From assembly GCA_965637545.1 (NCBI GenBank), contig OZ281494.1:17546001-17610000 (forward strand): a stretch of DNA of 64,000 nucleotides, read 5' to 3'. The notes under the pieces are model-generated. The model was not told where the DNA came from and made no database searches. It worked only from the letters and a program-made list of their open reading frames with translations. Shown here piece by piece: positions 1 to 64,000 of this stretch (position 1 is the first letter of the stretch; each line of letters begins with the position of its first letter). The translations under genes and the position numbers were made by a program. The stretch is from Phallusia mammillata (taxonomy: Eukaryota).

Positions 1-135
1 GTCACTTAATACCAAATATGTGGTCAAATACGGTTCAAATAAAGGATTACAAAGTTACACTGAAATTGGATTCATTAATCAAGACCGCCGTGAAAATGTA
101 AGACTGTAAAAGTTTGCTTTCGAAGAAGGTTGACA

Positions 136-1113
136 TCAGAAGCTATGCAAAGTCTTTTCTTTGAACGAATTTTCCAACGAAACAGCAAGGCAAGAGTTGA
201 TGATATCTGGTTGCCAAAATGTTGGTTCAAATTGATGATGACATTTCAAATTGTCTATTTACAAACTAAGCCTTGAGTAACAATCATTGCATTGGTTGAA
301 CTAACTGTTTAGTTACTAATTTACAAAGGCTAGCCGACAAATACACATTCAGTGTTGCAGAAATATGACAAGACTGAGAAGGAGAAGGTCTGATGTAAAT
401 AAACACAGGCAAATTAGGAAGAGAGATGATTTCTTTGCCATTTGGGCTTAATGCATGCACTGCGTTTTCCTTCCAGACACTGCACAGATATAGTCGGTTA
501 TAAAATAACGATTTTGGCATGAGAGGAAAGTCTTTAACACGAAAAAAGTCTAACTTCCTGGAAAAAAGACCCTTAAACATCTCTAACAGTTGGGGGAATT
601 CTTCTAGATCACAAAGTTGTAGTAATATATGGTATGTGCCTGACTGTACTACTATATACGTGCCCAATATGCATGATCACTGACTTGGCACATGCCGGGG
701 CCAAAAAAGGTTTGGTTAAGCGTGTTACGATGTAACATTTCATTTTGTGCGGAGACTGCCAATGACGGTTCGAAAATTCGTTGCCTTTTCAGAAACGGGT
801 TTTTACAGATTGCCCTGCGTGACGCTGTCCGAAAGGACACAGCCCGGGTCGTTTTAGCGGAACTCGTGCTTAATGGTCCTAAAAAAGCTCGGTCTTAGTT
901 AAGTTATGCACCGACAAAGTTAACAACGAAAAAGAAAAACGTTGGTTTAAATAATATGTTTTTAATGTATGGAACTTCTATTTTGTGGCATTTTTAAAAC
1001 CACCGTTTACAGTCCTCGGTTTTTGTTATAAGCAACATAGCTGTGTTATAATGTATATCGATAGCAATAGTTCGGAAAGTCTACTAATACCATCACTCAC
1101 GTAAGCCGCACAT
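136..1113 (-). CDS. Putative 4-exon orphan gene (~214 aa); N-terminus resembles a mitochondrial presequence
   Basis: Phase-consistent GT-AG model: exons 1113-1101, 893-660, 603-325, 254-136 (645 nt), giving MCGLHRAFLGPLSTSSAKTTRAVSFRTASRR...SFKEKTLHSF*. It uses ORF-track frames 652..840 and 284..667. No family recognised. Confidence 0.4.
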
Positions 1114-1446
1114 TTAAATACATTTTGACAGGTGGCAGAAAGAGCACAAACACCTATTTCAAACGGTTTACTTCAAAAATGCTGGTGAGTGATGTCACAA
1201 TACATTGCCTGTTGACGTGTTACGCCAACTTCGGTTTTCGGCAAACTCGGCGCCGATGCATGTCACAAATTCGTGACAACGGCGCACTAAGCGTGAGATC
1301 GTCGTCATCTCATCCCGATGTGATCACATACACGTCATACGTCCTTTTCTTGCTGCACATAAATCCTGCCAACCACAATTGAGTCTCATTTTATTTGAAT
1401 GCATCAATCACATCGCGTTATCAGTGGGACCAGACACCGTTGCAAA

Positions 1447-2674
1447 ATGTACGGACTTGCAAGAATTTCTTGTCTCTTGTTGTTAATGGTGGCATCAGGT
1501 AAATAGATTTGAATTAAATATTTTTTTTACGTATAGGAGTAATCTTTAAACAAATTTAAATAATATTGTGACAAAAAACATATGTGTACTAGCAAAAACT
1601 AACCTCTGATCTAATTGAAAGTAGTATCAGAGGAAATAACAGTGACTAAATTTATATTTATTATTTTTGTGTTAAGTAACGATTTAAGTGTTTTTACCCT
1701 ATTTTTTAATTGCAACAAAATACCAGAAATGATTAATCTTTGATGTTTTATTGGTGTGATTGATGTGCTTGTAGGTAGTTCCATCAAATGTTATGTGTGC
1801 GAGTACAATCAGTTCACAGGGAGTGGATCAACTTGTCGTGGTCCAATTGTAGACGCAAGTCACCTGACGGACTGCACACCAAGTTCAGACAAATGTGCTG
1901 CAGTATTTCACACTGTATCAGGTATAGAAAAAACTTAGATGTACGTGTAAACCTAGCGTGGAAATGTTTGTGATCTTATATAAAAACAATAGCCTAAAAT
2001 AAATTGTGAACAAGGGCAAAGAAAAGTCATAGTTTTTGTGTCTAATTGTATTTCCTGACCCTTCAAGTTATTAAAACGGGTTTGAGTGGCATTCTGTATT
2101 TTTGCTTCTGTGAAACTCTTTTAATGTATTTTTTAAATCTTCCGGTCTGAAGTCAGTATTTTCATTTTTGGAACTTTGAGCTGGTTGAAAGTATTAACTT
2201 TATTTATTTTACAGCTGGTCCGTCCAGTTTTCTTACCATTCGGCGCCAGTGTCTCAGTTCAAACAGAACGGCGCGGTGTGTTGACAGTGGCGCCACACAG
2301 GCCTGTTCGTGTACTACAGGTAAGCACCAATATTTTGTGTCAGATTTATGTGAAGTAACAAAGTACACTGTCAATCTACAAGTTCAACACAAACTAATAA
2401 TGCTTCTTTAACACTTTTTCTGTTGATATAATTTGGTTTAGGAAAAAAAAGTTATGGGTAAGTTGTTTCAAGTTGATATACCTTGTTTTCTGGCACGTAA
2501 TCAGATGGATGTAACAACGTCGCTCAACCTTCAACAACAACGACACGATCATTTTTCACACCAAACCAGATCACAACGACCGCCGCCCCGTCAACGACAA
2601 GTGGTGGAAGAAGAAATCAAGTTGGATTTGTTGTCGTCACAATTACGTGCTTAGCATTCGCTGCATTTGCTTGA
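1447..2674 (+). CDS. Ly6/uPAR (three-finger, LU-domain) protein with Thr-rich stalk and probable GPI signal
   Basis: Exons 1447-1498, 1775-1921, 2215-2319, 2505-2674, all phase-1 GT-AG introns. Signal peptide MYGLARISCLLLLMVASG, then IKCYVC...DGCN with 10 Cys, a TTT-rich linker and hydrophobic tail GFVVVTITCLAFAAFA*. Confidence 0.9.
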
Positions 2675-3959
2675 CTGTAATTTATATTATTTTCTATGCT
2701 TCGAACTTTATTTGGCATGTGTTGCCTGACCCTGCGCCAACACCCGTATTGGTCATGCCGCTTGTACTCACGGAAAGTACAAAAAGGGTACGAACGCATG
2801 GGTACCGATTGTATATACAGCACGTACATTAATATATCCGCCAGTTACTGTGCATTCAATTTTGTAACCACACCTGCCATTTTACAACACATACCTCAGA
2901 TTCAACGTTTTACAAAATTCATTAGCTAATCTGACCTTGACTTTTGTCGCTTGTCTTCTTATCTCACTAATGTTGCACAAGAATAACTATCCCTTGTACA
3001 CCACGTTACACCTGAAACTTTCACATTAATCACATTAAAATATAGATTTTTTACATCTATGTAGTTGTGTCGGTTTGCGAGAATTCGATGAGCTTGCAAA
3101 GACCTATCGCTATACTATCAAAGGTACAGTTAAAAAACGTTTGTGTCCGTGCAAGTAAAACGTCGATCAGCAGGTAAATTTCACTTGGAATAGAAAACTT
3201 TATTTAAAACAATTGTTCTGACTTGATTCTTAGCAAACAATGGATTAAGCTTACATGGCAATTATTTCTGTGGTCATAAAGCTAGAGAACAAAGTACAGG
3301 CACCCGATTTGCATAAATTATAATAAGAATAATTAGCAAAAGCAATATCGAGTGTAATTTCATTGAGTGTCATTTTTTGCGTCAATGATGACAAAGACTG
3401 ATTTTAAAAGTCACCAAACACCTGGTGCAGCAGCATCGGAAAATCGCATGAGAACAGAATGTATCTTAACATACACAAAACAAATCGGGGGCAGTATAAT
3501 AACATCCGGATTATCAGAAATTGCTGCAAGATTCGCACGACTCGGTTACTATACAACGTTACACACAATGGACACTGGGGCAAAGAAAAATAACTACTTA
3601 CACATATGACATTAAATGCGTAACGAATATTTATAAAATCCACGCTTGTGCAAAGGAAAATGATTGCTTATATATATGTGCACATATTACTTTTTACACA
3701 TTGCTTTAAATGTATAACGAGTGTTTATGAAATGCACAAAAATATTTAGTTTGGGCATACAAGTAAACAACGTACTATATGCACACCACATTATACACTA
3801 TACGCATGAATAAATTTGTTACACGGCTGCTATGCTATACGTTATACACACAAAGGACACATGTGAAAAGAAAGATCACTGCCTATATACGTACCTTGTG
3901 GTTTTAACACATTGTTTTAAAAGTATCACGACAAAAAAAGCAAAATCACATCCGAGAAT

Positions 3960-4595
3960 TTATTCTCTGTACACCGATTTTTCAATTCCATCCTCCAAAT
4001 CGCCGTAACACAAATTGCCAAAAAACGTGGTGCACTCATACTTTGGATTATTTCTTACGTATTCCAAATAACCCGGGCTTCCAGGGTTAATGACGTTATC
4101 TGCTACAATCACGCTGCCATTGTGAATTAACTTTTGTTCTTCCAAGACCAAAAGGTCTTGCTTATATATTGTCTTCAAGTGGTCTAAAAACACAAAATCG
4201 AATGCTATTGATAGAGAACGAAGGACGTCTTGACTATTGCCATAAAGAACAGTTATTTGGTTTTTCATTCCAGCAAAGTCAACCATTTTTCTTGTGACAT
4301 CCACATTTGATTTATCACTTTCCACGCTAAATAACTTGCCATCTTTCGGTAAAGCTCTTGCAATTCTTAAGGCACTGTATCCTGCGTAAGCACCAAGCTC
4401 CAATGCTAACTGTGGTCGACAATCCCTGACAATTTTTTCCAAGTGGTTTCCTTTGGATTTACCAACATTTATAGCATCTTTTTCAAAGTTGTAGCAACAG
4501 AAGTCAATTGTATCAATAACGCTGGTCACATCGCCTTCGATAGCATTAGCCTGCACATATTCGAGTATTCGTTGCGGAATTGCTTTATCGGCCAT
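3960..4595 (-). CDS. COMT: Catechol O-methyltransferase-like protein, copy A (intronless)
   Basis: Motifs LELGAYAGYS, FDFVFLDH, VIVADNVINPG, EYVRNNPKYEC match the COMT family. First ATG is MADKAIPQR at 4595; the ORF track extends to a non-ATG start at 4646. Confidence 0.9.
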   Translation of the reverse strand: MADKAIPQRILEYVQANAIEGDVTSVIDTIDFCCYNFEKDAINVGKSKGNHLEKIVRDCRPQLALELGAYAGYSALRIARALPKDGKLFSVESDKSNVDVTRKMVDFAGMKNQITVLYGNSQDVLRSLSIAFDFVFLDHLKTIYKQDLLVLEEQKLIHNGSVIVADNVINPGSPGYLEYVRNNPKYECTTFFGNLCYGDLEDGIEKSVYRE

Positions 4596-7161
4596 TGCAA
4601 AACTAATGTTTACGCGACGAACGCTTGTGATCTGTGAACGCAACACAACGGAAGTGTTTAATACAACATGTTTTTGTTTTTCGATCTCTTGTACGGAAAT
4701 GTTGCAGTCTGTGGAAAATCTTGCGTTTTGAAATACTTTTTCGGCAAACTTATAGAACTTTTCTGCTGCAACTTGTTATTTGTAGCTCTCAAAAAGACAA
4801 ACGCATTTAATATATATTTTTAGCCTTTATATTTGATTTTGTTAAAACATCGAATGAAAGTTACAGGGTAATAACTTTGATAATGAACATAAATGTCGGA
4901 CATTAACTGAAGTCCTAACAATCCCAAACAACTTGACTTCACCGAAAGTATTTCTTAACGAGTTAATATTTTTTTTCTATTCCACACTGTAAATAGCTGG
5001 CTTAAAGTTCAAACACCAACATACAATCTGCCATATGCATTTATCTGCGTAATAACAATAACAAATGCTTGGTATATAACCTGTGACACACACCTAGCTA
5101 GGAATAGGCCTACTAATGCAATAACGAGCTGCAAAGATGTACTTTTTGATGTGAAGAATTCTTACGTTATTATCGTATTGACATGAGTCACGTGATAAAC
5201 AATATGTCCTAAGGGAAATACTTTTGGGGCGGTGTTTATGTCTTGGCAAATATTTGTACTGTAAACAACTCGAAACCTGATATATTACTGTCAATATAAA
5301 AACAACGCTAAATTTATTTAATCTGTTGCGTTATTGGCATATTAACGAATTAAATTGCCGTTTCTGATTGTGTTGCCCTTTCAAATGAAACAATAAACGT
5401 TAGCCCGATTTACAAGATATTTAGTGCAATACAGGCATTATATCAATTAAAAGTTGAAACAATTGGTAAAGGGTTTATGACCAATCTTTACACAAAATAA
5501 ATCTGGTTAAATTTTACCTGTATACTGTAAGAGTGCTGGGGTACTGTTGACTGCCATTTCAAGCTATTGACTAACTTTCGACCTAATCACAAAAATGCAT
5601 TACTAATTATTGCCAATCCCCTCTAAGAACGTTACAAGTTTTCGGTTGTTCACACGTGCATTGTTTCACATGTGAACAATAATGCTGTTGCATAACTTTA
5701 GTCCAAAGCACAAAGCGGAAGTGCCAGGCCTGTTGCGGCATGGGACGAACATGTAAACAAGCACTTTTCAATGAAACAATAAAACACATGCAAAAATGTT
5801 TATGGTGAAAAACCTGCTTGTGAACTTATCTCAACAAGTGCCCTGAAGCGCCGCATCACCGCAAGTGGCAAAAGTGTGTGCTTCAAAAGATAGCAAGCAT
5901 GCCAAGTACCAGCGAAAGTATGACACATTTTATTTCTATGACAAGTTTCTGTTTCCGTCTTGTGACAACATTTGGTACAAGAGTTTTTCAACTAAGCTGT
6001 TTACAAAATGGTTTGTGATATGGTTGGAAATAGTAAAGGAAAAGATATCAAGCATACCATCTACATGTGTTGTTCAATACAATGTTTTGGTAAAGTATTG
6101 TGAATTTGCTGAATTCGAAATGTTTTGTGTTATGCGGTACTGAAAAGTGAATGGTGTGACGTATCGTGTTCGATTTGCTAAAGCGGGAATTTACGTTCGT
6201 TGTCATAAAAACACATGCTGCTAAAAGCCCTTGGTTATAGCGTGTGCATCACCCAAGCTTCAGAAGGTATTAGGCATACATGTGTGACATGTTGGTATTG
6301 CTCTCATTCTATAATCTGGTCGTATATTGTTGTATGTATTCCATTGTTAATTTCTGATTTTTTACAAACTTGAACTGTTGCTTGTTTAGCAATGTCCATC
6401 AATGTACAGTATGTACGGGATAAATGGACTGGGGCTTTACGCCTGTCAGTAACATAAGTCAAATACAGGACTCTGGAATTGTTGTTTCACACAAACAGCA
6501 GCAGTTTAGTAACAGTAATTGAAGAATGTGTCTCGGCGGAAAAAGTTTTTTGATGCGAGGGAGTTTGTAGTGATAAGATTGTTGTATTGGATATTTGATT
6601 GTTGTAACATACATAATAGAAACATTTCCATCTTGTCTTCACCTGCAGACACCCATGAATACAAGCAAGACAGTTTTTAGAATGTTGGGGTTTTATGTGC
6701 AGTAGCCTATATATACGCAGCAAGTTTTTACTTCCAAAGTAAACAGTACGTTTGTCTAAAAAGTTGTTTATGTGATACGTTTGCAGTGTGAATTGCTACT
6801 TTACATCCTTCATTATTATGCCTTTTCAACCCAACAGTACTGCAAGTAAATTTTTTAAGGACAGTCAACTGATCAGCCGTAAATTCAAAATAGCAACCAT
6901 GAACACAACAACATATGAAAAGCGTATGTGAAAACAAAATAAATGTGTGTTTTGATAACTTGGACACAAAGCAGACTCTTTAAAAATCTTAAACTAGAAA
7001 TTTAAACTTTTAAATCGCTCTTCCGCAAATTCTTCTCACAAAAAGAAACTTATCACCACTTCCCATTACATTAAACAATAAAATAATATATTGCAGGTAT
7101 ATTACTGTAACTTGTTGATCCTGTGAGTGTAATTGAGAACATCACAAGAAATATAAGCGAC

Positions 7162-7749
7162 ATGGAATCCAACAATGAACTGCGTCAACCATCAAACGGT
7201 GCTGACGTGCAGGAAACTTGTCCTAAAGAGCAGTCACCTAATCCGTCGTGTAAAACTGCTGAAATACCAAACATTAAAACAGCGCAAGTGGTAAGGCGAC
7301 CTTGGTACAGACGGTTCCAACTGTGCTGTGATAATAGTATAGATGCTCGTGAATTGGAAGTCCAACTTCCTTCGGAACAGCGGGCTCTTCAAAATGCTGC
7401 GAATTCCGAATATTGCTGGCCAGGAGCGAATGGAAATGGGGTGTTTCTGGGCACATACACTACCGCGAAAAAATGGAATTTCATTTTGACCAACAAAGCA
7501 AAAAATAAAGGGTACCTCCAAGACCCATGCACGTTTAAGTACATAAAAGCAAATTCTAATAATAATTCTTTGAAAATGGAAACACCGAAAAAACTAAACA
7601 GCGACCACATTTTTTCGATCAATGTGGAAAACAAGTCCTCAAACGCATATGTCAAGCATCAGTCAAGCGGAAAGTACTTTGGAGTAAAAGAGAAGAACAA
7701 GTTTATTCTTGTGAATTGTGTCACCGATGCGGTTGGATTCAACCACTAA
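7162..7749 (+). CDS. Leaderless beta-trefoil-like (FGF/IL-1-type) protein, paralogue 1
   Basis: Intact 195-aa ORF from the ATG at 7162, with an acceptor TTGCAG ending at 7096. Shares EQR..EYCWP..WNF..DP..KYIKAN..KYFGV..FILV..AV.F.H* with four neighbours. The fold call is inference from a three-fold internal repeat. Confidence 0.75.
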   Translation: MESNNELRQPSNGADVQETCPKEQSPNPSCKTAEIPNIKTAQVVRRPWYRRFQLCCDNSIDARELEVQLPSEQRALQNAANSEYCWPGANGNGVFLGTYTTAKKWNFILTNKAKNKGYLQDPCTFKYIKANSNNNSLKMETPKKLNSDHIFSINVENKSSNAYVKHQSSGKYFGVKEKNKFILVNCVTDAVGFNH

Positions 7750-9012
7750 ACTACAAAGAAGATATTTTGACAAGTATATGACGACAGGTTTATGATTTAA
7801 TATTTTCGGTGTGAGATTTACTTGTATATACATCATGAGTTCTAACACCTGCAGAAACCTAATATTAATAAGCATTTTTGGCAAATTCCAGTCCGCCAGG
7901 TCGGCAAAGACGTTATAAATAGAGTCATGTGAATTTCAATTTCTGTCCTCACAATAATTGTTTTGTGCAAACCTGGGATTGTGACATGTGTTAGTAAATG
8001 TACAGTCATTTTCTTACCGACTATTTAAAGCTGTATAGCGTTTTGTTAAAAATTATTTCCATGTGCTTGTTATCCAAAAATAGTTTAGCGTTAGGTTGTT
8101 GTAATTTGTATTTTACGTAAGTTAGAAATTATGTGGTGAATAATAAATGTGTTTGACAGCAAATATGAGATGTAACGACAGGGCGCAATTACAAAACCTA
8201 TATATCAGGTTGCAACTTTTCCAAAAACCTAACATTTGAGAAGTATCCAGTGATATGTTTACGCTGTCAAAGCAAAATTCCTTACATTCTACAATTCGTT
8301 CACTCAAAATACAGTCCTTACAAGATCAAACGCCCAATACTGGCGCTTGTGTAACTAAATTCCTCTCGAGCTGTGTTTCGGCTGAGATTAGGTTGGGTTC
8401 GAATCCATACACTAAATTTTTGATGCTGGCTTAAATGAAGTCAATCAGTTACCGCAAGTGAAAGTAGTCTCTACTCAAAAAGGTACCATGGCATCCCATC
8501 CGCAGTGCTGCACCTTTCATGTATATTGACAGTATTTGGTAAAAAACTTCCAACAAACGTTTATGAATTAGCAGCATATAACGGTTGGATACAAATAGAA
8601 AAGAAGCTCTTTTTTCTTGTTATTTTAATCTGATTTTTTGTGATGTTGAGTAAATTACATTTTTGTTTCCCGGTTGCTTTTTACCATTAGTCTTTGATTG
8701 TGAGTTTTGTCTAGGGTAAAAAGAGTACGTTACGAGAAAAAAGACATATAGACTTTACACGTGTCCAATTACAAAAGCCAAAGACCAACGGTTCTAGTTT
8801 GGAATTAATCTGTTTTTAACGAAATTCAGTACAGTGTTTGAAAAGCGAGAGCAATTAAAGCAAGGCTGTTTTCAAAGCCCAAAGGTTTACGTGAAGTTGT
8901 ACATTGCACTGATTTGTGGTTAACGAGTTTAAAATCCATACGTATACTTTCAGAATACTTTTGCGTAATATGCGAGAAATGTTTAAGGTTATGTTTGTTT
9001 TGTGACTTAGAG

Positions 9013-9247
9013 CAGTGGTCGGCAACCGCCGGTCCGCGGCCCGGTACCGGTCCGCGAGGAGTTTGTTACCGGGCCGTATAATTTTTCAGGTTAAATGCTA
9101 TAAAACATTTTGCCCATGTATCCCGGGGATGATAAACTATTTTAAGCGTTTTTATTGCTAAATATTTGTAGTTTTTTGAAGACCGGTCCGCGATAAACTT
9201 TCACTTTCAAAAACGGTCCGCAGTGCAAAAAAGGTTGCCGACCCCTG
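9013..9247. mobile_element. hAT-type MITE
   Basis: TIR CAGTGGTCGGCAACC / GGTTGCCGACCCCTG; TSD ACTTAGAG / ACTTAAAG (7/8). Confidence 0.85.
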
Positions 9248-9428
9248 ACTTAAAGAGCATTAAACTGTAGTACAATTTTTGCCCGCTTTTGCAAAATTGG
9301 CCCTACAAAATTAGACTGCATTTGACTTACCGCTCTTACCTTACCTGTGCAGAAGACCAAACGACACAAGGCAAGAAAATTATTGTATTTTATTACTGCA
9401 TAGACTTAGGGTAATAACATTCAGAAAT

Positions 9429-10133
9429 ATGACTGACGTAAAAACCAACAAGGACAAGCCTCAAGCATCAAATGAGTTTGACGAGCAAGAAACTTCTAAC
9501 ATTCCAAAACAGCAATCACCTGATCCGGCCTGCAAAAGCGCTGAAATGGAAAGCCCAGATATTGTACATGGGGACATGTGTAGTGTTAACAGTACTCCAG
9601 TTCATCCTAATTTAGAAGAGGTTGGCAACCTTGATTCAATGTGCGAAACTGTTGGATTGGCTGAAGTTACCTCAATTACGATACAGGGTGGAAGTAGTTC
9701 TTTTCCATCGTTTGGTGGAAACAATACGTCTGTTACTGAATCACTTCTCACCACAGAGCAACGCGTTCTTCAAAAAGCTGGCACATCCGAATATTGCTGG
9801 CCGCGACCGAGGGGAAATGCATTGTTTCTGGACACATACCATACTCCGCCTAAATGGAATTTCGTCTTTACCAACAAGACAACAAATGAAGGTTTCCTTC
9901 AGGACCCAGACACATCTAAGTACATCAAAGCAAATACTAACAACAACTCTTTGAAAATGAAATCAACGTCTAATCCAAATATAACGCAGTATAATTTCTC
10001 GATATGTGGGGTAAATAGGAAAACAAACGTGTATGTACAACACAAAACAAGCAAAATGTATTTTGGGGTGGATGAAAGCAACAAGTTTATTCTTGTTGCA
10101 AATATCACGGCAGCGGTTAAATTTAATCACTAA
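9429..10133 (+). CDS. Leaderless beta-trefoil-like protein, paralogue 2 (longer N-terminal piece, no CC motif)
   Basis: Intact 234-aa ORF with the same C-terminal ~125-aa domain; acceptor-like TGCATAG about 25 nt upstream of the ATG. Confidence 0.75.
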   Translation: MTDVKTNKDKPQASNEFDEQETSNIPKQQSPDPACKSAEMESPDIVHGDMCSVNSTPVHPNLEEVGNLDSMCETVGLAEVTSITIQGGSSSFPSFGGNNTSVTESLLTTEQRVLQKAGTSEYCWPRPRGNALFLDTYHTPPKWNFVFTNKTTNEGFLQDPDTSKYIKANTNNNSLKMKSTSNPNITQYNFSICGVNRKTNVYVQHKTSKMYFGVDESNKFILVANITAAVKFNH

Positions 10134-12110
10134 ATTCAAATAATGCTTGCTTTATCGTAATTCAGTAGAGTTTTTTTTTCACGTATTTTTTTCAGCTTTT
10201 TCAAAAAGCCCTATCAATAAATAAAACACCAGTTTATCAAACTCAGTTCACTAAATTTCTTGTTTTTGGCGAACAAAGAGGTATTACTAATTTCTCCTAG
10301 GTGTTGTGGCCCAGATTTATTATCGTCATCTCCCCTCAATCGCCTAATTATTTTTCAGTAACCCCTTCACTGTTACCAACTCGGGGACCCCTGGCACCTA
10401 CTATTACTTTAGATTTAGAACAACAATCAATATTTTTTCCACCATCAGAACGATATGTTAAGTTTGGCTTTTGCGTAGTGTTTTTTAGATTGACAATTGC
10501 ATGGGTAACTCTTAAATATGTACAGTACATCATTTCAACATTTTAATCAACAATTTTGACAAATCTTGGTACGCCTGTAGCTTTAGAAACCACGCCTTTA
10601 TTTTGCTGCAGGGAATGCATGAAAAGCTACCATGCTATAGCCAGGCACACTGCTATTCATATACAGGAATATGCCGTTATTGTGAGTTTACATGCTGTTG
10701 GAGAGTTGATCTTTGTAACAAAATATGTTTCGGGACGTTGTGTATGTTCACGCTAAACGGCTTTTAAATACAAGATCACCAAATGCAACAACATCGGACT
10801 TTGACGCATTGTAGTTTGTTTGAAAATGATTTGGTTGGAGAAACAATATACGTTAACATGTTAGTACTTCCACGGTGTGTTTTATGGTGAGATATAATAT
10901 ATGTTTTAAGCAATAAAGGTAATGCTGTCTAGTTTTGCAGTGCCATTTCTATCTACATCTCTGTCTTTGCAACACCAACTGTTTTGTTTAAACACGGATT
11001 TTGACACGAATTTGTACATGTACATTTACTTTGCTAAAGACTATTTTATATTCGTAATTAATTAAGGATAGCCTACTGTAGTTAGTTGCGGTTTATTCTT
11101 TCAAGTAAAAGTTGCGTGATTTATGTCCAACACAGATCTAGGTAAATTTAGAATAAAAATTGACAGGATAATATTTTGATCAGAAATGCATGGACTAACA
11201 TGACGCTTGAATGAGATTCTTAAATTGGATAAAATTATAAAATACGGAGCAATGTTGTGAGTTTTTCAAACCTAACATTTGCGGAGTGTTGTCGTCTGTG
11301 GTCAATTAAATCCCCTATATAAAACCTAAGCAGGCTGCAAAATAAATTGCTTACCAACTAAAACACGTCAAGCTAAATACAGTTATCTCGTAACAAATAC
11401 CGAATACTAGCGGTTTTGTAGTTGAATTCCACTCGTGATGGCAAGCGTATCTACCATAGAATCGCATATATTAGATTTCGGCTTCATGCCGAAGTTTAAA
11501 CAATGCGTCCGGTCTTCAAAAGATCTTGTCATCGTATTTTGTTCTTGTGTTGTTATATATTTTAAGTGGTTTTTCGGATTATTCTGAAACATTATCCTTT
11601 AACTAATTGTACTGCTTTTCCATTCAATTCTGTAAGGGCGTCTGTACCAGATAAATAGACTGCAGGGACTTTACGCGTGTCCGATAACAAGCGTTCGTTA
11701 ACAAGGGATCTGATGGTTGGAATTCCTCTGTTTCAGACGAATATTAGTACAGCAGTTAAAAGGCGACAGTGACTAAAGTAAGTCCATTTCAGTGTTAAAG
11801 GTGTTATGTGCGGTCTGTACGCTGCACCGATTTGTAACCTATTAGTTTAAGTTTTATGTCCCAAGAATAAAAGTGCTGTGTAATAGGTGCATATGTGTCA
11901 GATATCGCCAGATTGTAAATTCTGTCGGAAATCTTTACTTTTTCCACTTGCAGCTCGAAATCATTTATTACAACGTGAAGGCTTATATTAACTGTAGAGT
12001 AAATTTGCTATTCTCTTTGGCATTAACATGAAATGATTCGATAATATATTGCAGGTATATTACTGTAACTTGTTGCTCCTGTGAGTGTAATTGAAAACAT
12101 TCTTAGAAAC

Positions 12111-12707
12111 ATGAGCGACATGGAACCCAACAATGAACTTCGTCAACCATCAAACGGAGCTGACGTGCAAGAAACTTGTTCAAAAGAGCAGTCACCTAAT
12201 CCGTCGTGTAAAACTGCTGAAATACCAAACATTAAAACAGCGCAAGTGGTAAGGCGACCTTGGTACAGACGGTTCCAACTGTGCAGTGATAATAGTATAG
12301 ATGCTCGTGAATTGGAAGTCCAACTTTCTTCGGAACAGCGGGCTCTTCAAAATGCTGCGAATTCCGAATATTGCTGGCCAGGAGCGAATGGAAATGGGGT
12401 GTTTCTGGGCACATACACTACCGCGAAAAAATGGAATTTCATTTTGACCAACAAAACAAATAATGAAGGGTACCTCCAAGATCCCAACACGTCAAAGTAC
12501 ATAAAAGCAAATTCAAGTAATGATTCTATAAGAATGAATAAAACTTCCAATCTAAACAGCGACCATGTTTTTTCGATCAATGCGGTAAACAAGTCCCCAA
12601 ACTCATATGTGAAACATAAGGCAAGCGGGAAGTACTTTGGGGTAAATAAGAATAATAAGTTTATTCTTGTGGCCACTGTCACCGCAGCGGTTGGATTCGC
12701 CCACTAA
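12111..12707 (+). CDS. Leaderless beta-trefoil-like protein, paralogue 3
   Basis: Intact ORF from ATG 12111 (MSDMEPNN). Nearly identical to paralogue 1 in the 5' part and diverged in the 3' part. Confidence 0.75.
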   Translation: MSDMEPNNELRQPSNGADVQETCSKEQSPNPSCKTAEIPNIKTAQVVRRPWYRRFQLCSDNSIDARELEVQLSSEQRALQNAANSEYCWPGANGNGVFLGTYTTAKKWNFILTNKTNNEGYLQDPNTSKYIKANSSNDSIRMNKTSNLNSDHVFSINAVNKSPNSYVKHKASGKYFGVNKNNKFILVATVTAAVGFAH

Positions 12708-13624
12708 ACTACAAATAAGAAATTTTGACAAGTATATGACGATATGTTTATGTTTTAATATTTTTGGTGTTTGATTTTATTTGTGATATGTATATTTATA
12801 TCAAATTATTGTCCGTCAAACCTACAAAAGCGATATAGATCGAGCCTGTATTTCGTCGCACGGAAATACATACAAATCTGTGGTATTACGGCTAAGGCAG
12901 TCCTTGTGTTCTATAACAGTATGGTCTTGCACATATGCCGGTTACAACATCATCGACTACCATAACAAAGGCCGTGTGGTGTGAAATGTCATTCTTTGGC
13001 AAATATTACTTTAACAACATTGTGTTTGCGCGTTGTGGTTTCTTGTATGCTGGGATAAGTTTCTAGGTAATGCATCATCAATTTTGTTGACGTTTTGTGC
13101 AAACTTAAATCTCTGACACATGCTGGTAAATGTAATCTGTAATCATTTTCCGACACTATTTTAAAGCCGTACCTGTGTTGTAGTTTTGAAAATTTTCTCT
13201 GTTGCTTGTTATTTAATGCTTGTTTTGGGTGATCTTATTGTAGCTTGCATTTTAAAGTGGAAATTGCCTGTTTATAATAAACAAGGTTATCAGCATTTTT
13301 TAGATGTTACGACTGGGCACAAATACCACTCTCCGACAAATCTAACATTTGCAGAGCATTTTTGCGCCAAAGCTTTAGATTGGGGATTAAATTCCTTACA
13401 AAAATTTACAAGTGGTTCACGGGGAATATACTATCTTACATAATCAAACGCCCAACATTAGAGCTTGTGCAACTAAATCCCTCTCTTTTAGCCGAATGAA
13501 CTACAGCAGAAATTAACTACTTTCTGGAATGTGATCAGAGCTGTTTGTCAACTGATTAGAGATTGGGTCGGACAATTTGAGTCGGGTTCAAGTTTTAAGT
13601 TTTTGTAATAAGGACGGTCTTGAG

Positions 13625-13837
13625 CAGTGGTTCTCAAACTTTTTATAGTCGGGCCAAATGGTAGTTTTTTAAGTGTGTAGGGAGCCGCAAACACGAAAAC
13701 CTCAGAAAATCACTAAAGATTATTTCCTTGAAAGCTAAAATAGCAATCTTTGGTGGTTTTCTGAGGTCTGGTGCGAGCCGCAAAATAAGTAGTTGGGAGC
13801 CGCATGCGGCCCTGAGAGTCGCATTTGAGAATCACTG
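13625..13837. mobile_element. hAT-type MITE
   Basis: TIR CAGTGGTTCTCAAA / TTTGAGAATCACTG; perfect TSD GTCTTGAG. Confidence 0.9.
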
Positions 13838-13988
13838 GTCTTGAGCATAAGTTTTTGACACATTTTCGTCGTAATATCTCTTTCTTAGCACGAATATGTA
13901 GGCATATGTGTATGTTGCTTACAACCGAACATTTCGTATACATTCGTTGTTAATGTAGGCCTATCAACCAAATTGTGTCTGCCTAAAC

Positions 13989-14267
13989 CAGTGGTTCTCA
14001 ACCTTTTTTCTTTCGTGGCCCACTTTCATTGCAAAAAAAATTCTGTGGCCCAGTAAATTTTTAAGATAGAAAGAAAACAACTATAAAATAGGTTCAGAAC
14101 AAAAAACAAAACAAAAACATTCCTTCTCAATTCCTCCCCAAGCCATTACTCTTGTAAAATTGAGTGTAGTGACACAAATGAAAGTAAATTCTTAAAAAAA
14201 GCTTTCTATTTGATTGGTCTGTGGCCCAATCAAAATGCTTCCATGGCCCACTGGTTGAGAACCACTG
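13989..14267. mobile_element. hAT-type MITE
   Basis: TIR CAGTGGTTCTCAACC / GGTTGAGAACCACTG; perfect TSD GCCTAAAC. Confidence 0.9.
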
Positions 14268-14559
14268 GCCTAAACTAAGTCTGCGCACATGCTGCTTTTA
14301 AAATAGTTGGGTTTGGGCTGATTGGGTCGGTTTGGGGCTTAAAATGGGATCCGCTTAAAACACTGGTTCCAGGATTACGGTTCCACTTATTTTGTGTGCG
14401 ATCATGGCACTGAGTTTTTGTTACCATGAACTTAACACACTCAGTTGGGCATTAAATAAATAGAGCTTTGGTAGGGATCTATAGAGACATATATGTCTCA
14501 AAAGCAGGTATCCAGTGTAAACATGTTACAATACAGACCTATTTCGATGTCGCCGTAAT

Positions 14560-14836
14560 TTTAATGATTGAGTATTTATTGACGACGGGATTCCAATCCA
14601 TAGATGTATACAGCGTATGGTCTTGATTCTTGAACAGGCTGTTAAAATCTCTTCCGACCAAAACGAGTTGTGTAATTAGTTCCTCGATATTTTTTTAATA
14701 ATTTAACATAAATATCAAAAAGAAAATAGAAATTAGAAATGTGTGAAGCCACCTGCATTGCACCTAAGGGGAAATATTGTTGGCCAACCGGCAGGGCATA
14801 AAATCGTCGAATGCCCAGCCACAATAAACCTTTCAA
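14560..14836 (-). mobile_element. Possible decayed LINE apurinic-endonuclease fragment
   Basis: The minus strand reads ...QLVLVGRDFN..., resembling the APE GDFN motif, but is frameshifted and short. Confidence 0.25.
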
Positions 14837-15117
14837 AAAACGTTAATCAAACTACATGTTGGGTATACATTTTAGCCAACTAGCAGGTGGTATAATCATA
14901 AAGAAGAGACTTTTTTAACCTGGTGGCAACTTGCAAGTTATTATTTTTTAGGTCTAAAGCACAGAATTTGCACCATTGAATGCAACCCAATTGCAAAAGG
15001 CAATTCAGATTGGGTTACCAGATGTCCATAATTTTCCGGACATGGCATAAAATATGTGCCCCGAAATAATTGTTTTAAAAAAAGTCTAACGGTTCGGATT
15101 GTGGGCATCCAATAGAC

Positions 15118-16077
15118 CAGGGCTACTCAAACTTTCTTGTTCTGCGACCCCATTTTAAAACAGAAATTTCTACGCGACCCCTTGATGGGTATGATGTAAA
15201 GAAATACTTATATTTTATATATATACCGTCTTATGTCGCCTGAAAAGCTTAAATTCATTTCTAACTTGATACACAGATTGGCAGTCTTAGTTTTTATGAC
15301 GCCATAATCTATATTGTGACGCTTGCGGTATCTGCTTTTTCGCATTGTTTGTGAACAATAGGCATAAATAAGTCTGGCGCATATGGCTACTAGGCTGGTA
15401 ATACTCTTTTAAGTTCTACAAAATGTGTTTAGAGCAGTTTGAATTAGAGATGTACCGAATATTCGGTTTGCCGAATTTATTCGGCCGAATCGGCCACTTT
15501 TGCAAAGATTCGGTTTCGGCCGAATAATTTGTTGCGATTCGGCCGAAACCGAATCTTTTATGAACACACATTTGAAACGTCAAGCGTGTCTTTCCTGCTT
15601 AGTACCAACGAAAATCCTGTCAGTTATTATATTTTTTACCACATTATCGTTTTCCCCACTGCAGACAACTAAATAGTAATTCATTGCCGGGTTGAAAATT
15701 ATGCTTAAGGCAATGTTAAACCCCACAGAACTGAAATAAGGACGAAACACAACCATTCTGCACTCATTGCCTGGTAGATAAACTTATGTTTTCATGTCAT
15801 ACGCGTACCGTACGACTTCGCGTGACGTCATAAATGATTCGGTTGATTCGGCCGAATTTATTCGGCAAAACCGCCGAATATTCGGTTTCGGCCGAATCGA
15901 AATTTCGCCGATTCGGTACATCACTAGTTTGAATACATGGGAATGATGTTTCAACAATAAATATACGCACGTATACCATTTATTGTGACTCACATAATAA
16001 CCCATAATGTTTCGCGACCCCAAAATTATATTACGCGACCCCAATTGGGGTCGCGACCCACAGTTTGAGAAGCCCTG
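15118..16077. mobile_element. hAT-type MITE carrying a nested MITE
   Basis: TIR CAGGGCTACTCAAACT / AGTTTGAGAAGCCCTG; perfect TSD CAATAGAC. Confidence 0.9.
15445..15926. mobile_element. TAG-terminal hAT-type MITE (482 bp) with TTCGGCCGAA subterminal palindromes
   Basis: TIR TAGAGATGTACCGAAT / ATTCGGTACATCACTA; TSD GTTTGAAT. An inverted copy of the same length lies at 26652-27133. Confidence 0.9.
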
Positions 16078-18407
16078 CAATAGACTACAATACTTTTCAA
16101 ACTGATGAGGATCAGAATGAAAGATCAGAGACAGAGGGAAAAATACCTTACCGAAACGGTCCCCCAAATTTCTCCAGCGGTTTCCCAAAATTTGGACTTG
16201 CAACTACAACTACAGTTTTTGGTATTTAAATGAAACACTTGCGGTCTCTTAAAACTACTTAGCGGTCACCCAAACCAAACCTTAAAAAATCCCTGCCGGT
16301 AGATACACAAAAGCAATCGCTTAGGATTCAAGCCGTTTCAGTTGATAACTTCAATTATGGAATTTACCATTGCTGTTGTGTAATTGCAGTGACCATAATA
16401 CTGTACACCAAATACATTAAAAAGTGATGTTATCTTGACAATTAAACAAACAAGAGAAACTAAGACTAAAAATTTGCCTAAAATAATAAAAAATAACAAG
16501 ACAATTAAATTGACACAAACTCTCAACTATACATGTCATGCAAAGAATAAATACTCAAATCAAATCTGTCATTTGTGCGTGTACATTGCGTTTTGAAAAA
16601 GCGCTTGCCCAAACTTGAAGAACCAATTCACCACACAGTCACGCACTTATCTGAATAACCACCTCTGTTGGGCCAATTACCGCAAGTAGCAAAAAGTGTG
16701 CTTTATATAGCAAGCATACCAACGAAAAGAAGAAAGTATGCCATGTTTTTTTCATTAATTGATTGTATTATCTGTTTTTTGACCACGACACAAGAGTTGA
16801 CACAAGAGTTGGTTCATGACATGGTTAGAATTAGTATAGACGCTGTTTTTTTCTTTGAGAATTTCAAACAGTGTGCTGTGAAAAGTGTCAAATTATGCCG
16901 CAACAATTTTTGGCACAATTCAACACGTTGTGTATTTAATACCTGACTTGAAGACGAGTGTGCATGACAAGCAAAAGCCTCATTGTGTTCTAATTTGAAA
17001 TCAAAGCAGTCGTCCGTTACAGCACATTAAACATTAACTTCTTTGAACGATTTTAAGTTTTCGTAGCCTGCAAATTGTGCCGCAAAATATAGTTTGTTGG
17101 TGTAAATCCAAAAATATCGGAAAATGCTGGTTTGGGTGCTTGATTCCGTGGAAGTATAATTTTTGTGGCCAACAATGTGAATTGCACCTGTACGTGGTGG
17201 TATGTGTCCTCCACAGGTATTTAATGCTAATATTATTATCTCATCCCGAAATGTTTGCGAAAATTTAAAGCTTGCCTAATAACGAAATCAAAATACCAAC
17301 GACCCCGAAGCTAAATTTCTCAGCTTTATGTTAACAGCAGTATGGTTGTAAGCAACATTAATTATTTAAAAAAAAATGGTGGTAGGGATGTTTTAAGTTT
17401 CAAAATAAGCTGTAAATAGTACATCTTAAATCGAAATTTGTTTGGTGACTTCTGTCGATAATCGTTACTAAAAACTCTAAATTTAACGTCAGAATTATGT
17501 GCATGTAAAATTATCAAATTAATATTTTTTTAAACTTTATTAAAAACGTAAATCCAACGATGTTGCGTAAAAAGACCAATAGGTGCAGAATTAAACCGCA
17601 CGCTTCACAATCGGAAGTTCATTGAGACAAGAAGGGTTTTCAACAAAAGAATAAATAAAACAAGCACATTCTTTTCTATAAAGTACCAATCCATGCACTT
17701 ATCTGAACAAGTGCCCGGAGGTGCCACATTACCGCAACCATAGTATTACATTGCTTTGAGCTCATATATAAAGTTTCGGTTTCGGAACAAAATGTTGAAG
17801 AAAAATATTGTATAAATTTGCAATGTACGAAAGAGATTTTTGGTATGATTAAAAATGGTAATGCACTGTTAATTGATTTGTACTACCGATATATTTGTGT
17901 GACTTCTGTGTTCAAATTGCCACTGCATTGATTTGCATGGTCAGCCAAGTGAGTCTTACATAAAACATGCTTTCCCAAGCAATGTTGATTATAATTTATT
18001 ATGTATGTATTGCTTTCATTGTTTAGTTTGATCATGAGCCTTGTATCTATTTCCCTGTTGATTTTCAGCTGTTTCAAATTTAAGCCGTTGCTTGCACTGC
18101 TTTTTTTGCTTTTCTACGCAAAAATCTACGCACGTGGTAAATACACAGGGGCTTTGTAAGCGTATCTGATAATTAAAGCCGGGTACTTAGGGTTCTGGAT
18201 TTTAGTTCCGCTGTTTCCATTAAACAGCAGAACTGTGATTGGAAAACTACAGTATTAAAACAAAAGATTTTATGCGCAGTTTTGCATTGCGGAGGCTTAC
18301 AGTTTGTTTGAGTGTGATAATTGTGATTAATAGAATAAAGAAACTAGTACAGGTAAGTTTTTGTAATCTATACTACCTAAAGTGTGGATAAGAGCACTTG
18401 AAGAAAT

Positions 18408-19008
18408 ATGAGTGTCGTACAAACCAACAAAGAAATGCCTCAACCGTCAAATGTCACTGACGATTATGAAATATCTTCAGAAGAGCAGTTTACTGATCCG
18501 CCGTGCGAAACTGTTGAAAAAGAACGAAAAGGAATCGCAATTACCTCTTCAAGAGGGAGAAACCCTTTTCAATATTTACTCTGTTGTAGAAACAGTAGAA
18601 GTGCTTCTGAGTTACCTAAACGTTTCACCACAGAGCAACGGGTTCTTAAAAAAATTCAAACTGCCGAATATTGCTGGCCGCGAAAGAATGGTGGAAATGC
18701 GTTGTTTCTAGACACATACATTACACCACCTAAATGGAATTTTATTTTTACCAATCGGAAAAATGAAGGTTATCTATTCAACCCAGGCACAATCAAGTAC
18801 ATCAAGGCAAATTCAAGAAAAAATTCACTGAAAATGAAACTCTTAAGTAATCCAAAATCGGCGTTTGTTTTCTTGATTAAAAGGGATAAACAGATCCGCA
18901 GGGTTATATGTGCAACACAAAGAGAGCGGAAAATACTTTGGGGTAAATGGAAGCAATAAGTTCATTCTTGTGGCAAATGCCCAGGCAGGAGTTGAATTCA
19001 ATCATTAA
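18408..19008 (+). pseudogene. Beta-trefoil-like paralogue 4, +1 frameshift
   Basis: Removing one A from the run at 18879-18882 restores ...FLIKGINRSAGLYVQHKESGKYFGVNGSNKFILVANAQAGVEFNH* (stop ends 19008). A sequencing error is not excluded. Confidence 0.75.
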
Positions 19009-19373
19009 ATTGATAACTTTGATTAATCAGATAATGGTTAGTGGTGACTGTGTGAGTTAATAAATTCACAAACATATTTAAATAATATGACATGTGTTCA
19101 TGTTTAGATTTTTTGATACGCTGGCATGGTTTTTGCTTGACATTAGTTATTAATGTGTGAAACACTTTTAGGTCTGCAAGAGACTAGTCCAATGCGTTTT
19201 GCCGTACGGAAATGTATGGAACAGAGTTTCGATTTGGTGTTATTTATACATTAGTATGCACTAGTTACCGTTAGTTCTGCATATCAAAATTTATCCGTTT
19301 CGAAATATGCTTTGGCACATGTATTTAAAATTATGAAGTAATTATAACGTCAAAATTGCTGTTTTAGTTGCAC

Positions 19374-19770
19374 GGTAGAGCCACTAACACAGGAACTCAC
19401 AACACGCCGGTTTGGGTATTTCTGGTAGGTGGCACAACGGAAAATATGCGTTTATGGTGACAATAATTGCTGGGTCAGCAAATTGCAAATTGCTGAGGGC
19501 GGGCATCGCCCAAACGCGGTACGCTCACAATGAGTCCCCCGTCGAGTTGTCTGCTTTTTATTGCAAGTCCGTTGATCACTTTTTATTTAATTTCTTTGAC
19601 TTGAGCAGTTGGTGACTTCAATTTAGTTCTACCCGTCGAGGATCGGGAACCACTGGGTTGGAGCAAAAGCGACCGAGATAGGATTAGAACCCATGACCTT
19701 GTCATCAAAAGGTGCTAAACCACTTGGCCAACTTGGTGTTGTGAGTTCCTGTGTTAGTGTCTTAGTAGCC
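19374..19770. mobile_element. Degenerate copy of the GGTAGAG foldback MITE family (see 49095)
   Basis: Left GGTAGAGCCACTAACACAGGAACTCACAACAC is inverted at 19736 (GTGTTGTGAGTTCCTGTGTTAGTG). Internal TTCTGGTAGGTGGC...GCGTTTATGGTG matches 49151-49190. The right terminus and TSD are unclear. Confidence 0.6.
19669..19733 (-). other. tRNA-derived Pol III promoter (SINE-head-like)
   Basis: Minus strand has A-box TGGCCAAGTGG and B-box GGTTCTAATCC with tRNA-like spacing. No complete cloverleaf was recognised. Confidence 0.5.
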
Positions 19771-20673
19771 TCACTGAGTTGTACCTCAAATTAAAAAATT
19801 CATACAAATCATAAATCTGTGCATTTATTTTGCCACTGACTATTTTTATTACTAGCTGTTTGCTTGTTTTTGACTTACAGTGCTTCCTGTATTGTGTTTG
19901 TACCTTAAGCAGCAAACAAAGTCACAACTCAAAATAAATAAGATGCAACAAAAATGAGTTAAAAAAATTCAGTGGCTTGGAAAAGCAAGAACACTTAAAA
20001 TGCACGTGCAAGTAAACGTCATCTTATTGGTTAGACATGTTTCACTCTCATTGTTGCTGTGCACTACTCTGATACATTTTGAACCGGGAATTTGATCCGA
20101 TTAAGATAATTCGGTTTAGAAATAAAGTAATAGCTCTCTTCCGCTTCAGACCCACATACGAAAGTCACGTCAAAAACAAAACTTTTGAACCCTATAAGCT
20201 AAACAAGTTTGAGCAAAATATCAGTAAAAGTTTTTTTTTTCGCTAAGCGACTTCAAACTTAAAGAAAAATGCATTGATTGCCTTGCAAGCATTAGGTAAC
20301 TTCAACAAGAAATGTGGGAGTGTCATTGCTGCATCATAACCGAGTTTCGCGTGTTTCATTTAGATGACAAAAGCCCGATACCAACAGCTCTGAAAATTAA
20401 ATACTCTGTTTTGAATTAACGTCAGTAGAAAGCAACAGTAATTAGAAAAAAACGATCAGCATCCAAAGGTTTTATGTGCATAGGTCAGGAAGTTTTGCGT
20501 ATTAAGCTGTAAACATGACATTTATGCGAAGCAGTATACCTGCAAAAATGATCAGTTGCTTAGTATTGACTTACCGCTGTAACCTTGCAATACAGCAACA
20601 CATTGAGATAATAGAAAAACTGTATTTAATTTTCAGATTCACTGTCTAGATTACGGGTAAAAACATTAAAAAA

Positions 20674-21273
20674 ATGAGCGACGTGGAGTCCGACATTAAA
20701 TTGCCTCGACCATCTAAAAGTACTGACGAGCAAGAAACTTGAGCAAAAGAGCAGTCACTTGATCCGGTCGGCAAACCTGATCAAATGTCCGCAATAACTA
20801 CCAATATAACGCTAGGGGCAAGACGTCCTTGGCAATTTTTACTGTGTTGTGAAAACAAAACTGCTGTTACTGAATTAATTGGCAACATGACAGCAGAAAA
20901 GCGGATTCTTCAAAAAGCTTACACATCTGAATATTGCTGGCCGCGTCCTAATAGAAATGCATTGTTCTTGGATGTTTACACGACAGCACCTACATGGAAC
21001 TTTATTTTAACCAGCGAAGTAGGGAATGAAGGTATCTTACAAGACCCAGACACTTCCAAATGGGTCCAAGCAAATCCCAGCCGAAATTCTTTACGAATGA
21101 AATCCATTACTTATAGTCCGCTCTCAGCGTTTACTTTTTCGATACACGGAATAAGTACGTTCCAAAACGTATTTGTGCAACATAAACAAAGTGGAAAATA
21201 CGTTGGGGTCAACAGTAGAAATCAGTTTATTCTTGTGGCAAACATCAGCGCAGCGGTGGAATTTAATCACTAA
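20674..21273 (+). pseudogene. Beta-trefoil-like paralogue 5; nonsense at codon 23, downstream 162-aa ORF intact
   Basis: The homologous start MSDVESD at 20674 hits TGA at 20740-20742 (Cys TGT in paralogues 1/3). An in-frame ATG at 20785 gives RRPWQFLLCC plus the full domain. Confidence 0.7.
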
Positions 21274-21959
21274 ACTTATAGCTCAAGTTTATTTGGTGGT
21301 TTTATTAACGTATAATTGGGAGTTTTAAAAAAATATTTGATGCCTATATTTTGCATTAACATTAACAATTACACTATTACATTATACGCGTGTACAGTGT
21401 ACCGCAGTTTAAACGTTCCGAGTCATTTCTAACAGATCATAGAAGGTCAGGCATGCAATATGCGAAGCCTACGCCTGCCACACGGAAATGCATGGAAGTG
21501 CGGTTTGATTTGGTACCACGACTCTTGCAAGTCTTGTGTACTTTGATTTTTACAATAATTTAACGATTTTGTATGTTGGTTATTTCAGAGCTTTTCCCAG
21601 TTATTTTATAATTGCCCATATATGTATTTGTATGTATGTATATTTTCCCTTTGGTTTTGAAGTGAATGTTTTAGAGTTCTATCTTGCACATTTAACCAGA
21701 AATTTAGAATAAACAAACTCGTCGGCAAATTTCTAATGGCAAATGACACAAAAGACTCTGGCTTTGACTTGGTTAATATGTTATAGAGGCGGGGTTGATA
21801 GAATACCGTGCCTAAAGCACAGTGCGTTTATACCGCTACGGTTGCCAGTCACAATGACCTGTGGCGATTTATTCGGCTGCTTGATCCTGCATAAAGACAG
21901 CAAATTAAACCACGGTTTTGTAAGATAGATAAACATTACTTAATGCGTTAGCTAAGCGT

Positions 21960-22450
21960 GAATGACCTAATTAGTGAACTATAATTAATGCATGTTTAAC
22001 TGCGATGACCGTATATGTCATCCGCTTTGCAATGGTCGCCCTGAGCGTGCAGAGTTTAGCCAAAGTGCTTAAGTGGCATATCTTCACGCAGTGCTCGTTA
22101 GGTCCTAACGTGAAGCATGAATTCTACACCTACACTGTAATCGTCCAACAAAGCTTCAGTAAGGATTGTGTGACGTCATAACAGCGCATTGTGGTCTTGT
22201 ATTGCATTGCATGTTTAGGTGTGTGACAGTGATTGCTAGGACTGCCCGTCTTGTACATTTTCTTCCGGTTCCAAAAACGTTTGGTGAGCTTTGGGTTGCA
22301 TTTCAAAATTTAAAGCGCAGTGTTTATTGCAATGTTTTTATGTAGACACCATATTTTACGTTTTCAATCGTCTCTGCGATTACAACCCCTATCTGTGTGG
22401 AGAGTTTGTTCAAGACCTATAGGAGGCGTGTGGCGTTCCGCTTACGAGAC
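21960..22450 (+). mobile_element. Diverged LTR relic related to the BEL/Pao LTR at 38044
   Basis: Collinear matches by eye, e.g. ATATGTCATCCGCTTTG, GTGCTTAAGT, TGTGTGACGTCATAA, ATGTTTAGGTGTG, TTTAAAGCGCAGTGT, TCTGTGTGGA. Boundaries approximate. Confidence 0.6.
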
Positions 22451-22759
22451 GGTAGGTAAGATTGGTTATCTAATATAATTTGTCCATATTATTTGCCGGT
22501 GATTGCTGATTTTTATTATTTCCTAACTGCAACATGTGTTTTAATCAATTAACCGCAATGTAGTTTAGTTTTTTTCGTTTCTGGCTTGCATGAGGCACTG
22601 TGCAACGTCGGTTGCATTCAAAAGGCGTTTTTTATGCGATAACTCCACGTGAAGAGTGACTGCTACGCATATGCTGTTTCCAAACATAGCTTTGGTGTGT
22701 GACAGAAATTGCTGGGAGTATACCCTTGTTGTTGTTTTCTTCCGGATTCCAAAATTTCA

Positions 22760-22800
22760 TGTAACGTCCCGTTAACGCGCTCCGGTTGTAGGCGCGGAAC
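22760..22800 (-). mobile_element. 3' end of a BEL-family LTR (inverted), split by the MULE and continuing at 26332-~26370
   Basis: TGTAACGTCCCGTTAACGCGCTCCGGTTGTAGGCGCGGAAC + GTCACACGAGGGGAAATTGAAACGCG closely matches the reverse complement of the LTR end at 38875-38943. Confidence 0.75.
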
Positions 22801-25800
22801 GCATATTTCCAAAATGTTTCCGAATTCGAACCACAGGGCTTTTTAAGCCAATCACAAAGGCGGGTTTTCCCGGGTCATGTGAATTTGTAACCAATCAGCC
22901 TAGTCGAATTATTGAACCAATCAGACGACAGCTTGCGTAGTAACCAGTCAATCTGCCTTGAGTTACAATATTTGAAAGTTAAGGTTGTGCGTGGTTTTAT
23001 CATTGTATTACTAAAATATAAGCATTTTAAAAGGCATTTTTAATAATTAATTACAAGCTTTTTTGTAAATAATCATCTGATATTGTTAAGTGGATTCCCT
23101 GCAGCAAATGGTGGAACTTGGAGAAAAATTACAGTATTAACAAAAGGAAATAAAGTAATGGTTTTTAGATTGACCTTACAATCAGCAAAAGAATGGGACG
23201 AGTGGCTTAAGTCTTTTTGTGTAGTTTCTATTACTAGCTGAAATGTATACAAAACATTTCTCAACCCTAAAATATTTTGGGGAAACCTTTAAATGCCATC
23301 TTAATCAGTTTTGCCAAAATGAAGCTGGTGTATCAAATTCAACACTTTGTGTCCTGTGTCTACGGATGTTAAGATCAAACTTTACACCAAGTCAACTAAA
23401 CGTCACATAAGTTGGTTTCTACTCATCCATGTATAGTAAGTTTGGCAGTTAACCACAATCACTTGCTTAAAGCTGCCGGAAACCTTGGTTAGCTAAAGAT
23501 CAGTGAATCTACAAAAAAGATTTTCTTCATGTATTTTCGGCAATGATTGTCAGTGTCTCAAACATTACAAACCCATGAGACAAAGTTGCTTGTTACAGAT
23601 GGAATAAATGCAGTCACTAATAACTGCCATAATCCAAAACCCTGCTCTGTGTACCATCTCTGGGATCATTGGCGTAAATGTAACTTTGGGGCATAAAGTG
23701 GTATAAATTTGTTTTGTGCTATACAGAAGTATGCTGAAGAATCTGAGGCTAAGATCCGCTTTGTTATGTTTGTGCCATTGTAAGGCCGATCATGGAAAGA
23801 ATCCACAAAATGATGTTACAATCTTCTGACATAGTGTTTGTGGCTTCTACAACCAATCTAGATCAGACTAATGTCTCACTTACAGTCCTGTGATGTGGTA
23901 GTCCAATTGGGGATGTATCAGGGATCAGCACCTCAGAAGCAAATGTATGCAGGCGTTGCATTGGGGCAGGAGCATGCACCATCTGTGAAATTCTTTAGTG
24001 ATTTGGCCACTACACATCTACATAAGATCATGGTGGCTGTTCAAATGCCATGGAAAACAATCCAACCACTTCATTATCTGATAGCATTGCTGGACCATCA
24101 CATAAACCATTGACTGAATGTCCGGACTACACTGCAGAGAACTTTTCTTAAATTTAATAGTGTTCTGAGTTTATAAAGACCAAGCACTCTAGTGACTTTA
24201 ATTAAAAGGAAACTAAAAAAGTATTAGAAACAAATAAGATCAGCACTTCATTCATTTGGAATTGGCAGCCGCAATGCTGGGAGCAAAATACATTGTTTTT
24301 TTTGGTACTGACATTAAAATTATATATTTTCTTGGTATGGTTGGTACAAAAAATTCATTTCCTTTTGTGTTTTACTTTTTTTCCTGCAGCTTTTCCATGC
24401 ATTTTTGTATAAATTGTTAAATGGTCTTGGATAAAATTGTTACTGCTGGTAGATATCATATTGCTTACTATTGTTGCCTAATTTGGTTTGTAGATTGGGG
24501 CAATTGGCTTTTGATTAATTTATTGGATTGTAGGTTGGGCTATTTGCTATTCCAGAACCTGCATGGATGCATAATTATATTTGTTGTTTAACAATTAGAA
24601 TTTACTTTTCCATGCTCCAAAGTGATTACCTATAGCTTAGTGTGCCTTAAGCCACCAGAGCTTAGGCCTGTAAGTCTGGAATCAAGGAAGAGCAGTTGCG
24701 CTGCCAAAACAAATAAAACCTTGAGAAGGGATGGACTACAGGAAAAGGCAGGGCAGATCGGAGACATCAAGCACTCCAAGTTAAAGGGCATTTGCTTGAC
24801 ATTTAGCTATTACTAAAGTTATTGTACTAGTAAACATATTGACTATCATGGAGAATGTGATACCAATAGATTATCATTGGATCTACTTTATAGAACTGTG
24901 TTGACCGATTATTTTTAACTGTGGTTACTGCATGCACAATAAACAAACTTTTGTAGGACTGTTGAAATGAGTGATATAATGTTTTAATTTAGGTACAACT
25001 GTTTTCTTCCATATAAAGAGTTGCAAATAAATAAACTAATGTAAACCATGAAGGAAAATAAATAGCCTGTGTAGCAAGGTCAAGACAAACTAATTTAACT
25101 TGCTGACAAATAAGACTGGTCATATAAAGTGCTGTCAATAGCCAAGCTTGCTAACCCTAATTTAGAGCATTGTAAGTAAAAAGGTGTTTTGTTTCATACA
25201 TGAGATTGCAAATAAAAAAAAACTGGTGTAAACAAGAAAAGATAAAATAACTGAGAAAAAGCTGCTCACATCAGGTGAGATGAGGAAAATAAATTTCTGA
25301 CACAGCTGCATAGCTGTTTTTAGGTGGTAGCTATTCTGTACAACATTTTTTTGGGACTATTATCATTCCAATGTCACAAGAAAAACAATAAATATGCTAG
25401 CACAAGTAAATCTTCTCATAATTTATTTTATACTGTAGTCGTTTTTTTTAAATCCTGCATTGGCTCTCAAGCACACTACTTCAATTTGCTATTTCACGAT
25501 CACCTGTTTTATTCCAGCATGCACAATAAAATAACATATACATTGGTGGCACAGAACAACATTCAAAACTGAAAATACTGGGAGTTGTTTGGAACAACTA
25601 TGCAAATGGTGTGCCTAGTGTACACTTATGTCAGAACTGCACTGTGTACAATTATTTTTTTTCAATAATAATTACAATAATAATATTATTCATTATTTTT
25701 TTTAAACCATTCATTTCTGTAGGTTAGGAACAGTTTGTTGATCCCAAGGTATGGCATGCATAATGTGTTAAATTGCGTTGATCATAGGTGCTTGCACTAG

Positions 25801-26322
25801 AGACAATGAGGCATAATACACTATTTTATGCCATGCAAACTTGCCTGCATGCAGTGCTCATCATATACAAAGTAAAATTTTGACATTGATTGATTGAAGG
25901 GGATGCGTTGCTATCCTAAACAAACACATACCATTAATAATAGAAAATATTTTGCACAAAATCTATTTCAGACTTAATAAAAAGTATGAGTGTATAATTT
26001 ATCATTTATGAAGCATATATTGCACAAAAGTGATTTTACACTCAATAAAAATTATGTGTGTATAATTTACTGCTATACATAAGCTAATAAACATTACCTT
26101 CAGTTCAAACATCCAAAATGTATCAGTCTTCACCATGTTCTGACTTGTAAAAACGTTTTTTTGAATCAAAACTGACATAAAACTTGCAACGTCGACAATA
26201 CTGAAGTCAAAATAACCGCTTAGCAACCTAGACGTGACGTAACGGCAACCCGCAGATTTCCGCTGCTGTGATTGGCTTAAAAAGCCCTGTGGTTCGAATT
26301 CGGAAACATTTTGAAAATATGC
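22801..26322 (+). mobile_element. Mutator-like (MULE) DNA transposon with decayed transposase
   Basis: 56-bp TIRs (22801-22856 / 26267-26322, 1 mismatch) and 9-bp TSD GCGCGGAAC. Plus-strand remnants at ~23300-24110 (HNHLLKAA, NPKPCSVYHLWDHWRKCNFG, IVRPIMERIH..IVFVAST) contain stops; the first catalytic Asp appears to be replaced by Ala. Confidence 0.85.
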
Positions 26323-26651
26323 GCGCGGAACGTCACACGAGGGGAAATTGAAACGCGTTTCCTTTCGCCTCTGTATTTGACCTTTTTACAAATTTACAAC
26401 ACCTATCTTTGTGGAACCTTTGTTAGAGGCATTTCCAACTCACAGAAACTACAATAACATATCAAACACACGAGAACATACATTAGTGTCAGCGTCTTTG
26501 AACAGTAAATACGTTTTTGGATCAATATTTTATTGAAAACATTGAACAGCGAACTTTAACACAAAAATCAGCACAACGTTGATCAAAATAATCTTCTAAT
26601 TTCGTTCTGTTTATCTGGAATTATTTTCTTAACAAATGACATGTTAGAAAC

Positions 26652-27133
26652 TAGTGATGTACCGAATCGGCGAAATTTCGGTTCGGCCGAAACCTAATAT
26701 TCGGCGGTTTTGCCGAATAAATTCGGCCGAATCAACCGAATCATTTATGACGTCACGCAAGGTCGTAAGCTACGCGTTTGACATGAAAACACAAGTTTAT
26801 TTACTTGACACTTAGTGCAGAATGGTTGCGTTTCGTCTGCATCTTAGTTCTGTGGGGTTTAACATTGTCTCAAGCATGATTGCCAACCCGACAATGAATT
26901 ACCGATTTTTTGTCTGCAGTGGGAAAAGCGTCAATATGGTAAAAAATATAGTGATTGGCGCGATTTTCGTTGGTACTAAGAAGAAAGGACATGTTTAACG
27001 CTTTGAATGGGTGCTCGTAAAAGATTCGGTTTCGGCCGAATCGCACCAAATTATTCGGCCGAAACCGAATCTTTGCAAAAATGGCTGATTCGGCCGAATA
27101 AATTCGGCAAACCTAATATTCGGTACATCTCTA
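26652..27133. mobile_element. TAG-terminal hAT-type MITE (482 bp), inverted relative to 15445
   Basis: TIR TAGTGATGTACCGAA / TTCGGTACATCTCTA; perfect TSD TTAGAAAC. Confidence 0.9.
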
Positions 27134-27324
27134 TTAGAAACTTTTCCGAGTTAAGTATTTAACCGGACTGTTTTGGCACATAGAAATCTGTTTAAAATTG
27201 TCGAAATTGTCCCGATTAACCGGATTTGTTAATTAGGCGGATTGCAATTAACCGTTTTGGTCTACATTCTGTTTATATCTGCTCTCCTGTTGCAGTTTGT
27301 TTCCAGTATGACAAGATCAGGACT

Positions 27325-29372
27325 GTTGAGTTGAGTTGAGTTGAGTTTATTTCGCCGGGCAAAATCGTAGCAGCACAATTGGGCTAAAATATTCACCAGG
27401 CCGGAAATAGCTGCGCAACGTTCAGACGTTAAAAAGCGCGACAAAGATGAGGGTACAATTGGTGGAGGGATGGAAGACGCGCTGCAGCTACACCGTTATT
27501 ATAAGCGTTATTTGACGGGGACTCACATCAGAGGGTGAGGTTGGCGCATTTGGACATCGAGACTGGGGGGGGCAACGTTGGTGGAACCAGTCAAGTTGGG
27601 ACCTAAAAGCTAACCACCCGTGTTAGGGAAAGAGGGTGGGGTTCAACAGGAAAAGAAACCACCCAAAGAAACCCTGTTGGATAGTTTCAGGCGCCGGAAG
27701 AAAGGGTGCAGCACAAAACTCAGTGACGATTTTAAACAGTACTAAAAAAAAAAAAAAAAAAATTGGCACAAAAAGTACAAACAGATAAATAAACAAATAA
27801 CAAATAAACAAAGTAAAATAACATTAAAAATGAGTCTATGAGTTGTCGCGTCTCAGAGAGGGGTTCAGGGCTTCAGGAGTGGTCCATTTCCTAGCCAGTT
27901 GCAGCTGCCTGTGGAAACAACTGCAGCAAATTATCTGTTCATGCAACTACCAGACATTAGCACACTTGCAAGTAGTTAGGTTAGTTCACACAGCACGCGG
28001 TGCATGATAAGTTTAAACAGTTTCAAAGTGAAATAAAGTGCAAGTCACCACAACAAAGACGTGCAAAGACAAACCCACACACACACATACGCGCGCACGC
28101 GCTGAAGTGCAATAACAGTTAAGTTTAGATAAACTTTACTGGTAACAACCAGTTGAATTTGTAGTTTGCGTTACTTACAACAGGAAAATTTGTTAGTAGA
28201 AGTGATACTATAGTGACAGTGAATAATGTTAAAAAGCGGTCATTGTACAGTCATCAACAACACAAAACACATGCAGGTTGTTTGCCACTGTATCGGACCT
28301 CGGGTGCCTACGACTAGGAGCTTTTAGAAGCAAAGTGCAGTTGTTATGATAATAATAGTAACAGGATAGTTACATAATTCACATCGGTGCTGTTAAGGTT
28401 TGTGCAAAAGATATGAAGTGAAGTGATTTGCAAACATTCTTGCGCTAGGTGCATTTCTAATTTTTTCTGGGATATTATTCCAAATCTTCGGACCCACATA
28501 TTTAATTGACTGCTGACTTTGTATTGTGCGGTAAAACGGTTTTAAGAAAGAGGAGCTGGCACGAGTGTGCATTGTTAGGTTGTTAACGTTTATGAAATTG
28601 TTGAATACATCTGGAAGTGTTTTATTATTATACTTATACATGAACAAGGAGGTTTCAAGCTCGAATAGCTCCTTGATGGAAAGCAGAGAGTTTTCCTCCA
28701 TTACTTTGGTCAGATCACTTTTATGTTTTAAGCCAAATACACATTTTAGGAATTTATGACATATATTCTGGAGTTTAGTAATTAATCTTGATTGCCCATG
28801 GTGCCAATTGGTTATGCAGTACCGTATGTGGGAAATAATTAAACAATGATACAGATTTAATAGGGCTTTTTTATTGAGAAATTGTTTTATCTTGTAAACG
28901 ATTGCCAAGTTTCTTTTACATGACGAAATCAGTTTGTTAATCTGCTTCTTCCAGGATAGCCTTTCATCCACAATTATCCCTAAAAATTTGATGGAATCTA
29001 CCTGCTCTAGTACATGGCCTTTGATTTTCACTTGAACCGGTTGACAGCTGTGGTTTTGTTGACGAAAGAGGATGGTTTTAGTTTTAGGAATGTTGAGGGT
29101 CAGTTTATTAGCAGTTAGCCAGTTATTAATATTGGACATTTCCTTGTTCGCCATACACTGTAGTGTGCTGTTGGATTTAGCTGATAATAAGATGGTTGTG
29201 TCATCAGCGAACATTGATGGCGATCCAAATTTTAGACAATTAGCAAAGTCATTTATGTAAATAATGAACAATAGGGGACCTAATTGAGACCCTTGGGGTA
29301 CGCCTAGAGGGATAGAGCACACATTTTCTGATGTGGTTCTGTTGTACACCACTTTTTGTGTGCGGCCAGATT
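27325..29372 (-). mobile_element. 5'-truncated CR1/L2-group LINE with ~1.07-kb 3' UTR and (CTCAA)n tail
   Basis: RT C-terminal half (28393-29372), long 3' UTR, then AATAAA followed by CTCAA repeats (+ strand GTTGAGTTGAG... at 27325-27345). No TSD seen. Confidence 0.8.
28393..29372 (-). CDS. Non-LTR retrotransposon reverse transcriptase, C-terminal fragment
   Basis: SGRTQKVVYN, GVPQGSQLGPLLFIIYIND, FADDT, KFLGIIVDERLSWK; ORF track 28393..29352. Confidence 0.9.
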
Positions 29373-30054
29373 ATGTCATAATTTGTTTATGGTACAAATG
29401 TAATAGTGGCAAAAAGTTTAATATGCTATAACCTGGCGATAACATTACATACAAACAAATATTGTTAGATATCTTCCAAACAACTTGGGTAACCCTTGCA
29501 AAAAATATGGAAGACTGGACTCACATGTCCAAAAATTCGATCTGGAAAAAAACATGACATCGGTATGTTATTAAATTGACTGATCATAACACTATCGCTT
29601 CTATTTGTCTCTTATATTCTTATTACATTATGCATTAAAATAACCAAAGCACCACAAGAGCATCAATGCAGTACAACACTGAATTAACATTCCTTGTTAC
29701 ACCGACTTCATAAAGAATAATTACTAGTATGGTTAAACCAATTAGTACAGTGCATGGTATTCAATGGAATTTGTTAAAGTATTTTCACACATTTTAGAAA
29801 ATGTTTTTAGCTCACATAAATTGAGATTTAAATGTGAAAAAATCTGATCTTTTACATATACATAGCTTAAGCATAAAAAAGTGAAAAGTTCTTTAAAAAA
29901 ACAGCAGATAAAAAGGCACTTATAAGAAGAAAACAAATAAATTTAACATAAGGATGAAACTACTGAAAGTAAAACCAATATATACTTAGTTAACTTTTTA
30001 CATACAACAATAAAAAAATACAAATGAGCACTAATTAATTGGTTTAAAAGGAGA

Positions 30055-31360
30055 TTACCACTCCTGCTTTTTATACACAGCCTTTTCAATTCCATCTTCC
30101 CTGTCACTATATTCCAACTTGCTCATAAATGTTGTACATTCATACTTGGGACTATTTCTTACATACTCCAAATACTCAGGACATCCAGGAAAAACAATGT
30201 TGTCAGCTGCAATTACACTTCCACTGTGAATCAAATTGCATTCTTCAAGAAGTAAAAGATCAGGTTTGTACAATTCCTTAGTGTGATCAAGAAACACAAA
30301 ATCAAAGCCAGAGATTTTTAAAGACCTGATGACATCTTGGCTACAACCACTGAGTACAGTTACTTTATTATCCATTCCTGCAAAGGTAATCATTTTTCTT
30401 GTCACTTCTACAAATGACTGGTCATTTTCAATGCTGTAGGCTACAACTTGCCATCTGCAGGTAAGGCTCGAGAAATTCTTAGTGCACTGTATCCAGCGTA
30501 ATCACCTATTTCTAGGGCAGTCTTTGGGTTGCAACTTCTTACAATTTGATCCAAATATTTCCCTTTTACATCACCAACGTTTGAAGCTCGATTTTCAAAT
30601 TTATAGCAGAAGTGGTCAATTGTGTCAATAACGTTGTCTACATCAGTGGTTCTCAACCGCCGGTCCGTGTCAACTTTCCTGCCGGTCCGCCAATATATTA
30701 CAATTTTATATCTCAATTGCAAAATGAAAGATGTTGAAGGCTTGTCCATTGATTAAAGAAATAAAATATCCCATTTTAAACTGATAGAGTTTCTCACGTT
30801 CCGTAATTTGCAGCATTGTGGCGTAAGACAAAGTTCAGAGTCTGCTTTGGACGATGTCGTACGTCACAATGCTGTTAAGTGTGGTGTCAAAATGTTTAAA
30901 GTGCAACTCATTCAAGACCAGTTGTATCTGAAAGCTAAAGAATTTATCTTAAAAACGAATATCTTGAGCGCGGTGACCAATCAATGAAATTATTGCTGAT
31001 TTTTTGTACAATTTACCTATCTGAGAAAAGCTTTTCCTCGTTACAACACCAAACAGAGAAATCGTGTGGAAGTCAACACTCCACTTCGGCTTGCAGAAAC
31101 TTCATTCGAACCGCTTTTCACACGTGTTATATCAAACAGAGCAGCAAACTTCTCATTTTTTCATGCTTCTTTTGAATTGCGTATGTTTGTCATAATTACA
31201 ATTTGGTTTGATTTTAAAACTCCACCGGTCCGCAAAATTTGTTTTGAAAGTTTACCGGTCCGCAAACTGAAAAGGTTGAGAACCACTGGTCTACATCACC
31301 TTTTGTTGCATGTCCGCTTACATATTCCCAAATACGAGGCGGAACGCTTTTTTCACTCAT
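30055..31360 (-). pseudogene. COMT: COMT-like pseudogene, copy B
   Basis: Starts MSEKSVPPRIWEYV at 31360. Interrupted by the MITE at 30644-31288 and by a 5-bp insertion (TAGCC) at ~30437-30443 that creates a TAG and frameshift; motif I is LEIGDYAGYS. The 3' part is near-identical to copy C. Confidence 0.9.
30644..31288. mobile_element. hAT-type MITE inserted in the COMT-B coding sequence
   Basis: TIR CAGTGGTTCTCAACC both ends; perfect TSD GTCTACAT duplicating the COMT codons D-V-D. Confidence 0.95.
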
Positions 31361-33186
31361 TGTAGGTTCTCTGTTGATTTACGTTTAGCGTCATAAATGC
31401 TAAGTATCCTGCTAAAAATATATGGTCTGTTAACTGGATTTTCTGTCACTCCATAACGTTACAAGTACAACCTTGTGCATCTTTTTACGTCTTTGGGTTG
31501 CAGTGGTGCACAAACTGCAGGCGCGAAAACAGAATATTGCGGCCGTGTACAACTACATGTATGTTAAAACTTAAAACATATGTTTTGGTGGCCGTGTAAA
31601 CACGTGTATACAATCCATATACGAATTAAAACTTTTCCGTTGGACGCTTTGCCTTTAAACTGCTGTGGGTGGGTTATTGAGAACTATATGATGGTACATT
31701 TATTGCAATCACAAGCAAAGTGGACGTATGGCAGAGTCATAGGCATTCACAGGAGAGGTAGGCACGTGCCACATTGGTGGGTCATAGGTGGATGTGTCAA
31801 AAAACCATTATGTGATAGCTTCGCTGTGTCTGGAGTTACATTTGATGAGGTCTGATATGTAAATCTCACTTCCGTTTGCTAACGTACCACATACTTTAGT
31901 GATAGTTAATATTGTGTTTATAGTATTATTTGGCTAGGTTGGGATTGGCAATAGTGAGTAGCACTGACAATTTTTGTTCTTAAATAACGTTTTTTGTACG
32001 GCGATGTGACGATAGTTTTGCCCTCCCCTGTATTTTTTTCCTACGGACACACATGGTCTTAGTATGTGCACAATACAAATGGTGACGTCATAAACAGTTA
32101 AGAGTGATCCGTTTCGGTTACAAATCTAATACAAAGTCAGAAAACCAAATCTAATTTGGGCACAAGGAGACAGGACATTCTGATTATTTCTTTGCTACTG
32201 TAATTTGTAAACAAAAGCGGTCGTTGGTGAAACAAGCGTCTGTTTTGGGGCCTTCGAATCGGAAAAGTTGTGCATCTTCGTATTAATGCAATAGTGCCTC
32301 CTTTTTTTCTCCAAACGAAATAAACTTAATTCAATTAAAAACGTAACTAGATGTGCTTCTCGTGCTGCAATGTGCTGCGTCATGTGGCGATATTGTCACA
32401 CATGTTCGTGACAAAAAAAGCTATTCTTCCCAACGACGTTCATTAGGTGTTACGTCGGTAATCGTACCAGAGAACTGTCTTCAAAGTCGAGATATTTTTA
32501 TCAAAGTTTCCAAGATGTAGCCTGACCCAGTTGACGTTTTGGTTTTCGTTTCCTCTTTACAACTTTCCCCCAACAACACCGAAACGCCAATTCGCGAAAA
32601 AAGGAGGAAAATACCCAAATTACAACTAATAATATCATTCCATGTTTATGGAACAAGAACTTTGGGTAAAGTTAAAATAATAACTAAATATATCCTGATC
32701 ATCATATACGTTTGGCATTCTAAAAAATGTGCACATATTTACTCTTGCACAGTTCGCGTACTTTGTGCGAAAAAAAGCTCCCCATCGCGGTTCTCGGGTT
32801 TAGGGCTTGTACTGTAAGGTCCGTTCTGGTTGGGGCGAACATTTTTGGGCATGCTTACAACTCTTCAATTAACGATTAACGAGCAATGTTCCTTTATTCC
32901 AGGCAACTAACTAACAAACTGATTGTTCGGGCATAACTGGTGTTTTCTATTTTGTCTGTGATGACATAAACTGCACTATTTGTGTAATCCTTTAAATTTT
33001 GGCAAATACTCGTGATTTCGTTCTGCAATTAGGCTGTGTGCTTCCCAACCGGGGAGGAACTGAAATTTAAAACTTGAGAGAAGGAATTTACTCATTTTAC
33101 GTGTGGTTTGTAAATAGACACTTGGGCTCTGGAAATACGACCTGTAAAGTCTATAAAAATCTATATGATTCTTGTATGGTTTAACA

Positions 33187-33786
33187 CAGGGGTGGGCAAT
33201 TAATTTTTAAAAGGGGCCACATAAGAAACCTGACTTATGTTCGAGGGCCAAACCAACGATAACTTGGTTAAACTTTATTCTACATTTGAGCGTTATAATG
33301 CATATATTTATAGTTTGCATAAAAATAAGCGGGCAAATTGACATGAAAAATAACCAGTTAGCTTGCAATATTACGCTGAAATGTTAAAACCCAAAGTTTT
33401 AATTCAATTAGGTTGATCAAATTCGCGTTTAAGCTTTCCAGTTTGTAAAAATCAGATGTATGTGTTTTTCCTCAATCCCTGCTGTATTATTTTGACACAA
33501 AAGAGCACTATAGGCTTTATCGCGTAACAATGGGTTGAACAACTTGTGTTTTATAACCATTTTGACCAGCATCACACGTAGCTGTTCGCCTACGCACGTG
33601 CATCACTACGTAATAATATATATAACAAATGGCTTTTCAAAATAACAGCAAAATTGCCGTATTTCATGCATGGCATAAATAAACCTATATTGGATTGATG
33701 TTTTAATTTACTTAAACCTCACGCGGGCCGGACAGGGTCAGCCAACGGGCCGGATGTGGCCGCGGGCTGTGCAATGCCCAGGTCTG
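33187..33786. mobile_element. hAT (Charlie/Buster-like) MITE
   Basis: Termini CAGGGGTGGGCA / TGCCCAGGTCTG; perfect TSD GTTTAACA. Confidence 0.85.
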
Positions 33787-35296
33787 GTTTAACATCTACT
33801 ATGTGTAATTAGAGAGGATAAATGAAAATGTTTTGAATTGTTGAGGAAGCGATTCGTCGAAAAAGGTTGGAAACCGCTTCAATATGGTATTCGGCAAAAA
33901 TATGTCATGTTTGAACATCGAGTGCAGGAGAAAAATGCAAAGAGCTGTTATGAAAATAATAAAAAGTTTGGTAACCATCACCGCTCTATTCTCGCAGACA
34001 AAATGGTTCTAATCTTGCTGCAAACTTTACTTCAAAGAAAGTTTCAACCTAAACATGCCTAAAAGTAAGTCATCACCCTTAAACTCAGCCAGGTCAATTT
34101 TAGCTGGGCTTAATAACCACATTGCGCTTTGACAATACATAGTTGAAGTCTGTCCAGGCTTGCCAGATGGGTTTGGGCCTTTTAGGGTCACATTTGTGTG
34201 TGTTTTTTACTCCGGGCCGAAAGGCTTTTTATGAAAAAAAATGTTGACCTGCTTAATTACCACTCCGTGCTAACAGTATTTTTTGCAACTTTGGGCTATA
34301 TCTAAAATTAGGGAATGACTTTTACCTTGCATTTTTATATTTTAAACCGTAGATAGCCGATATGGCCTACAAGAAGGCTACATACCAGTCTTTTGTGCAG
34401 CTTTCTACTCTTGCTGTTTTGCAGTTAAACTCGAACATGACTATTTGCATACAGTGGGTTATTCATTTTGTAAAACAAACTTACTTTTGCCCAACATTCG
34501 ACAAAATAATAAACAGCCTTATGGCACGTACGCTCATTGCTGAAATATATGCGAGAAACTGTGTACCTGGTGCAACACTAATTGCTAAATTCCGTCCTGT
34601 GAAAACCAACCTCCTGATAATTACGCATAAAAACAGCGCACAAAACGTATGCATATGAAGCCAAATAGATTCTGTATTTTAAATGCAACGGATAGGCATC
34701 AGTTTTGCCTTTTGCACACAGGCCTTTTCGATTCAATCTTTTCTGTCACCGGAGATTTAGTACAACGTAAACAGTCTGGTTTCAACCACTGATCTCTATA
34801 ACAGTGGTTTCAACAGTGCCAAAAAGTAAAAAAAAAACAATCAAAGAACTCCCATATGTATTTTGAAATGTTTGTTTTAAAAAAAAGAGGAACGTATAAT
34901 TTTTATGAAATACTCTTGCTCATCGCCGGTTTTGCCAGCAAATGAGCAAAATTGTTATTCGGGCCGTACCAGTCTGCCGTGCTGATTATTTCATCACAGG
35001 TTACAAACTGAGGCAAGTTTTGGGGCATGATCCCTGAATTTATGTTTAGTCGCTTCTGCGATATATTAATTGTTGTGGGAATATGTTTAAAAGAAGTAAG
35101 TAGGCTATGGTTCTGATAGAGGTACACATATAGAATGTTACATGTTTATTATTTAAGTTACATGTTAGCATATACAGGTCATTCCACAAAGCGGACGTTT
35201 GAACAATTTTGATTGTCCTCCGAGGACAATTCTTGCTTCTTGTTCAGAAGCAGGACCTAACCTCAAAAAAGAAGGCTTATGGTAGGGGGTGGGTTA

Positions 35297-35644
35297 CAGT
35301 GGAGTAGCCATGGCCCCTCCCAAATTTTCAAAGTTGTATCTTGCGAAACTTTAATTTAGTGTAGTTTTGTCCCTCATCATTGTGGTTTCGTCTTTCAACT
35401 ATCATAGGAATATATAAATTAACAAAAATTACTGTTGTCACCAAGTTGTAAGCTGATAACCATGCTTTTTATGTTTATGTAGACATGGAATAAATCAATA
35501 AAGCGTTTGGCTGTCCCGTCGAACCAAAGTTTGGCAAGTCACGTGTTTGGTAAAAGCACGCCTTACGCCGAGCATTAGCAAAAAGTTGTATTAGACAGCA
35601 AACTATTTGGCCCCTCCCAAGATTTTCGTCTGCCTACGCCACTG
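35297..35644. mobile_element. CAGTGGCGTAG-family hAT-type MITE
   Basis: Termini CAGTGGAGTAG / CTACGCCACTG; TSD GTGGGTTA. Inverted relative at 51651-51918. Confidence 0.9.
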
Positions 35645-36251
35645 GTGGGTTACGACGTCCTCGTGGGAAACCGCATGCTGCCGTTTTTGCGCACCTACGT
35701 TGTGTATTTGACATAGGCCAGAAACACATCTTCTAAAGAATGGGATGTTAAAAATGTAAATTTCTTATGATGACAGTTGGCGGTTCATGCCGTAGTAAAC
35801 TAGTAACAAGTGCTCCCTATATTTGCAGATACACAAATCACTACCACTTCAAACAAAGTGTATGTACCGTAGCTCTTATGGGTGTCAAATGTGTTTTGTA
35901 TTGTAACAAAACGGACAGACATGATACCCGTCCACTCGCGCTCCCCCATTTAGATTGCGTGTCTTAGGAGGTCAAATAATTGAGTTGAACTTGCTGCTTT
36001 GGTTTGTAAGGTGTCTGGTCAGTGGTCATCCGACAACTTATTCAAATATTTACATTCTTAGTAGCAATTTTGGGTAGATCAAGTCACTTGCACTGCTGTT
36101 GTAAGATAAAAAATCAATCACAAACAAAAGTTTTCTACAGTTGCGTGCAGTATTTTCTTAAATTCTCATCACATGTATGCTTTTGTGTTTAAATTGGCTT
36201 TTATACTCTTAGTCTATATTCTAGACTAGAGTCTAAACCAGTGGTTCTTAA

Positions 36252-36680
36252 TAGTGATGCACCGAAGTTTCGGTTGGCCGAAACATTTCGGCCGAATCCG
36301 CTGTTTTCCAGTGTTTCGGTTTCGGCCCGAACTTTTTTAAAAATTCGGCCGAAACCGAACTTTTTTATTGCATTGAATTTAGGCCTTAAATTTCATTTTC
36401 GCCCATACGAAACATCAGGAACTAACTACTTGTTGTATCTATAAAATACGAGCCATGTTGTCTGCAAAATATTGGATGTTTTCTAAAGCTTATACATTGT
36501 GAAAGTGATTTTAGTTTGTCAAAATTGAGTTCTCTCGAATAAACAACGCAAGGTTTAGTTGAAAACATCCATAAGAAAGGGGATTTTAGGTTCGGCCTGA
36601 TTCGGCCTAAATTATTCGGCTTCATGGCCGAATATTCGGTTTCGGCCCGAACCTTTTTAGTCGGGTTCGGTGCATCACTA
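36252..36680. mobile_element. TAG-terminal hAT-type MITE inserted into the host's left TIR
   Basis: TIR TAGTGATGCACCGAA / TTCGGTGCATCACTA; TSD GTTCTTAA; TTCGGCCGAA repeats. Confidence 0.9.
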
Positions 36681-38043
36681 GTTCTTAACCTTTTTATAAC
36701 GGCCCAACCCCTACGATATTCTTCAGCCTTTGGTCGAACCCCAAATTTACATCGTAGGTTTTAAACCCATTTTCTTTGGTGGACTATAGTTAGTTTTTGT
36801 TCAAACGTATTGGCAACATAGAGCACTAATACTAGAGGCGACACTCCTAAATATCGGCAGATCGGTCACGCTTGGATGCTCCGGGTAAAATCGCCGATTT
36901 CCAGCAATGTACACTACAGTTTTAAGGCCAAAAGCTGTAAGTAGTGAGCTTAAAACGACACTCGCGTGTGCCTGATTGTCATTAAACTAACTTGTCAGGG
37001 TTATTTATGTCTGTTATATGTATTATAATACCACAATCTGGAAAAAAATATCATGAAGGCAAAGTTGAAGATAGTGCACACTGTTTTTACGTGTAAGGTC
37101 TCATCAGTACAGCTGGTTACAAGACACTGGCCATACCGGGTAGCCACTAAAAATGTGACATACGGAAACGTGAGTTCCGCTTACTTCAATATGGATGTAC
37201 ATAAAAATCACTTGGCACTGGCAGTAACCAAATAATTGTACTTTCCAAGACAAAGTTTTAAATTTGGTAAATTCTGGTCCCAAATTTGTCTCAATTATTT
37301 CAAGGCTGATGTTTTCAAAGAACCTTTTCTACTTTTGTAACCCTGTAAGAGGTATGTTGTGGTTATTTATTTTGTTTAGAGCTGTTCTACCATTGTTTTT
37401 TTAATTCACTGAATTTTAGTACCTTTCCTCATGACATTTTTTTATCGGAGTTTTTTTGTGATTTAAACTATGATTGCATAGCTGAAGACAGGTGGCGGTG
37501 CAAAATCCACACTGCATTTACTCCCAAGACTCCAAAAAGAGACACATTTTACTCTAGGACATGCAAAAACTGTATGGTTTTTCAGAATCCTATTAAACCC
37601 AAGAAAATTACAAACCCCAATAATTACTGTACTACTTTCTTCAAACAACTGACATTTGTTGCCAATGTTATGACATTTACAGTGAAGGTTTTTTTGCAGT
37701 GTGCACCAGAACAAATCTATTATGAACAAAATGTGTATAGTAAAGGTTTTCAAAGGAGGGATTTCACATTGAACAAGAAGATAGAAAACAAATCATTTCG
37801 CTTTTGAAGTGCAGTATTTTTTATTTTACTTGTATACATTGCCACCAAAAATATACACTATTTGGGCACATGTTTTTTTGTTGTTTTAAGACAGTTACAT
37901 TAAGGTGGCCAATAAGTTTCAAATAAAATAGAGCTTGATGTTGACTTTTTAGACCACTTTTTGTTGAATTAAAAAAATTTAAAGTCTAAACTCCATTGTG
38001 CAAGTAGAAATGTATCCTGAATACCATTTTGGCAAAGAGGTAT

Positions 38044-38943
38044 TGTTACATCTTATTTGCCAGTAATTGCAGATTTCTATTGATTCCCGCATTTCCTCAG
38101 TACAACTTGTGTTGTAATCTATGGCGTTGTGTGACGTAATAATCGGCTGCCAGTTTTGTGTGATAACGCAACGTGGTTCAGTTCTTTTTGTTGCTGACTT
38201 CCGTGGAGCACGGTGCTGCGTCGGTTGAATTAGAAAAGGCTATTTATTGTCGTGTTGACGATTATTGGTGAGTCACTTTGTACATATGTGTTTAATGACT
38301 CCAAAATGTGAATTATTGTAATGAATGCGAACTTAACCGCAATGACCTAATATGTCATTCGCTTTGTAATAGTTGTACTGTACGTGTAATTGGGTTTAGA
38401 CAAGGTGCTTAAGTTGCATTTTGTTTACGCAGTATTTCTGTTTTATCTTCACGTGAAGCGTGACTTATCCTGAACTGTCACCCAACATAGCTTGGTAAGA
38501 ACTGTGTGTGACGTCATAAAGGCGCAGTGTGGTGATATATGTAATTGAATGTTTAGGTGTGCCAGTAATTGATGCGAGTTGAATACCCGTGCTATTTACT
38601 CTCTCCGGTTACCACAACAGTTGGTAAGATTTGTGCTATATTTCTGCATTTAAAGCGCAGTGTGTTAATGTCATGCTTTGTGCAGAAACCGATTCCGATA
38701 CGTTTCCTAACGATTCCGATACGTTTCCTAACGATTCCGATACGTTTCCTAACGATTCCGATACGTTTCCTATACGTTTCCTATTCGTTTTCATCGTCCT
38801 ACATTCAAAGAATTCGCCTAATAAGATCAGCAAAACATCTATCTGTGTGGACTGGTTGTTGGAGGCTATTAGGAATCGCGTTTCAATTCTCTCCTCGTGT
38901 GACGTTCCGCGCTATAACCGGGGCGCGTTCACGGGACGTTACA
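38044..38943 (+). repeat. 5' LTR
   Basis: TGTTACATC...GACGTTACA. Identical to the 3' LTR except one G/A difference that I found (38168 vs 45256). Confidence 0.95.
38690..38773 (+). repeat. 21-bp tandem repeat x4 inside the LTR (also 45778-45861)
   Basis: Unit CGATTCCGATACGTTTCCTAA. Confidence 0.95.
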
Positions 38944-39146
38944 TGAAAGTTTCAACTGTGTGTTGAAGACAATTGCAGTTGAAATCAAGTTTCAACTGCT
39001 TCCTGAAAGAAAGTTTCAACTGTTAGTTGAACAGAACAATACAGTTGAAATCAAGTTTCAACTGGGTGTTGAACACAATCTGCAGTTGAAATCAAGTTTC
39101 AACTGCTTTTTGAAATAAGCTTCAACTGTGTGTTGAAGACAAGTTT
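38944..39146 (+). repeat. Leader array of AAGTTTCAACTG motifs with three 9-bp-stem hairpins
   Basis: Motif at 38947, 38987, 39011, 39053, 39094 and 39117 (variant). CAGTTGAAA-TCAAG-TTTCAACTG hairpins at 38976, 39042 and 39083. Confidence 0.9.
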
Positions 39147-39177
39147 AACCGTTTGTTGAATATTTAAGCCGTCCAAG

Positions 39178-42100
39178 ATGAGCCAATCAAACGTTACAAC
39201 TCCTGAAGCGGTCGCTGATTGTCGTCGACGCCTAAGTGAACAATACCTAGTCGCCGAGTGTCTGATGAAGGACCACCGCAACAAGCAGGTGCTCGAGACG
39301 GTTTTGGTTGCGCTCGAACATCTTTTTATCGATGCTGTTGCTGCCTACGAGGCGCATCCCGATCTTGCCGACGAACTAGCAAGCATAAGGAAAAACAAGG
39401 CCGAATTCGATGACCGAGTCTCTCACTGGGTTCGTGAGGTAAATTCTCCATCTACCAGTGTTTTACCTGTTAACATAGCTAGTCCGAGTGGAAGCGGTGA
39501 TAAGAGTCCAAAGGACAACGACTCGTTCTGCGGACGAAGTAGGCGCTCTAGTTCTTCGACTAATAGTAGAACTAGAGTTAAAGTAACGACACAGCTCGCG
39601 CGTCTTGCCATTCAGCAGACTGCGCAGAAGCAGGAGCTGGCCAGACAGCAGCAAGAAATGAAAAGGCGACGTGCCGAGGAAGAAATCCGTCGTGCTGAAG
39701 AAGAACAGCGCCAAAAGGACAGCATGGAAATGCTAGAACTGCAGCACCAGCTACAAGCCGCAGAGGTCGAGGAGAAAGTTTGGGATGAGATGTCAGGAAA
39801 CACGGAGTACGTGACGGTGAAGGAAGGTTCTGGTGAATCGACCACGCCTCCCCTGGAGGAGCCGCTCGGGGATCAACGCCGCGTATTGTTCACGTCACCG
39901 CCTGTCACGTCGCAGCGAAGCCCTCCTGATCAGCGGTATGTGGTTGACTATGTTGCTCCGTCAGAGCCCCTGTCCCAATATGCGCCCAAAATTAAATCTT
40001 CGTTTGACGAAAGAGGTTCGTTCACAGCAACAAACCCAATTGTAAATAGTATTTGTACATATGATTCGGTCAAGCCAACTGGCGTGCATGACAATGAGAT
40101 TGCATCACTTGTAAAGCACATAAACAGACCGAAGCCTAAAGTTCTCGTTTTTGATGGCAATCCAATGGACTATTGGAAGTTTGTCCGCAATTTTGATTCT
40201 CGTATCGACGACAAGGTCGACGACGATGGTGCCAAATTGTCGTATTTGGCGCAGCATTGTGATGGCAAGGCCCGTAAATTGATTGAACACTGCTTTAGAC
40301 TAAAGGAAAACGGGTACCAACAAGCGAGGCAGTTACTGTACGACCACTTTGGCAAGTCACATATAATCGCTCATGCATGTGTAAGGTGTGTTGTCAACGG
40401 TCCAGAATTGCGACCGAACGATGCTGCTGGTTTAAGCGAGCTTGCGCAGTCGCTGCGCGATTGTTTACTTACGCTTTCAGACATTGACGAGCATTCCGAG
40501 ATGAATAATTACCCTACGTTGATTGCTGTTGTGAATCGTCTACCGTTCAAGATGCAAGAGGCTTGGAAACGGCGTGTTGAGAAAATTCTCAGAGATACTG
40601 GCCGTGAACCTTTGTTTGAGCATCTTGTGGACTTTGTGGAAACTGAGGATCGGATTGCAAATTCGTTGTTCAGCCGCATGCTCGATGAGCATCGCAACGA
40701 AGCTAAGAAGGCGAAAGGTAAAAGTAGTCATGTAAAGGCTTCCAGTCATGTTGTTGTAAGCGAACAAGAATCTAGACCTAAGGCTCGTGCCGGACCTTCT
40801 CATTTTCCCACTGCCCCGCTCTGTCAGTGCTGTTCGGGAAATCACGTGCTTGCTAAATGCGAGGAATTTAAATCCCGGTGTTACCGTGATCGTCTGCGCG
40901 TCACCCGGCGCCGCAGACTCTGTGATAATTGTTTCAGATTTGGGCACTTTGCTACTAAGTGCAACAGCCCCAAAGCGTGTACCGTCAGGGACTGCAATGA
41001 AGCCCATCACACCTTATTGCATCCGCCAGAGAAGAGAGAGGACGAGTCTCCTGTCAAAGGACCTGCGCCGGAACGGACAGTTTGTTCGGTTGTGTCGGCG
41101 ATTGGAAAGGACTGTCATGCTTCCTCTGGTAGACAGAGCGTCAACTTGATGATGGTTGCGGTCAAAGTCCGTGCTAACGGTAGGACTGTTGATACTTACG
41201 CTCTTTTAGATACTGGCTCGGGCATTACTTTGTGCGACAAAAAACTGACAGACAAGCTTGGTCTACGAGGTGAAGCGAGCAACGTGACGCTTAAAACGGT
41301 CAACGGAGACAGTCGCAGGCGCGAGGGCAAAAGAGTAAATTTATCTGTTGCTTCGCTTGATGGCTCCACAACTGTTGAACTCCCCGAGGTGTTCGCTGTT
41401 GATTGTCTGCCTATTACCGCCAACAAGTTTCCGAGAAACGCGGAATTAGATGCGCTTCCACATATCAGAGACCTGTCATTCCCACAGGTAGATTGCAGTG
41501 AAGCTTTGCTGCTCATCGGGCTGGACGTTCCAGAGGCCTTTCTCGTGCAAGAGGTACGAAAGGGAAAACCGAAGCAACCTGTTGCATTTAGAGTTCCACT
41601 GGGATGGGCATTGGCAGGACCTGTCTCTAACAAGTCAACTGATTTGTTTTCCGTCATCTTTACTCAAGTTGCCAATGATTCGCTGCACGAGAAGTTAGAG
41701 CGAATGTGGAAGACCGACTTTCAAGATACTAACGCCGACGCGATGCCTATGTCGCGTGAAGACCGGTACGTCTTAGATAAAATGAAAACCAGTGTGCAAT
41801 TCAAGCAAGGTCATTATGAGTTGCCGTTGCCATGGCGCCCGAACGCACAACCGCTTCGGTGCAACCGGGACATGGCGCTAAATCGTTTGGGTTCTTTGGA
41901 ACGTCGCATGAGACGCGACACCGTGCTACGCGATGCGTATACAAAGACGGTACAGGGTTACATAGCTAAGGGCTATGCCGAAGAAGTTCCAGATGAGAAA
42001 CAGTCTGCAGAGGTAGTATGGTACCTGCCGCATCACCCTGTTATAAATCCACACAAGCCCGGGAAAGTACGGGTAGTTTTTGACTGTGCTGCCAAATACC

Positions 42101-45042
42101 GCGACCAGTCGTTGAATGATGCTTTACTCCAGGGTCCGGATCTGACCAATTCCTTAGTAGGAGTTCTTTCAAGGTTTCGGATGGAAAAGGTAGCTCTTGT
42201 GGCCGACGTGGAGGCCATGTTTCATCAGATACGTGTGAAGCCGACAGATTGCGATGCACTTCGGTTCTTGTGGTGGCCTGATGGCGATGTGTCAAAGAAG
42301 CCCACCGCGCACAGAATGCTCGTTCATTTGTTTGGAGCAACTTCTTCCCCTTCCTGTGCGAGTTTTTGTCTTAAACAAGCCGCTGATGATTTGCGAAGCG
42401 AATTTCCAAATGAAGTCGTCGAGACGGTAGAAAAGAATTTCTACGTTGACGACTGTTTAAAATCCGTGTCGACTGAAGCAGAAGCAGTTCAGTTGGTCAA
42501 AGGTATTTGTGCACTTCTCAAGAAGAAGGGATTTCGGCTAACCAAGTGGCTTAGCAACAGCGAGCGAGTTCTCGCGTCTATTGATGAAGAGGAACGGGCT
42601 AAATCGGTGAAGGAGCTGGACGTGGATGGTTCCTCCTGCGAGAGGGTACTTGGTGTTCGATGGAACGTTTCGTCGGACGAGTTCGGTTTCAATGTCGATG
42701 TAAAGCAGCCTACAGCCTACACCAGAAGGACAATCCTGTCGGTGGTAAGTTCCTTATACGATCCTCTTGGCTTTGCAGCGCCTGTGATCGTGGTGGCCAA
42801 GACTATGCAAAGAGATCTCTGCAGAAAGCAGCTGGGATGGGATGACGTTCTTTCCGATGAAGACTCCGAATCGTGGGCAAAATGGTTGCAGCAACTACCG
42901 CGGTTAGGAGACGTCGTTCTGCCAAGATGCGTGAAGCCCCACGATTTTGGTAAGGTGCGAAAAACGGAATTGCACCATTTTGCAGATGCGTCATCTACAG
43001 CTTACGGTGCGGTGACCTATCTGAGGCTGGTAGACGAGCGAGGACGCATTCACTGCTCGTTTGTAATAGGCAAGGCACGCGTTGCCCCCCTGAAGACATG
43101 TTCGATTCCCCGCTTGGAGTTGACGGCGGCCGTTGTTGCAGCGAAGTTGGATCAACTTGTAAGAAAGGAGCTGCAACTGGACGAATGCCAATCCGTGTTC
43201 TGGACGGATTCGACTGCGGTTCTTCAAAGTATTCGCAACTGCAATAAGCGCTTTCCAGTGTTTGTTGCAAATCGCTTGGCCAAAATCGAGGATGTTTCCC
43301 GGCCTAGTCAATGGAGACACGTCAGCACCAAAGTAAATCCAGCGGACGAGGCGTCTCGTGGACTCAGTGTGAATAAATTCCTTAGGTCCAGCCGATGGCT
43401 TACTGGACCCCAGTTTCTCTGGGAGCAAGAAGATGGATGGCCTACCTGTCCGGACTTGTCGTCATTGCCAATCGAATTTCTTTTGTTAAAGAAAGAAACT
43501 CAAACCGTTTGTCTGGTCGCCAGCGAATCCGCTACGGATCGACTCATTGCCAGATACTCATCACTCAATCGGCTGAAAAGGGCTGTAAGCTGGTTGCTCA
43601 GATTCAAATCGATGTTGATGTCAAGGAGGTTTCCTGCCAAGTATCAAGCACCTACTGGCCAACTGACCGTTGTTGAACTCAAGGCTGCCGAGCTTGAGAT
43701 TGTAAAGTATGTGCAGAGACGAAGTTTCCCAGGCGTTATGGCTGCGATGTCAAAGGCCAAAGGCGAACCTGTTCGTTTACCAAAGAAAAAGAGGGCTCTT
43801 GGAAAGCTTAACCCAATTCTTGTCAATGGAGTTATGAGAGTTGGTGGAAGGCTCGAGCGTGCATGTGTCGAGTTTGATGTGAAGCATCCGATGATTCTTC
43901 CATACGACCATCGATTTACAGACCTGGTGATTATGCAGCAGCATGACGAGGTTGGCCATTCTGGAATGGGACACACATGGTCGTCTCTCAGGCAACGCTA
44001 CTGGATCATCAAAGGAGGAGTAGCGGTTCGTCGTGTTCTCGGCAAGTGTGTTTCCTGTCGACGAAGAAATGGCTCTCTGGGCAAACAGATGATGGCAGAC
44101 CTTCCTGCTGCGAGACTGCAGGCCAATAAGCCGCCGTTCTCAGTGGTCGGTGTCGACTACTTTGGACCTTTCCTTGTGAAGCAAGGACGAAGTGAGGTAA
44201 AGAGGTACGGGTGCATCTTTAGCTGTTTCTCCACCAGGGCCGCGCACATCGAGATAGCGCATTCACTGTCTACGGACTCCTTTATCGGAGCTCTCCGACG
44301 TTTCATCGGTCGTCGAGGACGACCAGACCAGATCTACAGCGACAACGGCACAAACTTCGTTGGAGCTGAGCGCATCCTGCGCGAAGAGCTGAACAGGTGG
44401 AATCAAAGGCAGATCTACAAATATCTGCAACAACGTGATATTGCGTGGAGCTTCAATCTTCCCACTGCCAGCCACATGGGTGGGGTTTGGGAGCGAATGA
44501 TACGCTCTGTGCGCAAAATTCTCAACGCTCTGCTTTCGGAGCAGACATTGTCCGATGAGAAATTGATGACGCTGATGGTGGAGGTCGAGGCCATCCTGAA
44601 CTCTCGTCCCTTGGTTCCGGTGACGTTCGATTCGAAGGATGAGGAGCCCCTTACACCAAATCACCTACTGCTGCAACGTGCAGCGCCGAATATGTCCCCT
44701 GGACTGTTTACGGGGAAGGACTGTTTCCATCGTAACCGTTGGCGCCAAGTACAATACTTGGCCGACCAATTTTGGCGGCGATGGTCGCGCGAGTACCTGC
44801 CGACGCTAATGCCCAGATCAAAGTGGGCAAATGGACATTCTAATTTCACGGTCGGCGACATTGTGCTTGTAGCGGATGATAATCAGCCTAGGAGCAAATG
44901 GCTTCTGGGTCGCGTGACCGATGTGCTTCCTGATCGGAAGGGAGTAGTGCGTCAGGTGATCGTCAAGACTCACACTGGAGCACTCAGACGCCCAATTGCA
45001 AAATTGTGCTTGCTATGCCGCGACGACGCGATGCGTGATTAG
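39178..45042 (+). CDS. BEL/Pao Gag-Pol polyprotein, 1954 aa, uninterrupted
   Basis: Gag with three Cys/His knuckles, protease ALLDTGS, RT RVVFDCAA / FYVDD, RNase H LHHFADAS, integrase HSG..CVSC, GVDYFGP, SDNGTNF, GGVWER. Order PR-RT-RH-IN. Confidence 0.97.
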   Translation: MSQSNVTTPEAVADCRRRLSEQYLVAECLMKDHRNKQVLETVLVALEHLFIDAVAAYEAHPDLADELASIRKNKAEFDDRVSHWVREVNSPSTSVLPVNIASPSGSGDKSPKDNDSFCGRSRRSSSSTNSRTRVKVTTQLARLAIQQTAQKQELARQQQEMKRRRAEEEIRRAEEEQRQKDSMEMLELQHQLQAAEVEEKVWDEMSGNTEYVTVKEGSGESTTPPLEEPLGDQRRVLFTSPPVTSQRSPPDQRYVVDYVAPSEPLSQYAPKIKSSFDERGSFTATNPIVNSICTYDSVKPTGVHDNEIASLVKHINRPKPKVLVFDGNPMDYWKFVRNFDSRIDDKVDDDGAKLSYLAQHCDGKARKLIEHCFRLKENGYQQARQLLYDHFGKSHIIAHACVRCVVNGPELRPNDAAGLSELAQSLRDCLLTLSDIDEHSEMNNYPTLIAVVNRLPFKMQEAWKRRVEKILRDTGREPLFEHLVDFVETEDRIANSLFSRMLDEHRNEAKKAKGKSSHVKASSHVVVSEQESRPKARAGPSHFPTAPLCQCCSGNHVLAKCEEFKSRCYRDRLRVTRRRRLCDNCFRFGHFATKCNSPKACTVRDCNEAHHTLLHPPEKREDESPVKGPAPERTVCSVVSAIGKDCHASSGRQSVNLMMVAVKVRANGRTVDTYALLDTGSGITLCDKKLTDKLGLRGEASNVTLKTVNGDSRRREGKRVNLSVASLDGSTTVELPEVFAVDCLPITANKFPRNAELDALPHIRDLSFPQVDCSEALLLIGLDVPEAFLVQEVRKGKPKQPVAFRVPLGWALAGPVSNKSTDLFSVIFTQVANDSLHEKLERMWKTDFQDTNADAMPMSREDRYVLDKMKTSVQFKQGHYELPLPWRPNAQPLRCNRDMALNRLGSLERRMRRDTVLRDAYTKTVQGYIAKGYAEEVPDEKQSAEVVWYLPHHPVINPHKPGKVRVVFDCAAKYRDQSLNDALLQGPDLTNSLVGVLSRFRMEKVALVADVEAMFHQIRVKPTDCDALRFLWWPDGDVSKKPTAHRMLVHLFGATSSPSCASFCLKQAADDLRSEFPNEVVETVEKNFYVDDCLKSVSTEAEAVQLVKGICALLKKKGFRLTKWLSNSERVLASIDEEERAKSVKELDVDGSSCERVLGVRWNVSSDEFGFNVDVKQPTAYTRRTILSVVSSLYDPLGFAAPVIVVAKTMQRDLCRKQLGWDDVLSDEDSESWAKWLQQLPRLGDVVLPRCVKPHDFGKVRKTELHHFADASSTAYGAVTYLRLVDERGRIHCSFVIGKARVAPLKTCSIPRLELTAAVVAAKLDQLVRKELQLDECQSVFWTDSTAVLQSIRNCNKRFPVFVANRLAKIEDVSRPSQWRHVSTKVNPADEASRGLSVNKFLRSSRWLTGPQFLWEQEDGWPTCPDLSSLPIEFLLLKKETQTVCLVASESATDRLIARYSSLNRLKRAVSWLLRFKSMLMSRRFPAKYQAPTGQLTVVELKAAELEIVKYVQRRSFPGVMAAMSKAKGEPVRLPKKKRALGKLNPILVNGVMRVGGRLERACVEFDVKHPMILPYDHRFTDLVIMQQHDEVGHSGMGHTWSSLRQRYWIIKGGVAVRRVLGKCVSCRRRNGSLGKQMMADLPAARLQANKPPFSVVGVDYFGPFLVKQGRSEVKRYGCIFSCFSTRAAHIEIAHSLSTDSFIGALRRFIGRRGRPDQIYSDNGTNFVGAERILREELNRWNQRQIYKYLQQRDIAWSFNLPTASHMGGVWERMIRSVRKILNALLSEQTLSDEKLMTLMVEVEAILNSRPLVPVTFDSKDEEPLTPNHLLLQRAAPNMSPGLFTGKDCFHRNRWRQVQYLADQFWRRWSREYLPTLMPRSKWANGHSNFTVGDIVLVADDNQPRSKWLLGRVTDVLPDRKGVVRQVIVKTHTGALRRPIAKLCLLCRDDAMRD

Positions 45043-45131
45043 TTGTGTGTTTATTGTGTTCGCAATTACTGCCGATGTTTGTGTGTTGTGTTGTAAATGT
45101 ACTCCTTGGATTCGTACATTGTGGGGGGGTA

Positions 45132-46031
45132 TGTTACATCTTATTTGCCAGTAATTGCAGATTTCTATTGATTCCCGCATTTCCTCAGTACAACTTGTGT
45201 TGTAATCTATGGCGTTGTGTGACGTAATAATCGGCTGCCAGTTTTGTGTGATAACACAACGTGGTTCAGTTCTTTTTGTTGCTGACTTCCGTGGAGCACG
45301 GTGCTGCGTCGGTTGAATTAGAAAAGGCTATTTATTGTCGTGTTGACGATTATTGGTGAGTCACTTTGTACATATGTGTTTAATGACTCCAAAATGTGAA
45401 TTATTGTAATGAATGCGAACTTAACCGCAATGACCTAATATGTCATTCGCTTTGTAATAGTTGTACTGTACGTGTAATTGGGTTTAGACAAGGTGCTTAA
45501 GTTGCATTTTGTTTACGCAGTATTTCTGTTTTATCTTCACGTGAAGCGTGACTTATCCTGAACTGTCACCCAACATAGCTTGGTAAGAACTGTGTGTGAC
45601 GTCATAAAGGCGCAGTGTGGTGATATATGTAATTGAATGTTTAGGTGTGCCAGTAATTGATGCGAGTTGAATACCCGTGCTATTTACTCTCTCCGGTTAC
45701 CACAACAGTTGGTAAGATTTGTGCTATATTTCTGCATTTAAAGCGCAGTGTGTTAATGTCATGCTTTGTGCAGAAACCGATTCCGATACGTTTCCTAACG
45801 ATTCCGATACGTTTCCTAACGATTCCGATACGTTTCCTAACGATTCCGATACGTTTCCTATACGTTTCCTATTCGTTTTCATCGTCCTACATTCAAAGAA
45901 TTCGCCTAATAAGATCAGCAAAACATCTATCTGTGTGGACTGGTTGTTGGAGGCTATTAGGAATCGCGTTTCAATTCTCTCCTCGTGTGACGTTCCGCGC
46001 TATAACCGGGGCGCGTTCACGGGACGTTACA
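45132..46031 (+). repeat. 3' LTR
   Basis: Copy of 38044-38943, followed by TSD GGTAT. Confidence 0.95.
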
Positions 46032-47134
46032 GGTATGATAAAATTTCCTGGTGGACAACATGGCACAAACCATTTTTTAGGTTGTTATTTGACACAAAAC
46101 AAATGAGTCCCCATGCACATATGTGTTGCAAATTGTCTGCAGTATAAATGTTGGACAAATTAGTAGAAACAACTTGTTGCATTCCAAGAACTTCACATGC
46201 ACTTTTTGCGAATTTGCGCATATTTTTTGTGCAAAAGTTCTGGTTTGTTGTTTATTAAAGATTGCTGTATAGTTGATTGCATGAATGACCTGCCGGCTGC
46301 AGACATCAGTACAAACGTCTGGTACATCTACTGTTACACTTTTAGCTATTTTTGCAGCAGTAGAATAGATATCTTCCACTTCTCGAGGTGATACATCGGT
46401 CTTGGTAGCAGTGAGACAACATGTACGCTGTTCCTGGACATTCAACACTGGTTGCCCTGGTCTCTTGATCAATTTCAATAACAATTAGGTCGATTTTTCT
46501 CCTTAAGCATGTTGCTTCTTCTAAATTCATCTTATAGTACTTTTTGCATAGCAAAAAAATAAATACCGGCTGCTTGGCTTTTCATTTATTAGTACAAACT
46601 TGGAAAAAAAGCTAAAACGTGCTTTGCTATTAGAAGCAAAAACTAATGAAAATGGTCACGTGGCAACGGAGCATCCAAGCGTGACCAATCTGCAGAGGTT
46701 GATCAGAAAAAAGTGCCGCAATTCCTTGTTTGTCTATTTTTTTTGCAAAGCTAAAACTGTGTTCCACAGAATGTAGTTGTTAAATATCTTATTGCTTTAA
46801 AAAATAGATATATTTGCTAAACAAGACAAGATATGATTGATTTCACGCTTGAGTGAACAATCAGTTACCTCTCTAGTATTAGTGCTCTATGGTGGCAACA
46901 GTTACTGTTTGTCATTTTGTTATATTCTGACATAATAGTACAAACAACTTGTTTCATGATTGAATTTTTAGTTTTTACCAAAATGAAGCATTATATTTTT
47001 AGCATCTGTACACAAGCATGAAAAAGATGAAGTAATACGTTTTTGCTACCAACAAAATTTCGTTGTGTTTGTGCTTACGAACAACGCGAACAATGCTCTT
47101 TGTTACGTCAAAAAAAGAAAATAAAACCTAAATG

Positions 47135-47467
47135 CAGGGGTGCACAACCACACCAACGGCCGCTGTTTACGTGCTTATTTATGTTTTAAAAATACTTGGT
47201 TTGATTATATCATGTATTTACCATCTAATAGCGCCCCAAAAGCCCAGATTAATTTCTAGCTCGGTGCACAGATTGAGCTACACAGCGAGGAGATCAGTCT
47301 TAAGTGTTTATGATGTCATAATGTATATTGTGATGCTTGTGGTACCTGTTTTGTTCGCATTGTTGGCACACAATAGGCGTACAAAAAGTCTGACACATTT
47401 GGTTATTAGGCTGGAAATACTCTTTTTAGTACCCCAAAACTGTTTAGAGCAGTTTAAAGCACCCCTG
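47135..47467. mobile_element. Older hAT-type MITE nested in the right arm of the 36239 host
   Basis: TIR CAGGGGTGC / GCACCCCTG; degenerate TSD CCTAAATG / CCTAAGTT. Confidence 0.6.
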
Positions 47468-48274
47468 CCTAAGTTTAACCTTCCAGTGTTTTGATATTTG
47501 GCAAATACAAATTGCCGTTTTTAGCCACTATAGACCCTAAAGTTTGACAAAAACGAGTATTTGTATTGTACTTCAAAAAGACCTTCGTCAAACCCCTGAT
47601 TCGGCATTGCCGAACCCCTGGGGTTCGATCGAACTCCGGTTACGAACCACTGGTCTAAACGTTCAAAGATAGAAGAGTACCTGAGCCAAATATATTTCAG
47701 AAACACTGATTTCACCGCGCTGACAAAACATTTTGTTACAATTTGAATTTTATTAAAATCATTCAGAATTTGGTGGTGACTGATGTTTACTGAGAAAATG
47801 CTACAAATTCAAATGTAGTTATACTCACACACCAACATGTTTAAAATCCATTGAAAAATAAAATTGTGTTAAGGATACTAAGTTGTTATTGAAGGTTAGT
47901 TTTTAAAATCAAGACAAAAACAGCTGTAAAATTATTATCAAACAACTCACAACAATTAAAAATACTGTAAGCTAAATAGAAGGTGAAGTTTTTAAAACAT
48001 GAGGTGCACTTAAAATCTAAATTGAACATCAATATCTAAAATTGAACATCAATATCTTTAAAAAGGGCAAAATGAACTTTAGTTTGAAAAGCGATACCAT
48101 GTGGAACTTTTGCACCCTGAGCAGAAATATGATGTATGCATAACTGAATATCAAAGCAACAATATAGTAGATTAACATGCTAAATATAAAAAAAGAAAAT
48201 ACATGATTGATTGACAACATGGATAATTAAAATGTCAATATGAACACAAAATTAATCAGCAAGGCATTGCAGCT

Positions 48275-48919
48275 TTAGGTTTGCTTTTTATACACAGCCT
48301 TTTCAATTCCATCTTCCCTGTCACTATATTCCAACTTGCTCATATATGTTGTACATTCATACTTGGGACTATTTCTGACATACTCCAAATACTCAGGACA
48401 TCCAGGAAAAACAATGTTGTCAGCTGCAATTACACTTCCACTGTGAATCAAATTGCATTCTTCAAGAAGTAAAAGATCAGGCTTGTACAATTCCTTAGTG
48501 TGATCAAGAAACACAAAATCAAAGCCAGAGACTGTAAGAGACTTGATGACATCAGGACTACTACCACAGAGTACAGTCACTTTGTTATCCATTCCTGCAT
48601 ATTGAATCATTTTTCTTGTCACTTCTGCATGGTGCTCATTGTATTCAATGCTGTACAATTTGCCATCTGCCGGTAAGGCTCGAGAAATTCTTAGTGCACT
48701 GTATCCAGCATATGCACCAATTTCTAGGGCAGTCTTTGGGCTGCAACTTTTTACAATTTCATCCAAATATTTTCCTTTTTCATCACCAACGTTTATTGCT
48801 TCTCTTTCAAATTTGTAGCAGAAGTTATCAATGGTGTCAATGACGTTACTGACATTGCCTTTAATTGCATGCTTCTGTACATGTTCTAATATTTTCTGTG
48901 GAATGGATTTTTGATCCAT
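48275..48919 (-). CDS. COMT: Catechol O-methyltransferase-like protein, copy C (intronless, intact, 214 aa)
   Basis: NVGDEKG, LEIGAYAGYS, FDFVFLDH, AADNIVFPG motifs. Confidence 0.92.
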   Translation of the reverse strand: MDQKSIPQKILEHVQKHAIKGNVSNVIDTIDNFCYKFEREAINVGDEKGKYLDEIVKSCSPKTALEIGAYAGYSALRISRALPADGKLYSIEYNEHHAEVTRKMIQYAGMDNKVTVLCGSSPDVIKSLTVSGFDFVFLDHTKELYKPDLLLLEECNLIHSGSVIAADNIVFPGCPEYLEYVRNSPKYECTTYMSKLEYSDREDGIEKAVYKKQT

Positions 48920-49094
48920 ATTTTAGCGCTAGACGGTTATTAATCACAGTTTCAAAATTCTTAATATCCTGACTAAAACACTAGTCAATCAGTCACAAAT
49001 ATACGTGTTTGAAGCAAACAATGACTGGTATCTGAAGCGTGACATAGTGCTGCGTCGTGCAGCGTCAGCAGTAAGACGCATGACTAGTTTTTAG

Positions 49095-49322
49095 GGTAGA
49101 GCTACTAACACTGAGCTTGGGCTCATGGGCTGGCCCCGGGCCTAAGAACTTCTGGTAGGTGGCGCAAAAGAGCATAGGCGTTTATGGTGCTGACTCAGCA
49201 ATTATTCTTACCATAAACCAAAATTGCTGTAACAGCACAATAAACGCCTATGCTCTGTTGCGGCACTTACCAGAAGTTCTTAGGCCGGGGGCCAGCCCAA
49301 GTTTAGTGTTAGTAGCTCTACC
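49095..49322. mobile_element. Foldback MITE with 9-bp TSD (MULE- or Merlin-type)
   Basis: Largely palindromic 228 bp, GGTAGAGCTACTAACAC...GTGTTAGTAGCTCTACC; TSD AGTTTTTAG. Confidence 0.9.
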
Positions 49323-50393
49323 AGTTTTTAGCGAAGGTTTTTTTCGGGGACATAGAAATCAAAAGAGTTCATACTGCGATTCCAAGCTTTTATTGTTTTT
49401 TAATGCCAATTCATAACCAATGTTTGCCTGTTACTGTAAACTAGGTAAATTTGGAATCATTTAGCCTACACCCCAACAAACAAATACAACACATAACACT
49501 TATGGTTGGCAGGATGTTTCGTATTGTTTACTAGCCTCATTTACGTCATCACATTACGGTATGACCTAGTTATGTGCGAAAACCTAAAGATGTACATTAA
49601 ACTTTGCTGACAATACTCAAACTTTTCTCAGGTTTAAACGACTGGGTAAAACAAGCGAATTTTATTCCTCTCACTCTGGCCGCACCAAATTTTTGTGGTG
49701 TGCGACAGGAAATATCGCATAGTTCACAACATGATTTGCACAGTTCACTACATAATTCGGCAACGCATTTGAACGAATTACGTTTTAGGCTACACAGTTT
49801 GTGTGCTGAATAGTCGAACAAGCTGATTTGGTAATCAAACGGCTACCGTTAAATTGCAAAACTTATCATCGTATGGTCGCTTCGTTGCTAAACATATTAC
49901 ACTATAAATTTAATTCATAAACATAAAAAGACTCTCTGGCATCAGGTATTATATTAAATACTTTGACGTTGACATCGCAAATTCTCCGGCTTCCAACTCT
50001 ACAACCGCAAATTGGTTTGCTACGTTTGTGGTAATTATTTTTAAAAAATGCATCAAATAAGAACTTGCACAATGCGAATAATTTTGTGGTAATTTGGGAA
50101 GTAATTCTTTCAAATAGCATTTTTTATTTTACAATTGAATCAAATAACATTAAAGTCATTTAAGTTAATTGGACTATTCACGCACCAGCGCATACCATAA
50201 AAAACGAAATAAAGACACAAAATATTATTATCATTAGAAGCTGAAGATCGAAATATTATTACATGTGATGCGTGGTTTGTTTGTTTCTCAAAAGCGTCTA
50301 CATTTATTTGCAAAATTTTATAAAACTGTTTCATCCGCATTACTTTTTCCTTTTACACCGCGACCAACGTGAGAAAGAAAATAGCCCATAGAC

Positions 50394-50676
50394 CAGGGGT
50401 GGGCAACCTTTGTTACTGTAGGGCCAATTATAAATGTCAAAATTGGATCGAGGGCCGCACATGTTCATCACAGAAAGTGATTTTGCTTTGTTTCTTACCA
50501 AATATGCTTAACTACAAGTAAAATTCGTATTTGATTCTAGCCACATTTTGTCAGATGGCAGAAAACTAGCAGCAGGCGCATTAATCAGCTCAAAAATATG
50601 TAATAATTGGACTCGTTTGCCGGTACTTTTGAAATCCAAGCGTCTCTGCCCACGGGCCGCAGGTTGCCCACCCCTG
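50394..50676. mobile_element. hAT (Charlie/Buster-like) MITE
   Basis: TIR CAGGGGTGGGCAACCT / AGGTTGCCCACCCCTG; TSD CCATAGAC. Confidence 0.92.
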
Positions 50677-50798
50677 CCATAGACTAATAACCTTTTGCGA
50701 CGCTTTTGGCGTTTGCATTTTCCATGTAGGCCTATATTAGGGTTGCCATATTTTATGAAACACAATCCCTGACAAAATGTATCTCGGTTGCGTTAACC

Positions 50799-51154
50799 CA
50801 GTTTTTCTCAAACTTTAAAGTCTAAATGTGTTAACGTAAGTCTGAATGTGTATTTCAGAAAAACGAAAGTTGATTGCAGGATTTTAGCAAGTTATGCAAA
50901 ATTGCGCATAACAATGATCCAAATCTGACATCACAGACAAGACAAAAAAACATTACAATTGTGCGCGAACAATTGCATTTTTGTTATTTGTCATGCAATA
51001 AAGCCTATTGTTTAACAATGGAGACGGTTGATTTTCACTTTGATTTCAACTTATCCAGTTGCACAAACTAACGCCAAATAAGAATTACTTCCACCTTTTC
51101 GAGATCCCCGCAAAATGTCCTAAAGGACCGCGGACCCCAGTTTGAGAAACGCGG
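50799..51154. mobile_element. Nested hAT-type MITE
   Basis: Degenerate TIR CAGTTTTTCTCAAACT / AGTTTGAGAAACGCGG; perfect TSD CGTTAACC. Confidence 0.75.
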
Positions 51155-51650
51155 CGTTAACCATTTTTGCGATCCAAACACTTCTATTCCAGAATAAATT
51201 AGAATATTCGGAAGTCACACGGACGGCGACACGAAAAACGTTACATACTATACTCTGATCCTTGTCAATTACTTTCTGCGTAGGCTTCTGTTTAGTAAAT
51301 GGGAGTCACAAGGACCTTTTTAAATTTGAAGAAAAATGCCACTTTAAAAATGTTTTTATGTCTCACGCATTCGACTTTTAGTTGTTAGTTAGTTCCCTGC
51401 ATATTAGGTACACAGTTAAGGAAATGAAATTTCCCACGTTCTCATGTAGCATCGAATGCTGTGTTTTCTTGAGACGCTGATTTTTATTTGTGTACTTAAC
51501 GCATATTAACATCTAGTAACAAACAGGTATTGTTACGCGCGCACACACACCAAACAGTAACGTTAAACTGCCCGCCACCAGTTTACTTCTTTACGTTTCA
51601 TGGTATAGACGCGGTTGTAGCCAACTACTAGAAACTTTCTCCGTTGGTAC

Positions 51651-51918
51651 CAGTGGCGTAGGCAGCCAAAAAATTTGGGAGGGGCCAAATAATTTGTTGT
51701 TCGAAACCACTTTTTGCTAACGCTCGGCGTAAGGCATGCTTTTACCAAACACGTGTCTTGCCAAACTGTGGTTTGACGGAACAGCTAAATGCTTTATTTA
51801 CTGATTTTTTCCATGTCTGCATAAGTATAAAAAACATGGATTTTGGTTTCTCAATAAACAACTCTTAAAATTTGGGAGGGGCCATGGCCCCTTTGGCCCC
51901 TCCCTGGCTACGCCACTG
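51651..51918. mobile_element. Nested CAGTGGCGTAG-family MITE
   Basis: TIR CAGTGGCGTAG / CTACGCCACTG; TSD GTTGGTAC. Confidence 0.9.
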
Positions 51919-54115
51919 GTTGGTACATTAATTTAATAGTACATATATGTATTTTTTCTTCAATTCCTGACTTTTAAGTACATTTTAACATTTCTCCCTG
52001 ACGCAGATTTAAACACTAAATTCCCTGACATGTCAGGGAAAATCCTGACGAATGGCAACCCTAGCCTATCTATATAGCAACTATTGTTATAATGGATTTC
52101 AAATACTTCAGACAGGAGAGAGTAACACTTTTTAAATCATTTATTTTTAGCTTTAGGTCTACTGAGTATGACCACCGAATGATTGCGCAACTCTCTTGAG
52201 AAATTCAAATGACGATGCACAAAGGCGCCGCGACTCACGGTTTGGGAACTATTTTATTAATGGATTTGTTTATTTTGTAACTACAGCTTATTTAAAACCT
52301 GTTGTTACTTGAAATAACACAAACAAAATATTAGTCAGCATTTGTAAAACACTGCACCGAACTTTTTACTTTCACTTGTAATGTTCCATTATGTCCGTTT
52401 GAATGACAAAAATAAGTATCGTTAATATCATCACTGCGTTACATATCATTATTACAATATTTTAAATTTACGAAAATGAAAAATAAACTTTTTTACTGTG
52501 ACGATCATGATATAAATTAAGGGCAACAGTCCCAGCCGTGCACAGTTAAGTTATATAGCGTTTAATATATGCCAAAACTTTTAGGTTTAGCATTATTTTT
52601 GGCCCAATTTTTCGCAGAATCCCTAAATTTATATTTCGCTTCTCTATTTCGTATGCCCCGATTGTCATGCACTGACCCTGGTTATCGTCACAATAACAAA
52701 AAACTGATCAGACTGCTCGTAGGAATTTCGCCGAAGGCTTAATTCCACGGCGCCGTGTGCGATGAAACATACTGGTCAACTAATGTCGAGGATCGGCTAA
52801 TTAGGCCGCTTAAAGTTTCAAGGAAATAGTAGTTAGTAGTTTTCGAAGCACCCCCAAAGGTGAAGTGCTCGGAACGGTATTTGGCCCGGCTACTTGCTCA
52901 CAAGCGCTACTACATGATTAGTTACGCGATAATTAACAAGATGTTCGTTTTATGGTAGCACGCGTCAAGGTTTGCATGCAGGTCATAGTTAGGCAGTCGC
53001 GCAATAAATTGTTTGAGGACGTTTATGTCACAGTTGTTAAGCTGTTGCGTACAAACTCGGAATAAACCTGTCTTGCAAAGAATTTCCCACGCTTTGAAGG
53101 ATAACACCGAAGCAAATGTGTAATGGTCGGACGTCAACTTTGTCTTTGGATATGTGAGATTTTTCAAGCAAAGCATGACTTAGCGAGAAAGTTTGTGTAA
53201 CAACGCGTTACTTATGATTCAGCTTAATGTATGCGTCTTCGCGATCAAAGAGTGATGTAGGTAAATATTGCCAATGTTTTGTTCACCATTTTATAAAAAC
53301 TGAAGGTAATTGACCAAAACGTCAAATCCAAAAGATAATTTGCCTACATTTGTATTGTCAGTGTATGCTTAAGCAGGGTAGGTATTAACCGACGGCAGTT
53401 AAATGGGTAACTGTTAGAAACTGGACAATTAACAACACAGTGCATGCAAAGGTGAGTTGCATTGTCCCCCGGTAGTAATATTTGACCTGGCGCTGTCTGT
53501 TACCTGGGAATCGTAGTGCTATAGAAAAAGTGCAGGGCGCTATATAATGGCTGTAAGTCAGTTGAGAAAGTTTTGTTTCAGACTGACTGAACTGAAGCGT
53601 TTGATGCAGTCAACTTACCCTTGGCTAAAGGAGAAAACTCAGGGCGCTGGCTGTGCGAGTAGGTTTTGACTTTAGGCGTTTCACGGAGATAAAGTTGTTT
53701 GTTGACTCAACAAAATGTTTCAGCAGGTCCATTCGTTAACCTCGCTTCCTGCTATATGAAACGATACGGCACGCCAAATATACATTTGCATGTAGTGGTT
53801 TGGTTTACAGTTATTAAATATGAGGTAAATGTAAGTTAAATTCATTACGGATGTCTTTAGTTAAAGCAAGGGTGCCTCGCAAAAATGTTGATGTAATTAC
53901 TAAAAAAAGATAAATATAAGTTGTGGAAGCAAATTTAAATAGAACATCCTGGATATAAAAGTATGTCAAAAACATTTACAGTTCAGAAAGGAATGGCAGA
54001 CGAGGTAGGCGTATAAAATGCTATTGGATATGTGATTTTTATTTGACTCCAATTTAGGTATCTCCATGAACAGGCGACTTTTAAATATTGCAGGTTAACA
54101 AATGGTAAAACGATA

Positions 54116-57100
54116 ATGGCGATGTCAAAGCGATGTTTTTTGCTGCTGCTTCTTGTTGTAGTTGTGGCTCTTGGTGGCGGTGTCGCGATTGTTGTGTGGA
54201 TCATGAACAAAAATGCTAATGGGAGCAATATTGATGATTATGAGACGATTCCAACTGATTACGACGAGGATAATAATCAAGCAATGGGAAATGGCGGTTT
54301 TCCAAAAACAGCTGCTGAATGCATTGCGTGGTCGAAATCCAAATCGACGCCGATGGAATTTGTTGCCAAGCTCGGCCAAAGCAAACTGGCAACGAGAGAG
54401 TCCCTTGGCGCTAAAAGTGGCTTTCGCATCGTTAGAAACGCTTATTGGCTAACAGGGGAACTTGAAAAAGATAATGGGGCTCTAAACTCAATAGAAATAA
54501 GTGCCTGTCAAGGTCAAGTTCCAGTAATTGTAATTAAAATGCGACCTAAAGAAGGGCTGCAGATTCACCACGGTAATAAGGACTGGGAGTTTTACAAGCC
54601 GGTGTCTCCGATTGCGACTTGGAAGGACTACGACCGAAAGCTGGAATCGTTTTTAAAAAGATTGACGCCAATTCCATCACTGGTTATATTGGAACCAGAT
54701 CTTCTGATGTACGCCTTTGATACCGCGAATCAACAGTACAGGTGGCTAAACTCAAAGTACGAAGAGGAATTCCTAAAACGTGCGCAACGCATCATCAAGT
54801 AAGAGCCGGACAATTTTCTTTGTTGTTAATTGGCAATTGAGTCCAACTATCAAACGATAACCCGATTAAATGCGTGCGTGCCTCCGGGATATAAATGTCT
54901 TGTATTTCTGATGAGACATTTTTAAGTTGTGTTTATTAGCGTTAAAAACCAATTCTTGTACATTAAATGTTTCGGACGCATTTTGGTCACTTTTTTTCTC
55001 AAATAAGTTTTTCGTCCTGTATTTGTAAGTCAAATTGTGACACTTTTTTTGCAGGCGATTAAAAAAGTCTTGGATCTATTTGGACGCTGGCAACGCAGCT
55101 TACCTGACAAAGCTTGCAAATGTCGAACAAATGGCTTTAACTCTAAATCGCTTGACAGGTTTACGGGGTGAGTACAACAGAGCAACACAACTTCGATAAC
55201 CATGACAGTTTACAACGATAAACTAACTTACTACTCATGTTTACGAAAATCGGATTTCTTAAAATTGTAAAATATGTTCAGAACCCGTTTTAATTACACC
55301 AACCCTGGCGCTTCCACGTACGAACACTAGATAATTGATGCCACAGTGTTCCACGCCGATGTGTTCGGTACAGTGCAGACACGTAAACACTGCGGCAACG
55401 TCGACGTTTGAAAAACGAGACCACGGAGATTAGAGAAATTTATGCAATAAGCAACACATCGGATTATAGCATTTTCGAACGTGTCTGTGGTTACGTAACA
55501 CAACGTGTGTAAAGTGGACAGGCAGGTCGTGCTAAATCCGAGAAAAGAAGATTATTTGACCACCGATATACTGTTACAACGGTATTCAAATGAAATTGTT
55601 TGCAACGCCCTCAAATAAGCTCGATCTCCAAACGAGGCAATTGTAGAATTTTTAACGTTTTCTTATATATAACGCCATTCAAATACATTTGGCGATGCGG
55701 CCTGCGGCGAGCGTGGTTTTAAAATTTCGACGAACTGCAGTTGTTGGTGGGTAATGTTTTTGCCGGATCTAATACAGCCAGGTGCTATCCGGAAAAAAGA
55801 ATGTCTGCTGTACGGTAACACCCACGAAATCAAGCCGTAAACCGCCATTTGTCCGGTGATAAACCTCTTTGCAGTCGTATTCACACAACCCAACGTATTT
55901 GCTCTGATCCTGTTACAAGGAAGTCGTTAACTGGCGTAGTAAACACTAAATGGTCGCAACTAACACTAACCGCACCTCCCAAAATAATTGTGGTTTAAAG
56001 GTGTTTTCGTGGCCCGCAGCCAACGGAGATGCGCTTTACGTCTTATGAAACCATAATTATGCACCTCCGGTTACTTTGTTTACATTGACCTTGTTTTGAT
56101 CGCAAACATATGCCTCGTGACCACGTTGACAACGGCGAAAGCTATTGGGTGGCATCACTTCGGGGCAAAGCGAATTGATTATGTGTTTGTTTCATCCGCT
56201 AATTATCAAGGCGTGAATGTAAGTTGGGTCTCGCTAAACTACTCCTTTATTAGTAGAAACAAGTTAGTCAAACGTTGGTAGTTGGGCTACAATTACAAAA
56301 TATTGATATGGTCCCAAGAAATATACATCTGACAATAAAGGTTGATAAAAAATTTTATTGATTATTTTTTAGCCTATGCAAGTTTGTTCCTAATATCAAC
56401 ACTGCAAATTTCCACAGGTTTTTCTATTAACGCGATGCATTTTGTGAACCGAACATACAACGAAGCTATGGCAAGGAGAATCCACTGCAGAACTGGTCTT
56501 CACTACGTAGTTGACACCAGTAGAAACGGTGGCCAGTTTTCAATGCAGTCACTCAGCAAGATGGAAAATTGTTTGTTTGATCCACCTAATGTTCGCACGG
56601 TAGGTTATTAAGTTGAAAAATTCACTAGATATTATTCCACACTAAATTATTGAGTGCCCTGGGAATTTAGTTAAATAGTTTGAAACAAAAACACATTCCA
56701 CATTCTCCAAAATGTTTAAGGGGAAAACACGTAAATCACATTCGCGTTGTCTTGTGCTGGGTTTTTAATGTAATCACTTGACAAAAATATTATAATGTAA
56801 CAAAATCGTTTCGGGGCGTTACGTTGGTTTATAAATTGTCACTGAGCTTAATACTACTAAGACCAAACGAACGTACATGTGTTGTAGCCTATAATGCTCG
56901 TAATTGAAACTTGAATTTCAGTGCGTTTGTTTTTTTGTAATCTGCAATTAAGTCATAAGTTTTCGTGCCTGAGGTTTGGTTGCCACAAAGGTTTGAACAA
57001 AACGCATGTGTCAATTTGCTAGCACCAATGGCTGTTTTATCGGCTCCGTGATAATGAGCAATTATAAAATCAGCAGAAAAAAAACACTTCTCTTGGCGTC

Positions 57101-58592
57101 TGCGGTCAAACTCGTTTATCAAGGTGAACCACAGCCGCGGTAATTGTTTGTTCTGTCTTGCTCCTGACAACACATTGCAGTTGGTACACTTTGTGCATAA
57201 AAACGCCTTAAACAAAAGATGGTAATTGTGGGCACTTTGTGCATAAACTCTCGAGTTATGTAGACTTCCTTTACCGAAAAATTAAATTGTCGATGGAATA
57301 AAGTACACACGGACATTTTTATTAATTTAACTTTTTTAATAATGTACAGACCAAGAAAACTATGCGCAATAAATGGCATTGGCATTTCAAAAATAGATAT
57401 ATTTGCATATTGTTGACCACATCCATGACAACCGGCAAAACACATTCCAATTGCTTGAAAAAATTTGGATAGGGTGTGTAATGACCACATTGCAAATTAT
57501 GTTACTTTCCCGACCTTGCTATTAAACGTGTCTGATGGTTATTCGCGACGTCGCCAAAATTGGCTTTTATATGTGGTAAAGCCAATTTGCTCGGAAACAG
57601 TTTATCATTACTTTTTATGAATGTATGGCGAAAGTTTCTATCCGCTTTAGTGAGATTTTTTTGCAGTTGTAGTATTTAAATCGCAAGCACTATTAAGCAA
57701 AACGTAACACTGATTGTCGGTTGTGAAAACCGATCACAATAATGCTTGAAAAATAGCAAACGTGGTCTAACTTTTCTTGAAAGTTCTTCTCGATATTCGA
57801 GCATATATATCTAAACTAAAACATTATTCAACTCTTAAGCATTTTGGTGTTATGGAAAAATCATATTGTTAACGTTACAATAACATGCTCATTTTGTTCC
57901 ATTTTTTTTAACTGGTACTGTATAGTATAAGGAAAGAAAATAATGTCTGCTTATTAAACCGATATCTCTATTACATGGATCAACAGGGCCAACGTCCAGG
58001 CTGGTCGTGGGGAAGCAAATACCAGATCGGCAAGAACAGGCGCAGACGTTGGATTCATCAATACAGCTCTAGTGGTACAAATGTACAAAACGACCAACAG
58101 AACAACCAACAACAAGAACCACCTATTACACCACCTCCTGCACCAGTGCCCAGAACCTACAACCAGCCCAATCAGCCACAGCGCCGCCCCCAATACGGCC
58201 ATAGAATTCACAGCACTAACCCACCTCCACTGGCGCAGCAACCCAGCGTTCAATTGAAGTCTGTAAGCGAAGGAGCACAGATTGTCAGGTCATTCCAGTC
58301 AAAGTTAAGGACTTGTGCTTCAAAAAGCACGTTTATGTCTGCTCACGACGCCAGCGTGTGGTTGAAAACACCCGGCGAGTCGGATGGACGTTTATACAAC
58401 TACGGTTCGTTGCACAGTTGTTTGATAGACCATTCGATATCATGCGACGATTCCTGCCAAATGATAACAAACGGGGAACCGAACCAACGTTCGCCAGACT
58501 GTCAATGCGAACGGCGGCCAAATAGGCCAGGTGCGACGAACAACTCTCCAAACAATATTTTCTCAGGGTTTCCGTTTGGCATCAACAGGTGA
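54116..58592 (+). CDS. Glycoside hydrolase family 6 (cellulase-like) protein with N-terminal membrane anchor, ~527 aa, tunicate GH6-type
   Basis: Exons 54116-54798, 55055-55167, 56418-56599, 57987-58592 are phase-consistent (1584 nt). GH6 motifs AYWL, VILEPD, IYLDAGN, RGFSIN, YVVDTSRNG, PPNVRTGQRP, VWLKTPGESDG. An extra 3' exon via a GT at 58589 is possible. Confidence 0.9.
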
Positions 58593-59080
58593 TGCTTGTT
58601 TTTTTAAACACATTAACCACTTAATTGCATGGCATATAAAATCGGAGTTGGGTTGAAATGGATGTGGAAGTTGAACCGCAACCGCAATGCGTTGTCAGTG
58701 TGTGAAGAAAGTTATGCGTCATTTAGCGTCTATTTTGATGAAAATGTTGCGCCAAAGACAAAGGTTTACTTTCGCAAATAGGCAATTCCTTTTTGGTTTA
58801 TAACTTTACTTTAACAGTTTAGGCTATTATTTTAGAAGCCATATTCTTGTTAAGTACCTACAGAGTTATTACAAATGACAAAGTCATTTTTTGACAATTT
58901 CGGTCAATGCGTTTTGCTTTTTCGACTGATACTTTTTAAATGCAACTTTTTCATAAATAAAGATTTTTTTTACCCTGGTTGTTTGGTTGCATTCATGACT
59001 AAAAGCAATACCAAAAATATTCCTGAAATAAAATACAGCAATAGGCTGTGTTATAATAGAAACGTATTGATTAGTTAGAG

Positions 59081-60064
59081 CAGGGGTTCTTAAACTTTTT
59101 GGGCCGTGCCCCACTTGACACTATTTATTTATTCTCACGCCCCCCTAAAAAGGGTTAGCACTGATGATGCTTGTCTTGTTTTTTGAAAACAACATACATG
59201 GTAGGTCCGCCTTAAGCTACTGTCAAGTTAGTTCCAATCGTTAGAAAAAGCCACTTCAACACTGATAAGTTGCGAAAAAAAGTTTTTTTTTGCGCGCGCA
59301 CAGAGCCACGTTGCCAGTATTTTTGTAAACTACGCATATGTTGCCCAAAAAATGTTGATGCACTAAAAGTCAAGGCAATCTCTAATGCGAAATTGCGAAC
59401 AAATAAAGAATGTGCAGCCGACTATATAGTACAGGGGTCACCAAACTACGGCCCGCGATCCCATTTTTTAAGTTTGCCAAAACGTATTGATAACTTTGTT
59501 ACTGTCAAAAATTAATCTAATCCTTACGAAAGTTTACTGTTACGACATGTAAAATTAATATTACCGACTTTCATAGGATTGCAACGCCCAGGATTGATCC
59601 AAAGTCAGTTTATTACGTCACAGACTAAACAAAAAGTGTTAATTGTGCGCAAACAATTGCCTTATTGTATTACTTGTGACGTAATATACAAACATTCCTT
59701 GTAAGAAGAGACTAACTATACAATTTAACAGATTTTAAATAGGCTTTTTAGAAAGACCATATATCTTTGCGCCCCTATAAAATTCGCCTCGTGGGCTAAG
59801 CTTGAGAAGACGGCACGTAAACTATGCGGCACGCGCGAATTAGTATTAACGTATCCGGCCCGCAGTGTAGAAAAATTTGGTTAGTACAACTGCAGGGACA
59901 TCCATTTCAGAGTAATGAAGCGTTTACTAAACAATAACTTCGAAATCAGTGCCGACATAATTCCAATGCATTCTTTTACAATTGTTTGCAAGTGAAAAAT
60001 TTGCAGCCAGATTGTGCTGCGCCCCCTTGCGAACCCTTCACGCCCCCCAGTTTAAGAACCCCTG
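59081..60064. mobile_element. hAT-type MITE with a probable nested Charlie-like MITE (~59432-59892)
   Basis: TIR CAGGGGTTCTTAAACT / AGTTTAAGAACCCCTG; perfect TSD AGTTAGAG. Confidence 0.88.
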
Positions 60065-61504
60065 AGTTAGAGGCATTATTTCTGACTTATAGGCTACAGT
60101 TCAAGAGTAGGTATTTCGCACTGTAGCCTAGCCCAAAGTCTATATAAAACACTGTATGTTTTATACATAGGCTACTTTGGCCTCGCCTACTGCCAGCAAA
60201 TGGTTAAAAATGAATAGGCAAAATTATCTATTACGTCACACGTTTTTATTAAACACTGAACAATATAAATTTCCAAGTACGTTTCCTTTAATTAGATTTT
60301 CTTTTAAACCAAATTTTTTCAACCAAATTAAAGATTCGTTCCCACAATGAATCCGAATAATCACGAGACTTTGTAACGTTACTTTGTTCCAAAAACTTTA
60401 TCGATTAATACGATTTAGCCTAACCGTTTTCTGTTTTTTCCGTTTACCCGACATAATTTAAATTCATCATTCCCTTTCAACTTATCCGGATTAATTTCAA
60501 TTTTTTATCCGGCATAAATTAGAACAAAGACGTCTTTCTGACACTATGCACACTTTTTTGAAAAACTTGGTGCTCTAACTGGTATCATTTTGCAATTTAT
60601 GCAACCTCGAATAGTTGTATGGAATGCAAAGGTAGGCTATATTCTCTTCCGACCACTTTGAAAGAACTCACTTTAAAAAGTAAGTTAATATTAAGCATCT
60701 TTTAAAAGTAGGCCTACTAGTTAGCCTAGGCCTATATTTAAAACTATGCAAAACAACACACTGGGCATGGTTGTAGCCTACTCGTAAATATACTAGTGCA
60801 GGGGTTCTTAACTAGGGGTGCGAGAACTGTTCCTAGGGGGTGCGGATGCTGAATCATTAAGGTTGGTTAGGTCTATTCTTTATAAATATAAAAACTATAG
60901 GGTGTGAAAATTGGTGGGTGATTTGAAAGGGGTGCAGCAAGGAAAAAAAGACTAGGAACCATGGGGTACTGTAGCCTACTATAGTGGGCATACTGAAACA
61001 TACTGAAAGTTTAGTGGCTGCTGGCCTCATCTCTATTGTTAAAAGAGATCAGTGGGCTGACCTTAAAAACGTGATATTTTGCTGACCGGGCGGAAACTCG
61101 GGACAGAGCCGTCCAACCGGGACTGTCCCCCCTAAACCGGGACGAATGGCAAATGCCAAGTTCAGCTAATCAGAATAAAACAAATCCCCTTTTGTCCTTT
61201 GAACGATAGGTTTAATTGGACCTTAGCTGTGTGCTTTAGTTTCAATCATTTTTAATTTTGTCGTTACCACATTTTTACGTCAATAGTAGAAGCAGAAACA
61301 GCCGACAAGCCACAGTTCCGTTTATTTGACGGAGCAAAAATGATTGCAAACAGCACATTCCCCCTATGCATTGAAGCGTGAAGATATTGGTTTTGGTGTG
61401 CACTGTGCACATAACCGCACAAGTATCTGCACTTACTTGGACTATATCTTGACTTACTACGTTAAGTTTAAAAGCCTTTTATTGGCGCAATTTAAAAAAG
61501 AAAC

Positions 61505-62927
61505 ATGGTTACAACACTTTTTGTTGATCTGATGTCACAGCCATGTCGCGCCCTGGCGATATTTGTTAAAATGAATGCAATGCCTTGCAATATACAGACT
61601 GTAGCATTAAGAAAAGGTAATAAATCAAAATGATATTTATTTAAGTATGAATATAGTGTTGTTGCCAGGCATATTTTGCAAACTGGCCTTTTGCTCATTT
61701 CATAAATTGTGTATGTGTTCATATCTTTACTGTTTTGAAAAAGATTTACCTTAAGATGAAATTAACACTAACATATCTGCAGGTGAAAATAAAACACCAG
61801 AGTTTCTAAGCATGAATCCTCTTGGAAAGGTGCCTGTGTTAAAAGATGAGGAATTATGTTTGACAGAAAGGTTGTCAATTATGGTTTTTATCAATTGTAT
61901 GTGATTTTATTGAGATTTTTCATAAGCTTAATAATGCCACAAAATTAATATTTTATGTAGTTGTATGCATTTTAACTTTCATTAAAATTTTAATAGTTTC
62001 AAGTTTAAATGTGATTTAATAAAACACTTTTAACTATTTAGCATTGCAATCTTGCGATATCTTGACACAAAATATGGATCATCTTGCTTGTATCCAAAAA
62101 GTATAAGGGCAAGAGCTAAGGTTGATGAGTTCTTAGAATGGCAGCACACAAACACAAGGTGTGTCTTTGCACATTTTTTTAATATGCAAGTTTTTACTTT
62201 TTTTTTCATTTTTTTTAATATGCAAGTTTTTTTCCGTTTTTACAGGATGTTTGCTGCAAAAGTATTTCTTGGCGAAGTGTTGTTTCCTGGTGCCATAAAT
62301 ATTGAACAAGCTGTCAATGACATGAATGCAATGTTAGATTCTGTGGAGTCAATGTTTCTAAAGGACAAAAACTTTATCGCTGGTAAATATTTTTTGTTGA
62401 ACAAAACACTAACAAAATGCACTCATATCAGACCCTTATATGCTGCAGAAGCACTTAACTAAATTATTGCTAGTTGTACTGCGGAGTTAATATCATTCAG
62501 CTGGGTTGATTTGTCAATACAGACAGTTTGTTGCCCTTCTTTTTTTCTGCAAAACTTGCAAAAATTTTCCAAAGTACTTTATGTAAATCCATAATACTAC
62601 AATTACATGTTAAATTGGGACTTAAACTGTTTCATTCTTGTTATTAGGTAAATAAGGTAAAAACAAAGCAGCTGGATTGTTTCGGTTAGGCCATGTTTTT
62701 GTGAATACATTTTATAAAATTTTTCAGGTGAAACTGTAAGTGTAGCGGACCACTTTGCAGTTTGTGAGTTACTTCAAACCACAATCAGCGGCAGAGACTT
62801 ATTTAAAGACCGACCAAAGTTGCAAAGCTGGCTTGATCGAGTAAGGAAAGACAGTAACCCACATTTTGATGATGTACATTCCGTACTGTACTCTGTTAGA
62901 AGAAGATATATAAAAAACAAACTTTAA
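61505..62927 (+). CDS. GSTT: Glutathione S-transferase, theta class (217 aa)
   Basis: Exons 61505-61616, 61783-61870, 62042-62158, 62246-62382, 62728-62927 (654 nt). Motifs DLMSQPCRA, NPLGKVPVL, LTESIAILRYL, RAKVDEFLEWQH, SVADHFAVCEL. Confidence 0.92.
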
Positions 62928-64000
62928 TAAAGTTGTGTTAATTATTTTCCAATAGTGTCCTTGTTTAATTAACTATGCAATTTTTAATCACAAAATTACA
63001 ATGGACCAGAGGCAAAAAATCGACACTGCTTTATGTTTATTTTTCAAACGTTTCCGCAAATGCTCATCATCATCTGTGAAGGTGAAATGAAGGGCTATGT
63101 CAGTGCAATTTTATAAAAAATTTATTTGTTTGAAATTTGTTCCTTTTTCTTGAATAAAAACATGGGACAAAATTCAACGACCTGCGGATTAACCAGTTGA
63201 TGGCTATGAACGCAATAATATATGATCTGTCATCTTAATTTTTTTTCTTCTTTAAAGCAGCGTACAATAAAAGTTAATTTTGCGTATTTTAGAGTTGCTC
63301 CTAGAAAAGAGTTGGGTTTTACAAGCGTTTTGCCGTTTACCTGGCGGCCAAGCGCTGGATTTACTTCACATTATCGCAAAAAGATTTCACCATGAGACGG
63401 CACAGCTGTTGTTTGGGAACTTTTGCTGAGTCATTGTTATACAAGCAAAAATTGTTGTTTGACCAAGAAGTGTGCACTGTGCAGCAGTGAGCACATGTGA
63501 TACACTTGAATTTGCCGAGGTGTTATATTTTTTCACCACATTTGCGTAATCATAAAGGGAGTCAGGCTCATTTGTTTTAATATGTACTGATAAAAAGTAC
63601 TATAAAATGATCTTAGGAACAAAAACAGACCTATTTTTGATTTGTTTTCACTATTTAGCGGTTTGGATATAACGACCATGGTCGTGCAAACCAAACCGGA
63701 TAATAATTGTTTTGCACAAACGTTACGGTTATAATATCATGTTCTGAAATATTATTGTCTGAATTTTTCCGTTACTAATGCATTACAATTTTTAACTATT
63801 GGTGCATTTTGCCGCCAGCTACATTGTTTTTATTAGATGTGTAATTTTTTTTTGGTCCACATGTTTTAGGATAAATACTAAAAAGACATGTATCGTGTTA
63901 CCGTGGAACCGATACTGTTTTTTGGAATGCTTAGTGTTGTAATGTATTCAGTCATATCCCAAGAATATGTATATAATTCCTTGGCAAATTCTTATGGACT

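What the first reader, a model, noticed from the sequence alone, without database searches (positions are those of the whole stretch)
7097..21273. Tandem array of five leaderless FGF/IL-1-like beta-trefoil genes: candidate undescribed cytokine/effector family
Seen: five co-oriented paralogues (7162, 9429, 12111, 18408, 20674), each encoded by one coding exon, with no signal peptide, a variable acidic/Ser/Pro N-terminal piece and a shared ~125-aa C-terminal domain. That domain splits into three ~40-aa repeats: ALQNAANSEYCW..WNF / YLQDPCTFKYIKA..HIF / YVKHQSSGKYFGV..VGF. By eye the third repeat lines up with FGF1 ([30 protein letters not shown]..KAILF versus DHIFSINVENKSSNAYVKHQSSGKYFGVKEKN..DAVGF), and LKME resembles IL-1 LQLE. 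The Cys conserved in FGF cores is absent. Known: FGF1/2 and IL-1 family members are leaderless beta-trefoils, IL-1 precursors carry a cleavable N-terminal pro-piece, and canonical FGF cores contain introns. Inference: a lineage-specific, rapidly turning-over family of non-classically secreted or intracellular trefoil effectors in a tunicate.
Basis: partly seen in the sequence, partly recalled or inferred. Interest (0 to 1): 0.88.

Follow-up and report, generated by a model that had tools for sequence, protein, structure and literature searches.

The report
Orphan sea-squirt beta-trefoil gene array
This stretch holds five tandem copies (three intact, two broken) of a small gene family, so far seen only in two sea-squirt-like genomes, whose protein folds like FGF and IL-1; no test shows it is related to either, and its function and expression are still unknown.

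Summary
The five co-oriented paralogues are real. Copies 1-3 are intact. Copy 4 has a one-base frameshift at an A run (18879-18882). Copy 5 has an in-frame TGA (20740-20742) in its N-terminal piece.

Each protein has a disordered, leaderless N-terminal piece and a compact ~125-aa domain. AlphaFold2 models that domain confidently as a 12-strand beta-trefoil.

The family has nine loci in this genome, in two clusters about 530 kb apart. At least four more genes occur in one other sequenced organism, and nothing else matched among 1.84 billion proteins. The trefoil is under purifying selection (dN/dS 0.23-0.40). Copies 1 and 3 are a gene-conversion mosaic.

I found no RNA evidence for copies 1-3.

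The scan already reported the second cluster of this family (s1-344577), and my results agree with that report. Verdict: an undescribed, taxon-restricted beta-trefoil family, with no evidence that it is a cytokine.

The parts
7162..7749 (+). Copy 1: intact 195-aa gene (disordered residues 1-66, trefoil 67-195). The ancestral ATG at 7153 has mutated to ATA.
9429..10133 (+). Copy 2: intact 234-aa gene with a longer Ser/Gly-rich N-terminal piece that lacks the W-Y-R-R...C-C motif.
12111..12707 (+). Copy 3: intact 198-aa gene. It forms a gene-conversion mosaic with copy 1: dS is 0.056 over copy-1 codons 1-112 and 0.32 over codons 113-195.
18408..19008 (+). Copy 4: broken by a one-base frameshift at or beside the A run 18879-18882. 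The trefoil tail continues in another frame to the stop at 19006-19008. This is either a real pseudogene or a homopolymer assembly error.
20674..21273 (+). Copy 5: the ancestral start is at 20674 and an in-frame TGA lies at 20740-20742. The frame is open from the ATG at 20785 (162 aa). That shorter product keeps the R-R-P-W...C-C motif and the whole trefoil.
7097..7148 (+). Possible 52-nt mini-intron in the 5' untranslated region (CAG|GTATAT ... CAAG|), or a trans-splice acceptor just upstream of the start. The counterpart in copy 3 is 12055-12106, and copy 4 has a similar CAG|GTAAGT. This is inferred from sequence only; there is no RNA support.
7064..7829 (+). Unit shared between copies 1 and 3 at 89% identity (counterpart 12021-12789). 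The flanks beyond it are only 67-76% alike.

Best explanation
The array is one of two clusters of an undescribed, taxon-restricted protein family.

Shown:
- Each gene is an intronless open frame. It encodes a leaderless protein with a disordered, polar or acidic N-terminal piece of about 65 residues and a compact 125-aa beta-trefoil.
- In most members the N-terminal piece ends in an aromatic/basic motif with one or two cysteines, W-Y-[KR]-R-x-x-x-C-C.
- The family grows by tandem duplication, is homogenised in part by gene conversion, and loses copies. Two of the five copies here are broken.
- The trefoil core has been kept by purifying selection, and the replacements between young copies fall in loops.

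Inferred:
- The trefoil is a binding module that works through one asymmetric surface on a protein or a single ligand. It is not a three-site lectin.
- It acts inside the cell, or is released without a signal peptide.
- The N-terminal piece regulates or localises it. S-acylation of the Cys-Cys motif, or removal of the piece by a protease, are the obvious possibilities.

The family has the fold of FGF and IL-1, but on every test I ran it is a member of neither.
For: The genes are real and the fold is clear:
- Five ORFs lie in the window. The genome holds nine loci, and only nine.
- At least four intronless genes occur in one other organism, run DRR090687, two of them in tandem.
- Nothing else matched among 1.84 billion representative proteins or in the 5.8-billion-sequence word search.
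- The fold is confident. The domain model has pLDDT 89.7 with 12 strands. In the full-length model all five predictions average 73-76, the trefoil scores 93-97, and residues 1-66 fall below 50.

Selection and evolution:
- Trefoil dN/dS is 0.23-0.40 between old pairs and 0.6-0.8 between young pairs.
- Between copies 1 and 3, dS differs six-fold between the two halves of the gene.
- 23 of the 29 trefoil replacements between copies 1 and 3 lie outside strands (P = 0.008).
- Each organism's genes form their own clade.

A single asymmetric binding surface:
- The internal repeats are not significant as sequence.
- The invariant polar residues differ between the three lobes: Y-C-W-P, Q-x-P and H-x-x-S-G.

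No leader sequence.
Against: - Copies 1-3 have no expression evidence. No indexed RNA run holds them, and four putative RNA assemblies of the same species cover only a repeat at 9007-9254.
- No protein of this species' older RNA runs turned up in the protein searches.
- The binding partner, the location in the cell and any processing are all untested.
- The motif cysteines are not universal. Copy 2 and the L005 gene lack them.
- dN/dS of 0.7 between copies 1 and 3 is also what relaxed constraint would give.
Confidence: 0.6

Rival explanations
1. The family is a leaderless defence lectin, like the mussel mytilectins or SeviL or the fungal cytoplasmic ricin-B-like lectins. The trefoil would bind glycans of microbes or prey and be released from damaged cells.
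For: - The language-model neighbours are RicinB_lectin_2, CCL2-like and Inhibitor_I66 clusters.
- The ESM Atlas structure neighbours are ricin-B domains.
- Tandem arrays with variable loops are typical of recognition proteins.
Against: - No ricin-B or other lectin Pfam model matches any member, even at E 10.
- There is no Q-x-W motif, and no motif is repeated in all three lobes.
- Lectin trefoils do not stand out above FGF or IL-33. All lie within about 1.5 Z units.
Confidence: 0.2
2. The family is the tunicates' missing IL-1. It would be a highly derived, retroposed IL-1-superfamily gene that lost its PDZ domain and introns. The N-terminal piece would act as a cleavable pro-piece, and the mature trefoil would be released without a signal peptide.
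For: - The architecture fits: no leader, a disordered N-terminal piece, then a trefoil.
- An Asp lies in the linker before the trefoil in 7 of 11 members.
- Fontenla-Iglesias et al. 2026 (PMC13736523) found IL-1 homologues across Eumetazoa but none in Ciona, Botryllus or Styela. A gap therefore exists.
Against: - The IL-33 hit weakens as the profile is broadened (E 0.18 with 11 sequences). It is E 1.1 for the window subfamily alone and absent from the other half of the family.
- The Pfam IL1 model matches no member and nothing near the array.
- Strand 9 carries V-x-H in place of the (F/L)ES motif.
- The trefoil is intronless in both organisms, whereas IL-1 trefoils have 3-5 exons with conserved phases.
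- There is no PDZ domain.
- The linker Asp is neither in one alignment column nor universal.
Confidence: 0.07
3. The five copies in this window are silent or decaying relics, and only the second cluster, if either, is functional.
For: - Two of the five copies are broken, and copy 1 has lost its ancestral start.
- No RNA evidence was found.
- dN/dS is about 0.7 between copies 1 and 3.
- The only putative RNA run with a notable share of words (6%) concerns the second cluster.
Against: - Three frames of 195-234 codons are intact.
- Trefoil dN/dS is 0.23-0.33 between copies 1-3 and 5 and the L005 gene, across dS of about 0.85-1.7.
- The start context and an upstream splice-like element are conserved.
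- The RNA runs are few, of unknown tissue, and available only as contigs.
Confidence: 0.12
4. The family derives from an FGF, as an intracellular FHF-like retrogene family.
Against: - The Pfam FGF model finds six multi-exon FGF genes elsewhere in the genome but not the array, even at E 10. No member matches it.
- hhalign against this genome's own FGF cores gives 8% probability, and the alignment is out of register.
- Symfoil proteins are idealised trefoils, so a match to them reflects a compact fold rather than descent.
Confidence: 0.02

Closest known systems
IL-1 superfamily (IL-33, IL-1alpha/beta and the IL-1anc proteins of Fontenla-Iglesias et al. 2026)
   Same: Both are leaderless and have an N-terminal non-trefoil piece followed by a C-terminal 12-strand beta-trefoil. 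Their genes evolve fast and sit in clusters. IL-33 is the top, though weak, PDB sequence hit and a good structural match.
   Different: - There is no Pfam IL1 match.
- Strand 9 has V-x-H, not (F/L)ES.
- The trefoil is intronless.
- There is no PDZ domain.
- The IL-33 hit is not reproducible across the family.
- No receptor, processing or induction data exist.
FGF family, including the leaderless FGF1/2 and the intracellular FGF11-14
   Same: The fold and size are the same. Foldseek's first hits are FGF1-derived designs.
   Different: - There is no Pfam FGF match.
- The genome's six true FGF genes lie elsewhere and have the canonical introns.
- The profile-profile comparison is negative.
Leaderless beta-trefoil lectins (mytilectins, SeviL, fungal ricin-B-like lectins) and ricin-B/HA33 domains
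   Different: - No lectin Pfam model matches.
- There is no Q-x-W or other motif repeated in all three lobes.
- None of those lectins has a disordered N-terminal piece of this kind.
The second cluster of the same family, reported earlier by this scan (s1-344577)
   Same: It belongs to the same family and lies about 530 kb downstream on the same contig. I found it independently.
   Different: The window copies plus the L005 gene form their own strongly supported subfamily (100/98). Their N-terminal piece differs, and two of the window's members are broken.

Membership tests
beta-trefoil fold (structural class) | Twelve strands arranged as three four-strand lobes, with high structural similarity to solved trefoils over the whole domain | tested here: met
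FGF (Pfam PF00167) | Match to the FGF profile above the curated cut-off | tested here: not met
   No member matches, even at E 10. A whole-genome scan with PF00167 finds six other genes and none in either cluster.
FGF (Pfam PF00167) | Core split by the two conserved introns | tested here: not met
   The genome's own FGF genes match exon by exon, at profile positions about 1-38, 33-72 and 67-124. The array genes have one uninterrupted frame.
FGF (Pfam PF00167) | In-register profile-profile similarity to FGF cores | tested here: not met
   hhalign against six FGF cores from this genome gives 8% probability, with the family's third lobe aligned to the FGF second lobe.
IL-1 superfamily (Pfam PF00340; criteria of PMC13736523) | Match to the IL1 profile | tested here: not met
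   No member matches. The best genome hit has E 1.7 and lies on another contig.
IL-1 superfamily (Pfam PF00340; criteria of PMC13736523) | (F/L)ES motif in beta-strand 9 | tested here: not met
   Strand 9 reads Y-V-K-H-Q. V and H are invariant or nearly so, and they align with the F-E-C of IL-33.
IL-1 superfamily (Pfam PF00340; criteria of PMC13736523) | Trefoil encoded by 3-5 exons with conserved intron phases; an N-terminal PDZ domain in the ancestral form | tested here: not met
   The family is intronless in both organisms. There is no PDZ or any other Pfam domain.
IL-1 superfamily (Pfam PF00340; criteria of PMC13736523) | Reproducible remote sequence similarity to a family member | tested here: inconclusive
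   IL-33 gives E 0.04 with 8 sequences, 0.18 with 11, 1.1 for the window subfamily alone, and no hit for the other half of the family.
IL-1 superfamily (Pfam PF00340; criteria of PMC13736523) | Caspase or other protease processing, immune induction, receptor binding | not testable with these tools
   These need experiments.
Ricin-B / R-type lectins (PF00652, PF14200) and mytilectins | Profile match and a sugar-binding motif repeated in the three lobes (Q-x-W or equivalent) | tested here: not met
   No lectin family matches at E 10. The lobes are not significantly alike as sequence. No Q-x-W appears in the alignment.
Fascin / hisactophilin-type actin-binding trefoils | Match to the Fascin profile | tested here: not met
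   One of 11 members matches, at E 0.12 and below the cut-off.

The most novel reading that the evidence does not exclude
These genes are the tunicate counterpart of IL-1, either as a very derived, retroposed IL-1 homologue or as an independent replacement. They would be leaderless alarmin-like trefoils held inactive or localised by the N-terminal piece, and released and processed on cell damage. That would fill the gap left by the 2026 survey, which found IL-1 homologues across Eumetazoa but none in tunicates.
Probability: 0.07. Interest if true: 0.85.

Novelty: new variant of a known kind. Interest (0 to 1): 0.4.

Why it matters
Beta-trefoils are a common scaffold for cytokines, growth factors, lectins and inhibitors. 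A new leaderless trefoil family restricted to sea squirts, expanding and decaying in tandem arrays, is a reasonable candidate for a recognition or signalling role in the closest invertebrate relatives of vertebrates. It is of some added interest because a recent survey found no IL-1 in tunicates. At present the value is descriptive: a family definition, its gene count, its mode of evolution and a confident fold. Function and expression remain open.

Tried and rejected
- Pfam scans of all members at E up to 10 gave nothing useful.
- The word-based search of 5.8 billion proteins gave no hit with copy 1, and with the profile it only re-found P0002.
- Structure searches of the PDB by Foldseek and by two VIA-align modes, and of the ESM Atlas, show the fold clearly but cannot tell the trefoil superfamilies apart.
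- I followed the IL-33 lead with broader and with split profiles, and it did not hold.
- Internal-repeat detection by hhalign was not significant.
- I rejected FGF kinship by profile-profile comparison with the genome's own FGF cores.
- Reads: the single read-laying run, on 6900-12899 with four runs guessed to be RNA, showed only a dispersed repeat at 9007-9254. I therefore could not check the frameshift of copy 4 or the stop of copy 5 against reads. I also could not locate the 6% share of words that run X15 holds for the second cluster.
- I could not compare the family with IL-1anc sequences, because no tool gives them as a reference.
Full report
**Observation**

The window holds five co-oriented open frames of one family, at 7162-7749, 9429-10133, 12111-12707, 18408-19008 and 20674-21273. 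Three are intact.
- Copy 4 changes frame at or beside the A run 18879-18882. Its last 41 codons, which still read as family sequence, lie in another frame and end at 19006-19008.
- Copy 5 has a TGA at 20740-20742, 22 codons after its ancestral start. An in-frame ATG at 20785 would give a 162-aa product that keeps the whole trefoil.
- Copy 1 has lost the ancestral start (ATG to ATA) and uses an ATG three codons later.

A local tblastn finds no further copy in the window, and the window has no runs of N.

**Architecture**

All members begin at a conserved Met. None has a hydrophobic N-terminal stretch. The first ~65 residues are polar or acidic, and AlphaFold2 predicts them as disordered, with pLDDT below 50.

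In most members this piece ends in an aromatic/basic motif with one or two cysteines, for example R-R-P-W-Y-R-R-F-Q-L-C-C in copy 1. Copy 2 and the L005 gene lack it.

The last ~125 residues fold with high confidence as 12 strands in three lobes. The domain model has pLDDT 89.7 and pTM 0.84. In the full-length model the trefoil scores 93-97, and all five predictions agree.

The three lobes are clear in the structure. As sequence repeats they are not significant (hhalign E 0.045-0.43 in local mode).

**Which trefoil?**

The structure searches agree on the fold but not on a family.
- Foldseek and the ESM Atlas give the same mixed picture, and so do the language-model neighbours.

Sequence tests are negative.
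- No Pfam family matches any member, even at E 10.
- The FGF profile finds six multi-exon FGF genes elsewhere in the genome and nothing in either cluster.
- The IL1 profile finds nothing. Its best hit has E 1.7 and lies on another contig.
- hhalign against the genome's own FGF cores gives 8% probability, and the alignment is out of register.

The one positive lead was IL-33 as the best PDB profile hit, at E 0.04. It weakened to 0.18 when three sequences from a second organism were added. It was 1.1 for the window subfamily alone and absent for the other half of the family. A true remote relationship should strengthen with a broader profile, so I treat this hit as chance.

The criteria used by Fontenla-Iglesias et al. 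2026 for IL-1 homologues are an (F/L)ES motif in strand 9, a trefoil of 3-5 exons with conserved phases, and an ancestral PDZ domain. None is met. Strand 9 carries V-x-H, the genes are intronless in both organisms, and there is no PDZ domain.

**Distribution**

- In this genome the family has exactly nine detectable loci: the five here, and four about 530 kb downstream on the same contig.
- An exhaustive HMM search of 1.84 billion representative proteins found only four true relatives. All come from one public run, DRR090687. Two of them lie in tandem on one contig, and one was under-called by the gene finder but is a full open frame.
- A tree puts the other organism's four genes in one group and this genome's nine in another (support 86/87). 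This genome's nine split into two strongly supported subfamilies. The window's five copies plus the L005 gene form one of them (100/98). Each lineage has therefore expanded the family on its own.
- The genome is an animal genome with six FGF genes and GH6 domains, which fits a tunicate.

**Selection and mode of evolution**

- Trefoil dN/dS is 0.23-0.40 between older pairs, so the domain has been maintained as a protein. It is 0.6-0.8 between the youngest pairs. The N-terminal piece evolves faster, at 0.5-1.0.
- Copies 1 and 3 share an 89%-identical unit (7064-7829 against 12021-12789), with flanks only 67-76% alike.
- Within that gene pair, codons 1-112 have dS 0.056 and codons 113-195 have dS 0.32. 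Because synonymous divergence itself differs six-fold, this is gene conversion of the 5' part, not just selection on the 3' part.
- In the diverged part dN/dS is 0.66-1.57 depending on the method, which does not settle anything.
- 23 of the 29 trefoil replacements between copies 1 and 3 lie outside strands (P = 0.008). This confirms the scan's separate note on the mosaic (s1-385363).

**Expression**

- No indexed run on record as RNA holds the 6-kb stretch with copies 1-3.
- Contigs of four runs of the same species, guessed to be RNA, cover only a dispersed repeat at 9007-9254.
- For the second cluster, one such run holds 6% of the sampled words.
- The earlier follow-up on the second cluster reported partial expression. 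I did not test that.

Expression of the window's copies is therefore unproven.

Upstream of copies 1, 3 and 4 there is a conserved CAG|GTA element and an AG just before the start. These would fit a 52-nt intron in the 5' untranslated region or a trans-splice acceptor. This is inference only.

**Explanation**

Shown: the genes are real and selected. They encode a leaderless, disordered piece plus a trefoil. They are confined to two organisms in the data, and they evolve by duplication, conversion and loss.

Inferred: the trefoil is a binding module with one asymmetric surface. The invariant polar residues differ between lobes (Y-C-W-P, Q-x-P and H-x-x-S-G), and no motif is repeated in all three. 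That fits protein-binding trefoils better than three-site lectins. It would act in the cytosol or nucleus, or be released without a signal peptide. The N-terminal piece would localise or regulate it.

Rivals are a leaderless lectin (0.2), silent relics in this window (0.12), a very derived IL-1 (0.07) and an FGF derivative (0.02).

**Novelty**

I found no paper describing the family. It is a new sequence family within a well-known fold.

The scan had already found the family's other cluster on other DNA (s1-344577) and reached the same conclusion. This window adds the second subfamily, the broken copies, the gene-conversion mosaic, and explicit negative tests for FGF and IL-1.

Noticed in passing
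window 3960-4646 (-) and 48275-48919 (-): Two single-exon catechol-O-methyltransferase-like paralogues (Pfam Methyltransf_3, E 4e-20 and 4e-26) flank the array and the retroelements.
   Followed up: partly
window 39178-45042 (+): An uninterrupted 1954-aa Pao/BEL retrotransposon polyprotein (Peptidase_A17, RVT_1, integrase zinc domain, DUF1759, DUF5641). It sits in a G+C-rich island (0.45-0.50, against about 0.36 around it). I observed it only.
   Followed up: partly
window 28393-29352 (-): A 319-aa ORF with the C-terminal half of a reverse transcriptase (RVT_1, E 1e-12), probably a truncated LINE-like element.
   Followed up: partly
window 9007-9254: A dispersed repeat of about 250 bp lies just upstream of copy 2. 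Many contigs of four putative RNA runs hold it at 90-99% identity and then run on into unrelated sequence, so it looks like a mobile element carried inside many transcripts.
   Followed up: partly
L027 2999-3433 (+) = L005 104-538, G000:C1:18080998-18081432: A 144-aa ORF lies about 1 kb from the L005 family gene. It has sub-threshold trefoil hits (FGF E 0.083, fascin 0.2) and a weak profile match to the family (hhalign E 0.0014, probability 17%). It may be a very divergent relative or one exon of another trefoil gene.
   Followed up: partly
L007, L008 and L009 N-termini, and P0001 residues 25-40: The N-terminal motif P-C-I-E-M-L-Q-Q-N is identical between this genome's second-cluster genes and P0001 of the other organism. 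Synonymous sites between them are saturated, so this short linear motif in the disordered piece is under strong constraint.
   Followed up: no
window 54116-54802 (+) and 57975-58592 (+): Two ORFs without a firm family. The first has a hydrophobic N-terminal segment. The second has a short sub-threshold Glyco_hydro_6 hit (E 0.006). Clear GH6 domains lie on other contigs (C3, C6).
   Followed up: partly
G000: C5:13.28 Mb, C2:15.64 Mb, C7:20.33 Mb, C4:25.15 Mb, C5:10.55 Mb, C1:3.22 Mb: Six canonical multi-exon FGF genes, found with the Pfam FGF profile.
   Followed up: partly
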